A model generated the notes under the pieces. The model was given only the letters and a program-made list of their open reading frames with translations. It was not told the origin of the DNA and did not search any database. A DNA stretch of 64,000 bases from Macrostomum lignano (lineage: Eukaryota): NCBI GenBank assembly GCA_002269645.1, contig NIVC01002184.1, positions 62,001 to 126,000 of the forward strand, in the 5' to 3' direction. Made by a program: the position numbers and the translations under genes. Each line of letters starts with the position of its first letter. Position 1 is the stretch's first letter. This document shows, piece after piece, positions 1 through 64,000 of this stretch.

Positions 1-545
1 TGGATAGGGAGTAGGGTAAGACTGGATAGGGAGTGGGGTGAGACTGGATAGGGAGTGGGGTGAGACTGGATAGGGATTGGGGTGAAACTGGATTGGGATT
101 GAAGTGAGAATAGATATGGACTGGGGTGAGACTAGATGAGGATTGGAGTGAGAATAAATAGGGAGTAGGGACTAGGGTAAGACTGGATAGGGAGTGGGGT
201 GAAACTGGATTGGGAGTGGGGTGAAACTGGATAGGGAGTGGGGTGAAACTGGATTGGGAGTGGGGTGAAACTGGATTGGGAGTGGGGTGAAACTGGATAG
301 GGAGTGGGGTGAAACTGGATAGGGAGTGGGGTGAAACTGGATAGGGAGTGGGGTGAGACTGGATAGGGAGTGGGGTGAGACTGGATAGGGAGTGGGGTGA
401 GACTGGATAGGGAGTGGGGTGAGACTGGATAGGGAGTGGGGTGAGACTGGATAGGGAGTGGGGTGAAACTGGATTGAGAGTGGGGTGAGACTGGATTGGG
501 ATTGGAGTGACAATAGATAGGGACTGGGGTGAAACTGGATAGGGA
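1..545 (+). repeat. Intronic minisatellite, 22-bp G-rich unit (GTGAAACTGGATAGGGAGTGGG)
   Basis: 22-bp periodicity read directly (e.g. GAAACTGG at 311 and 333); lies upstream of the NUP205 acceptor at 635. Confidence 0.95.
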
Positions 546-635
546 CTATAATGAGACACTGAATAGATAGAAGGGCGATGCTGAAGTCACGTGACCCTAA
601 AAAGCACTCGTCGGGACCCACCCCGGCCCTCGCAG

Positions 636-3600
636 GTGAAGTGCCTCCGTGACGGCACCGACAAGGCGGCCCGCATAGTCGCCAGCTACGCCGCTCAGGG
701 CCTCCAACCTCCCGCCGGGCTGCGGCGCGACTTTGAAGACCTGCTGAGCATCCTGGCCAGCCTGTACCCAGCCGGCGGGGACTGCGAGCTCACGCTGGAC
801 TACTGGCTGGGCGGCGAGGCCGTGTCCAACGATCTGTTCAATCTCAGCAAATCTCGGCCTAGCAATCGGCAAGTTGCCTTGGCCAAATTCCTTCGCTTAG
901 CCAGCGATGTTGTGCTGGCTCCGTCGCTGTACATTCCGTTCCTGCGCCTGCTGGCCAGGCTGTCCTGCGGCCGCACCCAGGCCAGAGCCTGCTACGCCAT
1001 GCTGCGCGCCGGTAGCTTCTCGCTGAGCCGGCAGGCCTCTGTACTGTCCTGGGATCATTTCTATTCCAGTTTGAGGATGTACCTGAAAACTCTGCAGCAG
1101 GAGCTGCCGGCCCAGTTTGGCGCAGTGTCGTCTGCCAACGCTGTGGTTTATCCGCACCTGTACCAGACTCCCCAGCTGCAGCTGCAGTACCAGAGACAGC
1201 AGCAGCAGCAGCAGTTGGCGATGGGCAGACGAACCGGTGGCGCGGGGATCTCGCCATTGGAGCTGGAGGGTCTTATGCAGGTGAGATATCACCTATGCAA
1301 GTATCAGTGACAGTATCATTGACAGTATCAGTGACAGAATCAGTGACAGGATCAGTGACAGGATCAGTGACAGTATCATTGACAGTATCAGTGACAGTAT
1401 CAGTCACATTATCAGTGACAGTGTCAGTGACAGTATCAGTGACGATATAATAGACAGTATCAGTGACAGTATCATTGACAGTGTCAGTGACAGTGTCAGT
1501 GACGATATAATAGACAGTATCAGTGACAGTATCATTGACAGTATCAATGACGGTATCATTCACAGTATCATTGACAGTATCATTGACAGTATCAGTGACA
1601 GTATCATTCACAGTATCATTGACAGTATCATTGACAGTATCAGTGACAGTATCATTCACAGTATCATTCACAGTATCATTGACAGTATCATTGACAGTAT
1701 CAGTGACAGTATCAGTAACAGTATCAGTGACAGTATCATTGACAGTATCATTGACAGTATCAGTGACAGTATCAGTAACAGTATCAGTGACAGTATCATT
1801 GACAGTATCATTGACAGTATCAGTGACAGTATCATTCACAGTATCATTGACAGTATCAGTGACAGTATCAGTGACAGTATCATTCACAGTATCATTGACA
1901 GTATCATTGACAGTATCAGTGACAGTATCATTCACAGTATCATTGACAGTATCATTGACAGTATCATTGACAGTATCATTGACAGTATCAGTGACAGTAT
2001 CATTCACAGTATCATTGACAGTATCAGTGACAGTATCAGTGACAGTATCATTCACAGTATCATTGACAGTATCATTGACAGTATCAGTGACAGTATCAGT
2101 CACATTATCAGTGACAGTGTCAGTGACAGTATCAGTGACGATATAATAGACAGTATCAGTGACAGTATCATTGACAGTGTCAGTGACAGTGTCAGTGACG
2201 ATATAATAGACAGTATCAGTGACAGTATCATTGACAGTATCAATGACGGTATCATTCACAGTATCATTGACAGTATCATTGACAGTATCAGTGACAGTAT
2301 CATTGACAGTATCATTGACAGTATCAGTGACAGTATCATTCACAGTATCATTCACAGTATCATTGACAGTATCATTGACAGTATCAGTAACAGTATCAGT
2401 GACAGTATCATTGACAGTATCATTGACAGTATCAGTGACAGTATCATTGACAGTATCAGTGACAGTATCAGTGACAGTATCATTCACAGTATCATTGACA
2501 GTATCATTGACAGTATCAGTAACAGTATCAGTGACAGTATCATTGACAGTATCATTGACAGTATCAGTGACAGTATCATTCACAGTATCATTGACAGTAT
2601 CAGTGACAGTATCATTCACAGTATCATTGACAGTATCAGTGACAGTATCATTCACAGTATCATTCACAGTATCATTGACAGTATCAGTAACAGTATCAGT
2701 GACAGTATCATTGACAGTATCAGTGACAGTATCATTCACAGTATCATTGACAGTATCAGTGACAGTATCAGTGACAGTATCATTCACAGTATCATTCACA
2801 GTATCATTCACAGTATCAGTGACAGTATCATTCACAGTATCATTGACAGTATCAGTGACAGTATCAGTAACAGTATCAGTGACAGTATCATTGACAGTAT
2901 CAGTGACAGTATCAGTGACAGTATCATTCACAGTATCATTGACAGTATCAGTGACAGTATCATTCACAGTATCATTCACAGTATCATTCACAGTATCATT
3001 GACAGTATCAGTGACAGTATCAGTAACAGTATCAGTGACAGTATCATTGACAGTATCAGTGACAGTATCAGTGACAGTATCATTCACAGTATCATTGACA
3101 GTATCAGTGACAGTATCAGTGACAGTATCATTGACAGTATCATTGACAGTATCATTGACAGTATCATTGACAGTATCATTGACAGTATCAGTGACAGTAT
3201 CATTCACAGTATCATTGACAGTATCAGTGACAGTATCATTCACAGTATCATTGACAGTATCATTGACAGTATATCATTGACAGTATCATTGACAGTATCA
3301 GTGACAGTATATCATTGACAGTATCATTCACAGTATCATTGACAGTATCAGTGACAGTATATCATTGACAGTATCATTGACAGTAGCAATGACAGTATCA
3401 TTGACAGTATCAGTGACAGTATCATTCACAGTATCATTGACAGTGTCAGTGACATTATCAGTGACAGTATCAGTGATAGTGTCAGTGACAGTATCATTGA
3501 CAGTATCAATGACAGTATCATTGACAGTATCAGTGACAGTATCAGTGACAGTATCATTCACAGTATCATTGACAGTATCAGTGACAGTATCAGTGACAGT

Positions 3601-6600
3601 ATCATTCACAGTATCATTGACAGTATCATTGACAGTATCAGTGACAGTATCATTCACAGTATCATTGACAGTATCATTGACAGTATCAGTGACAGTATCA
3701 TTCACAGTGTCAGTGACAGTATCATTGACAGTATCAGTGACAGTATCATTCACAGTATCATTCACAGTATCATTGACAGTATCATTGACAGTATCAGTGA
3801 CAGTATCATTCACAGTATCATTGACAGTATCAGTGACAGTATATCATTGACAGTATCATTGACAGTAGCAATGACAGTATCAATGACAGTATCAGTGACA
3901 GTATCATTGACAGTATCATTAACAGTATCAGTGACAGTATCATTGACAGTATCATTGTGCTGCTCCCTTTAACCTGTGTTCGGCAGGTGCTGCTGCTCAT
4001 CGGAACCGTCGCTCATCACGAGCCCGAGCTGCGCTTCGAATTCTGCGAAAATACCGCCTGGCAACCAATCGGCCTGTTTGTGGGCTTCCTTACCTGCACA
4101 GTGCCGCTGTGCTTGAAAGCTCGCCTGCTTGCCACCCTGACTGTGTTTGCTGAGACACCCCAGCTGAGCGTCACTGTCTGGCAGGTGAGGCTCAACTAGT
4201 TAGTAACGTACCCGAGATGTTCATATAGGAACCGGAGGTGGTGTCCCATATGGATATTTTTCATAGGAATATTTTCCTGCAGGTATATTTAGGAATTTTC
4301 CCACAGGGATATTTAGATATATTTTCCCATAGGGATATTTTCCCATTGAGATATTTTCCCATAGGGATCAGGGTGTATTGTTCCCATCTGAGGATCAGGG
4401 GGTACTGTTCCCATCTGAGGATCAGGGGGTATTGTTCCCATCTGAGGATCAGGGTGGGTATTGATACGGGTACTTGCAGCTCACAATGACCTTATTTGAC
4501 AATAGGATCTGACACCCAAGTGATCATGCGACTATTAACCCAGCCTGCTCGCCCAACCCCCAGGCCCTGCAGCAGTCCAGGTGCTTGACCCCGCCCAGCG
4601 GTTTCGGCCTGTCAACCGGCGGCCCCCCAAGTGTTGCTAGCCTGACAGCCGAGGTGGACGAAGCCGAAGCTCGCGTTGAAGAGTTTCCGCTGACCAGATC
4701 GGCGCTGCGCCTTCTGCTTCAGCTGCTGCTCAGTCAGCAACAGCACTGGCAGCAGCTTCATCAGCCGGGGAAGTCTGGCAGCGGCGGCGGCGGATTCTGC
4801 GTTGTTGACGCGTCAGCGCTTCGCTTTGTAAATGAAGTGGTGTTCTTGAAGCACGCGATGCGCTCCTACAGGCGGCCTGCCGAGCGCTGGAGCATTGCGG
4901 CTACCTGTATTGAGGTGGGCGCCCCCTGCTGTGTGCTTGGTTTAACATAAGAAGCCCACTCTGTGCATGTATGGCATCGATTGCCCTTTGTATGAAACCG
5001 ATTCCCCCTCAGTATGAAACCGATTCCCCCTCAGTATGAAACCGATTCCTCATCAGTATGGAACCGATTCCTCATCAGTATGGAAGCGATTCCCCCTCAG
5101 TATGAAACCGATTCCCCTTCAGTATGAAACCGATTCCTCATCAGTATGGAACCGATTCCCCTTCAGTATGGAACCGATTCCCCTTCAGTATGAAACCGAT
5201 TCCTCATCAGTATGAAACCGATTCCTCATCAGTATGGAACCGATTCCCCCTCAGTATGAAACCGATTCCCCTTCAGTATGAAACCGATTCCTCATCAGTA
5301 TGGAACCGATTCCCCTTCAGTATAGAACCGATTCCCCTTCAGTCTGAAACCGATTCCTCATCAGTATGGAACCGATTCCCCCTCAGTATGAAACCGATTC
5401 CCCTTCAGTATGAAACCGATTCCCCCTCAGTCTGAAACCGATTCCTCATCAGTATGAAACCGATTCCCCCTCAGTATGAAACCGATTCCCCCTCAGTCTG
5501 AAACCGATTCCTCATCAGTATGGAACCGATTCCCCTTCAGTATGAAACCGATTCCTCATCAGTATGGAACCGATTCCTCATCAGTATGGAAGCGATTCCC
5601 CCTCAGTATGAAACCGATTCCCCCTCAGTATGAAACCGATTCCCCCTCAGTCTGAAACCGATTCCTCATCAGTATGGAACCGATTCCCCTTCAGTATGAA
5701 ACCGATTCCTCATCAGTATGGAACCGATTCCTCATCAGTATGGAAGCGATTCCCCCTCAGTATGAAACCGATTCCCCTTCAGTATGGAACCGATTCCTCA
5801 TCAGTATGGAAGCGATTCCCCTTCAGTATGAAACCGGTTCCCCCTCAGTATGAAACCGATTCCCCCTCAGTATGAAACCGATTCCCCCTCAGTATGAAAC
5901 CGATTCCTCATCAGTATGAAACCGATTCCCCCTCAGTATGAAACCGATTCCTCATCAGTATGAAACCGGTTCCCCTTCGGTATGAAAGCGATTCCCCCTG
6001 AATCTGAAAGCGATTCCCCCTGAATCTGAAAGCGATTCCCCCTGAATCTGAAAGCGATTCCCCCCTGAATCTGAAAGCGATTCCCCCCTGAATCTGAAAG
6101 CGATCCCCCCTGAATCTGAAAGTGATTCCCCCTGAATCTGAAAGCGATTCCCTCTGAATCTGAAAGCGATTCCCCGTCAGCATGAGCAGCTCTGAACCGT
6201 CCCTTCCCCCGCACCGGCAGATCTACCTGGCCGTGCTGCAGCGAGCGTGCAGCCGCTACAACCCGGTTTACCAGCAGCATCTGCAGCAACAACAACAGCA
6301 GCAGCAGCAGCAACAGCAGCAGGAGACATCAGCAGACATCTACATTCTGTCCTTGCTGCTGTCCGAGTCTCCAACGCTGCGCCAGCTGCTGCAGCTGGTG
6401 TCAGACGCTGCCAGATTCATGGAAAACCAGACGCCGCAGCATCGCCACTCGGAGCTGATGCCGGCGGTGCACCGGGCCGCCTTCTACGCTTTGCTGTTGC
6501 TGGACAAATTGCTGCTGCACCAGGAGGAGCTGCTGGCCGTGCTCAGGTTTGCGATCGCTTGAGTTCGTTTATTTATATTGAATATGTATTGTTCAGCGAA

Positions 6601-9600
6601 ACAATGAGGTTGTAGCCTAGTGGTTAGAGCGTCGGACTCGCGACTTGAAGGTCGGGGGTTCGATTCCCGATCCCACTGGAACAATTTGTGTCCTTGAGGA
6701 ATACACTCAACTCTGCATTGCTTCACTTAGTTCACCCAGCTGTGAAAGGGGTGCCAGCATTAGCTGGGGTAATTGAGGGTGTGTGTGGCGAACCCCCAGT
6801 CCTTAGACTGAACAGACGTACGCAGCCTTCAGATGCGCCGCGCAATAGCTTCGGCTGAGCTGTCGGTTGCACATCTGGCCCAATCGGGGCAGGTGTAATC
6901 AATTATTATTATTAGCGAAAGCTAATCGGTTAATGGTAGCTTAGCCAGGGTTTAAATCTGGAATTTAGAATCTGGGCATCATCACTTGAATTCAATATCT
7001 GGCGCCAGATCTACAGCTGCTTGAGTTCCATATCTAGCGCCAGATCTACAGCTACTTGAGTTCCAAATCTAGCGCCCGATCTACAGCTGCTTGAGTTCCA
7101 TATCTAGCGCCAAATCTACAGCTGCTTGAGTTCCATATCTAGCGCCAAATCTACAGCTACTTGAGTTCCATATCTAGCGCCAAATCTACAGCTACTTGAG
7201 TTCCATATCTAGCGCCAGATCTACAGCTGCTTGAGTTCCATATCTAGCGCCAAATCTACAGCTACTTAAGTTCCATATCTAGCGCCAGATCTACAGCTGT
7301 TTGAGTTCCATATCTAGCGCCAGATCTACAGCTGCTTGAGTCCCATATCTAGCGCCAGATCTACAGCTGCTTGAGTTCCATATTTAGCGCCAAATCTACA
7401 GCTACTTCAACCGGCTCCCACTCTACCCGATCCCAATTCAAACTCGCAGAGAATTCGGCGGCGGCAGCGTCGGCGGCGGCCTCGGCGTCCGGCCAGCCCA
7501 GCTGCTGGCCACGGTAAGCCTGGCGGGCAGCCGGCGCCCGGACCACCTGGCCAGCCTGTGCCGCATTGTCGGCCAGGCCGACACAGCGCCGCATCACGCG
7601 CGCCTCGCGCTTAGCATTTTTCGGCGCGCCGTTGGTCAGACGCAGCCGCACAGCGGCCTGATCGGCGCCCTGCTGTCCGACGCCGACACGCGGCGCGAAA
7701 TTCTGCGCGGCTTCGCCTGCTGGCTGGAGGCCGACCAGCCGGCGGTGGCGTCGGCTGCTGAAGAGGCCGACGCTCTGGCACTGATGGACGCCAGCGTCGT
7801 ATCCGCTTCGGCTATCGAACGGGCGGCCGCTTTGGTTTCAACTAATATGGCTTCCATAGCAACGGCCATGGCAACGCTAGCCGATGACGCCGAGGATGTC
7901 GAGGAGACCGGCCAGCGTCAGGAGGCCGAGTTTGCCGCGCTGGCCGCCGAGGCGGCTCCGGCCTGCCGCACCAGCGTCCTGCTGCTGCTGCTGCACTGCC
8001 TGGACCGGTCGGCCCCCAACCTGGCCCACTTCCTGCTGGGCTACCGGATGGACGGCCGGCTTGCCGAAACTCAACTGCAGGTGCGCGTCTGTTTTCCTTG
8101 GCAGCGGCCATAGCAACTGTGGTGCCATAGTTCAAAGCGCAGTAGTTATTTAGTTGCCATAGCAACTGTGGTGCCATAGTTCAAAGCGCAGTAGTTATTT
8201 AGTTGCCATAGCAACTGTAGTGCCATAATTCTAAGCGCAGTAGTGATTTGGTTGCCATAGCAACGGTAGTACCCTAATTCTAAGCGCAGTAGTGATTTCG
8301 TTGCCATGGCAACGGTAGTGCCCTAATTCTAAGCGCAGTAGTGCTTTGGTTGTCATGGCAACGGTATTTGTGCGGCTGCAGTGATTGGGTGTCCATAATG
8401 CCATATAAAAAATTACTTCATATTGCAATCTGAAATCTGACTGCAGGAACCCGGCGTCAATGGCTATCCCAAGACCTGCCTGCACTCGCTGATGTCCCTG
8501 ATGCGTCGGGCCGCCGATCCCGCTGCCACAGCTGTCTTTGCGGACAGCGAACATGCCGACTTTGCTCTGGCCTACCGTCTGGCCTTCTGTCTGGCCGTCA
8601 ATGTCGACACCTCGCCGAGTTTCCTGCGCTACCTCCGCGCCGGCTCCGAGTTCTTAGCCGGCCAGTTGGCCTTCCTGCTGGCCTCCGCTCGGCGCCAGCA
8701 ACCGCAGGTACAGTTATAATTAGCAAATCGAAAGGCAGATATTCTTACAAAATATATTGAAGGGTGGCGTGGTTCATCAAAATCATCGATGATTATGCAG
8801 TAGCGGCACATCAAAGGGGTCGATCATTATGGGGTAGCGGCACATCAAAGCCATTAATTTATGGGGAAGCGGCACATCAAAGCCATTGGTAGTTATGGGG
8901 AAGCGGCACATCAAAGCCATTGGTAGTTATGGGGAAGCGGCACATCAAAGCCATCGGTAGTTATGGGGTAGCGGCACATCAAAGGGACCGATAGTTATGG
9001 GGTAGCGGCATATCAAAGGGATCGATAATTATGGGGTAGCGGCACATCAAAGGGATCGATAATTATGCGGTAGCGGCACATCAAAGGGATCGATAATTAT
9101 GCGGTAGCGGCACATCAAAGGGATCGATAATTATGCGGTAGCGGCACATCAAAGCCATCGGTAGTTATGGGGTAGCGGCACATCAAAGCCATTAATTTAT
9201 GGGGAAGCGGCACATCAAAGCCATTGGTAGTTATGGGGAAGCGGCACATCAAAGCCATTGGTAGTTATGGGGAAGCGGCACATCAAAGCCATCGGTAGTT
9301 ATGGGGTAGCGGCACATCAAAGGGACCGATAGTTATGGGGTAGCGGCATATCAAAGGGATCGATAATTATGGGGTAGCGGCACATCAAAGGGATCGATAA
9401 TTATGCGGTAGCGGCACATCAAAGGGATCGATAATTATGCGGTAGCGGCACATCAAAGCCATCGGTAGTTATGGGGTAGCGGCACATCAAAGGGACCGAT
9501 AGTTATGGGGTAGCGGCACATCAAAGGGATCGATAATTATGCGGTAGCGGCACATCAAAGCCATTAATTTATGGGGAAGCGGCACATCAAAGCCATTGGT

Positions 9601-12600
9601 AGTTATGGGGAAGCGGCACATCAAAGGGACCGATAGTTATGGGGTAGCGGCATATCAAAGGGATCGATAATTATGGGGTAGCGGCACATCAAAGGGATCG
9701 ATAATTATGCGGTAGCGGCACATCAAAGGGATCGATAATTATGCGGTAGCGGCACATCAAAGCCATCGGTAGTTATGGGGTAGCGGCACATCAAAGGGAC
9801 CGATAGTTATGGGGTAGCGGCACATCAAAGGGATCGATAATTATGCGGTAGCGGCACATCAAAGCCATTAATAGTTATGGGGAAGCGGCACATCAAAGCC
9901 ATTAATTTATGGGGAAGCGGCACATCAAAGCCATTGGTAGTTATGGGGAAGCGGCACATCAAAGCCATCGGTAGTTATGGGGTAGCGGCACATCAAAGCC
10001 ATCGGTAGTTATAGGGTAGCGGCACATCAAAGGGATCGATAGTTAAGGTGTTAGCGGCACATCAAATCCATTTTTTAGTTTTAAGGCAGCGGCACATTAA
10101 AAGCATAGAGGCGCATTAAAAGCAAATCGGTAACTGCTTTTAACCTACAAGATTTTAAAAAATGAGCAACCCTCACTCGCAGGCGCTGACGCCCAGACGC
10201 CAGGCACTCGGTCGCCTGCAGAAGGCCTGGCTACTCCGCCTGCTAGCTGTTGACCTTCGCTGCGCCGCCCTGTCAAATCAGCGCGGCCACGCCGTCAAAC
10301 TGGTGCGCGCCCTGCTCGGCGCCGATTGGACCAGCGGCGCAGAGCGAAGCGCCCTGGATCAGGTGTACAGCTACGGGGCCCCGCAGCGGGACGACACCCT
10401 GCTGTCGCTGCTGGACAGCCTGGCCAGCGAGGAGCTGCTCGCCGCTGAATTGGCCGACGACGACGACGAAATCGCCGCCGCCGCCTCTGGCACGGTCGTC
10501 GACATTGACGACGAATCAACGGCCGTCACTGCAGCGTCGCGAACGGCCCGGCCGGAGCTCCTGGGCGGCGCGACCCGGCTGCGCCATCTCAATCGGCACA
10601 GCGTGGAGGAGATGCTGCGCGCCTGCGAGGAGCAGCTGCCGGCCGGGGCCCGCGTCACCAGCCTGCAGGCCCTGGCCGCCAATCTCTACTCTGGTGCCGC
10701 CGCGGCCGCCGCCGCCTCAGGGGCCGGCGTTCAACAGCGGGCTGAGCTGGAGGCGGAGATTCGGCTGGTGCTGCGGCTTGCCGAGAAGCGCAACGCCCGG
10801 TGCCTGGCCGAGCAGGTGAGCAGCGGAAGGGTTGCTTAAAAACATGTGTTAAGATGTATTCAGAACTGGGATTTTATCCCACAACAATGGTTAAACTGGG
10901 ATTTTATATCACAACAATCGTTAAACTGGGATTTTATCCCACAACAATTGTTAAACTGGGATTTTTTAACCCACAACAATGGTTAAACTGGGATTTTATC
11001 CCACAACAATCGTTAAACTGGGATTTTATCCCACAACAATGGTTCAACTGGGATTTTATCCCACTACAATGGTTAAACTGGGATTTTATCCCACAACAGT
11101 GGTTAAACTAGGATTTTATCCCACAATATTGGTTAAACTGGGATTTTATCCCACAACAGTGGTTAAACTAGGATTTTATCCCACAAAAATGGTTAAACTG
11201 GGATTTTATCCCACAACAATGGTTAAACTGGGATTTTATCCCACAAAAATGGTTAAACTGGGATTTTATCCCACAACAATGGTTAAACTGGGATTTTATC
11301 CCACAACAATGGTTAAACTGGGATTTTATCTCACAACAATGGTTCAACTGGGATTTTATCCCACAACAATGGTTTAACTGGTATTTTATCCTATTTTTCT
11401 TACGCAGGGCCGCTTAGCCATGGCGGACGGGTGGCGCCAGACGGCCGAGGTGCTGTTCTCCGCCTGCCCGCCTGACTGGAGCGCGCCGACGCCTCCGCTT
11501 CGTCGGGCTCTGCTGGCCGAGTTCTTGGACAGACTGCTGGCCGCGCTAGGCGGAGACAGCGATGCCAGCGGCGCTAGCGGCTTGGCCGCGTCACTTAGCA
11601 ACACTGTGGCACTGCTCACCTCCGGCTTGGTGCACAGCCTGCTGGCTTCAGGCGGAGCGCAGGACAGCTTGGCTGACGATTCCACGGCTTCTTCCGTGCT
11701 TCAGGCAGCTGACCGACACTCCAGCGTGCGGACCGCTTCGCCCACCGTTGGTGAGGGATTGTAGCTCATATGCGTTTTGGATTATGCATGTTTTTTAGTT
11801 CTCTAGGATAAATAGGTGAGATTTTGTACCTTTAGTAGGGGTGAGATTTTGTAGATTGTTGTTCGGGGTGAGATTTTGTAGCTTTGTTAGGGTTTAGATT
11901 TTGTAGCTTTGTTAGGGTTTAGATTTTGTAGCTTTGTTAGGGTTAAGATTTTGTAGCTTTGTTAGGGGTGAGATTTTGTAGCTTTGTTAGGGGTGAGATT
12001 TTGTAGCTTTGTTAGGGGTGAGATTTTGTAGATTGTTGTTCGGGGTGAGATTTTGTAGCTTTGTTAGGGGTGAGATTTTGTAGCTTTGTTAGGGTTTAGA
12101 TTTTGTAGCTTTGTTAGGGGTGAGATTTTGTAGCTTTGTTAGGGTTTAGATTGTGTAACTTTGTTAGGGGTGAGATTTTGTAGCTTTGTTAGGGGTGAGA
12201 TTTTGTAGCTTTGTTAGGGGTGAGATTTTGTAGATTGTTGTTCGGGGTGAGATTTTGTAGCTTTGTTAGGGGTGAGATTTTGTAGATTGTTGTTCGGGGT
12301 GAGATTTTGTAGATTTGTTAGGGTTGAGATTTTGTAGCTTTGTTAGGGTTGAGATTTTGCAGATTGTTGTTAGGGGTGAGATTTTGTAGCTTTGTTAGGG
12401 GTGAGATTTTACGGATTGTTGTTAGAGGCGAGATTTTGCAGATTGTTGTTAAGGGTGTGATTTTTTAGCTTTGGTAGGGGTGAGATTTTGCAAATTGTTG
12501 TTAAGGGTGAGATTTTGCATATTGTTGTTAAGGGTTAAACTTTGCAGATTGTTGTTAGGGGTGAGATTTTGTAATTTCTGTTAGAGGTGAGATCCATTTT

Positions 12601-15513
12601 GCATCTTCCCGTTCGTATTCAAAGCCGACGAGCCGAAATGTATCGAAATGACTCATTCCCTCAGGCGGAGTCGCCTCCTCGACCTCGATGGCTTCGGAAT
12701 CCAGCGGCGGCTCCCGGGAGCTGCAGCAGCTGCTCCAGCTGCTCCGCTCGCTCGCCCGCGCTCTCCTGCGGCACCGGTCCTCCGCGCAGAGCATCCGCGG
12801 CAATCTCTACGCCTCCGCCTGCTTCCTGCTGTCCGCCGCCGGCCTCCTCCGCTCTGGCCGGCCGGCCGTCGCCGCGTTGACAGTCGCAGCGGCCGCGGCC
12901 GGCCGCGACCTCGCCGAACTGACCTGCCGTGACGCCGCCGACGCGCACCCGGTGACGCGGCTGCTGGCCACCTCGCTGCTGGACTCGGCGATGCGCCTGG
13001 ACCCGGCCGGCTCGGCCGACTGGCAGACCCACTTGACCAGCCGAGGCTACCTGGACCACTTTGTCGATGCTTTGGCCGCCGACTCCGAGGCCCTGGAGGC
13101 CGCCGTCAGCCCCGCTGTGTCCGGTAGCGACGATGCCGCCAACTCGGAGGCCGCCACCCTGGCGCCGCTGTTCCTGGCCGCCTCGCGCCTGGCGCTGCTC
13201 TGCCGATTGGCCTCCAGCCAGGCCGGCGCCTCGGCGCTCCTTCACGCCGGCGCCATCGCCCGGCTCGCCGACTGCGCCGCTTTCGGACGTCGGCCTCCGC
13301 CGCCACCCCCTACGTCGACATCGTCTGGCTCAGCAGCTTCGGCGATGGACTTCGGCGTCGATCCGGCCTGGCTGGGCGTCGGGCCGGAGCCGGCGGTTCG
13401 CTACCGCCTGCTGCTCATGCCGGCGCTGCGCGCGGCGGGCGCCCTGATGGCGTCGCTCGGCTGGAAGAATCAACTGGCTGCCCAGCAGGCGCTGCTGTTT
13501 GTCGACCGGCACTGGGACGCTTTCAGCGCGTGCAGCGGGCTCGCTGTTAGGTAATGATAAATCTTCTATTTTCACTCGCAATGTCATCCCTATTGTCACT
13601 CGCCGTGTCACTCGTATTGTCCCTCGAAGTGGCACTACTATTGTCACTCCTATTGTAACTCGCAGTGGCAGTCCTATTGTCACTCACAGCGTCACTCCTA
13701 TTGTCATCACTGCAGAATACCCTGTACATCACATGAGTCGCTCTGAATCCTCCCCAACTCGACCCGCACTGCAGGTGCCCAGACGACCCCGAGCAGTGGG
13801 AGGAGCTCAGCCTATTTGCCGGCCTACTCCGCCAGTGCTGCTCCGCCCTGGTGACTCACCAGCGCTCGCCTCTGCTAGGCCGGGTGGAGCGCTGGCTGTC
13901 CGAGGCGCTTGCCAATGTGGCGCCCATTGCCCTGCAGCTGCCGCAGAAGCAGGCGGATGCGGCCGCTTCATCGTCAGCAGCGGCGGCTGCATCCCCGTCT
14001 GGCCCAATCGACCATCGGCTGCTTCTCCGACGTTCCGACGCTCTGGCCGCTCTCACCGGCTTGCTGGCCAGGCTGCTGGCCTGCGATTTGCACCTGCAGC
14101 AGCAGCAGCAACAGGACCAGAAACAGCAGCACGACGGGAGCGTTGCGTCCTCGGCTCTGCTGCCGCCCTACCTGTCACCCAGCGAGCCGGCAGCTGGCGG
14201 ACGCCCCTGCCTCGGCCACCTACTGCGCCTGACCCGCGCCTGCCTCACTCGCGCCGGTGCCGCCGCCGTCGGGGCCAAGACGCTGGCGCACAGGTGTGTG
14301 ACTGAGTGCCTGTCTGAGTCTGCTGGTGTGTGACTGAGTGCCTGTCTGAGTCTGCTAGTGTGTGACTGAGTGCCTGTCTGAGTCTGCTGGTGTGTGACTG
14401 AGTGCTCAAAAACGAAACTGAAACCCCTGCCGCAGACTGGACGGTCTCAACGAGCTCGGGCCAGAGCAGCGGGAACTGCTCACCAGAGACTGGCTGCCGC
14501 TGCTCTACCAGCAGCTTCAGCAGGAGCAACAGCAGGGCGGCTCCTCCGTGCTGCAGGGCGGCGATCTTCGCGTCCCGCTGTCGGCCGCCCTGACCGACTG
14601 GCGCCTCTCAGCCGGCCAGCTGGCCGCCTCGCTCGAGCACCTGACGTTCGCTGTCTGGTCCCACGTGGACTGCTACCTGCGCTGGGCCCGCCTGGACCCG
14701 GGCAGCGGCGCGACCGCGGCCTCCGCCACCGGCAGCTCCGCCGCTGTCACCTCGACGCCTGGAGGCATTCGCCGACTGACCGCAGCCAGTCCGGAGCAGC
14801 GGCAGCTCGCGGCAGCCTCGCCTGCGGCAGCTGCTGCCGCCGCCATGCCGATCGCTGGCCTGGAAGACGACACCCGAGTTCGGCAGTACCTGCTGGGCGG
14901 CCGATTCGAGTCTGAGCTGGGCGCTGCGCCGAACCTCACCGACGATTGGTTTGCCGCTATGCTGGCCGCGCCGAAGGTGAGGACTGCTTTGTTGGGTCTC
15001 TTACTGCCGCCCTCCCAGATCCTCAGTTGCTGGGTCAGTCTCCCAGTCTCCCAGATCCTCAGTTGCTGGGTCAGTCTCCCAGTCTCCCAGATCCTCAGTT
15101 GCTGGGTCAGTCTCCCAGTCTCCCAGATCCTCAGTTTCTGGGTCAGTCTCACAGTCTCCCAGATCCTCAGTTGCTGGGTCAGTCTCCCAGTCTCCCAGAT
15201 CCTCAGTTGCTGGGCCAGCCTCCCAGATCCTCAGTTGCTGGGTCAGTCTCCCAGATCCTCAGTTGCTGGGTCAGTCTCCCAGTCTCCCAGATCCTCAGTT
15301 TCTGGGTCAGTCTCACAGTCTCCCAGATCCTCAGTTGCTGGGTCAGTCTCCCAGTCTCCCAGATCCTCAGTTGCTGGGCCAGCCTGCCAGAATGTCACTT
15401 GCTGGGCCTTTCATCTTCGCCGCCCGCAGGAGCTGGACCAGCCCGAGGACCAGCAGGGCTTCACAGAGAACCTGCTGCGCCGTCTGCAGCGAATGGTTAA
15501 GCTGAGCGGCTAG
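636..15513 (+). CDS. NUP205: Nuclear pore complex protein Nup205 (Nup192 family), 5'-partial; exons 636-1280, 3987-4184, 4564-4914, 6221-6546, 7450-8080, 8447-8707, 10183-10815, 11408-11750, 12665-13550, 13775-14293, 14436-14976, 15430-15513
   Basis: All 11 internal introns are GT..AG and phase-compatible; the joined length is 5418 nt (1805 aa plus TAG). Collinear motifs match vertebrate NUP205 as recalled: [78 protein letters not shown]-terminal [17 protein letters not shown]. The N-terminus lies upstream of the window. Confidence 0.93.
1300..3956 (+). repeat. Intronic minisatellite, 12-bp unit (CAGTATCA[T/G]T[G/C]A), about 220 copies
   Basis: Fills the NUP205 intron 1281-3986; the TDTV/NDTV ORFs are its translation artefacts. 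Confidence 0.97.
4990..6180 (+). repeat. Intronic minisatellite, 22-bp unit (TATGAAACCGATTCCCCCTCAG)
   Basis: Periodicity read directly within intron 4915-6220. Confidence 0.95.
6608..6915 (+). mobile_element. tRNA-derived SINE with CORE-like central domain
   Basis: Pol III A box (TAGCCTAGTGG) and B box (GGTTCGATTCC), then TGTGTCCTTGAGGAATACACTCAACTC...CAGCTGTGAAAGGGGT resembling the CORE-SINE domain, and an (ATT)n tail at about 6901-6915. A related copy lies at 54968-55063. Confidence 0.75.
6985..7408 (+). repeat. Intronic minisatellite, 35-bp unit (CTACAGCTGCTTGAGTTCCATATCTAGCGCCAGAT)
   Basis: About 12 copies read directly in intron 6547-7449. Confidence 0.95.
8105..8365 (+). repeat. Intronic 49-bp tandem repeat, each unit containing an RFX X-box palindrome (GTTGCCAT[A/G]GCAAC)
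   Basis: X-box-like 14-mers at 8153, 8202, 8251, 8300 and 8349, exactly 49 bp apart. Confidence 0.85.
8795..10100 (+). repeat. Intronic minisatellite, about 34-bp unit (GCGGCACATCAAAGGGATCGATAATTATGGGGTA)
   Basis: Periodicity read directly in intron 8708-10182. Confidence 0.95.
10864..11390 (+). repeat. Intronic minisatellite, 30-bp unit (AACTGGGATTTTATCCCACAACAATGGTTA)
   Basis: About 17 copies; each unit has an internal TGGGAT/ATCCCA inverted repeat. Confidence 0.95.
11812..12590 (+). repeat. Intronic minisatellite, 25-28-bp unit (GAGATTTTGTAGCTTTGTTAGGGGT)
   Basis: Periodicity read directly in intron 11751-12664; most units contain TTAGGG. Confidence 0.93.
14294..14405 (+). repeat. 32-bp tandem repeat (3.5 copies) starting exactly at the 5' splice site
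   Basis: GTGTGTGACTGAGTG at 14294, 14326, 14358 and 14390. Confidence 0.9.
15012..15388 (+). repeat. Intronic minisatellite, 36-bp unit (CCCAGATCCTCAGTTGCTGGGTCAGTCTCCCAGTCT)
   Basis: Periodicity read directly in the last NUP205 intron, 14977-15429. Confidence 0.93.
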
Positions 15514-16067
15514 GCCGGGCACCCGTGACGTCATCAGACTGACTGCTTTAAATTTGACACCTGTTACCAATTCCATTCAATCTGTTTGCATCCGGTGGCT
15601 GCTTAAATAAAAATTATGCATTGAAAATCTGTCAGCCAACTGAATTGATTTCTAAAAGCATTTGCATTATTAGCATCAGTAATATTACATGTTAGTTTAA
15701 TTGCTAGACATTCACAGCCCGTTCCACATAGTGTCTTTTTGCGTTTGATTTCGACATTTTTGTAAGGGTTGAAGTTTGGGTGCTTCGATACATATTTTAA
15801 CCTCAGTAGCAGTGGCCCCTGTGCAGCGCTTTGCTTTTCTACTGCCCCTGCCCTAGTCTCAGCGCTCTTCACTCTCTAAAAATGCTGGTTGTTATCAAAT
15901 ACAAATTAATTATACCAGGAACTTAAAGCCATCAACAGAACCATCCTTTAGTTTTTTAATAACAATTTTTTAAGTCGACATCTTGCTTCATTTTGGTTTG
16001 CTAGTTTTTACTGCTATTGTAGGGATAAACAGTTATTCAATTATAAGGATAGGATGCTGACCCATCA

Positions 16068-16898
16068 GATTGGGCACTGACCCTTCAGATTGGGCACTGA
16101 CCCTTCAGATAAGATTGGACACTGACCCTTCAGATTGGACACTGACCCTTCAGATTGGGCACTGACCCTTCAGATTGGGCACTGACCCTTCAGATTGGGC
16201 ACTGACCCTTCAGATTGGGCACTGACCCTTCACATTGGGCACTGACCCATCAGATTGTGCACTGACCCTTCAGATTGGGCACTGACCCATCAGATTGGGC
16301 ACTGACCCATCAGATTGTGCACTGACCCATCAGATTGTGCACGGACCCTTCAGATTGGGCACTGACCCATCAGATTGGGCACTGACCCATCAGATTGTGC
16401 ACTGACCCTTCAGATTGGGCACTAACCCTTCAGATTGTGCACGGACCCTTCAGATAAGATTGGACACTGACCCTTCAGATTGGACACTGACCCTTCAGAT
16501 TGGGCACTAACCCTTCAGATTGTGCACGGACCCTTCAGATAAGATTGGACACTGACCCTTCAGATTGGACACTGACCCTTCAGATTGGGCACTGACCCTT
16601 CAGATTGGGCACTGACCCATCAGATTGGGCACTGACCCATCAGATTGGGCACTGACCCATCAGATTGGGCACTGACCCCTCAAATTGGGCACTGACCCAT
16701 CAGATTGGGCACTGACCCTTCAGATTGGGCACTGACCCATCAGATTGTGCACTGACCCATCAGATTGGGCACTGACCCATCAGATTGGGCACTGACCCTT
16801 CAGATTGGGCACTGACCCATCAGATTGGGCACTGACCCATCAGATTGGGCACTGACCCATCAGATTGTGCACTGACCCATCAGATTGGGCACTGACCC
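16068..16898 (+). repeat. Minisatellite, 20-bp unit (CAGATTGGGCACTGACCC[A/T]T)
   Basis: About 41 copies between NUP205 and the next ORF. Confidence 0.95.
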
Positions 16899-16967
16899 GT
16901 GATTCAAATCAGAGTCTCGCATCTTCAACCGAATTCGCCACCCTCAGCAGCATCCAGCAGGTCGGCA

Positions 16968-17465
16968 ATGCAAAACCTTGACCAGCTGCAGTCATCTGAT
17001 CCCCGCCTGACTGCATACAGACGCTGCTTCGTCGTGTCCGCAACAGTCGCCGGCCTGACTTCGAGCCTGCCACTGTGGCTGGCCGGCAGGCGGCTGCACA
17101 GGCGGGTCACCGAGCCGGAGTGGCCGGGCCGCCGACTGCACCTCACCGGCTGGCAGCGCCGGACCATCGCCGCCTGGGTGGCGCCTGTCGGCCTGGCCGC
17201 CTTCATTGGCTCCAGCTGGTTGATCTTCCACCAGCTGAGGCGGCGCTGCCGGATGGGCTTCTACGGGGTGGGCAGCCTGGCCGAGGCGGACGCCGCCCAC
17301 TGCGCCTGGGAGGCGGAGCGCCAGGCAGAGCTGGACAGGCGGGTCGCTCAGACCCGGCAGATGTTGCGCGACAGGCAGGCTGAGAAGCTGCGCGAGATGC
17401 GCCTGATGGCGCCTCCGGCCGCTGACGGACAGGATGGCCGGGCAGGCCGGGATGCTGGCGCTTAA
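16968..17465 (+). CDS. Small two-transmembrane protein, 165 aa, weakly TMEM141-like
   Basis: GC-rich single-exon ORF starting 7 nt after an AG acceptor at 16960, with AATAAA at 17572 and two hydrophobic segments. DPRLTAYRRC resembles HPGLGEYAAC of TMEM141 and a Cys follows TM2; the family call is tentative. Confidence 0.6.
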   Translation: MQNLDQLQSSDPRLTAYRRCFVVSATVAGLTSSLPLWLAGRRLHRRVTEPEWPGRRLHLTGWQRRTIAAWVAPVGLAAFIGSSWLIFHQLRRRCRMGFYGVGSLAEADAAHCAWEAERQAELDRRVAQTRQMLRDRQAEKLREMRLMAPPAADGQDGRAGRDAGA

Positions 17466-17659
17466 CGTTTTCGTGTATTGGTAGTTCGTTTCTTTAGTAA
17501 TGCAGTAATGATAGAACTGTTTGAGTTGATGTTGCTAATTAAACTGGCTTATTGTACAGATGCATTTTTTAAATAAATAAATTCGAATTTTTGCTTTTTG
17601 GCTAATCTTTATTTAGTTCCCATTGAACTTTCTCTGACGCATATTGATCAGACGATTGA

Positions 17660-17930
17660 GTAAGTCAGCTGCCCCCCCCCAACACCCAGATGATTGAACT
17701 GCCCTTGAATGAGTCAGTCGCCCCCTGAGTGAGTCAGCTGCCCCCTTAGTGAGTCAGCTGCCCCTCCCCCCTTAGTGAGTCAGCTGCCCCTCCCCCCCTC
17801 TTAGTGAGTCAGCTGCCCCCCTTAGTGAGTCAGCTGCCCCCCCCTTAGTGAGTCAGCTGCCCCCCCCCTTAGTGAGTCAGCTGCCCCCTTAGTGTGTTAG
17901 CTGCCCCCTTAGTGAGTCAGCTACCCCTCC
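17660..17930 (+). repeat. About 20-bp tandem repeat (GTGAGTCAGCTGCCCCCCTTA) upstream of SNAPIN
   Basis: About 11 degenerate copies; the first begins GTAAGTCAGCTG at 17660. Confidence 0.85.
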
Positions 17931-17994
17931 CCATCACCCAGATGACTGAGCGAGTCAGCTGTTCACGATGCCAACATGTCCTGCATGTGAATAC

Positions 17995-18819
17995 ATGGCA
18001 AGCGGCGGCAGCAACGGCAGCGGTGGAGCCCAAGGCGGCGGTGAACCTGGGTCCGCGGCCGACGCTCAAACCCTGTCAGAGCTGGAGATCCGCCAGCAGT
18101 TCACTCACGGCCTGCTGTCCCTGTTGGAGCCCACAGTTCGTCAGATTGACGACAGAGTAACGCAGGTGTGCCAGACAGGAACAGTGAAAAATGAGTATTA
18201 CTCAGCTTTCCAGTGCATTGCACCTCTTGTTAGTTGAGCAACTAGAAAAAACTCTTGTTAGGAACCGGAAGTCCTGAGATCGAATCCAAATTCTTTGATT
18301 TTGTCAGTTTGTGTAGCTAGCGCAAGTTAAGCAAAGTTGATCATGGTTAGTGCATAAAAAGATAGAAAAGCTTGCGTCGAAATTCTCAGGCCGGCTTTGC
18401 ACGCTCACACGGGGTGTACAGCGGCACTGACTTCTAATCGTCAGGCATGTACACTCTGCCTTGGGGGCTGGCTGGCACGACTCATGTGGTTGCAGCGTCT
18501 TACATGTACTTTCCAACTAAATACGATAATCATAACAAAACAGGTCCGGCTCAGCCAAATCGAGCTTCGAGCTCAGATCGACTCCGTCGCCGAGCTGCTG
18601 TGCGCCATCACTGACGAGAAGTCGGCGCCAGTCGATCTGGAAGCCTACGTGAAGAAGTTGAACAACGCGAAACGGCGCGTGATGCTGGTGAACAACATCA
18701 TTCAGAATGCGCAGGAGCGGCTCGGCAGGCTGCATGCCAGCATCCAGAAGGAGCAGGCCAGGCTGAACACCGAGGTGAAGGGCGAGCCGGCCGCCTCCTC
18801 CGCTGCCACCGCTTCTTAG
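17995..18819 (+). CDS. SNAPIN: SNAPIN / BLOC-1 subunit 7; exons 17995-18165 and 18544-18819
   Basis: The spliced product FTHGLLSLLEPTVRQIDDRVTQ|VRLSQIELRAQIDSVAELLCAI...DLEAYVKKLNNAKRRVMLVNNIIQNAQERL closely matches human SNAPIN as recalled. Phase-0 GT-AG intron; AATAAA at 19014. An in-frame upstream ATG at 17968 is an alternative start. Confidence 0.95.
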
Positions 18820-19321
18820 CCCATTCTGTAACTGATTAGCAGACGATATGTTGAGTAATCTGTTTTTAAATCGGAAATTTTCCATTAAATCTTGCTTCTA
18901 GACTGTATATACTAAAGCTACTTACAGTAGTATATAAAAGCTGTTCATTTTGTTTGCATTCTGCATCTACAAATATTAGTGATTTATAATTATTGATTTT
19001 CAATATTCATAACAATAAATGCTCTATTCCAGTACCTTAGCGAATGTGTTGCTGTGTAAATGGCCATTATATAAAGAATTTTTTAAAGCTCTCATGACTG
19101 ACTGTTAAACTTTTCTGATAAGCCAGGTGTAGCTTGGGCCTAATCAGTCTGAAAATTGAAGATCTTGGTGCATGAGTGAGGTCATTGGCTCACACGGCTT
19201 GTGCTCAAAATGAACTCTAAAATGCAGCAGCGCTACTACATGTGTATATAAGTGCAGATGACAGAGCAGTTCGCATGCAGAACTGCAGCTTTTTAAGTCC
19301 GTTAAATCAAAGTGAAGCGTC

Positions 19322-21375
19322 ATGCTGGCGCGGTGGTCAACAGTCTGTTCTTATTTGAGTATCCTAATCTTGGCGGCTGCGTCTGCTGCTTCTAGTGGCA
19401 GTCGGCTGTCTATACTGGCCCGCAAGGTCGACGACCCGCATCCGTACTATTACTGGCTCACGGTTGACCGTCCCGGCTACAGCGCAGCCAAGGGCGGGCC
19501 TCTAGCGGCGCTAATGAGGTCACTAAGTGAGCACATGAGAGGCCCGATTCGGAGAGTTGTAAAAAATGATTTGCAGGTAAATGTGCGAGTTTAGTTTGTA
19601 CATGTAATTATTTAGCAAGTACATGTTCAATTGGCAAGATTCGATGCGCCATATGCTCAAGCTTAAAAAAAGAGATTAACCTGGACTTTGCCAACTCCCA
19701 AATTGATCCTTGGCATCTCGGCAGTTGGCAACCCGCATGAGCCACAGCAATTCAACAACCCCCTCATGAGTCTTTACATCTCAGCAATTCCCCTAGCATA
19801 TTGCATGATGTCTCAGCAACTTCCTATACATGTAGCTCAATGAGCCTTGACACATCGGCAACTTCACCTATAAGCATTGATATCTCAATTATGGGTCCAC
19901 CCTAACTGCCAACCGGAAAATTGCCAGCCGACAACTGCCAGTCGACAATTGCCAGCCGAGAAATCTGCCAGCCAACAACTGCCAGCCGACAAGTTCTAGC
20001 TAATTGAATCTACTGTAGCCTACTTATTAGCTAAGTAAAAAGCACGAAACTGTTTGGCTAGCAAAAGGCTTGTGGGGTAGCCTTAAATGTCGCCCTTCCC
20101 TTCCCTAATTTTTTCAGATTTCCATTAGAAGTACATGTATATATGTGAAGGAGAAGGCATTCAAATTTCGTATTTTAGGTAGCCTTTGCTCTTTCTTTGA
20201 AAGCTTTATTTAAGTAAAGTAATTTAATAGACTTATCTAGGATTGCGTCATATAGCAATCGCAAATTAAATAATAAAGTAAATAAACTTTCAATACAGAA
20301 ATATTTACAATAGGCATTACAGAATGCCTTCTCCTTCACATATATACTTCTAATGGAAATCTGAAAAAATTAGGGAAGGGAAGGGCGACATTTAAGGCTA
20401 CCCCACAAGCCTTTTGCTAGCCAAACAGTTTCGTGCTTTTTACTTAGCGAATAAGTAGGCTACAGTAGATTCAATTAGCTAGAACTTGTCGGCTGGCAGT
20501 TGTTGGCTGGCAGATTTCTCGGCTGGCAGTTGTCGGTTGGCAGTTTTCCGGCTGGCAATTGTCGACTGGCAATTGTCGACTGGCAATTGTCGACTGGCAG
20601 TTTTCCGGCTGGCAGTTTTCTCGGCTGGCAATTGTCGGCTGGCAGTTGTCGGCTGGCAGTTGTCGACTGGCAGTTGTCGGCTGGCAGTTGTCGGCTGGCA
20701 ATTGTCGGCTGGCAGTTTTCCGGCTGGCAGTTGTCGGCTGGCAGTTTTCCGGCTGGCAGTTGGGGTGCTCCCTCAATTATAGCTCTTCCAATGGCAGGCC
20801 AATAAGGAAGGAGCAACCAGCCTTTTTTCTCTTGCTCGCTACGCAGAGGCAGCTGCAGAAAATGGGTGCAGCCTCAATCAGGATAAGATGCTAATTCAAT
20901 GGGTGTGTATAGAAAGCTATATAGAATGTTGCAGCTTTAAAAAACTAAAAAAAACGAACATTTGCTTTTTTGAAATTTACGACTAGTACGAGTTACAAAG
21001 GCTTGCAAACGAAAATTTAAGGGGAATGAAAATTTAGAAATTTCTAGGGTGTTCGGGGTTTGTGACCGCGCATTATATACATGGTTAACGATACTACATT
21101 ATTTATTTTGTGACATAAGCCAGTCTAAAACTACCTGATTACATATATAGCTAAAGATGCGCGTTGAACCTGCGCAGGTTCTGGAAACGGATGCTGACGC
21201 ATTGAGTCTGCAGTCGTCGGACCGCATAGAAGTGTGGCTACTGGGCAGCGGCCTGCCGACCCGAGCGGTCACGCTGGGCGCCTACGCCCGCTTCGGACGT
21301 GAGGGCCGGCGGTGGCGCCTGGACGCGCTCAGAAAAATGAGAGAAGACCGACGCCGACGCCGTCCACACTTCTAA
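19322..21375 (+). CDS. Putative secreted orphan protein, 150 aa; exons 19322-19576 and 21178-21375
   Basis: Signal-peptide-like N-terminus (MLARWSTVCSYLSILILAAASAA), CAG|GTAAAT donor, CTGCGCAG acceptor in matching phase 0, AATAAA at 21440. No family recognised. Confidence 0.6.
19893..20772. mobile_element. Non-autonomous foldback-type DNA transposon (880 bp) with long inverted arms
   Basis: Termini GGGTCCACCCTAACTG / CAGTTGGGGTGCTCCC. Arms of about 270 bp (19893-20163) and 450 bp (20322-20772) with subterminal 14-bp tandem repeats. TSD TCAATTAT at 19885-19892 and 20773-20780 (9 bp, CTCAATTAT, if the right end is shifted by one). Confidence 0.9.
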
Positions 21376-22440
21376 AGCCCGATTGACTGATTCATTTTTT
21401 GTTGTTTTTTTAAAACGAATTCGAGAACTTATCTTTATTAATAAACTGATTTTATATTTCTACACACCTGATGCTCAAGCGTTTTGGTCGAGATGTGTAT
21501 TGATGTGTGAACAAGACCTTTTCTAGCCTTTGTCTATCGGGCCTCAGAACTCGTAGAGATCAATCAATAAATCTGGTCTGAAAGAAAAGTTGCGAAAAAA
21601 ACTGGCGGCCTACTACCAGTAGTCCACAACCACAACTGTACCAACAATCTCTCAAAAAGCGAATGAAGACTTTGAAATGTGCGTTCTCATCCTTTGAAGC
21701 ACTTGAAATAATTGAAATTTAGGAAGTACTTTTAGCTATTTGGCTGTCCATCAGTGATGTGAGTAAAAGACGCGCCCGCACATATGCTGTTTCCGTACGG
21801 CTCGTACATTATCTGTAAACCTCACAGAGAACTAAGCTCAAATTCTTTTGTAGCCGAAACTCGAAGGATCCCATGCAGATGGAGTCTACATGCAGCTCCA
21901 CTGTTGAAGAACTAAGTGCTGAGTTGCGTGAGAAAGCCATTCTTTGCTTGAGGTGTTTCTTTGTCTTCTTTTAATCCTACTCTCAATTTGCAGTGCTCGT
22001 CAATGATACTTGCGCATGGTTTTTCAGCGAAATTGTAACCTTGCAGTCGCAAACTAAAATATTTGTTGCAGGCCTCTTAAATAAAACGAGTGAAGACAAG
22101 TGGATATTAAAAACACAAAGAAGCGAAAAATAGCTGGAATAAGAATTTTTTAAAACTTTTTAAGTCTTAGCAGTCATACGGACGAAGTAGGGTGTCCTTG
22201 AAGTACTTAGAGAACTGTGCGTCAATGCAAGCGTATATCGTCTTTAGAGTATCGAGTACTCTATTGTCGCAACCGCATTCAAATGCAGCACTCAAATAAT
22301 TATTAAGCTGTCGACAGGTATCTAGCAGCATATGCAGTTTGTAGAATTGATCCACAGGCCTACTCTATCATACCAAGGACGTCCTCAAGTAGTAGGACGG
22401 GAAACCTCGTTCTTGGAAAATTTTTAAAGCCAGGTTTTCC

Positions 22441-22622
22441 CCAAAAATACACTAACGGAGATAGGAATTTTTCTTTTTTCAGCACAAAAAATGTTATTGC
22501 TTTCGATTGGAGGCAGAAAGGCCAGCATATAAAAAAATAAATACTGGATCTGCCTCCAATCGATAGTAATAACATTTTTTGTGCTGAAAAATGAAAACTC
22601 CCTATCTCAGTAGTGTATTTGG
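22441..22622. repeat. Imperfect inverted repeat / MITE-like hairpin (about 75-bp arms, 31-bp spacer)
   Basis: Arm 22441-22517 is the imperfect reverse complement of 22549-22622. Confidence 0.8.
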
Positions 22623-22899
22623 TAAAAAATAGTTGAGCTCTACTCGTAGGAGCTTAGGAAAATAGTCGACTGCTAGAAACAATCTTTTGGAGCAAGTTTA
22701 TAATGCTAGGACTTAAATACTCCACTCCTAACTCCTAGGTTAATAGTTCAAAGGGCCAATTGACACCACTTAGGCCTACCCTAACCTCAATTAATCAAGA
22801 GTTTATTCTGGAGATGATTCAAACTCCTTTAATGCCAAGTTTTTTAGCTTTTAAATAATATTATGATTCTTGAACCCAGATAACAGTTTTGATATTCCT

Positions 22900-23505
22900 C
22901 CTGAAGACGGTAGTCTTCACGGTGCCCTCCGACCTGCCTGCCGAGATCAACTACCGAGACGCTGCCGGGAGGCCGCGTTTCGGTCTGTGCCCTCCGTGCT
23001 CACTGCTCCATTCTGAGGCCCTGGATGACGGGCTCAAGGCTCGGCTGTTTCAGACGTTGAGACTGTCTTGTTGTACAACGCCGAGACCTGGACCCTGACG
23101 GACGCTTCGGAGAGGCAGCTGGACGCCGCGCATGCGGCCATGCTGCGTGCGGCGTTCGGAGTGCGCAGCGGTCCAGGCAGCGAGACCAACGCCGCGCTCT
23201 ACACGAGGACACGCCTGATGCGGCCTTCTGACCTGCTGCGCGGGCGGCGACTTCGACTGGCTGGCCACGTCATCCGGTCGGAGACTCGCTGCCCTGAGCC
23301 GCTGCTGCTCAAGTTGCAGGGACTGCGCAGGCGAGGCCAAGGGCGAACGGCGAGAGACCCTGACAGGCTTTTGACCGATGCTGGCGCCCCGGACCAAGCT
23401 GGGGGTGTGAATTTCTGAGGGCTTTGGCCCAGAGACGCGCTCTCTGACTTCTCCCCCCTTTCTAGCCACTGCGTGGCTGGCGGGTGTTGTTGTTGTTGTT
23501 GTTCA
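22900..23505 (+). mobile_element. 5'-truncated RTE-clade non-LTR retrotransposon fragment
   Basis: Frameshifted C-terminal RT-downstream motifs (LYNAETWTLT, LDAAHAAMLR, RRLRLAGHVIR), a (GTT)n tail at about 23485-23503, and TSD ATATTCCT at 22892-22899 and 23506-23513. Confidence 0.85.
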
Positions 23506-25524
23506 ATATTCCTATACTTTATGGCAAAGTTGTATTCCAGCAGGTGCTATCTGTGAACATTCAAAAGCTTCATACCATAACAGACTTCTAATCTAATGGT
23601 TCTAAATGTGTACCACATGCCAGAGCAACTACCCATGGCATGGCAACTACTCATAGTCTTCCTAATAGTGCCAGTGGCTTTCTACTGCATTAAATATCAG
23701 GTTGATGGTTATTTATCATTTCTCCTTGCTGTCCGTGACTGTTGAGTGTCTTATTCTGCAAGGGCTGGGCAGTTCTGCAGTTTTGAGGCCCTATCAGACT
23801 GCCAGAGGACAGCTTTGCTAAGTGGCGGTTGCCGGGGTTGTGCTTGTCCTAGTTTGTATTGCTGGATACATATAGATGACCTGCTGTGCACTACCTTCAA
23901 GGATCAGGGCCACAAATGACACAATAGCAACCCTAACTAACATTTTATGAACTCGTGGGAAATAAGGTGCAGTCAATAAACAAATAATTTATAAAAGGAA
24001 CAAAATTTAAATAGTAAGGGTGAATGTAGATCAAGCAACAGAAAAACTAGATTGGTAGAAACTACAGGCTGTTGATATCATATGCATTATTATGCATATT
24101 TAATTAAGACAGCCAATATCAAAGCCTGTAATTCTACACAACCAAGTCAAACTTGTTGCATTAAAATTGGGTATACTACAAATAATATGATTACACTGAT
24201 AATATATAATAACCAAAGCTATATCTAGCTATAGTCTATATGTAGGCATACCTCTATAACTATAGTATAATACATATATTAAATCTCCTTTAAAAGAGCC
24301 TATAAGTAGGTGGATTCTACTTCATATTCATAGGATACATAGCATTTTGATCAGAGTCCTTTGTAGTCATTTTTGTTTTTAGTGGCTTTCTCTACATCTA
24401 CTTCTATTGTGTTATACTTAATCTTCTTAATTTCACTGATTCTCTGTCTGAATCAACAGTGGGATTTGACTCTCAAAAGCTACAATTGAATTGAATCCCA
24501 ACTTTATTGACAACTTTGGCTTTCATTTATGACTTTGCCATTTACCAGGCCATAATTATAAAGGCATATAGAAAAGTGAAGGTTTTAACCAGTTACAACA
24601 AAATAAAATGAGAACAACAATGCATATTTTATGCTTTGCTTTTTATTTTAAATTTTCTTAGAAGTCAACTTTAATAAGATTAAGAGGGTCTAAGCCATTA
24701 AAACAGCATGTGATAAAAGTGGGGCTACAGTTCCTAATAAAGTATAGCCCAAAAGCCAATTGCTAGGGAGATCTACTTTGCTTTTCACATTGGTTTAGTT
24801 AGATATGGCACCATAGACCTATCCTACCATCTAGTTTTAAATAGTCTAGCTAGTCTTAATATACTCAGGGTGTGTCTATTTACTCCTGCTAATGTACTTA
24901 TTCTTTTTTGCCTGCTATCTTGCCTATTTGCTTTGCTTATACATATTAATGTGTTTATTTTTTGTCTTTATAACTTTTGCCATTACATTTCTATTAATAA
25001 AGTATGATGAGTACATTTACATTTCATTTCGTATATGCACAATTTCCCTTAATTACACCGGCTATATAGCTTCCTTTTTTACCAAAAAATGTAACTTTAC
25101 TTGTGAAAGAAACCCTAAATGAAAAATTAATTCAATTTTGGGTATTGGCAAGAATAACTACAAGGTCTTATTAAGGCTAAATATTTCATTATTTAACAAG
25201 TACTAATCTATTTTTGGGGTTGGCATTTTTTTAACTTACTCTTGGCTAGGCCTCTTATTAGCTAGATGGCCAGGTATTAAGCATGTACTTATATATTTCA
25301 GTTTTATCAAAACTTCAAAAAACACTATCTGGTAACATACTAGACAACAATGAACTTAAATATATTTTTACACAAGGATGCATGCAAAAATTGATTATAT
25401 ATTTTAAAAATGGAATATATTTATAGAGATAATGTTTTATTTTCAAGGCATAATAATTTTATAACAATTTAATACACTAAAATCCAAATTAATTATAGTA
25501 GCCTAGTCCATATACTAAAAATGG

Positions 25525-25640
25525 TCTGTCGGTATGTGTGTGTGTGTGTATGTGTGTGTGTGTGATCGATTTTAGCAAAAACGGCTCAACCGATTTTCTT
25601 CGAACTTGCACTGTTCGATCAGAAATTTTCCCGTGACAGT
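25525..25640 (+). mobile_element. Possible non-autonomous Helentron (HINE/DINE-like) fragment
   Basis: GTCTGTC-(GT)n microsatellite followed by AAAAACGGCTCAACCGATTTT, a layout typical of such elements; the ends were not defined. Confidence 0.4.
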
Positions 25641-26189
25641 ACATGCATCGTGGCTAAGAAATTGCTTGATGCTAAAGGGATTAAATATTCGAAAAACATG
25701 CTTTTTTGCAAAGGTCAAGCAGCTCTTTCGACTTGAAATGCATCGTAAGAATGCTAGCAGAAAAACTGACTGGTTGAATTCTGATTCTGAAATAGATTGC
25801 ATCACAATACACTTTATTTATCGTCTGTGTACTGGCTGAATTTGACACTCAATTGAATTGCGTCACAGCTTTGAGTGTGAAAGCATAGCGCAGTACTGAA
25901 TTTATATTTCGTAACCATATTGTAAACTTTCATAGACACTGGTACTGACTTGCCTAAGAAATTGATTATGTCATAACTGCTTCGTGAGACTTTTTACTCT
26001 ACCTGACTTGGTGTGAGTGTTGAATTATATAAGTGGTACAACATCACTGATAACTTCGATGAGAGCTAGCCTAGAGCTGAACAGACCAGACTGCTAATGC
26101 AGCGACCTAGGTTCGAATCTAAGTAGTTTAAAAGTAGTAGTGTAAATTTTTTTATTAAAAGGTTTTATTAAAGGACTAAATAAAAACAC

Positions 26190-28600
26190 TTAGATTACTG
26201 CACTCGATAAGCCAAGGATTATTGCTATTAATAAACCAAGGACTACTGCACTCGATAAACCAAGGACTATTGCTCTTGGCAAACCAAGGATTACTGCACT
26301 CAAGAAGCCAAGGATTATTGCTATTAATAAACCAAGGATTACTGCACTTGGAAAACCAAGGATTACTGCACTCGATAAACCAAGGACTATTGCTCTTGGC
26401 AAACCAAGGATTACTGCACTCAAGAAGCCAAGGATTATTGCACTTGGAAAACCAAGGATTACTGCACTCGATAAACCAAGGACTATTGCTCTTGGCAAAC
26501 CAAGGATTACTGCACTCAAGAAGCCAAGGATTATTGCTATTAATAAACCAAGGATTACTGCACTTGGAAAACCAAGGATTACTGCACTCGATAAACCAAG
26601 GACTATTGCTCTTGGCAAACCAAGGATTACTGCACTCAAGAAGCCAAGGATTATTGCACTTGGAAAACCAAGGATTACTGCACTCGATAAACCAAGGACT
26701 ATTGCACTTGATAAACCAAGGAATATTGCACTTGATAGGCCAAGGATTACTGCACTTGATAAACCAAGGATTATTGCACTTGATAGGCCAAAGATTACTG
26801 CGCTTGATAAACCAAGGATTATTGCACTTGATAAACAAAGGATTATTGCACTTGATAAACAAAGGATTATTGCACTTGATAAACAAAGGATTATTGCACT
26901 TGATAAACCAAGGATTATTGCACTTGATAAGCCAAGGATTATTGCACTTGATAAGCCATGGATTATTGCACTTGATAGTAAAGAATGTTGCACTTGATAA
27001 GCCAAGGATTAATGCACTGGATTATTCAAGGATTATTGATATTAATAAACCAAGGACTACTCCACTCGATAAACCAAGGATTATTGCTCTTAATAAACCA
27101 AGGATTACTGCACTTGGAAAACTAAGGATTACTGCACTCGATAAACCAAAGACTATTGCACTTGATAAACCAAGGATTATTGCACTTGATAGGCCAAGGA
27201 TTACTGCACTTGATAAACCAAGGATTATTGCACTTGATAGGCCAAAAATTACTGCGCTTGATAAACCAAGGATTATTGCACTTGATAAACCAAGGATTAT
27301 TGCACTTGATAAGCCAAGGATTATTGCACTTGATAAACCAATGATTATTGCAGTTGATAAGCCAAGGATTATTGCATCTGATAAACCAAAGATTATTGCA
27401 CTTGATAAACCAAGGATTATTGCACTTGATAAACAAAGGATTATTGCACTTGATAGGCCAAAGATTACTGCGCTTGATAAACCAAGGATTATTGCACTTG
27501 ATAAACCAAGGATTATTGCACTTGATAAGCCAAGGATTATTGCACTTGATAAACAAAGGATTATTGCAGTTGATAAGCCAAAAATTATTGCATCTGATAA
27601 ACCAAGGATTATTGCACTTGATAAACCAAGGATTATTGCACTTGATAAACCAAGGATTATTGCACTTGATAAACCAAGGATTATTGCTCTTGGCAAACCA
27701 AGGATTACTGCACTCGATAAGCCAAGGATTATTGCTCTTAATAAACCAAGGATTACTGCACTTGGAAAACTAAGGATTACTGCACTCGATAAACTAAGGA
27801 TTATTGCTCTTGGCAAACCAAGGATTATTGCACTTGATAGGCCAAGGATTACTGCACTTGATAAACCAAGGATTATTGCACTTGATAAACCAAGGATTAT
27901 TGCACTTGATAAGCCAAGGATTATTGCACTTGATAGGCCAAGGATTACTGCGCTTGATAAACCAAGGATTATTGCACTTGATAAACCAAGGATTATTGCA
28001 GTTGATAAGCCAAGGATTATTGCACTTGATAAACCAAGGATTATTACACTTGATAAACCAAGGATTATTGCACTTGATAAACCAAGGATTATTGCACTTG
28101 ATAGGCCAAGGATTACTGCACTTGATAAACCAAGGATTATTGCACTTGATAGGCCAAAGATTACTGCGCTTGATAAACCAAGGATTATTGCAGTTGATAA
28201 GCCAAGGATTATTGCACTTGATAAACCAAGGATTATTTCACTTGATAAACCAAGGATTATTGCACTTGATAAACAAATATTGCACTTGATAAACCAAGGA
28301 TTATTGCACCTGATAAGCCAAGGATTACTGCGCTAGATAAACCAAGGATTATTGCACTTAATAAACCAAGGATTATTGCACTTAATAAACCAAGGATTAT
28401 TGCACTTGATAAACCAAGGATTATTGCACTTGATAAACAAAGGATTATTGCACTTGATAAACCAAGGATTATTGCACTTTATAAGCCAAAGATTACTGCA
28501 CTTGATAAACCAAGGATTATTGCACTTGATAAACCAAGGATTATTGCACTTGATTAATCAAGGATTATTGCTATTAATAAACCAAGGATTATTGCACTAG
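26190..28600 (+). repeat. Minisatellite, 24-bp unit (CCAAGGATTATTGCACTTGATAAA), about 100 copies
   Basis: Periodicity read directly; the long LDKPRIIA / LINQGLLH ORFs are artefacts. Confidence 0.97.
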
Positions 28601-28789
28601 CTGAGAAGCTGATTACTGCGCTGTCTAAAAAAGAGATTATTGCGCTCGCTGAGACGTGGATTGTTGCACAACCTGAGAAAGCGATTATTGCATTAGCGGA
28701 AGTAACATTTGCACTAGCTACTTGCTGTCTCGTGGATGCTTGCTCTCGAGGGGGGATACTTGCTATTTGGGAGAGGGGGTACTGGCTAC

Positions 28790-29510
28790 ATGCATGGGAT
28801 TCTTTCTATCCAGGGATGCTTGCTATTCAGGGATTCTTGCTATCTGCAGGATGCTTGCTATTTAGGGATTCTTGCTATCTGCAGGATGCTTGCTATCTGG
28901 GTGGATGCTTCTATAATATCTGGGGGTGCTTGCTATCTGTGTGGATGCTTCTATAATATCTGGGGGGTGCTTGCTATCTGTGTGGATGCTTCTATAATAT
29001 CTGGGGGGTGCTTGCTATCTGGGTGGATGCTTCTATAATATCTGGGGGGTGCTTGCTATCTGTGTGGATGCTTCTATAATATCTGGGGGGTGCTTGCTAT
29101 CTGGGTGGATGCTTCTATAATATCTGGGGGGTGCTTGCTATCTGGGTGGATGCTTCTATAATATCTGGGGGGTGCTTGCTATCTGGGTGGATGCTTCTAT
29201 AATATCTGGGGGGTGCTTGCTATCTGTGTGGATGCTTCTATAATATCTGGGGGGTGCTTGCTATCTGGGTGGATGCTTCTATAATATCTGGGGGGTGCTT
29301 GCTATCTGGGTGGATGCTTCTATAATATCTGGGGGGTGCTTGCTATCTGGGTGGATGCTTCTATAATATCTGGGGGGGTGCTTGCTATCTGCAGGATGCT
29401 TCTATAATATCTGGGGGTGCTTGCTAATCTGCAGATGCTTGCTATCTGTGGTGATTCTTGCTATGAGCATTAGAGGATGCTTGCTATCTGCGATTGTTCA
29501 CTTTTGGAGG
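28790..29510 (+). repeat. Minisatellite, 41-42-bp unit (GGGGTGCTTGCTATCTGGGTGGATGCTTCTATAATATCTGG)
   Basis: Periodicity read directly, degenerate at both ends. Confidence 0.93.
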
Positions 29511-32387
29511 GGGTTGCTTGCTGTCTTGGGAATATTTTCTATTTAGGGAAACGATATTTTGTTGACTGTTTGTTAATTTTAGAGAAAAAGTGATTTTTTT
29601 AATTTTGCAAACATCTTAGTCCGTGACAATTTTACACGAATAAGGTGATTTTTAAAATGTGAAGAAGGAATTAGTGTTTAAGAAAATGTGTTTTTTTATT
29701 GTTTTCCATGAACTATTTTTGCTCCTTTCTTATTGGGCGCCCCGAAGGGGGGCCGCACTAGATTGCTAGTATAAAACTAACAATGTATAAAGTTTAGAAC
29801 ACCATGCAAAGTAAATAACTTTCATGGCTGAAGAACTTTAAATTAATATAGCATTGTTAATGGTTGGTATAATAAATAAGCAATTGATGCAATAATTATA
29901 CCATTGGAATTTTTAATTAACAATGCAATAATTTATATCACACTCAAATTTAGTTAATTTTTTATCTAGAATAAGCATTAAATATAAAGAAAAGTTCATC
30001 AGAATAGCCTAAATAAATAAAACTAGGCCTATATTTGTTTAATGATCTTATACCTATAGGATCCAAACTTAAAAGTTGCATTTTTAAATTAGACTAAAGA
30101 TGCAATTTAGCAACTCAGTACTAGCAAAAAACCTAGGCTCTAACCTATTAAACTAGGCCTGAGATAAAATATAATGCCTAGAAATTAAACATTTAAAAAT
30201 ACAATTTAAGATTGAAATCTATCAAGTATGCGCCAATGGATTGGGAAAAGGGTTGCAAATTGGAATATTGCACCAATAAGACTTTTTTGTGTTGCAACAA
30301 TAAAGCCAAGGACCTTTTTGCATTACTTTTTTGTTTTGACTTATTTTCCATGGCATAGATACTATATAGTACTGACCATGGTATCATGCATTATTAATTT
30401 GTTACCTTTTTATATATGTAACACTGCTATGCAAAGCATACCAAAAAACTTTGCCAACTCCTTGATGCATGCCATGTACATAGTAGGCCTACTAAACTGT
30501 CTAGGACTCTAGGACCTTAATGCAATATAAGAATTTTCCTTTTAAAACAATATCTTTGGAAGTATAGTATAATATATTAAAAACCTAAATTATTCAATTA
30601 GAAAAAGCAATATATAACATAATTATATAAAAATTATATTAGAGACCTAGCTTTGTAATAGAAATTAATGCTAATATAATTAATAAAAATATTTGTTAGC
30701 AGTTAAGCCTATTATACAAAAACTAATTTTTTCCTTGAAATATAAAAGTAAACATAAATATAATATACTTACAAATTATCATCAAATGTGTTAGGCCTAC
30801 TTGATCTCATTTGTTTTTATTTAACTTAGGACCTAACCACTTGACTTGGTATTAAGAAATATAATAAAAAATCTTGATTTTGAGTAGGCCTTATAACTTA
30901 TTTATAAGAAAAATAAGGTGAAATTAAATAGCCTAATCAATTTTTGAATATCATGTTAAATAATCATGAGAAATCTAGGCCTATAAGATTTTATATTATA
31001 ATTTTGTTTAATAATTTTTAAATAAGCCAAGCCCTAGGGCCTAATATTAGGGCCTATATTGTTAAACTAGATGTTAAGATTCTTATAATTGTTATGATTA
31101 AATCCAACATTCAAGGCTAGCTTAGCAAAGGCAAGGTTATTAAATTCAAGGTCAAAGTTAATAAACCTAAGGCTTAGCCTAATTTAGAATGCTAGGGCCT
31201 AGGCTCAAAGCCATTTAATGACTTAAAATTTGAAGACCAGTGGCAGTGTCTAAAATAAAAGTGAAACATTTAAAATAATTAATATGCTTAATTTGTCATT
31301 ATTTGACAGAATAGGGATGGCCTTGCCCTTAGTAGGCCTAGGCTTACTAGGGCTTAATCTGAGATCATTTTTACAATTAAGGCTTTTTTTATTCTAAAAG
31401 ATTAAAATCAAGGAAACTTGGAAGCAGAGAAGCAGTAAACAAAAAACGAAGTTAGCATACAAAAGATTTAACCTGCAACTTAGGCCTAGCTTAGCTTTGA
31501 CTATCTAGACTAGAGCTAGGTCATCCTAGGCTAGGCCTAGTAAATAAATTTGGAAGTTAAAACTAAATAACTAACCTAGATAACAAGTGACGTTTTTTTC
31601 AGAATTGATTTGATCAAATGATGGGGCGGCTGGTTTTATGTTTAATTTTTATTATGTTTTATTGAATTAATTAATCAAAATACAATTACCTATCCTACTA
31701 TGGCTTCCTCTTATTCCCGTGCTGGAAAATTTAGAGCTCCCCTCCCGAAACGACGAGGCAAGCTTGCCTGTAGTCTCAAAAAGATTGCGACCGATAAAAA
31801 GCTCTGAACAATTTTGTATTACCGCATTATAAGAATGGATTCAATTATGGAAGCTGTTATAGAAAATATGTTTAAAATTTCTATTCATTTTCATAAAAAA
31901 TTGTTCAACTTATAAAAGTTCTCTAAAATAGAAAACTGTATATATGTACCTTATATTGGCACTTATTTAAATCTGCTCTAGTATGCCCGCTCGTCTCGCA
32001 AGATGACAAAGAACTTGATCAAAAAATAAATAAGAATACGGATACGCTATCTGCAAAATAAATTGTTCCTAAATAGTTATTGATCTATCGCTGTCGATCA
32101 ACAAGTTTTTAAGTTTATCCGTTTGTAAGTTTTACGCCTTCCATTATGCTACATGTGCATATATGTACGTTTCGCACTTCATCGAAAGAAGAAGCAAGTT
32201 GAAAAAATTAAGATGCGCGTAAATACATTCAAGAGGATCGCGGTGCAACATTGACTTTCATTTATTTAACAATACACTCGTAGCTATAAAAGCTTTTACT
32301 AACTTTTAGGAGTACCGCGCTGTGGGAACAACACGTACGACAGCTGGAAAGAGATCAGTAAAAAACACAACTAAAAATTGGTTTAAA

Positions 32388-33038
32388 ATGTCCTGCAACC
32401 CAGAAAAACAGAAAAAGACAAAAGGAATTCTTAAGCATCGTGGAAGTTTTGAACCATGTACAGTTTCGGCACCAGAAGGCATCAGCAATCAACCAGCTAT
32501 AAGACTGCCGCCTACTACTGATCAAGGTGACGAAAATGCCGGCGCCAGTGCAGATGCCGTTCCAGCATTCTCTAAGAGTCAATGTCTGCGGGCACCCGCC
32601 GATGCTCAGCGCAGGCGAACTAGCTTTAGCGAGGTGGCCATCATAGCTGCTGTTCCAGCTGCCCCCGTGGGCGTCAAGGCAGCCGCTACTGATGACGAAG
32701 ACGTCGGCGACAGCGTCAGCGAGCAGTTTTTGCTTCTAAATGAGCATCTGCCACCGACCGACGACCCGCATCACGACGCGGACGCGGAGGAGGTCGGCCT
32801 CACGGAAGAAGAGCGGCGACACCGGCGCGAGTTCCTCATGAAGCGGAAGCTGCACTGCCATCAGTACCAAGCGGCGGTGCAACTCCTGGCAAGCGGTTCG
32901 GTCGCCGAGGAGCTGCAGGAGGAAGCCGAAGATCAGCAGCAGGAAGCCGAAGCGCAGGCCGAGGCAACTCCTAGCCCAGTGGTGGTTGTGACTGAGCAGC
33001 CGGACTCCGATGAGGACCCGGTGAGGACCGCCAGCTAG
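32388..33038 (+). CDS. PPP1R2: Divergent protein phosphatase 1 inhibitor-2 (PPP1R2/IPP-2)-like protein, 216 aa, intronless CDS
   Basis: KGILK (SILK motif), RRTSFSEVAIIA aligning to KSQKWDEMNILA, and LTEEERRHRREFLMKRKLH aligning to LSPEEREKKRQFEMKRKLH, plus an acidic tail. An upstream TACTAAC branch point (32297-32303) and TTTTAG acceptor (32309) support expression. Confidence 0.8.
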   Translation: MSCNPEKQKKTKGILKHRGSFEPCTVSAPEGISNQPAIRLPPTTDQGDENAGASADAVPAFSKSQCLRAPADAQRRRTSFSEVAIIAAVPAAPVGVKAAATDDEDVGDSVSEQFLLLNEHLPPTDDPHHDADAEEVGLTEEERRHRREFLMKRKLHCHQYQAAVQLLASGSVAEELQEEAEDQQQEAEAQAEATPSPVVVVTEQPDSDEDPVRTAS

Positions 33039-34360
33039 TTTCGAGGACTTCACAATTCGGCTTTACTTCTTTGTTTCAAGTAATTTTGAGGGTCAAAATT
33101 AAACTTTAGAGTTAAATCGTGAAAGTCAGAGAATTTTTTGTTTCTTTTTACTTTTTTTCACTCACTTGCATCCATTTTGTCACCATTTATAACAACGAAA
33201 GGCAAATGTTTCACGTGTACGCTTCTGGCTTTCTGTTGTAATTTGCCTCATCGCACTCTGAGCGAATCGAAAACCAAGTATTTTAACATCACTTTTATTA
33301 GCTAACGCAAAGATCTGTATATCTGTATCTAACAACCCAGAAAAGTATTTTTGAATCATATTTTTGCCTCTGTGTGCAGTTTTTCCCAGTTTTATTGGAT
33401 TGTGAACATATAGAACTATCTAACCAATCACCCATGAATCTAATTCGTGGTTTTGTGCGGGTTCAATTCATTCGACATGTGCAGACAACAGAACTCTTGT
33501 AACTGAAAACTAAGATGCCGAGTTTTCCTGATTGTTTCTTATATTATTTCCTGTCACATAAAGCTGGGACGCCCCCCCAACCCCCCGGAGGCAGATCGGA
33601 TGGAGGTTGCTGCTGCGGCTGCTGCTGCCCCAGCTAAAGATTGGGTTGATTATTATTCGCACACGTCTTGCGCCATGTCCAAGCTAAAATCAAATTATCT
33701 ATCCGCATCTGCATTACTGTGTGTCCATCTAATCTTGTGGATTTTATTCAATTAGGTGAGCTTTGTTATTGATTTGAAAATTTCATCTCTTCTCACTGCG
33801 GATCAATTCCGCGCGTCTTTTTTTAGTAAGCTGAGAACGAGAGGACAATTAGATGATTTTATTTGATGCATGTAAAATTGTAAATGGTACTCTGCGATCA
33901 AAATCAGTAAAGAAATACAAACTCAAGTTAAAATATATACACTATATATTTTTGTGTCTAAATTGAATGCTGTAAGCTACAAGAAAGTTGATCATAGTTA
34001 TTTGGCCAGTTCCAAGGATCTCTTCAAAACATGCTTGGGCAAGAGTGCAAATCAGATGTGTACTTATTGCATGCCATGGACAGCTAAAGTAGAAGGACGC
34101 TTGCACTCGGAAAATCGAGCAGATTTCGGTGGACGCAAAGGTTTCCTGTTTTCAGAACTGAGCTAGGAAATCTGCGCCCTCCCCCGTTTGGGAGGCAACA
34201 AAGAAAATGTTAATTTCTTAAAGAAAATGATGTTTAAAGCAAAAAGTATTAGCCCTGAAAACCAGCTAAGCTATCTAGCTTAAGATATCAGCATCCCCTT
34301 TGAGCTTCGGCATCAATGCCTCTCTTTAGCATGTAAATTATTTTAGTGTATGTGTTTTAA

Positions 34361-36728
34361 CCACTTGTCTACGACAGAATTCCTTCCCCACATCTCTATC
34401 TTACCAAATGGCAAGCACTGCATGCCATAGACAATTTAGATCTGCGCTGTACACTTCGAATTCCAAAACAGTTGCTTTATTATGGACAGGCAAGAAAACA
34501 CTTTCTCAACAGGAGAAGTGACATCTTTGACTGGAGAATAGTCTATGGCCAACCTAGAAAAAAGGCAAGAGGGAGGGAATACAGGCATGAAAAGCTAACT
34601 GCAAGAATTTTTACTGGTGCCTCCTTAGCTCACCACCCCAACTTACCAAATCTACAATGCAAGCGGTCAGACAGCGACGGCAAGCAGCCAAGCAAGCCTT
34701 GCGAAACTTGGGCCTCGACAGCGAATCGAGCGATGAGTCGAGCGATGACTCATTTTTCACTGCCGAGAGCGAGGGAGAGGACGGTGACGAAAATCAAACA
34801 GGCAACGATGGACCGGAGGAAGACGATCAGGGAATGATGCACGATGATTGGAGATCAGTAACTCCAGAGACTGATGCTCGAGCTAATTCCCTTCCCGAGT
34901 TCCTCGGGGCAAGCGGAGTCAATCCGGGATTCTCCGTACCTGCTGATGTTGACGACGGCTGGACAGCCATTTTCGAGCAATTTTTACCCGATGAGTTGCT
35001 GCTTCAGATGTGCATGTGGACAAACAAGAGAGCGCAGCTGGATATTGCCAAGTTTCAAGAAGAACACGGAGATGATGAACTGCCTTACGGGCTCAGAACG
35101 TGGAAGCCCTGCACTGTTTCTGAGATGAAGAAGGTGATCGGCGTTATATTATATACCGGAGTTGTACAGAAACCGGAGGTGACGGCTTACTGGTCCACGG
35201 ACCCGTTTTACTTTCATCCCTACTTTCAAAGCATGAAGATGCTTCCTCGCTCGCGGTTTCAACAAATCATGTCATGGCTGCGTTGCGATGAATGTCTTGA
35301 CTTCGACGCTGGTGATCCCTTGTGCAAGATCAGGCCGTTCCTAGACATGGTCCAGACAGACAGTTTGCAAGAACAGCTACATGCCCGGTCAAAGCATTGC
35401 CGTTGATGAAGCGCTGCTGCTCTATAAAGGGAGGCTGATTTTTAAGCAGTACATGCCCAACAAGAGAGCCAAGTTTGGCATCAAATTGTACTGCCTTGCA
35501 GAGTCTTCTACAGGCTACATGTGGAACTATCTGATACATTCAACCACCATTGCGAATGAACAGTTCGGCAACGATGTGCCGCAGCTCTCAATCAGTGAGA
35601 GAGTCGTCGTTGAACTTTGTCGCGACATTCTGGACCTTGGATATCGGGTCTTTTGCGACAGTTGGTTTTCATCGGTGCGACTGGCCAAGTTCCTTCTGAC
35701 CAGAGGAACAACCTTAACTGGGACCGTTCGCAAAGACCGAGGCGTTCCACCGATTCTGCGAGATATGCTCTTGCAACCACCGAGTCATTCCTTTGCCCGA
35801 CATGGTGACATCCTTGCTGTGAAGCTGGTTGACAGGCGAAGCTCAGGAACAAAGACGGTCTATCTGTTGGACTCCGCTTCAACGCTGCTAGCTCTTTGGT
35901 TAGCCGGGTACTGCGCGGTGGTGTGGAGCAGCAGCTGCTGAAGCCCAACTCGGTTTTGCAATATAATCACAACATGGGAGGTGTGGATCGGATGGATGCC
36001 GCAGCCCAGCCTTACAGCGCATGCCGCCGAACGCACAAATGGTTCGTAAAGTTGGCGGTGTTCCTGCTACAGCAGCTGGTTCGCAACTCCTGGATTGTGT
36101 ACCGACATCTAGGTGGATCCATGAGCTTTCTCAGCTACACTGAAAGGTGTGTAAAGCACTTGATTGAAAGCAGCGGAAATGGTCGATCGAGAGTTAAGCG
36201 TCAGGCTCTTCCCCGTCAGCCAGGCGACATTCATCACCGGCTGGAAATGCTACCCGCTACCGCAGCACAAGAACGGCCTACCAAGCGTTGCCGAGTTTGT
36301 TACCAGCGCAGACTGAAAAAGCGGACCGTCTACTTCTGCCAAGGCTGTGACGGTCAGCCTGGGCTTTGCCTGGAGCCGTGCTTCTTTGAGTGGCACTCGG
36401 CTAACTGATTGCTGGCGCTTTGCTGAAACTGTAATCGAACTGTTGCTAAAATTATTTTCATTCACTTGCATGCAGCTTCATTTGCCCTTATGTTCTTAAG
36501 ATTTACCTTTGTGCATGCAATGTATGTCGTTTTCTATTTGTTTTGTGACACTCCGACGCAGTATGACAATACAAACAGTTTTTTGGCCTTGGCATGCATA
36601 GCATTCCATTTGGTTGAGTCAGACAATGATTCTGTCTAAACTCGCTTTCCCATCGACTTCAAATCTGTCTATGGTCAATTGACAGAATGAACGATGGCAT
36701 GCACAGCATGCCACTGGTAATCATAAGG
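34361..36728 (+). mobile_element. piggyBac DNA transposon (PGBD4-like), boundaries approximate
   Basis: TTAA at 34357-34360 and 36729-36732; imperfect subterminal inverted match (TTACCAAATGGCAAGCACTGCATGCCAT vs TTACCAGTGGCATGCTGTGCATGCCAT); encloses the transposase. Confidence 0.75.
34657..36408 (+). pseudogene. piggyBac transposase with two frameshifts
   Basis: DDD triad (AVDEALL, FCDSWFSS, MGGVDRMD) and C-terminal Cys-rich domain (CRVC...FCQGCDGQPGLCLEPCF). A 4-bp ACAG duplication near 35358 and a 1-bp deletion near 35877 split it into three ORFs. Confidence 0.92.
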
Positions 36729-39614
36729 TTAAGGAGGTTTAGCTGAGTAATGAGGTTTCATTAGGGTTGTCGACCCAGGAGAGCTCGACTTCGTCAGATT
36801 TTCATCCATCTCTAACCTGCAATCAATTATTTTCGGACAGGGGCAGGAAGAGAGAAAAGTATTGAGTTTTTGCGCTATACTCAGAACTTTTTCCTTTAGA
36901 GAGCGCAGCTGATTAATTATACCTTCGTACTCTGGAGTTTTGGTCCCCGTTGCACCTGCATCCCTGTCGGAGATTCGGAATATCCTCACTGACTGCACAA
37001 AGAGCTAAGCTACAGGTTTGAATGAGTCAGCTAGCAGTTGTAAATGGATTTAATTCTGAACTGTTTTCCCCGAGAACTCCAATTTTTCACGACCCAAATT
37101 TGTCCACCTGGCAGAACCCCACTCTCAGCACTATGCTTTCTGAGCCAAGGACCCCTGGAAGTAAGTGGAAGCTACGAAAATACGTTCCTTGAGCTCGTTT
37201 CTAAGAAAATTGAGAGTATAGTTTCCTTTTACTTCAGTTGTCCATATCATGAGCTCCAATTCGCAAGGCCTTAAAATGACAAAGTCGGGGCCGCTGTACA
37301 CCCAGTATGAGCAGGGATTCGTGCGTGCTCTCAGGGTCAGAGGAATGGTCATTGGGACTCGCCTGAAGCGCCCTTGACAACTAACAACCATATACATTCC
37401 AGCGCGACTGTCACAGTGAATCAACTCAGTTCGCCATCTAACAGGGATGAGAAGCTCTCGCGAGCACAATGCTGATGCTTCTTCTTCCACAAAGAGTGGC
37501 AGCAGCATGCATCCGCGTATAGTCATTATTTGAAAATCGAACTCTTGCTTTGTTTGTGTCTGTCAAATCTCATTTTTTATGACACTTTCTTCTCTTTACT
37601 CGTACTAAAGCTCATAACTCTTAAAACAAAAAAGCAAAAGCTTTAAGACTTTTGGAGAGAGAAGCATGCAATGTCGGAAGTAAGCCGATAGTTGTAGCTT
37701 TGAGACAGCCAGCACTCACAGTGAGTGACGCCCTGAAATGACGAGAGCAGATTGCGTGAATTCTCATGCCTATAGGCTACACCTACATCCCCTCAGTTCA
37801 TTCTGCTATCCGTTCTTTGAGAATTTGAGAATTTTGAGAAAGACGCTACAAACTCATAGGCTAAATTGCTAACGCAGACTGGCAATCCAGTAAAGTTTAT
37901 AGTTGCTCCCATCTCTTTAGATTTTCTAGACTGAAATCGTTTGTCCATGACAAAACTGTTGCCATGGTCCTGACCGAACCGCGGCCGGGGAGAGCCGCTG
38001 AATCCATCGTCGGCCGCCAAAGCGGTACCCGAATTGAATTATGAATCAAGAACTGAACTTGATTGAACTTTTGAACTTTTGACATGCGATCCGGAATCCC
38101 ATGAATCCCATGTAGGGGGGGTGGTGTTGTGGCGAGTGCGCACTGTGCCGAGGGTTTTTTTAAAGTACGCTATGTGTCGCTCCGGCTCACTCATTCTCGG
38201 TCAGCTCACTCAAGTCGAGTTAATGCCTGATGGAGCGGGCGGCGCAGGAATTCTTTCTTCACAGAAAAAAGCGCAGGAAAGCTTGAAGGAGTCGACGTGA
38301 GGAACAGCTAACTGCACAAAATATCCCATTTTCTGGGCAAATCTGAGACCGCTCGACCCGCGGCAATAATTCCATCTTGTTGCGCCTACCAGAGCGTATC
38401 TAATTAGCTTCTCAGGTATGTCACCAGCAGGAATATTTCACACTTGGCTGCCAGATTATAATAGGAGCAGTGCGTGAGGAGCTAAAAATCTGGCTGAAAA
38501 ATTCACGCCAACAAAATCAGTCGTCGAGCTGAATAGCGATTTCATTAGTCATTCACAGCAATTGCACGTCGCTTTCCTGGTCTAGAGAGGAAAGTTTGTC
38601 ATTAATTTTACATTGAATAATGTTACGTCAAACGTTGGCGTAACGTAAAAACAACCTTCTTTTTCCAGAAACTTCGACCGATACCCGGTACGTTGACGAA
38701 ACGCCCGAGTGTTGCACGGGTCTGCAGGGGGTGAAGAGTCTTGGCCAAAATTGAGCAGTAATCAGCAACTGCCATACAGGATCATAGGCTTTCTCGCCCA
38801 ACGACAATGCAATAAAGTTAAACGTAATCCACAGGGAAATTCTACGAATTTTAGTGGATGAATTTTTCATCGAATCCCTTGGCTGTGCATGTTTGAGCTG
38901 GATTGCAATTTTTAAGAACAAGAAATTGTCGGTGCTTCAGAGCATCCCTGTGCGTGCCCGGGAGTCGGCAAAATTGGCACACTGTTGCGTTAATGCGAAA
39001 TGTTTTTGAACGCCAAAAAGAAAGACGCAGCACTCGCAATTCTTGCTAATTTCACTCTGTGCAGGCCGCGCCACAACCGGCGAGAGGTATTACTACCCAT
39101 TCCGCCGACTCCCTGAGCAGGAACACAAGCGCGCGGATGCGTACGCAGTCATATGCACAGCTCAGGCACACACACAGGAGTGTACAGCGACCCTTCACTA
39201 TACCTTGGGGGTTGGTCCTCACCTCAAGGTCGTTAATTGCACGAGCAGAACCAAGCCGAAATTCCAATATAGCCCCAAATTTGGAATCAAGCCTGGACCG
39301 CTGGCTCATTGCTACAGACGCCTAATAGCGAGATGGAAGCTTTAAGTTTTCGACACAAAATTCATATCTCTATACTGATGGACTTCAGAAATTAGGATTC
39401 TCTTATACGAGTTGGCCAAGTCTCGCATGTCTGCTTTATTTGAAACTAAGGTGATACAGAGCCAAAACTGTACACCTGCCTATCTCGCTAATGCAGTTAT
39501 TAGCACAACTTGCGAGCGCAGCAGCCTTCCACTCCAGCTGTTCGTGAATGAGCAAAACCACTGGCCTCCTTGCGCATGGTTGCGGATCAGCTCTTACCCT
39601 AATTTGCTTCAAAT

Positions 39615-40384
39615 AGTAGGAAAATAAACGTCAACAAAAACATAAAATAAAATTTTCTTTCTAGCCAACGCGTTTCGTCAAACACGAGACGTCGTCAGGG
39701 CAAATTCAATTAACCTTAATTTACAACACCAATATATTTAAGCAAAACAAACTGTACAGTCCAAAGGCGGGTCCAAACACGAGACGTCGTCAGGGCAAAT
39801 TCAATTAACCTTAATTCACAACACCAATATATTTAAGCAAAACAAACTGTACAGTCCAAAGGCGGGTCCAAACACGAGACGTCGTCAGGGCAAATTCAAT
39901 TAACCTTAATTCACAACACCAATATATTTAAGCAAAACAAACTGTACAGTCCAAAGGCGGGTCCAAACACGAGACGTCGTCAGGGCAAATTCAATTAACC
40001 TTAATTCACAACACCAATATATTTAAGCAAAACAAACTGTACAGTCCAAAGGCGGGTCCAAACACGAGACGTCGTCAGGGCAAATTCAATTAACCTTAAT
40101 TCACAACACCAATATATTTAAGCAAAACAAACTGTACAGTCCAAAGGCGGGTCCAAACACGAGACGTCGTCAGGGCAAATTCAATTAACCTTAATTCACA
40201 ACACCAATATATTTAAGCAAAACAAACTGTACAGTCCAAAGGCGGGTCCAAACACGAGACGTCGTCAGGGCAAATTCAATTAACCTTAATTCACAACACC
40301 AATATATTTAAGCAAAACAAACGAAACGCGTTGGCTAGAAAGAAAATTTTATATTATGTTTTTGTTGACGTTTATTTTCCTACT
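39615..40384 (-). mobile_element. Penelope-like (pLTR-derived) non-autonomous element: 6.75 x 95-bp tandem units flanked by 64-bp inverted repeats
   Basis: Units start at 39680, 39775, 39870, 39965, 40060, 40155 and 40250 (last truncated at 40320). 39615-39678 is the reverse complement of 40321-40384 with one mismatch. A hammerhead motif sits at the left junction. Confidence 0.75.
39664..39701 (-). ncRNA. Minimal type I hammerhead ribozyme candidate
   Basis: The minus strand reads GCC-CUGACGA-C-GUC-UCGUGUUU-GAC-GAAA-CGCGU-U-GGC: core boxes, 3-bp stem II, palindromic ACGCGU stem III, GUU cleavage triplet and GCC/GGC stem I. Confidence 0.6.
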
Positions 40385-41129
40385 GTTTGTTAGTCGAGCT
40401 ACACTTCCACTAATTTGCTTCATTTCATCATGAACTGTACCACTAGCCAAGCCTGATAGCATCTGTAAGCCTAACCTAAAGGACATTATTTCGGTTGTAT
40501 TACTATTTTTAACACTTGGCCTGCATCGTAGTAGCATCAGCCTGAATCAGTCGGCATATTGCATCCCCGTGGATAGCGCACGGCTACAGGTAGATGGCAG
40601 AGTGCGTGAGGAAGCGGGCCTGATTGGGAGATGGCGAAGAGTGTCGGATAGGCAGTATCCTGCTCCCTCATCTCTGCAGGTGCTCCAATCTTCTCGGATC
40701 TGCCGCGCCTGGAAACAGACCCGCATATTTCATCTCCTCCTCATCACCTCGCTTTGAATGCGAAAAGAGAAGAATTCGGCAACACTGACAGAACAGCCTC
40801 TCTCGGGGGCCTGAATATTAGGCTTCAAAAGATGTCTATTTTTGACTCCACTGAGGAAGCATGCTGTTAGGTCAAGGCATTCCCTTGCTGCCAACTACAC
40901 CCCGTCAGATGAGGAATCCGGAATGAAACAGTGTCAGGACTTCATTTCTCAATTTTATAACAACGTGCGGAATGTACTTGATAAAAGAGTAGACTAAAGA
41001 AAATTCAATTTACTGGTTTGATTGATTGATTGACTAAAATAAATCAATCCGTTTACTAACTTATTGGAAGGCGAGCAGGGGATGAACTCCAGCTTCAATA
41101 TTTCTGAAATACTCGGTGGCACAACAATC

Positions 41130-41826
41130 ACTACCCACTAGGCACTAGCACCCAAATCGCCTCCCACTATTAGCACCCAATTCATTACCCACTAGCACCC
41201 AAATCGCTTCTTACCAGCACCCAAATCGCTACCCACTAGTAGCACCCAATTCATTACCCACTAGCACCCAAATCGCTACCCACTAGTTAGCACCCAAATC
41301 GCTACCCACTAGCACCCAAATCACAGCCCCTATAGCACCTAAGTCACTGCTCAAGCACCGATGTCACAGCCCCTATAGCACCTAAGTCACTGCTCAAGCG
41401 CCGATGTCACAGCCCCTATAGCACCTAAGTCACTGCTCAAGCGCCGATGTCACAGCCCCTATAGCACCTAAGTCACTGCTCAAGCGCCGATGTCACAGCC
41501 CCTATAGCACCTAAGTCACTGCTCAAGCACCGATGTCACAGCCCCTATAGCACCTAAGTCACTGCTCAAGCACCGATGTCACAGCCCCTATAGCACCTAA
41601 GTCACTGCTCAAGCACCGATGTCACAGCCCCTATAGCACCTAAGTCACTGCTCAAGCGCCGATGTCACAGCCCCTATAGCACCTAAGTCACTGCTCAAGC
41701 ACTGATGTCACAGCCCCTATAGCACCTAAGTCACTGCTCAAGCACCGATGTCACAGCCCCTATAGCACCTAAGTCACTGCTCAAGCACCGATGTCACAGC
41801 CCCTATGGCACCTAAATCACTGCTCC
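41130..41826 (+). repeat. Composite array: about 22-bp units (41130-41320) then a 43-bp unit x about 11.7 (41322-41826)
   Basis: 43-bp unit CACAGCCCCTATAGCACCTAAGTCACTGCTCAAGCACCGATGT read directly; both arrays share a TAGCACC core. Confidence 0.93.
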
Positions 41827-42308
41827 AAAGCGTCAAAAGCTTTAATAAGGCCATGGGACATTCGCTATTGACGGGATTAGGATAAGACTAGCTTAGATTT
41901 TAGATATCTTTAGGGATTGAATTGGCCAACACGAATAGAGCCCCGGCCGCAGTTGGCAATTAATGCATGCACAAAACGGGCTCAATCAGTGTGGGCAGTT
42001 AAGCGTACGTGTAGTGCAAGCTCTTAATTAAATTTTCTACACATAAAATACGATCGCCAGACGAGATAACGAATAAAAAATGCAATATGACAGTCTCGAT
42101 CGTGTCCGCGATTGAGTTCCAGAAAGTCAAAGATTCACCGATCATACATTTATACTCGGAAGTAGTCACATGACACAGCTCTCGCATATGCAGTATATCG
42201 CATATTTTGCGTTGCACTTAAGCTTACGGAAGATGAGGCCAGCAACGCTAGCTATGAAACTGTACCAGATGGAATTGGTGGCGGACAACAACGTAGACCG
42301 TGGTCAGG

Positions 42309-42550
42309 ATGAGCGATGAAAAGCACAGCCTCGTCATCGACGCCCTAGACAGGGGTGAGCGGCCGGTCGACGTTGCCCGATGGTTCCAGGTCAACATTAA
42401 GACTGTTTTGTCAACCCGAAGGCGATACGAAGTTACTGGACGCCGTCATCGATTCCCCCAAGGCCAAGGCGTCGGCCGAGTACCAAAACTTGCAGTTGCC
42501 CATATGCAGCACCTCGTTGACAAAATCAACGCTAACCTAGCTCAGATGAA
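42309..42550 (+). pseudogene. Tc1/mariner-like transposase N-terminal HTH fragment
   Basis: MSDEKHSLVIDALDRGERPVDVARWFQVNIKTVLSTRRRYEVTG...GRVPKL resembles the paired-type HTH and GRPxK linker; no DDE domain follows. Confidence 0.55.
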
Positions 42551-43270
42551 AAACCTGCTGAAAAACGTTTTGCTCATGTCCATGTTTTGCTCATTTTGGC
42601 TCATTGCCAGAACTGTGTTGCAGCTGCTGTTGTTTATTTTCCCACTCTGTTATGGCCAACCAAGCGCCTGCCTATGTTCCCTCATTTGCTCATACTTTGC
42701 TCATTTGCTCATATGTTGCTCGTATTGACCTATTAAAATTATACCCTTGCCACAACACCACCCACTGGGCGGCCGATTGAAAGCTTTTCAAACTGCGATA
42801 GAGCATGAATGGATTAAGTCTGTGCCCCAAGGCTAAAGTAAATTGCCCACTAGCCACCAGTAGAATAGAATCTACTAATAGAATAGAATAGAGACCATAG
42901 AATCGATCGGCAGCTGCCCTTGCCAGTGTAATTCTGCCACTTAGGATTAAGTAATTTGCCTGTAAGCTTAAGTGCAACGTTTTCTGAACAGTGAGTGACA
43001 CAGTCGTGCACGCTGTGTACACTTAGCTTGACGTTCAATTACCTAAGCTAGCTACCGCCCCTGATTCTGCCTTTTGACCACTGGACAAGAATTGTGTACA
43101 TTTGGTTTAACTTTCAATCTCAATCTATAATTCTCTCTCCTACCTACTATACCTATGTATGTTGTCAAGCCAAGTTGTAATCAATTGTTTTCAATCTTAC
43201 CCTCCTTACCTGTGTACGTTGCAAAAACCAATATTTAATCAATCGCTTTCAATCTCAATTTCTCAAATCG

Positions 43271-43328
43271 TTCTAATAAAATCCTGACGATGCACCATGG
43301 CGTGCGAAACGCGTTGAAGTTGTTAGAA
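43271..43328 (+). ncRNA. Type I hammerhead ribozyme candidate (Penelope/retrozyme type)
   Basis: CUGACGA 43284-43290, extra U, stem II GCAC/GUGC, GAAA 43306-43309, palindromic ACGCGU stem III, GUU triplet. Stem I has 11 bp (UUCUAAUAA/UUGUUAGAA plus UC/GA) around a 2x2 internal loop. Confidence 0.7.
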
Positions 43329-46300
43329 ATTGCAATCATATTCAAATGTTGATATTAAGCTTTCTATTTATTCTCAACGCAAAATGCTACATATAGTTTT
43401 TATAATGCACTGATACCAAATAAAGAATTCCGTTGTCTATGGCAGCGGAGATAAGCTACTGATAATCTACTCAAGTTTTTAACACTAGGGAATAGACAAT
43501 GGATAAATAATCAGCGGTCTCAGTACGTGACAACGAATCGTCTGGCGAGCGCCAAAGACAATTCGTTGTCACGTGCTGTGACCGTTGATTCTTTGCATTG
43601 TTTTTCTGTTTGACGATCCTACAGACAATGCATTGTTTGTAGTAATGGATTGTTCTGCTTTAAAATGTGAATAATGATCGTCAAATTGCTAAACAATGTA
43701 TTGTGGCTTAATGTTCGCCACTAGCCTGGGAACACTGGTGACATTGTTCTGCATAAAATGTGCGAACAATGATCGTCAAATTGGTAAACAATGCGAACAG
43801 GCACAATGAATTACATTAGAATAATTACAATTTAACCAGGAGATACTCTAGGCATAAACACCGAGGCATTGTTTAGGACATCGCGTTGGACTCCAGTTCG
43901 AATGCCTTACGAGCTAGATGAAGCTTAGAGAAAGCTTGCAGAAGAAGAACTGCAGGAAACGGCTGCTAAAAGTACAAATGCAAACCAGAATCTGCTTGGC
44001 GCAAAGTCGCGGGGTTCATCGGGGACGACCGCGGGGAGGGGGGGGGGCAACTCTGCGGGGATTACATAGCTCGTAATTCTGATGAAGAGTCCCGGCTGCA
44101 TTTGCTGAGCAAATTTGCCGCGTGCTGTCTGCGATCTGTCCGTCTTATCGGAGCAAATGCGAGCTCTGGCTGCTGTTTCCGCTCCGCGCAGATGCGCGCC
44201 CTGTGGAATATCGATAATTGCAAATGGATGCTGATGAGAGTTTTACACACACAGCCAGCTATATTGTGGACATTTCATTATTTCAGTCTCAATCTAGCCG
44301 CTAAGATAAAAAAATTTTTCTGGCTAAATAAGACATGCAGATTTCAATCCGCCTACTGTTATGAGCATATATAGCAGCTCTCTTATAGTTGCCACAAAAC
44401 AACAGACATACCACATGCAGCTATGAACTGAAACCTGATTCCATCTCAGATTTTACTCCCTTGACAGCAACGTTTGGAACAACGGCTTCGGATGAGGCCG
44501 AGCCAGCGAGGTCAGGCAGATGGAAGTGGACTCGACTTTCGAGACACATCCGGAGACAATGGTGCTGTGACGCTTCTGCTGGGAAAGCGACAGCGCTATA
44601 TACGAGCTACTCGTATCGTTCTAGAGCAGTGATGGTGTCCGGCTGACACGAGCAATATCCTCTGCAGGTTGGAGTGATTCGTGATTCATCATCCGGGGCC
44701 ACCTGCTTCACCCAACCTGTGTCTGACCATCGGTGTGCGTATGTACCACTTTGACCGACTGTCGGGCTTCCACTGGCGATTAACGGTCAGAAACAGTGCA
44801 TCGTGGAAATTCTTTTGGAAGACGTGACATATAATTGCGACACAGAGACAAACAATGCAGCGAATATGACCTTCTGTATAAAACGCCTTCACAACCTTCG
44901 ATATTGATGTTTAGATTCATTCTGAAAATACCAGGATATCCAGACCGATTGTAACAGCTGACTATTAAAGGGCTTATAAGTGCAATGAATATCAGGCTGA
45001 TATATACATCCATCGTGCATTTTCTATACCTCGGTTAGTAGACCTAGCTGAATGTCTATTAAACCAAACCCAGCATTCATCTTCAATGAAGAGTTTAAGA
45101 GTGGTGATCAGCAGTCACTCAAAAACTCCCACTTCCTAGACACTGGGGAACAAGTGCCCTATAGGTATGTGCAAAATCAAAACATCTCTTACTGTAGTGG
45201 ATCCTTAGTAGCTAGCTCTTGACTTCTTGTTTCGGCGGCGGTGAGGTGTTGCCTCTGTGAGTCGTTGACTTTATCTGTGCATGGGTCGACCAAAAGCGAG
45301 AGCGAATCAGAACTTGACGGTCCTCGAGCTCGGAATTAACAATAGAACGTGCGCCCACAATTGTAATTCTCTAAATATCTGTAATAGGACCTATATTTGT
45401 CCTCCTGAAGGGCGTTTTCTTCGCTGCGTCCGAAATGTAACGGATAACTCAAATCAAATCATTAAATCCTCTAGGACCCAAGGAAATAGGAGGCCTTTCT
45501 CAAATGTGTCGACAATAAACGGCTCTCGTATACTCAATTAATCATCTTATTAACACTAACAATCAAAGAACTGAATCCGGTAAACATGCACTTACCAAAA
45601 ATTGGACAGTGTGGTCCCTCAGCGATTAGTCTTCTTTGTTCCTTCAGAGTCAATTCTTAGAGACCGCTCTGAGTCTGAATTTTTACTCGGATTTTCACTT
45701 ATTCTTATAGCAAAATTTTGGGGCAAAAACAGTTTGGGATCGGATATTTACAATTAGGTCATTTATGTTTGATTAGGCTGTCATGTATGTGAGCACCTAC
45801 ATGGGGTTTAAGTAAATACAGCTGGTTGAAAACCGGTTCCTTAATCAAACAAATGTTCTGAATCACTCTGTTTGCGCATGATTCCTAAAAATAGATAAGA
45901 CCCGGCCATTCTAGAATTATTCGAGTACTTTAAGTAGGGCTTTACGGTATGTATCCCTCTACATCAAGATGATTCCATCTTGGACTCAGCATTATTGTCC
46001 CTGTAAATCAAATCCGCAACGAATCCGCAGCCTTCGTGGCCTCAGAAATAACATATAAACGGGGATAACTTATTCAGCGCAAATAACTTATGCTAGAGAT
46101 CTAGCATACTGAGTTTTCACAATTGAAAGTGTCGGTATTTAAAACAAAGATAACCAGTTTGACATGCAAGTATATATTTTTCAATAGCTCAATGCGATAA
46201 AAAAAATTTGTTTTAAAATCCAATTGAAAGATACATTTGCGATTTTGGTTTTATTGCAGACTTTTCTAGAAAACTTCCCTAGAAAAATCGAACTTTGTAA

Positions 46301-46689
46301 CCTATAACAAGGTATAACATAAGTACCTTGTTCTGACTCCACGGACGTTCACCTTATATATAGTACAACTTCTACATATGTAGCTTTGAAAGTATTTTTT
46401 ATAAAATTGTATAAAAACACCATCGAGTTTTGATAGGCCTAGCCATTCAGGGATACCATGTTTATATTTTTTATAAAATTGCATAAAAACACCATCGAGT
46501 TTAGATAGGCCTAGCCCTGAATGGCTTCAGGGCATTCAGGAAATCCAGACCATACTCAACAGAAATTGAGCTTAAAGTTAGACTTAATAGGCCTAGTACT
46601 AATATAATAAGCTATCCTAATAACTAATCCTATACTAATTTATAGGCCTATTCCTTATAAAGTAAATTGTCTATTCAATAGTGGAGGTT

Positions 46690-46977
46690 GGTAATGGCTA
46701 GGGTTCCGGCACTGGAACCCATTTTCTTATGGCTATGGATCCGGCAGTCTTTTGCAAGCAGTTATTTACTAATTAATTCTTGAACATTAGAAGGATCTTG
46801 ATTTGAATCTCATCATTTTGTTTTGATCTTATCTTAAACAAAATCTCAATATCAACCACCCATTAAAAAGTAAAATGTTTCTGCTATATTATACCCATAA
46901 ATTACACTATTTAAATACCACTGCTGGATCCATAGCTGTTAAAAATAGGTTCTAGTGCCAGAACTCTAGCCATTGCC
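46690..46977. mobile_element. Mutator-like MITE (288 bp)
   Basis: About 60-bp imperfect TIRs; 9-bp TSD GTGGAGGTT (46681-46689) / GTGGAGGGT (46978-46986). Confidence 0.75.
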
Positions 46978-47208
46978 GTGGAGGGTGGGGCTAGGGCCTG
47001 TATAGATTTTCTACAAATGAATATATCTACTGACTACTTGAATAAAAATTAAGATTTTTTACTTTCCTATTACTATTATATTGCTAGTATTGCTACTTGT
47101 TGGAGAAGGAAAATACATGGAAGCACTATCAGTTCTGGAATTTGCTATCTATGCTATGACTATAATAGTTGCTTTTAAAGTAATTAGTTTATAATAGCCT
47201 ATATATTT

Positions 47209-49947
47209 GGGTGCAGCCAAAATCGTCATATTTAAAATCATCATATGATGATGACAACTTGAACAAATCTCGAAGACTCGAAGACTTAAACATTTAAATA
47301 TGACGACTTTGACCAAAGGCAAGGGTGTATGAATTTAGGATTTTCCTACCTTCAGGCAAAAATCCCTTGCATATGCACCCATAATTTTCTCTTGCTTGCT
47401 CCGACAGCCGGGTTCTCAAGTCTAATAAATCTAATAAAACTATAAAATAAAACTAAGTCTAAAGTGCACAAAACTAATAAATAAATTTGAACTATTCGAA
47501 CGCAAAAGGAAAAAGACAAGAAAAAGAAAAAGGAAAAGGGGGTTGAAAATTAGGCGGCACATCAAGGCAGTATAAATATTAAAAAAGGAGGTTACTTACT
47601 TACTTACTACTGACGGGGGGCGCAGGCGCCGCGAATAGGCCGCGAGGCCCCTATCGCAACCCCAAGGTAAAAGAGCACAAGGATTAGCCTTGGGGGTGCG
47701 CCCAGTCCCCGCCAGTAGTCGGCAGGTCCGCAGTGGAGGCATCGGCGACCCTCATCCGGCCGGAGTCCCGGACGAAGGCGCGGAGGTCTCGGATATTGTC
47801 CGCGGTGGTCAGCTCGTCCATCCGCTGGGGGTGGCCGAGGTATTTGTGCCGCGCCTTGTTGAAGTAAGGGCAGAAGGTGACGTGATGCTCCGCGGTCTCC
47901 TCTCCTATGCCACAGAAGGGACAGGTGGGAGGGCAACCGGTTTGCAACGATATATGTCTCTGGAAGAATCCGTGGCCGGTTAGGACCATGCACATCTCCC
48001 TGAGGTCGGTTCTGTTAAGCGAAATCAGATAATCAGAGACTTTCCTGTTCAGGTTAGGCATGGCAGAGCGGCTCTGCCTGTACTCGGTGCAGCTGTTCCA
48101 GTGGAGCTGGTGCTGCTGATGGAGCCACCTGTTGATATGGCGGGTGACTTGCGACCTGGGGGTGGGTAGCCTCATCAGACGGTGGTTGCCGTCTGGGTTG
48201 CTGCCCTCCTTGGCGAGAGAGTCCGCGAGCTCGTTGCCCAGGATGTTGCTGTGACCAGGTGTCCAGATAATTCTAATCCTGTTAAGGACTGAGAGAGATT
48301 GCACACTGCGGTGGCATTGAGATACTGTAGCAGCGGAGATATTCTCAGTGGTTAAGGCCTTAATAGCAGCTTGGCTATCAGTGTAGAAATTAATGTCAAA
48401 ATTATTAATGTTCGCCTGAAACAGTTGCTGGGCACACTGCTCAATGGCGCAAATTTCAGCTTGGAAAACTGAGGTGTTCTCACCGAGGTGCAGACTTTCC
48501 TGGAGAAGCATCTTACCCTCGTGGAAAATGGCAATACCCGCTCCAGCGCGGCCGTTGAACAGCGAGCCGTCGGTGAAGCAGTGAATGCCCTGGCTGCGCC
48601 GGTTCACACCGACATCCAGCGGAATGTTGTCTCGGCCAGGGATGGCGGTCTTGAAGCCCCTCCTGATGTTGAGGGCGGGAGGTCGACTATCCACATTGCC
48701 CAGGTCCATGTGGATGTTGTTAAGGTCGCGGCGGACAAAGTCCATATGCGGGATTAATGTTTTCATTGGCATAAAGCCAGAGGGCGCGTTATTTAACGTT
48801 TTATCTCTGATAAGCCGGGAGGCAGACTTCATAGCCTCCGCCCTAATAAATAGGTGAAGCGGAGGTAGGTTAAGGATAGTGTTCAGCCCCTCGTAAGGGG
48901 TGGACGGGTACGCACCTGTGATGGCACGGCAAATGCTGCCCTGAAGCTGGTACAGCCGCTGACGGGCGGCCTTCTGCTCCAGCACGCTAGTCCAGATGAG
49001 ACTCGCGTATGTGATACTGGGCCGGATGATGCCGGTATAAATCCAACGGACCGTTCTAGGCGAGAGGCCCCAAGTCGGCCCGATGGCTCTGCGCAGCTGG
49101 GCAAAGCAGCGTTTTGCCCGACCGATGACGTTATCAAGGTGCTTCGTCCAGCGCAGGTCATGCGTTAGCGTCACACCGAGGTATTTGACCTCCTTCTTGA
49201 AGGGGATGTTTCTGCCATAGACAGTGAGGTTTTTCATCTCCCACTTACGGCGCTTGGTGAAAACGACAGCGACAGTCTTAGTGACGCTGATTTTTAGGCC
49301 ATGCTGTGTAGCCCAGTCGGCCGCCTTGTCGGCGAATTGCTGCATCAGGTTGCGCAGAGTGGCGGGGTCGGGTCCGCTGACGACCGAAAAAAGGAGGTTA
49401 CACTCAACGGGTGGGGGTGCCGCTAGACACACTACTGGACCAAAAATCCCATGCGTGGAGACTACCGATAGAACGGCTCACAAACATGCAAGCAACAAAA
49501 TTAAAACAAAAGTTTTGACCAAGATTCCAGTGGGGGGAAACTACTTTTCCAACCAAAGGAAGAACAGAACAATTTCTGGAACCTCCAGTCAATGGAAATG
49601 TGACAAAAATTGAACAATGAGCGGACAAAAATTAAACATTTGTAGCAGTTTTCCTTTTAAATAAGTTATTAAAGTAATGAATGGTACGTTCAAATATCAA
49701 TTAAGTGGCACCCGACTGCCACACATGACTACTGAGAATACACTGTAAATTGTTTTAATTTGTTAGAGCAAACAAGAACATGCTGCCGCCATGAGCTAAG
49801 ATCCTTGCGCAGCCAATGCAACACAATATGACGATTTAGTGAATGCAGCATTGTCTAATACTAAGATGATGACGATTTAGATAATTTAGTTGTTTTTCTC
49901 GTAAGCCGCAGATGACAATCTCGAATATGACGACTTCGGCCGGAACC
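47209..49947. mobile_element. Mutator-like non-autonomous element interrupted by a LINE
   Basis: 24-bp imperfect TIRs (GGGTGCAGCCAAAATCGTCATATT vs GGTTCCGGCCGAAGTCGTCATATT), repeated subterminal ATGACGA motifs, 9-bp TSD TATATATTT (47200-47208) / TATATATTC (49948-49956). Confidence 0.7.
47596..49386 (-). mobile_element. 5'-truncated non-LTR retrotransposon with RNase H (LOA/R1/I-group like)
   Basis: Open ORF with the end of RT (VKYLGVTL), RNase H ([42 protein letters not shown]) and a CCHC knuckle (CPFC...[10 protein letters not shown]). (TAAG)n tail; 15-bp TSD AAAAAAGGAGGTTAC at 47581-47595 and 49387-49401. Confidence 0.92.
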
Positions 49948-50395
49948 TATATATTCTTAGAATATATAGGAATATTCTTTAGGCTTTAGGGCTACTTGTT
50001 ATATTATATTTGGACTTGTCTGACTTGCTTGCTTAGTTGCCAATAAATCAATGAAATAAATGAGAATTATATATATATTGTACCTTATAACTCAATGTGT
50101 ATAGCTCTGTTGATATTGATTTTATTAAATATAATCCACTTTGGTAATAGCCATTTTGGCAATAGCCACATCAGTAACTTTGGTAGCAAAGCATATTTAC
50201 AACTATTGACATTTTATGGCATTCTTTCATTTTACGATCACCTAGCACTGTCCCTATGGGAGTCGGGACTTTCGTTATACGATCCCCCCACAGAGAATGG
50301 AAAATTGCTCTTAAAATTGAACTTCAAATAGGACCACTTCTAAGTGTGTCATTTTAACAAAAAATATTATGTCTTATAGAAGTTAGAAGCCTGTC

Positions 50396-51027
50396 CTTAT
50401 ATTCACTTTCGTTATGCAATCATTTAAATGGTGAAGTTATATGCAGATAATCGCAAGACGAAACTGAAAGAGCTTGTAGATTTCGACTTACAATCACACC
50501 AATAGTAAAATTGTATTGGAGAAATTGTATGATGAAATGGTAGGAGATTGTCGGTATAATAGACATTTCAACCAAACAATCAATTGCAGCCTCTAATATG
50601 TCCGCGAACCAAAAGCCACTCGCTATTTACACAGCTCTTTTTGCACAGCCTTTTCGGGCGCTGACGCCACCCTATGCCCCCCTCACTTTCGTCATACGAT
50701 CACCACTCGGTATAACACATAGGTCCAATGAACTGGGGGGGGGCGGCGCTTGTGAATCTTATAATGAATACAATTTCATTCTTAAACCCTGTAGATCGTT
50801 GATGGAGATCAATGTAGCAGTTCATATCCATAGCTGCTGTGAACTGGTGCAACTTTGCCAGGGATGTAATGTGTAATCCATTCACTTTCATCATACAATC
50901 CCTCTAATACAATTCTACCAATGCGGTGATCGTAATTCAAAACCTACAAGCTCTTTTGGTTTCGTCTTGCGATCATCTACATATAACTTCACTATTTAAA
51001 TGATTGTATGACGAAAGTGAATATAAG
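50396..51027. mobile_element. Foldback/MITE with about 140-bp imperfect inverted arms
   Basis: 50396-50540 is the imperfect reverse complement of about 50885-51027; no clear TSD seen. Confidence 0.75.
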
Positions 51028-51301
51028 CTACGTGCTTTCATAACTAATGTTATGCTGACGATCCTCAAGTTGACTGGAAAGTGAGTTGCAATGATTTTGT
51101 TCTTGGAAAATAAATGTGAAATGTACTTTTTGATAAACTAGAGTGTCTTTTTGACTCTTTTTTAATAGGGATTGTAAGACAAAACTTGACCTGCTCAGGG
51201 ATCCTAAAATGAAAGAATGCCCACTTTATTTTTATGATAAAACTATTGACTATTGACACTTTAGTTTTTCAATAGTTAATTTAATAATTTATATTTCAAA
51301 C

Positions 51302-51892
51302 CCCTATAGGAAAAAGTTGTAAAACCGCGGACGGTGTCCGGCGCACTTTTGAAATTTTTCTAAAGCGCAGCGCGCGCACAGGCGTAGCGCCTGCGTGCGC
51401 TGCCCTTTCTTACTGGCTGCTGCTCTAGCAAATACATATACATGGAAATGGGTATAATACCTCTGTTGAAGGGGCTTATACACTCGTAATTTATTAAGCT
51501 TAGAGATGTTCCGAAAATTCAATTTCAATTTTCCAAAATTTGAAATTTTTTAGAGCGAATTTCAATTTCGAAATAAAATTTAGAAGTGAAAATTTTGGTA
51601 GTGTCTAAAAAGTCGCTAAAAATAAACTACTTTCTACTACATATACATGTATTACTTTTTGCTTAAGCAGTAAATTGAAAGTAAAAAAGTGAGTGTTGAT
51701 CATACTAAACTTTGTTTTTCTGAATTATGATTTCGGGAAATTTCAATTTTGATTTAAAAAAGTTAGCGAATTTTGATTTTGACGAAACTGCAGATCTTTC
51801 GGAACATCTCTAATAATCCTAAAGCGCGGTAAAATAGTTTGACTCTTTTCTAAAGCGCGCATCCGCAGGTTTTAACATTTATTCCAATAGGG
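51302..51892. mobile_element. MITE with 8-bp TSD (hAT/P/Merlin class)
   Basis: About 30-bp imperfect TIRs starting CCCTAT(A/T)GGAA; perfect TSD TTTCAAAC at 51294-51301 and 51893-51900. Confidence 0.85.
51501..51812. mobile_element. Nested hAT-like MITE
   Basis: Perfect 16-bp TIR TAGAGATGTTCCGAAA; degenerate 8-bp flanks ATTAAGCT / ATAATCCT. Confidence 0.65.
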
Positions 51893-53477
51893 TTTCAAAC
51901 ATCTTATTGCTACATATAATAAAATTTTCTAGTAGAACTATATAATTTTTTTATTTAAACCTGTGCATTAACTTTGTGAAAAAGTTTAAAAAGGCTAAGA
52001 AAATTAAGCTAAGCAAGCTTGCATAGGCCTAAAGCCTACATTGAAATTGAAAAATTGAAATAATTAGGCCTAAAAAATAAAAAAATAGATTCTGTAATTT
52101 CAAATCACTATTCGCTAACTAGATCAGAGATTCTAATGTATACAATATACATAAGGCCTACAATATTTAGTCAATTATAGGATGTCTTGGTGCATATATC
52201 TGATTCATCTAGAAATTAAAATAGATATTGGTTAAAACACTATTAAACAAGATAAACATATGCAGGTATATATATATGTTTTGTCTTGGTTTGTATATGT
52301 TTTGTTTTGTATGTATATGTTTTGTTAAAAGTTTGTTCGCACATTCTTTTGTTATTGACATATGTGGTCATTTTTGTTATTGTAAAAGCTGTTACCAAAA
52401 TGGTTGTTACCCAAGTGGACTGTTACAGATTTTATTTTTTATAGCTAAAAAGTAGCTTAGACTTTAAATAGTATAGATATACTATATACCATAGTCTAGT
52501 CTGGATCATGGCAGGTATATGCTGGAATGAAAATTCTTGTTTTTCAATTTTATGCCAACCTAAAATTAAACTTTTTTACACCAAGCCTAAAGTATTTTAT
52601 ATGCTATTTTTTAGAGAATATAAAGTTTTAGAATTATAAGAGTTTTAGGCCTACTAAACTTTAAAATGACTGTTTTTTGCTAAAAACTGATATTCTTAGT
52701 TTTAATTTTGTTTTTCTCATAATTTGCAATATATTTCCTATTTTTGTTTCCAATTTTAAAAAAAGCTTTTGTTGGTTGATATTTAGCTACACAAATATAT
52801 TAGGTTTCAACTTGGCTATTTTTGTATGCTAACTATGTACATTTCATGTTGAATCTTAGACTTATCTTAGTTTATCTTAGACAACTGCAGCTTCTAAAAA
52901 GATAAATATTTATAATAACTTATCTTTACCTTATTGTAATTTATGTTGGCTAGATAGGCTGATTGACAATGCTTTATGCATGTATAGAATAATATAGATC
53001 TTTAAAAGCCTAATGCCTTAATTGTATTTTTTAATTTTTTTTTAATTCTCTATATTGTTTAAATGTAGGCAGAAGCCTCTGTATTAAATTCCAGCAGTTT
53101 TGTAGAAAGTAGAGAATATTGTTTTTTGAGAAATGAGTCAATTACTAGATTTTTTAAAATATCAAAACTGCAAGTAATATCACTTAGCATCCTAGATCCC
53201 AACTGTAATGCCAGTTGTTATTAGTCAATATTGGACCTTTAATCTACCTTTCTCTTGCACTGATGAGCCTCTCTAACCCTCAGAAACAGTGTGAAAATTG
53301 ATTTTTATACTCATAATCACATTATGACTATAGATGCGAGGTGATAGAGATATTTCTGTTATTAAAATTCATTTATGGATCCAACTAAAGTATTGAACTA
53401 TAGTTTTTAAACCAGCATGTTAAAATAAATTATTGTTCATGTACCAAGGCCCTGCAGAGGGCTATTGAAGGTGCCAG

Positions 53478-56400
53478 ATGTCTGAGCCACCAGTCTGGCC
53501 CACCTGGGCCAGCAAGCTGCTGCTGCTGTTGCGCTACCTTGGCCTGCTTCGAATCAGGCACTTTCTTCGCCTAGCAACTGGACTCGTGCTCATGGTTTTG
53601 TTCGTGCCAGCCAACATTTGGATCTACAACTTCATTGACTCGTTAGTGATGAACAACAATGCTGTCTCTGGCTCGGTTGGAGTGAATTTGATTGACAGCT
53701 CAAACTATGCGGCTAGCAGCCGGGCATTTCTGTTTGCTCAGAATGCCACCGATTTCTATGCTTTGGAGTCAACAATGCTGGCGAGAGGCGTGCCATCTGG
53801 CACCCTGGCCCGGTGAGTTCCTGCTGCACAGTGTTCTGTGGCACTTTTGTGTCGGTCTTAGGGTTCCTTGTGTCTGCCAGGCGTGTCCTTTAATCTTTGC
53901 TGTTTTCTGTCTTCTATCTGTCTGTCTGTATGTCTGTCTGTTTGTCTGTCTTAGTGTCTGTTTGTTTGTCTGTCTGTCTATCTGTCTGTCTGTCTGTCTG
54001 TCTGTCTGTGTCTGTCCGTCAACCTATCTTTAGAGTTGCTAGCACGTCTCTATCTAAAATATGCTTTCCTCATTTAGAGCTAAATACTGATTACCATTTC
54101 CTCGTCTCTCACTGTCCCGTTTGGCATGTTTTGGCCTGTGTTCTGCTATATTTAGAGCCTGCATCTGTATTTAATTCAATGCTCAGAAACCCCTTGCCCT
54201 TAATTAGGGCTAGGCCAGGACTAGGGCGAGGGTTGGGTGCAGCTGATTTCCAAGAAAAGCTTCGGCACTCGGCCAGAGCGGAAAATTTGTTAGCCAGCCG
54301 ATCCGATTGTGCATCCTGTGGTGCCGAAATTGGCGCGCAGAAATTCAAATTTCCTTGCACGCGAAAGTTAAACGCAGTAATCGTAAATGTTTTCCTGCCT
54401 TCAGCTTGCGACAGTGTAACTCTTTACTCTTGTGTTGTCGCTATGGAACTTTTAAACTGTACGAGTTCACCAGCTAGCTCTATTTTGGTCAAACTCTATT
54501 ACACTATGACTGCATGCATGTTTTTGACCATATCTTTCGCACACGAAATTCAAATAGAATTCACGGCCTTCATTCAGTCAAAGCTTCTGGACCTTCAACG
54601 GGTGACAACTAGGTGACTATGGATACGCTACTACAGCCTTAACTCCGTGAATTCCATTGAAAACTTTACCGTTAGCAATTACAAGAATCGCTTTAAGATT
54701 CATTGCAAACAACTCAATACTGACTCTGTTGCAACTCTCATGACTTTTGAATGACTCAAATGACTGCAATGTCACCCAAGAGTCGTGTTAACTCTTAACT
54801 CTCTGCACTAACTCATGCAGACTAAATAAAATTATGAATGCGAAATGCTATTCCAATTCATAAAGTGACGCTTTAGACGCGCTTTAGACAAGTCAGTTCA
54901 GATTCTCAGGCAAAAAACGTCTCAAATGGTCTCCTTAACGACATTTTGGCGAATTGTGTCCTTGTAAGTGTCTTGCTCAAGGACACAAATTGTTCTCCGA
55001 GTGGGTCAAGAGTCGAACCCCCGACCTTTCAGTTGTGAGTCCGGCGCTCTAACCACTGAGCTATAAATCCTGTTGTAGCAATGACACAGATACTATTAAT
55101 AGAGTCACTAGACTAGATGGGCCACTCAGCACATTTGCGTGCAACCTACTTTCAGTTCAGTAGTAAGTTAAACTGAAGCATTTTAGTGTATTTTAAAAGC
55201 CAAGGCTCATTTATTGGCTCTTACCCCCCCCCCCACAGCCAGCTTAAACCCTCCAACCGCGCCGTTACACACTAACCCCTCGCCCCGCCCAATTTTTATT
55301 GTCTTCCTCGGAATTCCAGCCTAGAGCTGTCATGTACATTTTAGTGGACTGGCTAATGTACATTATTGAATTGCTGAACCAATTAGCAAGTTGTTTACGC
55401 CTGCAAGCTTGGGCTTCTAAACTTATCGAAGTCGTTTCAGCTGCCTTTGTTTTTAAAAAATAGCTTATGTATTCTTCTTTGCTACTGAACTGATAGTAGA
55501 AAGCTGTTTTACTAGTGCATTCACGAACCCCCCCCCCTGAACATAATGCCCAGCTGTTCGGGCTGGCCTGGCTGTCAGCACAGCTTCCTGACGGGTCTCT
55601 ACTCCGCTCTACTGGAAACCTACGTGCAGACAGCCCGACTCGATGCCGCTGGCTCGCCTGTGCAAGTTGAGTGCTCCGGCGGCCCCATTGACGCCCTGAC
55701 CTGCGCCTATTTTATGCAGCTGCTGATGCGCCCGACTGTCGGCATCAACGGCACTGGCGACGGCCTTGAAGGCTTGGCCGCAGGCGGTGCGGCTTTCAAA
55801 GAGGTCGGCTTCCTGCGCTTTGTTGTCAATTCGCCGAAAGACAGAAGCTACTCCAGTGGCAGAGATTTCGGTCCCGGCGCTACTGACGGAGTTACAGTTG
55901 GTGAGCTGTGCGAAAGGCTGGGATTGAGTGCTGACCGCACTGTGTACACTGCTAACACACTGAGAAATTGTGCTATGCAGCTGTACACCTGTGCGTGCTT
56001 CGGTTCGACTGTTGATAGACAGATGACACCTGGAAGGTGTCGAAGCCCGCTGTAGTTAACCTGCTACAGCCAGGTACTGGTTTGATTCGTTTGGCTGCTC
56101 GGGCAGTGCAACAAGTGAAGTCAAAGTTGGCCCGGTAGCACGCGCAGGTGTGCGTTAAGAGGGTTAGGCCCCAAGGCACAGAGAGTGCATTTTTGACGAT
56201 TAGAAGGTCACTAGGTCAAGGCCGCTGAGCTCCCACCCTTTACACTGCCGAGGCTCTGACCCACAAGTATATGAATTAGTTACAGAAAATCCTTCGCCAT
56301 CATTTTTCCCAGAGTCACCGCCCAGCTTCCCAGCAGAGATGCTGCCTGAGCTGAAGCCGCCCCCCGACACGCCCTGCACCAGGGCCGAGTCTGTCGGCAT

Positions 56401-59400
56401 TTTCAGCGCCATATCTCGGCTTCACTCTGTGCTCCTGTTGACCGCCATGGTTTCTATGCTTCTGCAGGTAAGCCCAAGCGAAAAAGCTGCAGTACCGAAT
56501 GCGGTGGCCTTGATTGAACTGGGTAGAGGTGTGGAAATAAGCGACCCTAGGCTTAATGAGATTTGAGTAAAAGTAATCTAAAAAAATGCCTCAGCTTGGT
56601 TCTGGCTCGTAGATGGCTGCAGCCTTTTCTGAATTTCTGAATTTCTGAAATGAGAAAAGATGTGTATATCGCGCACTTGTTCTTTGCGCGCTTGACTCGT
56701 GCGCTTGTCTCTTGCGCGCTTGTCTCTTGCGCGTTTGTTTCTTTTGCTCTTGTTTCTTGTTGTTTCTTGCGTTTGTTTCTTTCGCGCTTGTCTCTTGTGC
56801 GCTTGTTTGCGCACTTAATCTACTAGCAGCTACTTTTTGCAGTCGGCTCAGGTGTATTTCTATATATCAGCAGTTAGGGTTATTGTTTAGATGCATAAAT
56901 GTTTGGCAGTTAGAAACCTCGGATTGTCTTAACTACTTAAAGTAGTCCTTTAAGAGCCGCGCCGCCCTCGTTTCGCAGGCCGACCTGTTTCCGCTGAGCA
57001 ACCTTCGCCGGGCCGGCTTCCTCCGCCTGATGTACTTTAGTGGCCTACAGCCTGTCTTGACCTGGCTGGCAGCCTGGCTGTGGGGCCTGGCCGAGTGCTG
57101 CATCATTGGCTTGGCCGTGGCTGTGTCCTACCAGTGCCAGTGCTCTGGCGGGGTGCTGGAGTCTGACCGGTTTGCACTGGCTTTTCTGGCCGTTTTTTGT
57201 TCGTCTGTGCACTATATGGCCGTCGGCCTGCTGACCGTGTCCTGCCTCAAGTTCGGCTTTGTGAGTTTCGCCCGCTTCGACTCGTTTGGGGGAGGGTGGA
57301 GACCCACTGAAGGATTGGGGAGGTGATGAAGGATGGGGGAGTGGATGAAGGATCATGGATGGGATGAAGGATGGGGGAGGTGATGAAAGATCGGGGAGGG
57401 AATGAAGGATCGGGGAGGGGATAAGATCGGGGAGGGTATGAAGGATCTGGGAGGGGATGAAGGATCAGGGAGGGGATGAAGGATCGGGGAAGTGATGAAG
57501 GATCTGGGAGGTGATGAAGGATTGGGAGGGGATGAAGGATTGGGAGGGGATAAAGGATGTTGGAGGGGATGAAGGATGTTGGAGGGGATGAAGGATTGGG
57601 GAGGAATTGAAGCAGGTGGGTTGAAGGATGGGGGAGGGGATGAAGGATGGGGTAGGGGATAAAGGATGGGGGAGGGGATGAAGGATGTTGGAGGGGATGA
57701 AGGATTGGGGAGGAATTGAAGCAGGGCTGAAGGATGGGGAGAGGATGAAGGATCGGGGAGGAGATGAAGGATGGGGGAGGAGATGAAGGATGGGGGAGGG
57801 GATGAAGGATCGGGGAGGAGATGAAGGATGGGGTTGGGGATGAAGGATGGGGTTGGGGATGAAGGATGGGGTTGGGGATGAAGGATGGGGTTGGGGATGA
57901 AGGATGGGGGAGAGGATGAAGGATCAGGGAGGAGATGAAGGATGGGGGAGGGGATGAAGGATCGGGGAGGAGATGAAGGATGGGGTTGGGGATGAAGGAT
58001 GGGGTTGGAATGAAGGATCGGGGAGGTGATCACGGAGCTAATTCAATGAACTGAACTAAACCCCCTCAGGTGGTACTGGCTGTCCTGCTGTTGCACCTGG
58101 TGACCCTGGTCTGCTCATCCATCGCGGCCCTCACCTCCGACTCAGTCAAGTTGTTTTTGCGCTTGCTGTTGTCCTTCCTGCTGCCTGGCACCCAGCTGGA
58201 CAGTCTGCTCCTAGAAGCGGCGCTGCCCGTGGCAGGCGGCGGTCAGCCAGACCCGCTACGCGCAGAGAACATCCGCTACCTGATGCTGGGCTTCCTGTCC
58301 AGCCTCATCCTGGCCCTGGCCGCTCTGTACTCTGACACAGTGCAGCACGCTGGGCCGCGTAGCCGCGGCAAAAGTCCATGCGTCTGTTGCTACCCGCTGC
58401 ACCGCCTGTTCAGCTGCTGCTCAGCGACTCGGGCTTCGATTGAGCTCGACAATGCTGAGGCAAATGCTCTGCTGCAGAATAAGGACATAGTGGAGACGCC
58501 TGCGGCAGGCTTGGGGGAGCCCATGGTTCAGGCCAGGAATCTGGGCAAAACCTACAACTCAGGCGCTGATGGAGAGGACGGAGGCGACGCTGACGGCTGC
58601 TGCTGCGTTCGAGCCTGCAGTCACACCAAAACCAGGAAGGCTTTGGATCGTTTCTCCGGTTAGTCTTCATTTCGGCTTGAGGCTTGAGTCTTTTCTCACT
58701 CAGAAGCACTCCTTCACCTCTATTTCTCCCATGCCTTTTCCATATCTTTAGTTATCCATGTCATAATATCTTCAGTGGCTCTATCGACTCTGGAGCGATT
58801 CTTGTGCCTTTTTCAACTACTCAAACGCGTCCAATGCAACGAAGAGGCGATTTAAAGAGCTGTCTAAAAATTGTTGCCTTAACTTTCTACTAATTCAGTA
58901 GGCTAGTTAGAGTTTTAAGTGATTCTTGGGCGACTCTTTAACGACTTTTTGGCTACTTGTACCGTGACATCTCGTCGTCTAGAGTCACTTCCTTCCTATT
59001 TTACCTGTGTTGCCTGCAACGACTTTGAAGACTTGGGGCGGCGAAAGTAGTGATTCTGGGACGCTTCTTGGCCTGGGTACCGTTTTTATCGGGCCACGTC
59101 TTTCACCCACGTCTCCCACGCCTCCCCTCCACATCTCTCCCACACGTCTCCCCTCCACATCTCTCCCACACATCTCTCCCACACATCTCTCACCCACATC
59201 TCTCCCACACATCTCTCCCACACTTCTCTCCCCACATCTCCCCCCACATTTCTCAATCACATCCCCCCACACACATCTCTTACCCACATCTCCCGCCACA
59301 TTTCTCCCACACATCTCTCCCACACATCTCTCCCCACATCTCTCACCCACATCTCCCCCCAAATTTCTCAATCACATCCCCCACACACATCTCTCACCCA

Positions 59401-60307
59401 CATCTCCCCCCAGTGCCCCCACATTTCTCAATCACATCCCCCATACACATCTCTCACCCACATCTCCCCCGCATCTCTCCCACACATCTCTCATCTCTCA
59501 CCCACATCTCCCCCGCATCTCTCCCACACATCTCTCATCTCTCACCCACATCTCCCCCGCATCTCTCCCACACATCTCTCATCTCTCACCCACATCTCCC
59601 CCGCATCTCTCCCACACATCTCTCATCTCTCACCTACATCTCCCCCGCATCTCTCCCACACATCTCTCATCTCTCACCCACATCTCCCCCCAGTGCCCCC
59701 ACATTTCTCAATCACATCCCCCACACACATCTCTCACCCACATCTCCCCCAGTGCCCCCACATTTCTCAATCACATCCCCCACACATCTCCCCACATCTC
59801 TCACCCACATCTCTCCCACACATCTCTCACCCACATCTCCCCCCCACATTTCTCAATCACATCCCCCACACATCAACCCCACATCTCCTGCCACACATCT
59901 CGCCCACATCTCCCCCCCCGCATCTCTCCCACACATCTCTCACCCACATCTGTCAGCCACATCTCTCATATATTATTATCTCTTTTCCCTCAATTTCCCT
60001 CTCAGCTCTTTTCTCTTATCTGCAAAGCAATAAACCCTTAAGGACACACAGAAAGCCATAAGCTGTAGCAATGATCCCCTGCCCGCAGCCGATATCTACT
60101 CTGGCCAGATCACTGCTATAATCGGGCCCAACGGTTCGGGCAAGTCAACGCTGATTCGCCTGCTGGCTGGCGACGAGCTGCCAACCAGCGGCTCGGCCTC
60201 CGTCTCCGGGATCTGCGTGACCGACCCCATCCAGCGGCTGCACGCTGCCGGCCGCATCGGCGTGTGCTATCAGGTAGCTGCCAGTAGTAGTAGTTGTTGT
60301 TTGTTTT

Positions 60308-60341
<34 letters not shown>

Positions 60342-61200
60342 TGTAGTAGTAATACTAGTAGTAGTAGTAGTAGAAGTATAGTAGTAGTAGCAGTAGAAGT
60401 AGTTGTATTATTATTAGTAGTAGTAGTTGTTGTTTTAGTAGTAGTAGTAGTAGTTGTAGTAGCAGTAGCAGTAGTAGTAGTAGTTCTAGTAGCAGTAGCA
60501 GTAGTAGTAGTAGTTGTAGTAGCAGTAGTAGTAGTACTATTAGTAGTAGTAATTGGCGGCTGACTATCTACAGTAGTGCCTGATTTGCCCAATATCACTG
60601 CTCTACTTAAAATATATATTACTAATCGCACAGGAGAATGTCCTGTGCGAGAGTCTAACAGTGTGGGAGTCAGTCCTGGCCATCCTAGTCAGCCGCGGCC
60701 GGGACACCCCGGAGCAGCGGGCCGCCTCTAAAAAGCTGCTCGAACGTCTCGGCCTGTCAGGCGATCGAGTGCTCAACCGGCCAGCCACGGCTCTGAGCGG
60801 CGGCCAGCAGCGGAAGCTGTGCGCCACCCTGGCTCTCGCTGGCGACCCGGAGCTGGTGCTGCTTGACGAGCCCTCTAGCGGCCTGGACCCGCTGTCCCGC
60901 CGGTCGCTTTGGTCGGCCCTGTCCGAGAATCGGGCCGGCCGGTGTCTCCTGCTGAGCACACAGTTTATGGACGAAGCCGACCTGCTGGCTGACAGGAAGC
61001 TGCTGTTGAGGGATGGCGAATTGAAGTGCATTGGTTCGTCCCTGTTTATGAAGCAGAAATACAATAGCGGATGCGTGATTCACGTCGCCGCTGAGCAGCC
61101 AACCGACTTGGTAAAAGAATTAAACAATGCTGACATCAAAGCTGTTGTCATGTCTGATCACGAGGTTGAGATCAGAACATCCGAGAATGAGCTGGTGAAG
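53478..61200 (+). CDS. ABC transporter subfamily A, N-terminal half (TMD1 + NBD1), 3'-partial; exons 53478-53812, 55554-55900, 56313-56467, 56979-57260, 58070-58658, 60089-60273, 60634-61200
   Basis: Phase-consistent GT-AG exons give 820 aa. TM segments, Walker A GPNGSGKST, signature LSGGQ, Walker B LVLLDEPSSGLDP, and ABCA-type STQFMDEADLLADR and LKCIGSSLFMK. Confidence 0.9.
53905..54020 (+). repeat. (CTGT)n / GTCT microsatellite in ABCA intron 1
   Basis: Read directly. Confidence 0.85.
54968..55063 (-). mobile_element. Truncated copy of the tRNA/CORE-like SINE
   Basis: The minus strand reads TAGCTCAGTGGTTAGAGCGCCGGACT...GGGGGTTCGACTC...AACAATTTGTGTCCTTGAGCAAGACAC, homologous to 6608-6705. 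Confidence 0.75.
56665..56815 (+). repeat. Degenerate about 15-bp pyrimidine-rich tandem repeat (GCGCGCTTGTCTCTT)
   Basis: Read directly in ABCA intron 3. Confidence 0.75.
57310..58030 (+). repeat. Purine-rich intronic minisatellite, 18-20-bp unit (GATGAAGGATGGGGGAGG)
   Basis: Read directly in ABCA intron 4. Confidence 0.92.
59100..59965 (+). repeat. C-rich degenerate intronic minisatellite (CCCACACATCTCT family)
   Basis: Read directly in ABCA intron 5. Confidence 0.9.
60280..60550 (+). repeat. (TAG)n trinucleotide microsatellite
   Basis: Read directly in ABCA intron 6. Confidence 0.95.
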
Positions 61201-61299
61201 GTGAGCGTTTCGCTTGCAGATCTATTAAAACTTGAATTTCAAAGGTATTGCTAATAAAGCTGCGCAGATTCTCAAGTCTTCACAGCTCAGATAGGACTT

Positions 61300-61900
61300 T
61301 GATCGGTAGGAGGCTATGTGTAAACTGGGGCAATGACCGGTAGGAGGCTATGTGTAAACTGGGGCTATGACCGGTAGGAGGCTATGTGTGATCTGGGGCT
61401 ATGACCGGTAGGAGGCTATGTGTGATCTGGGGCTATGACCGGTAGGAGGCTATGTGTGATCTGGGGCTATGACCGGTAGGAGGCTATGTGTGATCTGGGG
61501 CTATGACCGGTAGGAGGCTATGCGTGAGCTGGGGCTATGACCGGTAGTAGGCTATGTGTGATCTGGGGCTATGACCGGTAGGAGGCTATGCGTGAGCTGG
61601 GGCTATGACCGGTAGGAGGCTATGTGTGATCTGGGGCTATGACCGGTAGGAGGCTATGTGTGATCTGGGCTCTATGACCGGTAGGAGGCTATGCGTGAGC
61701 TGGGGCTATGACAGGTAGGAGGCTATGCGTGAGCTGGGGCTATGACCGGTAGTAGGTAGGAGGCTATGTGTGATCTGGGGCTATGACCGGTAGGAGGCTA
61801 TGCGTAAGCTGGGGCTATGACCGGTAGTAGGTAGGAGGCTATGTGTGATCTGGGGCTATGACCGGTAGGAGGCTATGCGTGAGCTGGGGCTATGACTGGG
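61300..61900 (+). repeat. Intronic minisatellite, 34-bp unit (ATGACCGGTAGGAGGCTATGTGTGATCTGGGGCT)
   Basis: Read directly after the donor at 61201. Confidence 0.93.
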
Positions 61901-61904
61901 AAGG

Positions 61905-64000
61905 ACCATGAGAGAGCTGGGGCTGAGAGCTGGGGCCATGAGGAGCTGGGGCTGAGAGCTGGGGCCATGAGGAGCTGGGGCTGAGAGCTGGGGCTGGGAG
62001 CTAGGGCTGAGAGCTGGGGCTGAGAGCTCGGGCTGAGAGCTGGGGCCATGATGAGCTGGGGCTGAGAGCTGGGGCCATGAGGAGCTGGGGCTGAGAGCTG
62101 GGGCCATGAGGAGCTGGGGCTGAGAGCTGGGGCCATGAGAGAGCTGGGGCTGAGAGCTGGGGCTGAGAGCTGGGGCTGAGAGCTGGGGCCATGATGAGCT
62201 GGGGCTGAGAGCTGGGGCCATGAGAGAGCTGGGCTGAGAGCTGGGGCCGTGAGGAGCTGGGCTGAGAGCTGGGGCCATGAGGAGCTAGGGCTGAGAGCTG
62301 GGGCCATGAGAGAGCTGGGCTGAGAGCTGGGGCCATGAGGAGCTAGGGCTGAGAGCTGGGGCTGAGAGCTGGGGCTGAGAGCTGGGGCTGAGAGCTGGGG
62401 CCATAAGAGAGCTGGGGCTGAGAGCTGGGGCCATGAGGAGCTGGGACTGAGAGCTGGGGCCATGAAAGAGCTGGGCTGAGAGCTGGGGCTGGGAGCTGGG
62501 GCCATGAGAGAGCTGAGGCCATGAGAGAACTGGGCTGAGAGCTCAAGCTGAGAGCTGAGGCCATGAGAGAGCTGGGGCTGAGAGCTGGGGCCATGAGAGA
62601 GCTGGAGCCATAAGAGAGCTGGGGCTGAGAGCTGAGGTCATGAGAGAGCTGGGGCCATAAGAGAGCTGGGGCTGAGAGCTGGGGCCATGAGAGAGCTGGG
62701 CTGAGAGCTGGGGCCATGAGGAGCTGGGGCTGAGAGCTGGGGCCATGAGAGAGCTGGGCTGAGAGCTGGGGCTGAGAGCTCGGGCTGAGAGCTGGGGCTG
62801 AAAGCTCGGGCTGAGAGCTCGGGCTGAGAGCTGGGGCCATGAGAGAGCTGGGCTGAGAGCTGGGGCCATGAGAGAGCTGGGGCTGAGAGCTCGGGCTGAG
62901 AGCTCGGGCTGAGAGCTGGGGCCATGAGAGAGCTGGGCTGAGAGCTGGGGCCATGAGGAGCTGGGGCTGAGACCTGGGGCTGAGAGCTAGGGCTGAGAGC
63001 TGGGGCTGAGAGCTGGGGCCATGAGAGAGCTGGGCTGAGAGCTGGGGCTGAGAGCTCGGGCTGAGAGGTCGGGCTTAGAGCTGGTGCCATGAGGAGCTGG
63101 GGCTGAGAGCTGGGGCCATGAGGAGCTGGGGCTGAGAGCTGGGGCCATGAGAGAGCTGAGCTGAGAGCTGGGGCTGAGAGCTGGGCTGAGAGCTGGGGCT
63201 GAGAGCTGGGACTGAGAGCTCGGGCTGAGAGCTGGGGCCATAAGAGAGCTGGGGCTGAGAGCTGGGGCTGAGAGCTGGGGCCATGAGGAGCTGGTGCTGA
63301 GAGCTGGGGCCATAAGAGAGCTGGGGCTGAGAGCTGGGGCCATGAGGAGCTGGGACTGAGAGCTGGGGCCATGAAAGAGCTGGGCTGAGAGCTGGGGCTG
63401 GGAGCTGGGGCCATGAGAGAGCTGAGGCCATGAGAGAACTGGGCTGAGAGCTCAAGCTGAGAGCTGAGGCCATGAGAGAGCTGGGGCTGAGAGCTGGGGC
63501 CATGAGAGAGCTGGAGCCATAAGAGAGCTGGGGCTGAGAGCTGAGGCCATGAGAGAGCTGGGGCCATAAGAGAGCTGGGGCTGAGAGCTGGGGCCATGAG
63601 AGAGCTGGGCTGAGAGCTGGGGCCATGAGGAGCTGGGGCTGAGAGCTGGGGCCATGAGAGAGCTGGGCTGAGAGCTGGGGCTGAGAGCTCGGGCTGAGAG
63701 CTGGGGCTGAAAGCTCGGGCTGAGAGCTCGGGCTGAGAGCTGGGGCCATGAGAGAGCTGGGCTGAGAGCTGGGGCCATGAGAGAGCTGGGGCTGAGAGCT
63801 CGGGCTGAGAGCTGGGGCCATGAGAGAGCTGGGCTGAGAGCTGGGGCCATGAGGAGCTGGGGCTGAGACCTGGGGCTGAGAGCTAGGGCTGAGAGCTGGG
63901 GCTGAGAGCTGGGGCCATGAGAGAGCTGGGCTGAGAGCTGGGGCTGAGAGCTCGGGCTGAGAGCTCGGGCTGAGAGGTCGGGCTTAGAGCTGGGGCCATG
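61905..64000 (+). repeat. G-rich intronic array of 12-16-bp units (AGAGCTGGGGCTG / AGAGCTGGGGCCATG) with about 909-bp higher-order duplication
   Basis: The rare variant CTCAAG recurs at 62542 and 63451; the array runs off the window. Confidence 0.95.

What the first reader, a model, noticed from the sequence alone, without database searches (positions are those of the whole stretch)
39615..40384. Hammerhead-terminated 95-bp tandem array bracketed by 64-bp inverted repeats (candidate Penelope/retrozyme-type non-autonomous system)
Seen in the sequence: 6.75 almost identical 95-bp units (one visible variant base) are enclosed by inverted repeats with a single mismatch. On the minus strand each unit carries the 5' half of a hammerhead (GCC-CUGACGA-C-GUC), but only the terminal unit joins GAC-GAAA-CGCGU-U-GGC to complete it. 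The far end holds an inverted copy of the ribozyme's 3' half plus tail, joined by AC microhomology, and TTTG(G)AC recurs at the internal unit junctions. Established knowledge: Penelope-like elements and retrozymes carry minimal type I hammerheads with palindromic stem III that cleave as dimers, and PLE insertions often show tandem partial pLTRs with an inverted copy. Inference: this is a recent RT template-jump product in which the repeated unit is a split ribozyme. It may be an undescribed non-autonomous family and a route by which this genome generates tandem arrays.
Basis: partly seen in the sequence, partly recalled or inferred. Interest (0 to 1): 0.8.

Follow-up and report, generated by a model that had tools for sequence, protein, structure and literature searches.

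The report
Hammerhead-bearing Penelope-type retroelement insertion
This stretch of a flatworm (Macrostomum lignano) genome is a small, truncated copy of a Penelope-type retroelement that carries a minimal hammerhead ribozyme and an internal 95-bp repeat array, so it is a clear example of a known kind and not a new system.

Summary
There are 6.8 near-identical 95-bp units (39679-40322) between 69-nt inverted arms (39610-39678 / 40321-40389). On the minus strand only the terminal unit completes a hammerhead core.

Rfam finds no hammerhead. The motif nevertheless shows every published hallmark of Penelope-like-element (PLE) minimal hammerheads: an extra nucleotide between A9 and G10.1, a G10.1-C11.1 pair, and a palindromic ACGCGU helix III. 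A second, independent copy lies at 43273-43326(+) with a covarying helix II. A strict descriptor expects 0.001 hits per shuffled window; two were observed.

I also found an exact 13-bp target-site duplication (39599-39611 / 40410-40422). A 20-nt extension is present at one end only. The overall layout (head-to-head inverted truncated copy, one-sided tail, variable-length duplication) is the documented PLE insertion layout.

It is not a retrozyme, because internal units lack G12-H17. "Split ribozyme" has no functional support. No reverse transcriptase (RT) plus GIY-YIG endonuclease ORF and no further family copy lie in the window.

How the array arose is unresolved. The inverted copy's truncation point and the repeat boundary fall on the same phosphodiester (39678|39679), which hints at an RT pause or switch site.

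Verdict: new member of a known kind, of moderate interest.

The parts
39599..39611 (+). Left copy of the 13-bp target-site duplication, CTAATTTGCTTCA
   Evidence: Exact 13-mer present only here and at 40410-40422 in 64 kb. It abuts the element's 3' end.
39612..39678 (-). 3'-terminal segment of the direct copy: A11.2-C11.1, G12-A14, palindromic helix III, U17 cleavage site, the 3' strand of helix I (GGC) and a 55-nt AT-rich tail
   Evidence: Sequence reading. It is the left arm of inverted repeat I1.
39664..39701 (-). Complete minimal type I hammerhead (HHR1): GCC CUGACGA C GUC/GAC GAAA CGCG U U|GGC. The predicted cut is between 39667 and 39666.
   Evidence: Descriptor scans. A covariance model built from unrelated min-HHRs scores it 27.3 bits, E about 1e-5. 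Rfam is negative.
39679..40322 (-). Array of 6.8 units of 95 bp. Each unit carries the 5' strand of helix I, CUGACGA and the helix II hairpin, but not G12-H17. The 5'-most unit on the minus strand is partial (72-74 nt).
   Evidence: TRF, the repeat finder, unit comparison.
40321..40389 (+). Inverted, 5'-truncated copy of the element's last 67-69 nt (hammerhead 3' half plus tail), joined to the array through 2-nt AC/GT microhomology
   Evidence: Inverted repeat I1, 97% complementary; alignment.
40390..40409 (+). 20-nt extension (TTAGTCGAGCTACACTTCCA) present only at this end. It is a candidate PLE 'tail', meaning the sequence between two RT start sites.
   Evidence: It lies between the right arm and the right target-site duplication. 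One-sided tails are described in PMC8557442, PMC3846280 and PMC11167929.
40410..40422 (+). Right copy of the 13-bp target-site duplication
43273..43326 (+). Second, independent minimal hammerhead (HHR2): CUAAUAAAAUC CUGACGA U GCAC-CAUGGC-GUGC GAAA CGCG U U|GAAGUUGUUAG. The predicted cut is between 43315 and 43316. It belongs to a different element family.
   Evidence: The covariance model scores it 29.2 bits, E about 3e-6. There is no significant similarity to HHR1 outside the core.

Best explanation
The locus is a dead, heavily 5'-truncated insertion made by Penelope-like-element (PLE) machinery in Macrostomum lignano. It derives from the hammerhead-bearing 3' (pseudo-LTR, pLTR) region of a PLE or of a PLE-dependent non-autonomous element.

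Inferred sequence of events:
1. The element's RT/GIY-YIG endonuclease complex cut both strands of the target with a 13-bp stagger.
2. Both 3' ends primed reverse transcription at the element's internal start sites, which lie 20 nt apart. This explains why the tail extension is at one end only.
3. One cDNA ran through the tail, the hammerhead and about 640 nt of upstream sequence.
4. The other cDNA stopped after 67-69 nt, inside the 3' strand of hammerhead helix II.
5. The two were joined head-to-head at a 2-nt microhomology.

The 95-nt repeat existed at or before insertion. Its junction lies at the same nucleotide where the inverted copy stops. I therefore favour RT pausing and template switching at that site, in this event or in the source lineage, with about 0.45 confidence for that step. 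Later DNA-level changes in copy number are possible.

The hammerhead is a PLE-type minimal ribozyme that needs a partner for its palindromic helix III. With a single complete copy here, and with its 3' half able to pair with the inverted arm in a read-through transcript, it is probably inactive at this locus. It is probably a relic of the source element's RNA processing.

What is shown: the anatomy, the motif features, the second copy and the host species. What is inferred: the order of events, the RT pausing and the lack of activity.
For: Motif. Both window hammerheads have the four published non-descriptor hallmarks of PLE min-HHRs (PMC4209133): a nucleotide between A9 and 10.1, G10.1-C11.1, palindromic 15.2-16.2, and a short helix I. 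Helix II covaries between them (GUC/GAC versus GCAC/GUGC).

Statistics. The strict descriptor gives 2 hits against 0.001 expected. A covariance model trained on 14 unrelated metagenomic min-HHRs finds exactly these two sites, at E about 3e-6 and 1e-5, with the next best hit above E 1.7. That HHR class shows strong covariation: 53 double-change cells against 19.6 in shuffles, 0 of 500 shuffles as high.

Anatomy. The 13-bp target-site duplication, the inverted 5'-truncated copy and the one-sided 20-nt extension match the PLE layout described in PMC8557442 and PMC3846280. PLE protein cleaves and extends both strands and starts RT at two adjacent internal sites downstream of the hammerhead (PMC11167929).

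Independent parallel. Metagenome locus L119 has a head-to-head pair of 172-nt arms, each carrying the same type of hammerhead. Each arm ends 67 nt past the cleavage site. The window element ends 55 nt past the site, or 75 nt with the extension.

Host. A LINE ORF in the window is 95-100% identical to many M. lignano proteins. PLEs of the Perere-10 clade are known in flatworms.

Array timing. The 5'-most unit is partial and abuts the inverted arm, so at least one tandem junction predates or accompanies insertion. The IR ends at 39678 and the array starts at 39679.
Against: No RT or GIY-YIG ORF lies in or near the element. The only RT in the window is a LINE with RNase H.

No other copy of the unit or arm is in the window. 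A family-specific pattern found nothing in the metagenome collection. A repeat family is therefore not demonstrated.

Rfam hammerhead models do not score the motif, even at E<=10.

Helix II has only 3 bp and helix I only 3 contiguous bp. The monomer minimum-free-energy fold is not the hammerhead fold.

The tail extension is 20 nt, whereas the literature describes 30-40 nt.

The tandem units are sub-pLTR fragments that lack the 3' terminus. This is not the usual whole-unit partial tandem of PLEs.

The arms differ at 2 of 69 positions while the array has 1 variant in 644 nt (binomial p about 0.08). This could mean the array was homogenised after insertion.
Confidence: 0.72

Rival explanations
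1. The array arose at the DNA level. The 95-bp repeat arose by replication slippage or unequal exchange, like the many other minisatellites of this genome. This happened either in the source element before transcription or at this locus after insertion. The second case also needs a later deletion at the unstable head-to-head junction. RT template switching played no part.
For: The window holds 73 TRF rows, about 25 distinct arrays, several at 96-98% identity. Simple and tandem repeats make up 15% of the M. lignano genome (PMC5730564). The arms are more diverged (2/69) than the array (1/644), and the only variant is in an edge unit, as expected under homogenisation.
Against: The partial first unit abutting the inverted arm means in-situ slippage alone cannot create the first junction. 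The exact coincidence of the repeat boundary with the truncation point of the inverted copy (39678|39679) would be chance, roughly 3% within +/-2 nt. The other arrays in the window have much shorter periods, mostly 12-49 bp.
Confidence: 0.4
2. The element is a member of a dedicated non-autonomous family, SINE-like or retrozyme-like, of about 162 nt (the 95-nt body plus the 67-nt hammerhead 3' half and tail). It is mobilised in trans by a PLE. On this reading it is not a truncated autonomous PLE.
For: pLTR sequences alone suffice for PLE-mediated integration in trans (PMC3846280). Animal retrozymes are reported to derive from PLE pLTRs (bioRxiv 10.64898/2026.07.22.740005). The unit's 5' end, GACCCGCC, is a fixed point reused six times.
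Against: No second copy is available. Internal units lack a complete ribozyme, so the defining retrozyme cycle of cleavage to monomers followed by circularisation cannot run on this array. A 5'-truncated autonomous PLE predicts the same local sequence.
Confidence: 0.3
3. The structure is a non-autonomous DNA transposon (MITE-like) with 69-bp terminal inverted repeats and an internal satellite. The hammerhead-like motif is coincidental.
For: Long, nearly perfect inverted termini bracket a tandem array. piggyBac and Tc1/mariner-like fragments lie nearby.
Against: The flanking duplication is 13 bp, longer than for known cut-and-paste superfamilies (my knowledge). It is separated from the right arm by 20 nt. 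The arm itself contains the 3' half of a hammerhead whose full form has all PLE min-HHR hallmarks and recurs independently 3.6 kb away.
Confidence: 0.05
4. The unit number or the inverted arrangement is an assembly artefact.
For: PLE tandem and inverted structures and M. lignano repeats are known to trouble assemblies (PMC8557442; PMC5730564).
Against: The whole structure is only about 810 bp, with unique flanks and an exact duplication on both sides. This is well within single long reads.
Confidence: 0.04

Closest known systems
Minimal type I hammerheads of Penelope-like elements (min-HHR; Cervera & de la Pena 2014, PMC4209133)
   Same: CUGANGA...GAAA...UH core. An unpaired nucleotide between A9 and G10.1. 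The G10.1-C11.1 pair. A palindromic helix III (ACGCGU) implying action as a dimer. A short helix I. Occurrence of paired motifs on opposite strands 100-700 bp apart.
   Different: Helix II here has 3-4 bp, against 6-8 bp in the Schistosoma and Drosophila families. Only one complete copy is present at the locus. Activity was not tested.
PLE insertion architecture (pLTR partial tandems, inverted 5'-truncated copy, one-sided 30-40-bp tail, variable target-site duplication; PMC8557442, PMC3846280, PMC11167929)
   Same: A head-to-head inverted truncated copy, a microhomology junction, an extension at one end only, a duplication of non-fixed length (13 bp), and the hammerhead 55-75 nt upstream of the insertion's 3' end.
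   Different: There is no ORF. The extension is 20 nt. The tandem repeat is a 95-nt internal sub-fragment that excludes the element's 3' terminus, not whole units.
Metazoan non-LTR retrozymes (Cervera & de la Pena 2020, PMC7229834)
   Same: An AT-rich tandem array associated with a type I hammerhead, and probable dependence on PLE machinery.
   Different: Retrozyme monomers are about 150-450 bp, and each carries a complete, usually canonical, hammerhead, so transcripts self-cleave and circularise. Here the units are 95 bp and lack G12-H17.
Head-to-head hammerhead pair in metagenome locus L119 (probably animal host DNA)
   Same: The same hammerhead class (U insert, G-C, GAAACGCGUU). An inverted head-to-head pair. 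Arms end 67 nt past the cleavage site.
   Different: Both L119 arms are complete, at 172 nt each with a full ribozyme. There is no internal tandem array.

Membership tests
PLE-type minimal hammerhead (min-HHR) | Catalytic core C3-U4-G5-A6-N7-G8-A9 ... G12-A13-A14 ... A15.1/U16.1-H17 | tested here: met
   HHR1 39701-39664(-) and HHR2 43273-43326(+) both carry CUGACGA, GAAA and U16.1-U17.
PLE-type minimal hammerhead (min-HHR) | Extra unpaired nucleotide between A9 and 10.1, and a G10.1-C11.1 pair | tested here: met
   C (HHR1) or U (HHR2), followed by G...C closing helix II. These hallmarks are listed in PMC4209133.
PLE-type minimal hammerhead (min-HHR) | Palindromic 15.2-16.2 / helix III allowing dimer formation | tested here: met
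   ACGCGU in both copies. The dimer itself was not demonstrated. Cofold minimum-free-energy structures favour other pairings.
PLE-type minimal hammerhead (min-HHR) | Helices I and II maintained by covariation within genome families | tested here: inconclusive
   Only two copies are in hand. Helix II covaries between them (GUC/GAC versus GCAC/GUGC), and helix I differs but still pairs. The wider class with the same core shows strong covariation in metagenomic members. Those members were selected for pairing, but 14+ were observed against about 0.3 expected among 122 pattern hits.
PLE-type minimal hammerhead (min-HHR) | Self-cleavage, typically weak, dimeric or protein-assisted | not testable with these tools
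   Needs in vitro transcription of monomer and dimer constructs.
Rfam hammerhead families (type I / III / HH9 / HH10 / II models) | Score at or above the family gathering threshold | tested here: not met
   No hit at gathering score or at E<=10 on the 1.2-kb region. As I understand these models, they expect a hairpin helix III, which min-HHRs lack.
Penelope-like element (autonomous) | Single ORF with a telomerase-like RT and a GIY-YIG endonuclease between pLTRs | tested here: not met
   The element has no ORF. The Pfam scan of window ORFs found piggyBac, LINE RNase H and Nup192, but no GIY-YIG or PLE RT. Not every short ORF was scanned.
PLE-made insertion (pLTR-derived, any autonomy) | Inverted 5'-truncated copy adjacent to the direct copy, forming flanking inverted repeats | tested here: met
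   Arms 39610-39678 / 40321-40389.
PLE-made insertion (pLTR-derived, any autonomy) | Short extension ('tail') present at one end only | tested here: met
   20 nt at 40390-40409, between the right arm and the duplication, with none at the left end. The length is shorter than the 30-40 bp quoted in the literature.
PLE-made insertion (pLTR-derived, any autonomy) | Target-site duplication of variable length | tested here: met
   Exact 13-bp repeat, with only two occurrences in the window. No empty site is available to prove duplication.
PLE-made insertion (pLTR-derived, any autonomy) | Multiple genomic copies sharing the pLTR with an autonomous PLE of the same genome | not testable with these tools
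   The M. lignano genome is not in the searchable DNA collections. The window holds no other copy and the metagenome scan was empty.
Metazoan non-LTR retrozyme | Tandem monomers (~150-450 bp), each containing a complete type I hammerhead | tested here: not met
   The units are 95 bp and end within helix II. Only the terminal unit is completed by unique sequence. The criterion is from PMC7229834.
TIR DNA transposon / MITE | Fixed-length target-site duplication directly flanking both terminal inverted repeats | tested here: not met
   The right arm is separated from the flanking repeat by 20 nt, and the repeat is 13 bp.

The most novel reading that the evidence does not exclude
The PLE reverse transcriptase repeatedly re-copied a 95-nt sub-segment. 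It switched from the RNA's 5' end (GACCCGCC, possibly with a cap-templated G) back to one fixed site inside hammerhead helix II. That is the same site where the opposite-strand cDNA stalled. On this reading a ribozyme-structured RNA acts as a template-switch hot spot, and PLE activity can seed satellite-like arrays de novo in a genome that is 15% tandem repeats.
Probability: 0.2. Interest if true: 0.65.

Novelty: new member of a known kind. Interest (0 to 1): 0.38.

Why it matters
The locus is a compact example of the Penelope-type insertion layout, about 810 bp long and readable to the nucleotide. It shows the target duplication, the one-sided tail, the head-to-head truncated copy and the minimal hammerhead together. 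It comes from a flatworm model species for which I found no report of hammerheads and only incidental mentions of Penelope-like elements.

It also shows that Rfam-based annotation misses this ribozyme class entirely.

The one feature that is not routine is that the repeat boundary and the truncation point of the inverted copy fall on the same phosphodiester inside helix II. If this recurs in other copies, it would give a testable link between hammerhead RNA structure, PLE reverse-transcriptase pausing or switching, and the birth of tandem arrays.

Tried and rejected
- Rfam at gathering score and at E<=10 gave no hammerhead. It gave only a weak snoRNA-like chance hit, E 0.64, at 40358-40436.
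- A sensitive BLAST of the unit plus tail and of both flanks against the rest of the window found no other copy.
- Removing the element and one duplication copy gives a 99-codon stop-to-stop frame across the site on the minus strand. This is too short to call a restored gene, and I did not pursue it.
- The Nup192-like ORF used to identify the host found nothing in the protein database. Against the PDB it matched human and Xenopus NUP205.
- A family-specific pattern in the metagenome collection gave 0 hits. A generic pattern in viral contigs gave one hit, which lacks helix II pairing (2 bp) and helix I pairing (0 bp), so I treat it as chance.
- I looked for PLE ORFs next to metagenomic min-HHRs. 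None were found, and the L009 ORF is not a PLE.
- I looked for an inverted partner, a tail homology or a tandem array around HHR2. Local alignments were not significant, and TRF found nothing at score 30. Only weak 58-79-bp-spaced partial repeats are present.
- Relaxed hammerhead descriptors, including the U3-A8 core variant and hairpin helix III, found nothing further in the window.
- 'Split ribozyme' was rejected on connectivity grounds.
- 'Retrozyme' was rejected on unit content.

Full report
**What is there.** The 95-bp array is real. Tandem Repeats Finder gives 39679-40322, period 95, 6.8 copies, 99% matches and no indels. A unit-by-unit comparison shows six identical units and one variant base, 39722, in the unit next to the left arm. 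The array lies between inverted arms 39610-39678 and 40321-40389, which are 69 nt long and 97% complementary. The arms mismatch at 39614/40385 and 39646/40353. The arm sequence occurs nowhere else in the window. A sensitive BLAST of the unit plus tail finds no other copy.

An exact 13-mer, CTAATTTGCTTCA, flanks the structure at 39599-39611 and 40410-40422. These are its only occurrences in 64 kb. On the left it abuts the arm. On the right it is separated from the arm by 20 nt, at 40390-40409. The unit bounded by this repeat is therefore 39612-40409. Read on the minus strand it consists of:
- the 20-nt extension;
- an inverted copy of the last 67-69 nt of the element;
- a partial unit of 72-74 nt;
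- five full units;
- a last unit that continues into unique sequence holding the hammerhead 3' half and a 55-nt tail.

**The hammerhead.** The minus strand at 39701-39664 reads GCC CUGACGA C GUC-UCGUGUUU-GAC GAAA CGCG U U|GGC. Rfam does not detect it at gathering score or at E<=10 on the 1.2-kb region.

- The deviations from a canonical hammerhead are exactly those published for minimal hammerheads of Penelope-like elements (PLEs). These are a nucleotide between A9 and G10.1, a conserved G10.1-C11.1 pair, a palindromic 15.2-16.2 / helix III so that two copies must pair, and a short helix I (Cervera & de la Pena 2014, PMC4209133).
- My descriptor scan found a second motif at 43273-43326(+): CUAAUAAAAUC CUGACGA U GCAC-CAUGGC-GUGC GAAA CGCG U U|GAAGUUGUUAG. 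It has the same inserted pyrimidine, the same G-C pair and the same GAAACGCGUU. Its helix II is different but still pairs. Its helix I has 2 bp, a 2x2 internal loop, then 7 bp.
- Outside the core the two loci are not significantly similar. They are independent elements that share a ribozyme design.
- A strict descriptor yields these two hits against a mean of 0.001 per dinucleotide-shuffled window, with 1 of 1000 shuffles giving any hit. The descriptor was framed after seeing the first motif, so the second hit is the independent test.
- GAAACGCGT occurs three times against 0.2 expected.

- Among 122 matches, at least 14 distinct sequences have 4 or more contiguous helix II pairs and 3 or more helix I pairs. 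About 0.3 would be expected if the unconstrained positions were random.
- These sit on AT-rich, ORF-poor, transposon-littered contigs that look like animal DNA.
- On their alignment, 87% of cells pair and 53 cells change on both sides, against 19.6 in shuffles (0 of 500 shuffles as high). Slid controls drop to 29-43% paired. The sequences were selected for pairing, so the enrichment count is the cleaner statistic.
- A covariance model built from those 14 sequences alone finds exactly two sites in the window. They are 43277-43322(+) at 29.2 bits, E about 3e-6, and 39660-39705(-) at 27.3 bits, E about 1e-5. The next best hit is above E 1.7. The E-values are rough.
- One locus, L119, shows the same overall layout. 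Two 172-nt arms, 98% complementary and 3 nt apart, each carry a complete hammerhead of this type. Each arm ends 67 nt beyond the cleavage site.

**Host.** The window is eukaryotic. It holds a frameshifted piggyBac transposase, a LINE fragment with RNase H and a Nup205-like ORF. The LINE ORF is 95-100% identical to many UniRef proteins of Macrostomum lignano. That genome is reported as more than half repetitive, with 15% simple and tandem repeats (PMC5730564). This fits the 73 TRF rows in this window. I found no paper linking Macrostomum with hammerheads and none describing PLEs in it. PLEs of the Perere-10 clade are known in other flatworms (PMC3846280).

**What it is.** Published descriptions of PLE insertions list the following:
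- strong 5' truncation;
- partial tandems;
- an inverted 5'-truncated copy at the 5' end that creates flanking inverted repeats;
- a short tail extension, often at only one end;
- target duplications of variable length, for example 8-10 bp (PMC8557442; PMC3846280).

Biochemistry of an Anolis PLE shows that the protein cleaves and extends both target strands. It also shows that reverse transcription starts at two adjacent internal sites downstream of the hammerhead, with the tail being the sequence between them (PMC11167929).

The locus fits point by point. It has a 13-bp duplication, a head-to-head inverted truncated copy joined by 2-nt microhomology, and a 20-nt extension at one end only. Its hammerhead lies 55 nt (75 nt with the extension) upstream of the insertion's 3' end. 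I therefore read it as a dead, 5'-truncated product of PLE-type target-primed reverse transcription from a hammerhead-bearing pLTR-type RNA.

It is not an autonomous PLE, because there is no RT or GIY-YIG ORF in or near it. Whether the source was an autonomous PLE or a dedicated non-autonomous family cannot be decided from one copy.

**What it is not.**
- Metazoan retrozymes are tandem monomers of about 150-450 bp, each with a complete hammerhead that cuts the transcript into circularisable units (PMC7229834). Here the 95-nt units end inside helix II and lack G12-A14, helix III, the cleavage site and the 3' strand of helix I. The array cannot run that cycle.
- 'Split ribozyme' is only a description of truncated copies.
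- A TIR transposon reading fails because the flanking repeat is 13 bp and is not adjacent to the right arm.

**Activity at this locus.** Monomer minimum-free-energy folds do not adopt the hammerhead fold. In a read-through minus-strand transcript, 84 of the 90 nt covering the hammerhead and tail pair with the inverted arm. Only one complete copy is present, and the design requires a dimer. The ribozyme is therefore probably silent here. This is an inference. PLE min-HHRs are in any case weak or protein-assisted in vitro.

**Origin of the array.** Two observations constrain it.

1. The 5'-most unit is partial and is fused directly to the inverted arm. A single truncated unit could not have been duplicated in place. 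At least one GUGUUUG|GACCC junction existed at or before insertion, unless a later deletion trimmed the junction.
2. The inverted repeat ends at 39678 and the array begins at 39679. The point where the opposite-strand cDNA stopped and the 3' boundary of the repeated segment are therefore the same phosphodiester, between A11.2 and G11.3 of helix II, with a 2-nt microhomology ambiguity. By chance this is roughly a 3% event. It suggests a preferred reverse-transcriptase pause or switch site.

Two points weigh against an RT origin. This genome makes tandem arrays everywhere. The arms are more diverged (2/69) than the array (1/644; p about 0.08). That difference is also expected if the array was homogenised later, or if the two arms were copied from different RNAs. 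I put RT switching, here or in the source lineage, at about 0.45, a DNA-level origin at about 0.4, and leave the question open.

**Verdict.** The Penelope-type reading is supported. The retrozyme, split-ribozyme and array-generator claims are not. The locus is a new, unannotated member of a known kind. The one curiosity worth following genome-wide is the coincident breakpoints in helix II.

Noticed in passing
window 43273-43326 (+): A second PLE-type minimal hammerhead lies 3.6 kb from the finding, on the opposite strand. It belongs to an unrelated element. Upstream (43014-43262) there are only weak partial direct repeats spaced 58-135 bp, possibly a decayed array. TRF finds nothing there.
   Followed up: partly
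window 34657-36408 (+): A piggyBac-type transposase (DDE_Tnp_1_7 plus a C-terminal zinc finger) is split over three consecutive ORFs by frameshifts. It is probably a decaying copy.
   Followed up: partly
window 47684-49432 (-): A 5'-truncated LINE ORF (RT C-terminus, RNase H, zinc finger). It is 95-100% identical over parts of its length to dozens of M. lignano UniRef entries named as host proteins (E3 ligase, thioredoxin, amino-acid transporter and others). This suggests that transposon fragments are fused into many gene models of that annotation.
   Followed up: partly
window 12688-13554 (+): An uninterrupted 288-aa ORF matches Nup192/NUP205 (Pfam E 8e-31; human and Xenopus NUP205 E about 4e-20). 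It is GC-rich and lies among minisatellites. It found no homologue in the word-indexed 5.8-billion protein search. It could be an unusually long exon or a processed copy.
   Followed up: partly
window 1-64000, e.g. 1300-3957, 26193-28598, 61912-63996: Minisatellite density is extreme: 73 TRF rows, with arrays of 12-49-bp units reaching 100-220 copies. Several young arrays are 96-98% identical (28876-29431, 41321-41825, 59448-59690).
   Followed up: no
window 42300-42728 (+): A 142-aa ORF whose N-terminus looks like the helix-turn-helix of a Tc1/mariner-type transposase (by eye). It had no Pfam hit at E<=0.01.
   Followed up: partly
window 43505-43594 and 43592-43797: A 39-nt-arm near-palindrome, followed by a cluster of inverted and direct repeats (GATCGTCAAATTG...AACAATG). 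One direct pair is spaced exactly 95 bp apart (43666 / 43761). No link to the 95-bp array was found.
   Followed up: no
window 40358-40436 (-): A weak C/D-box snoRNA-like match (plasmodium_snoR30, 23.8 bits against a gathering score of 43, E 0.64) overlaps the right arm, the extension and the target duplication. It is most likely chance in AT-rich sequence.
   Followed up: no
L119 5868-6214 (metagenome contig Ga... locus): A near-perfect 172-nt head-to-head palindrome with a minimal hammerhead in each arm, nested inside further inverted repeats (5752-5838 / 6349-6436). Many similar hammerheads come from a small set of related metagenome samples and probably represent animal host DNA.
   Followed up: partly
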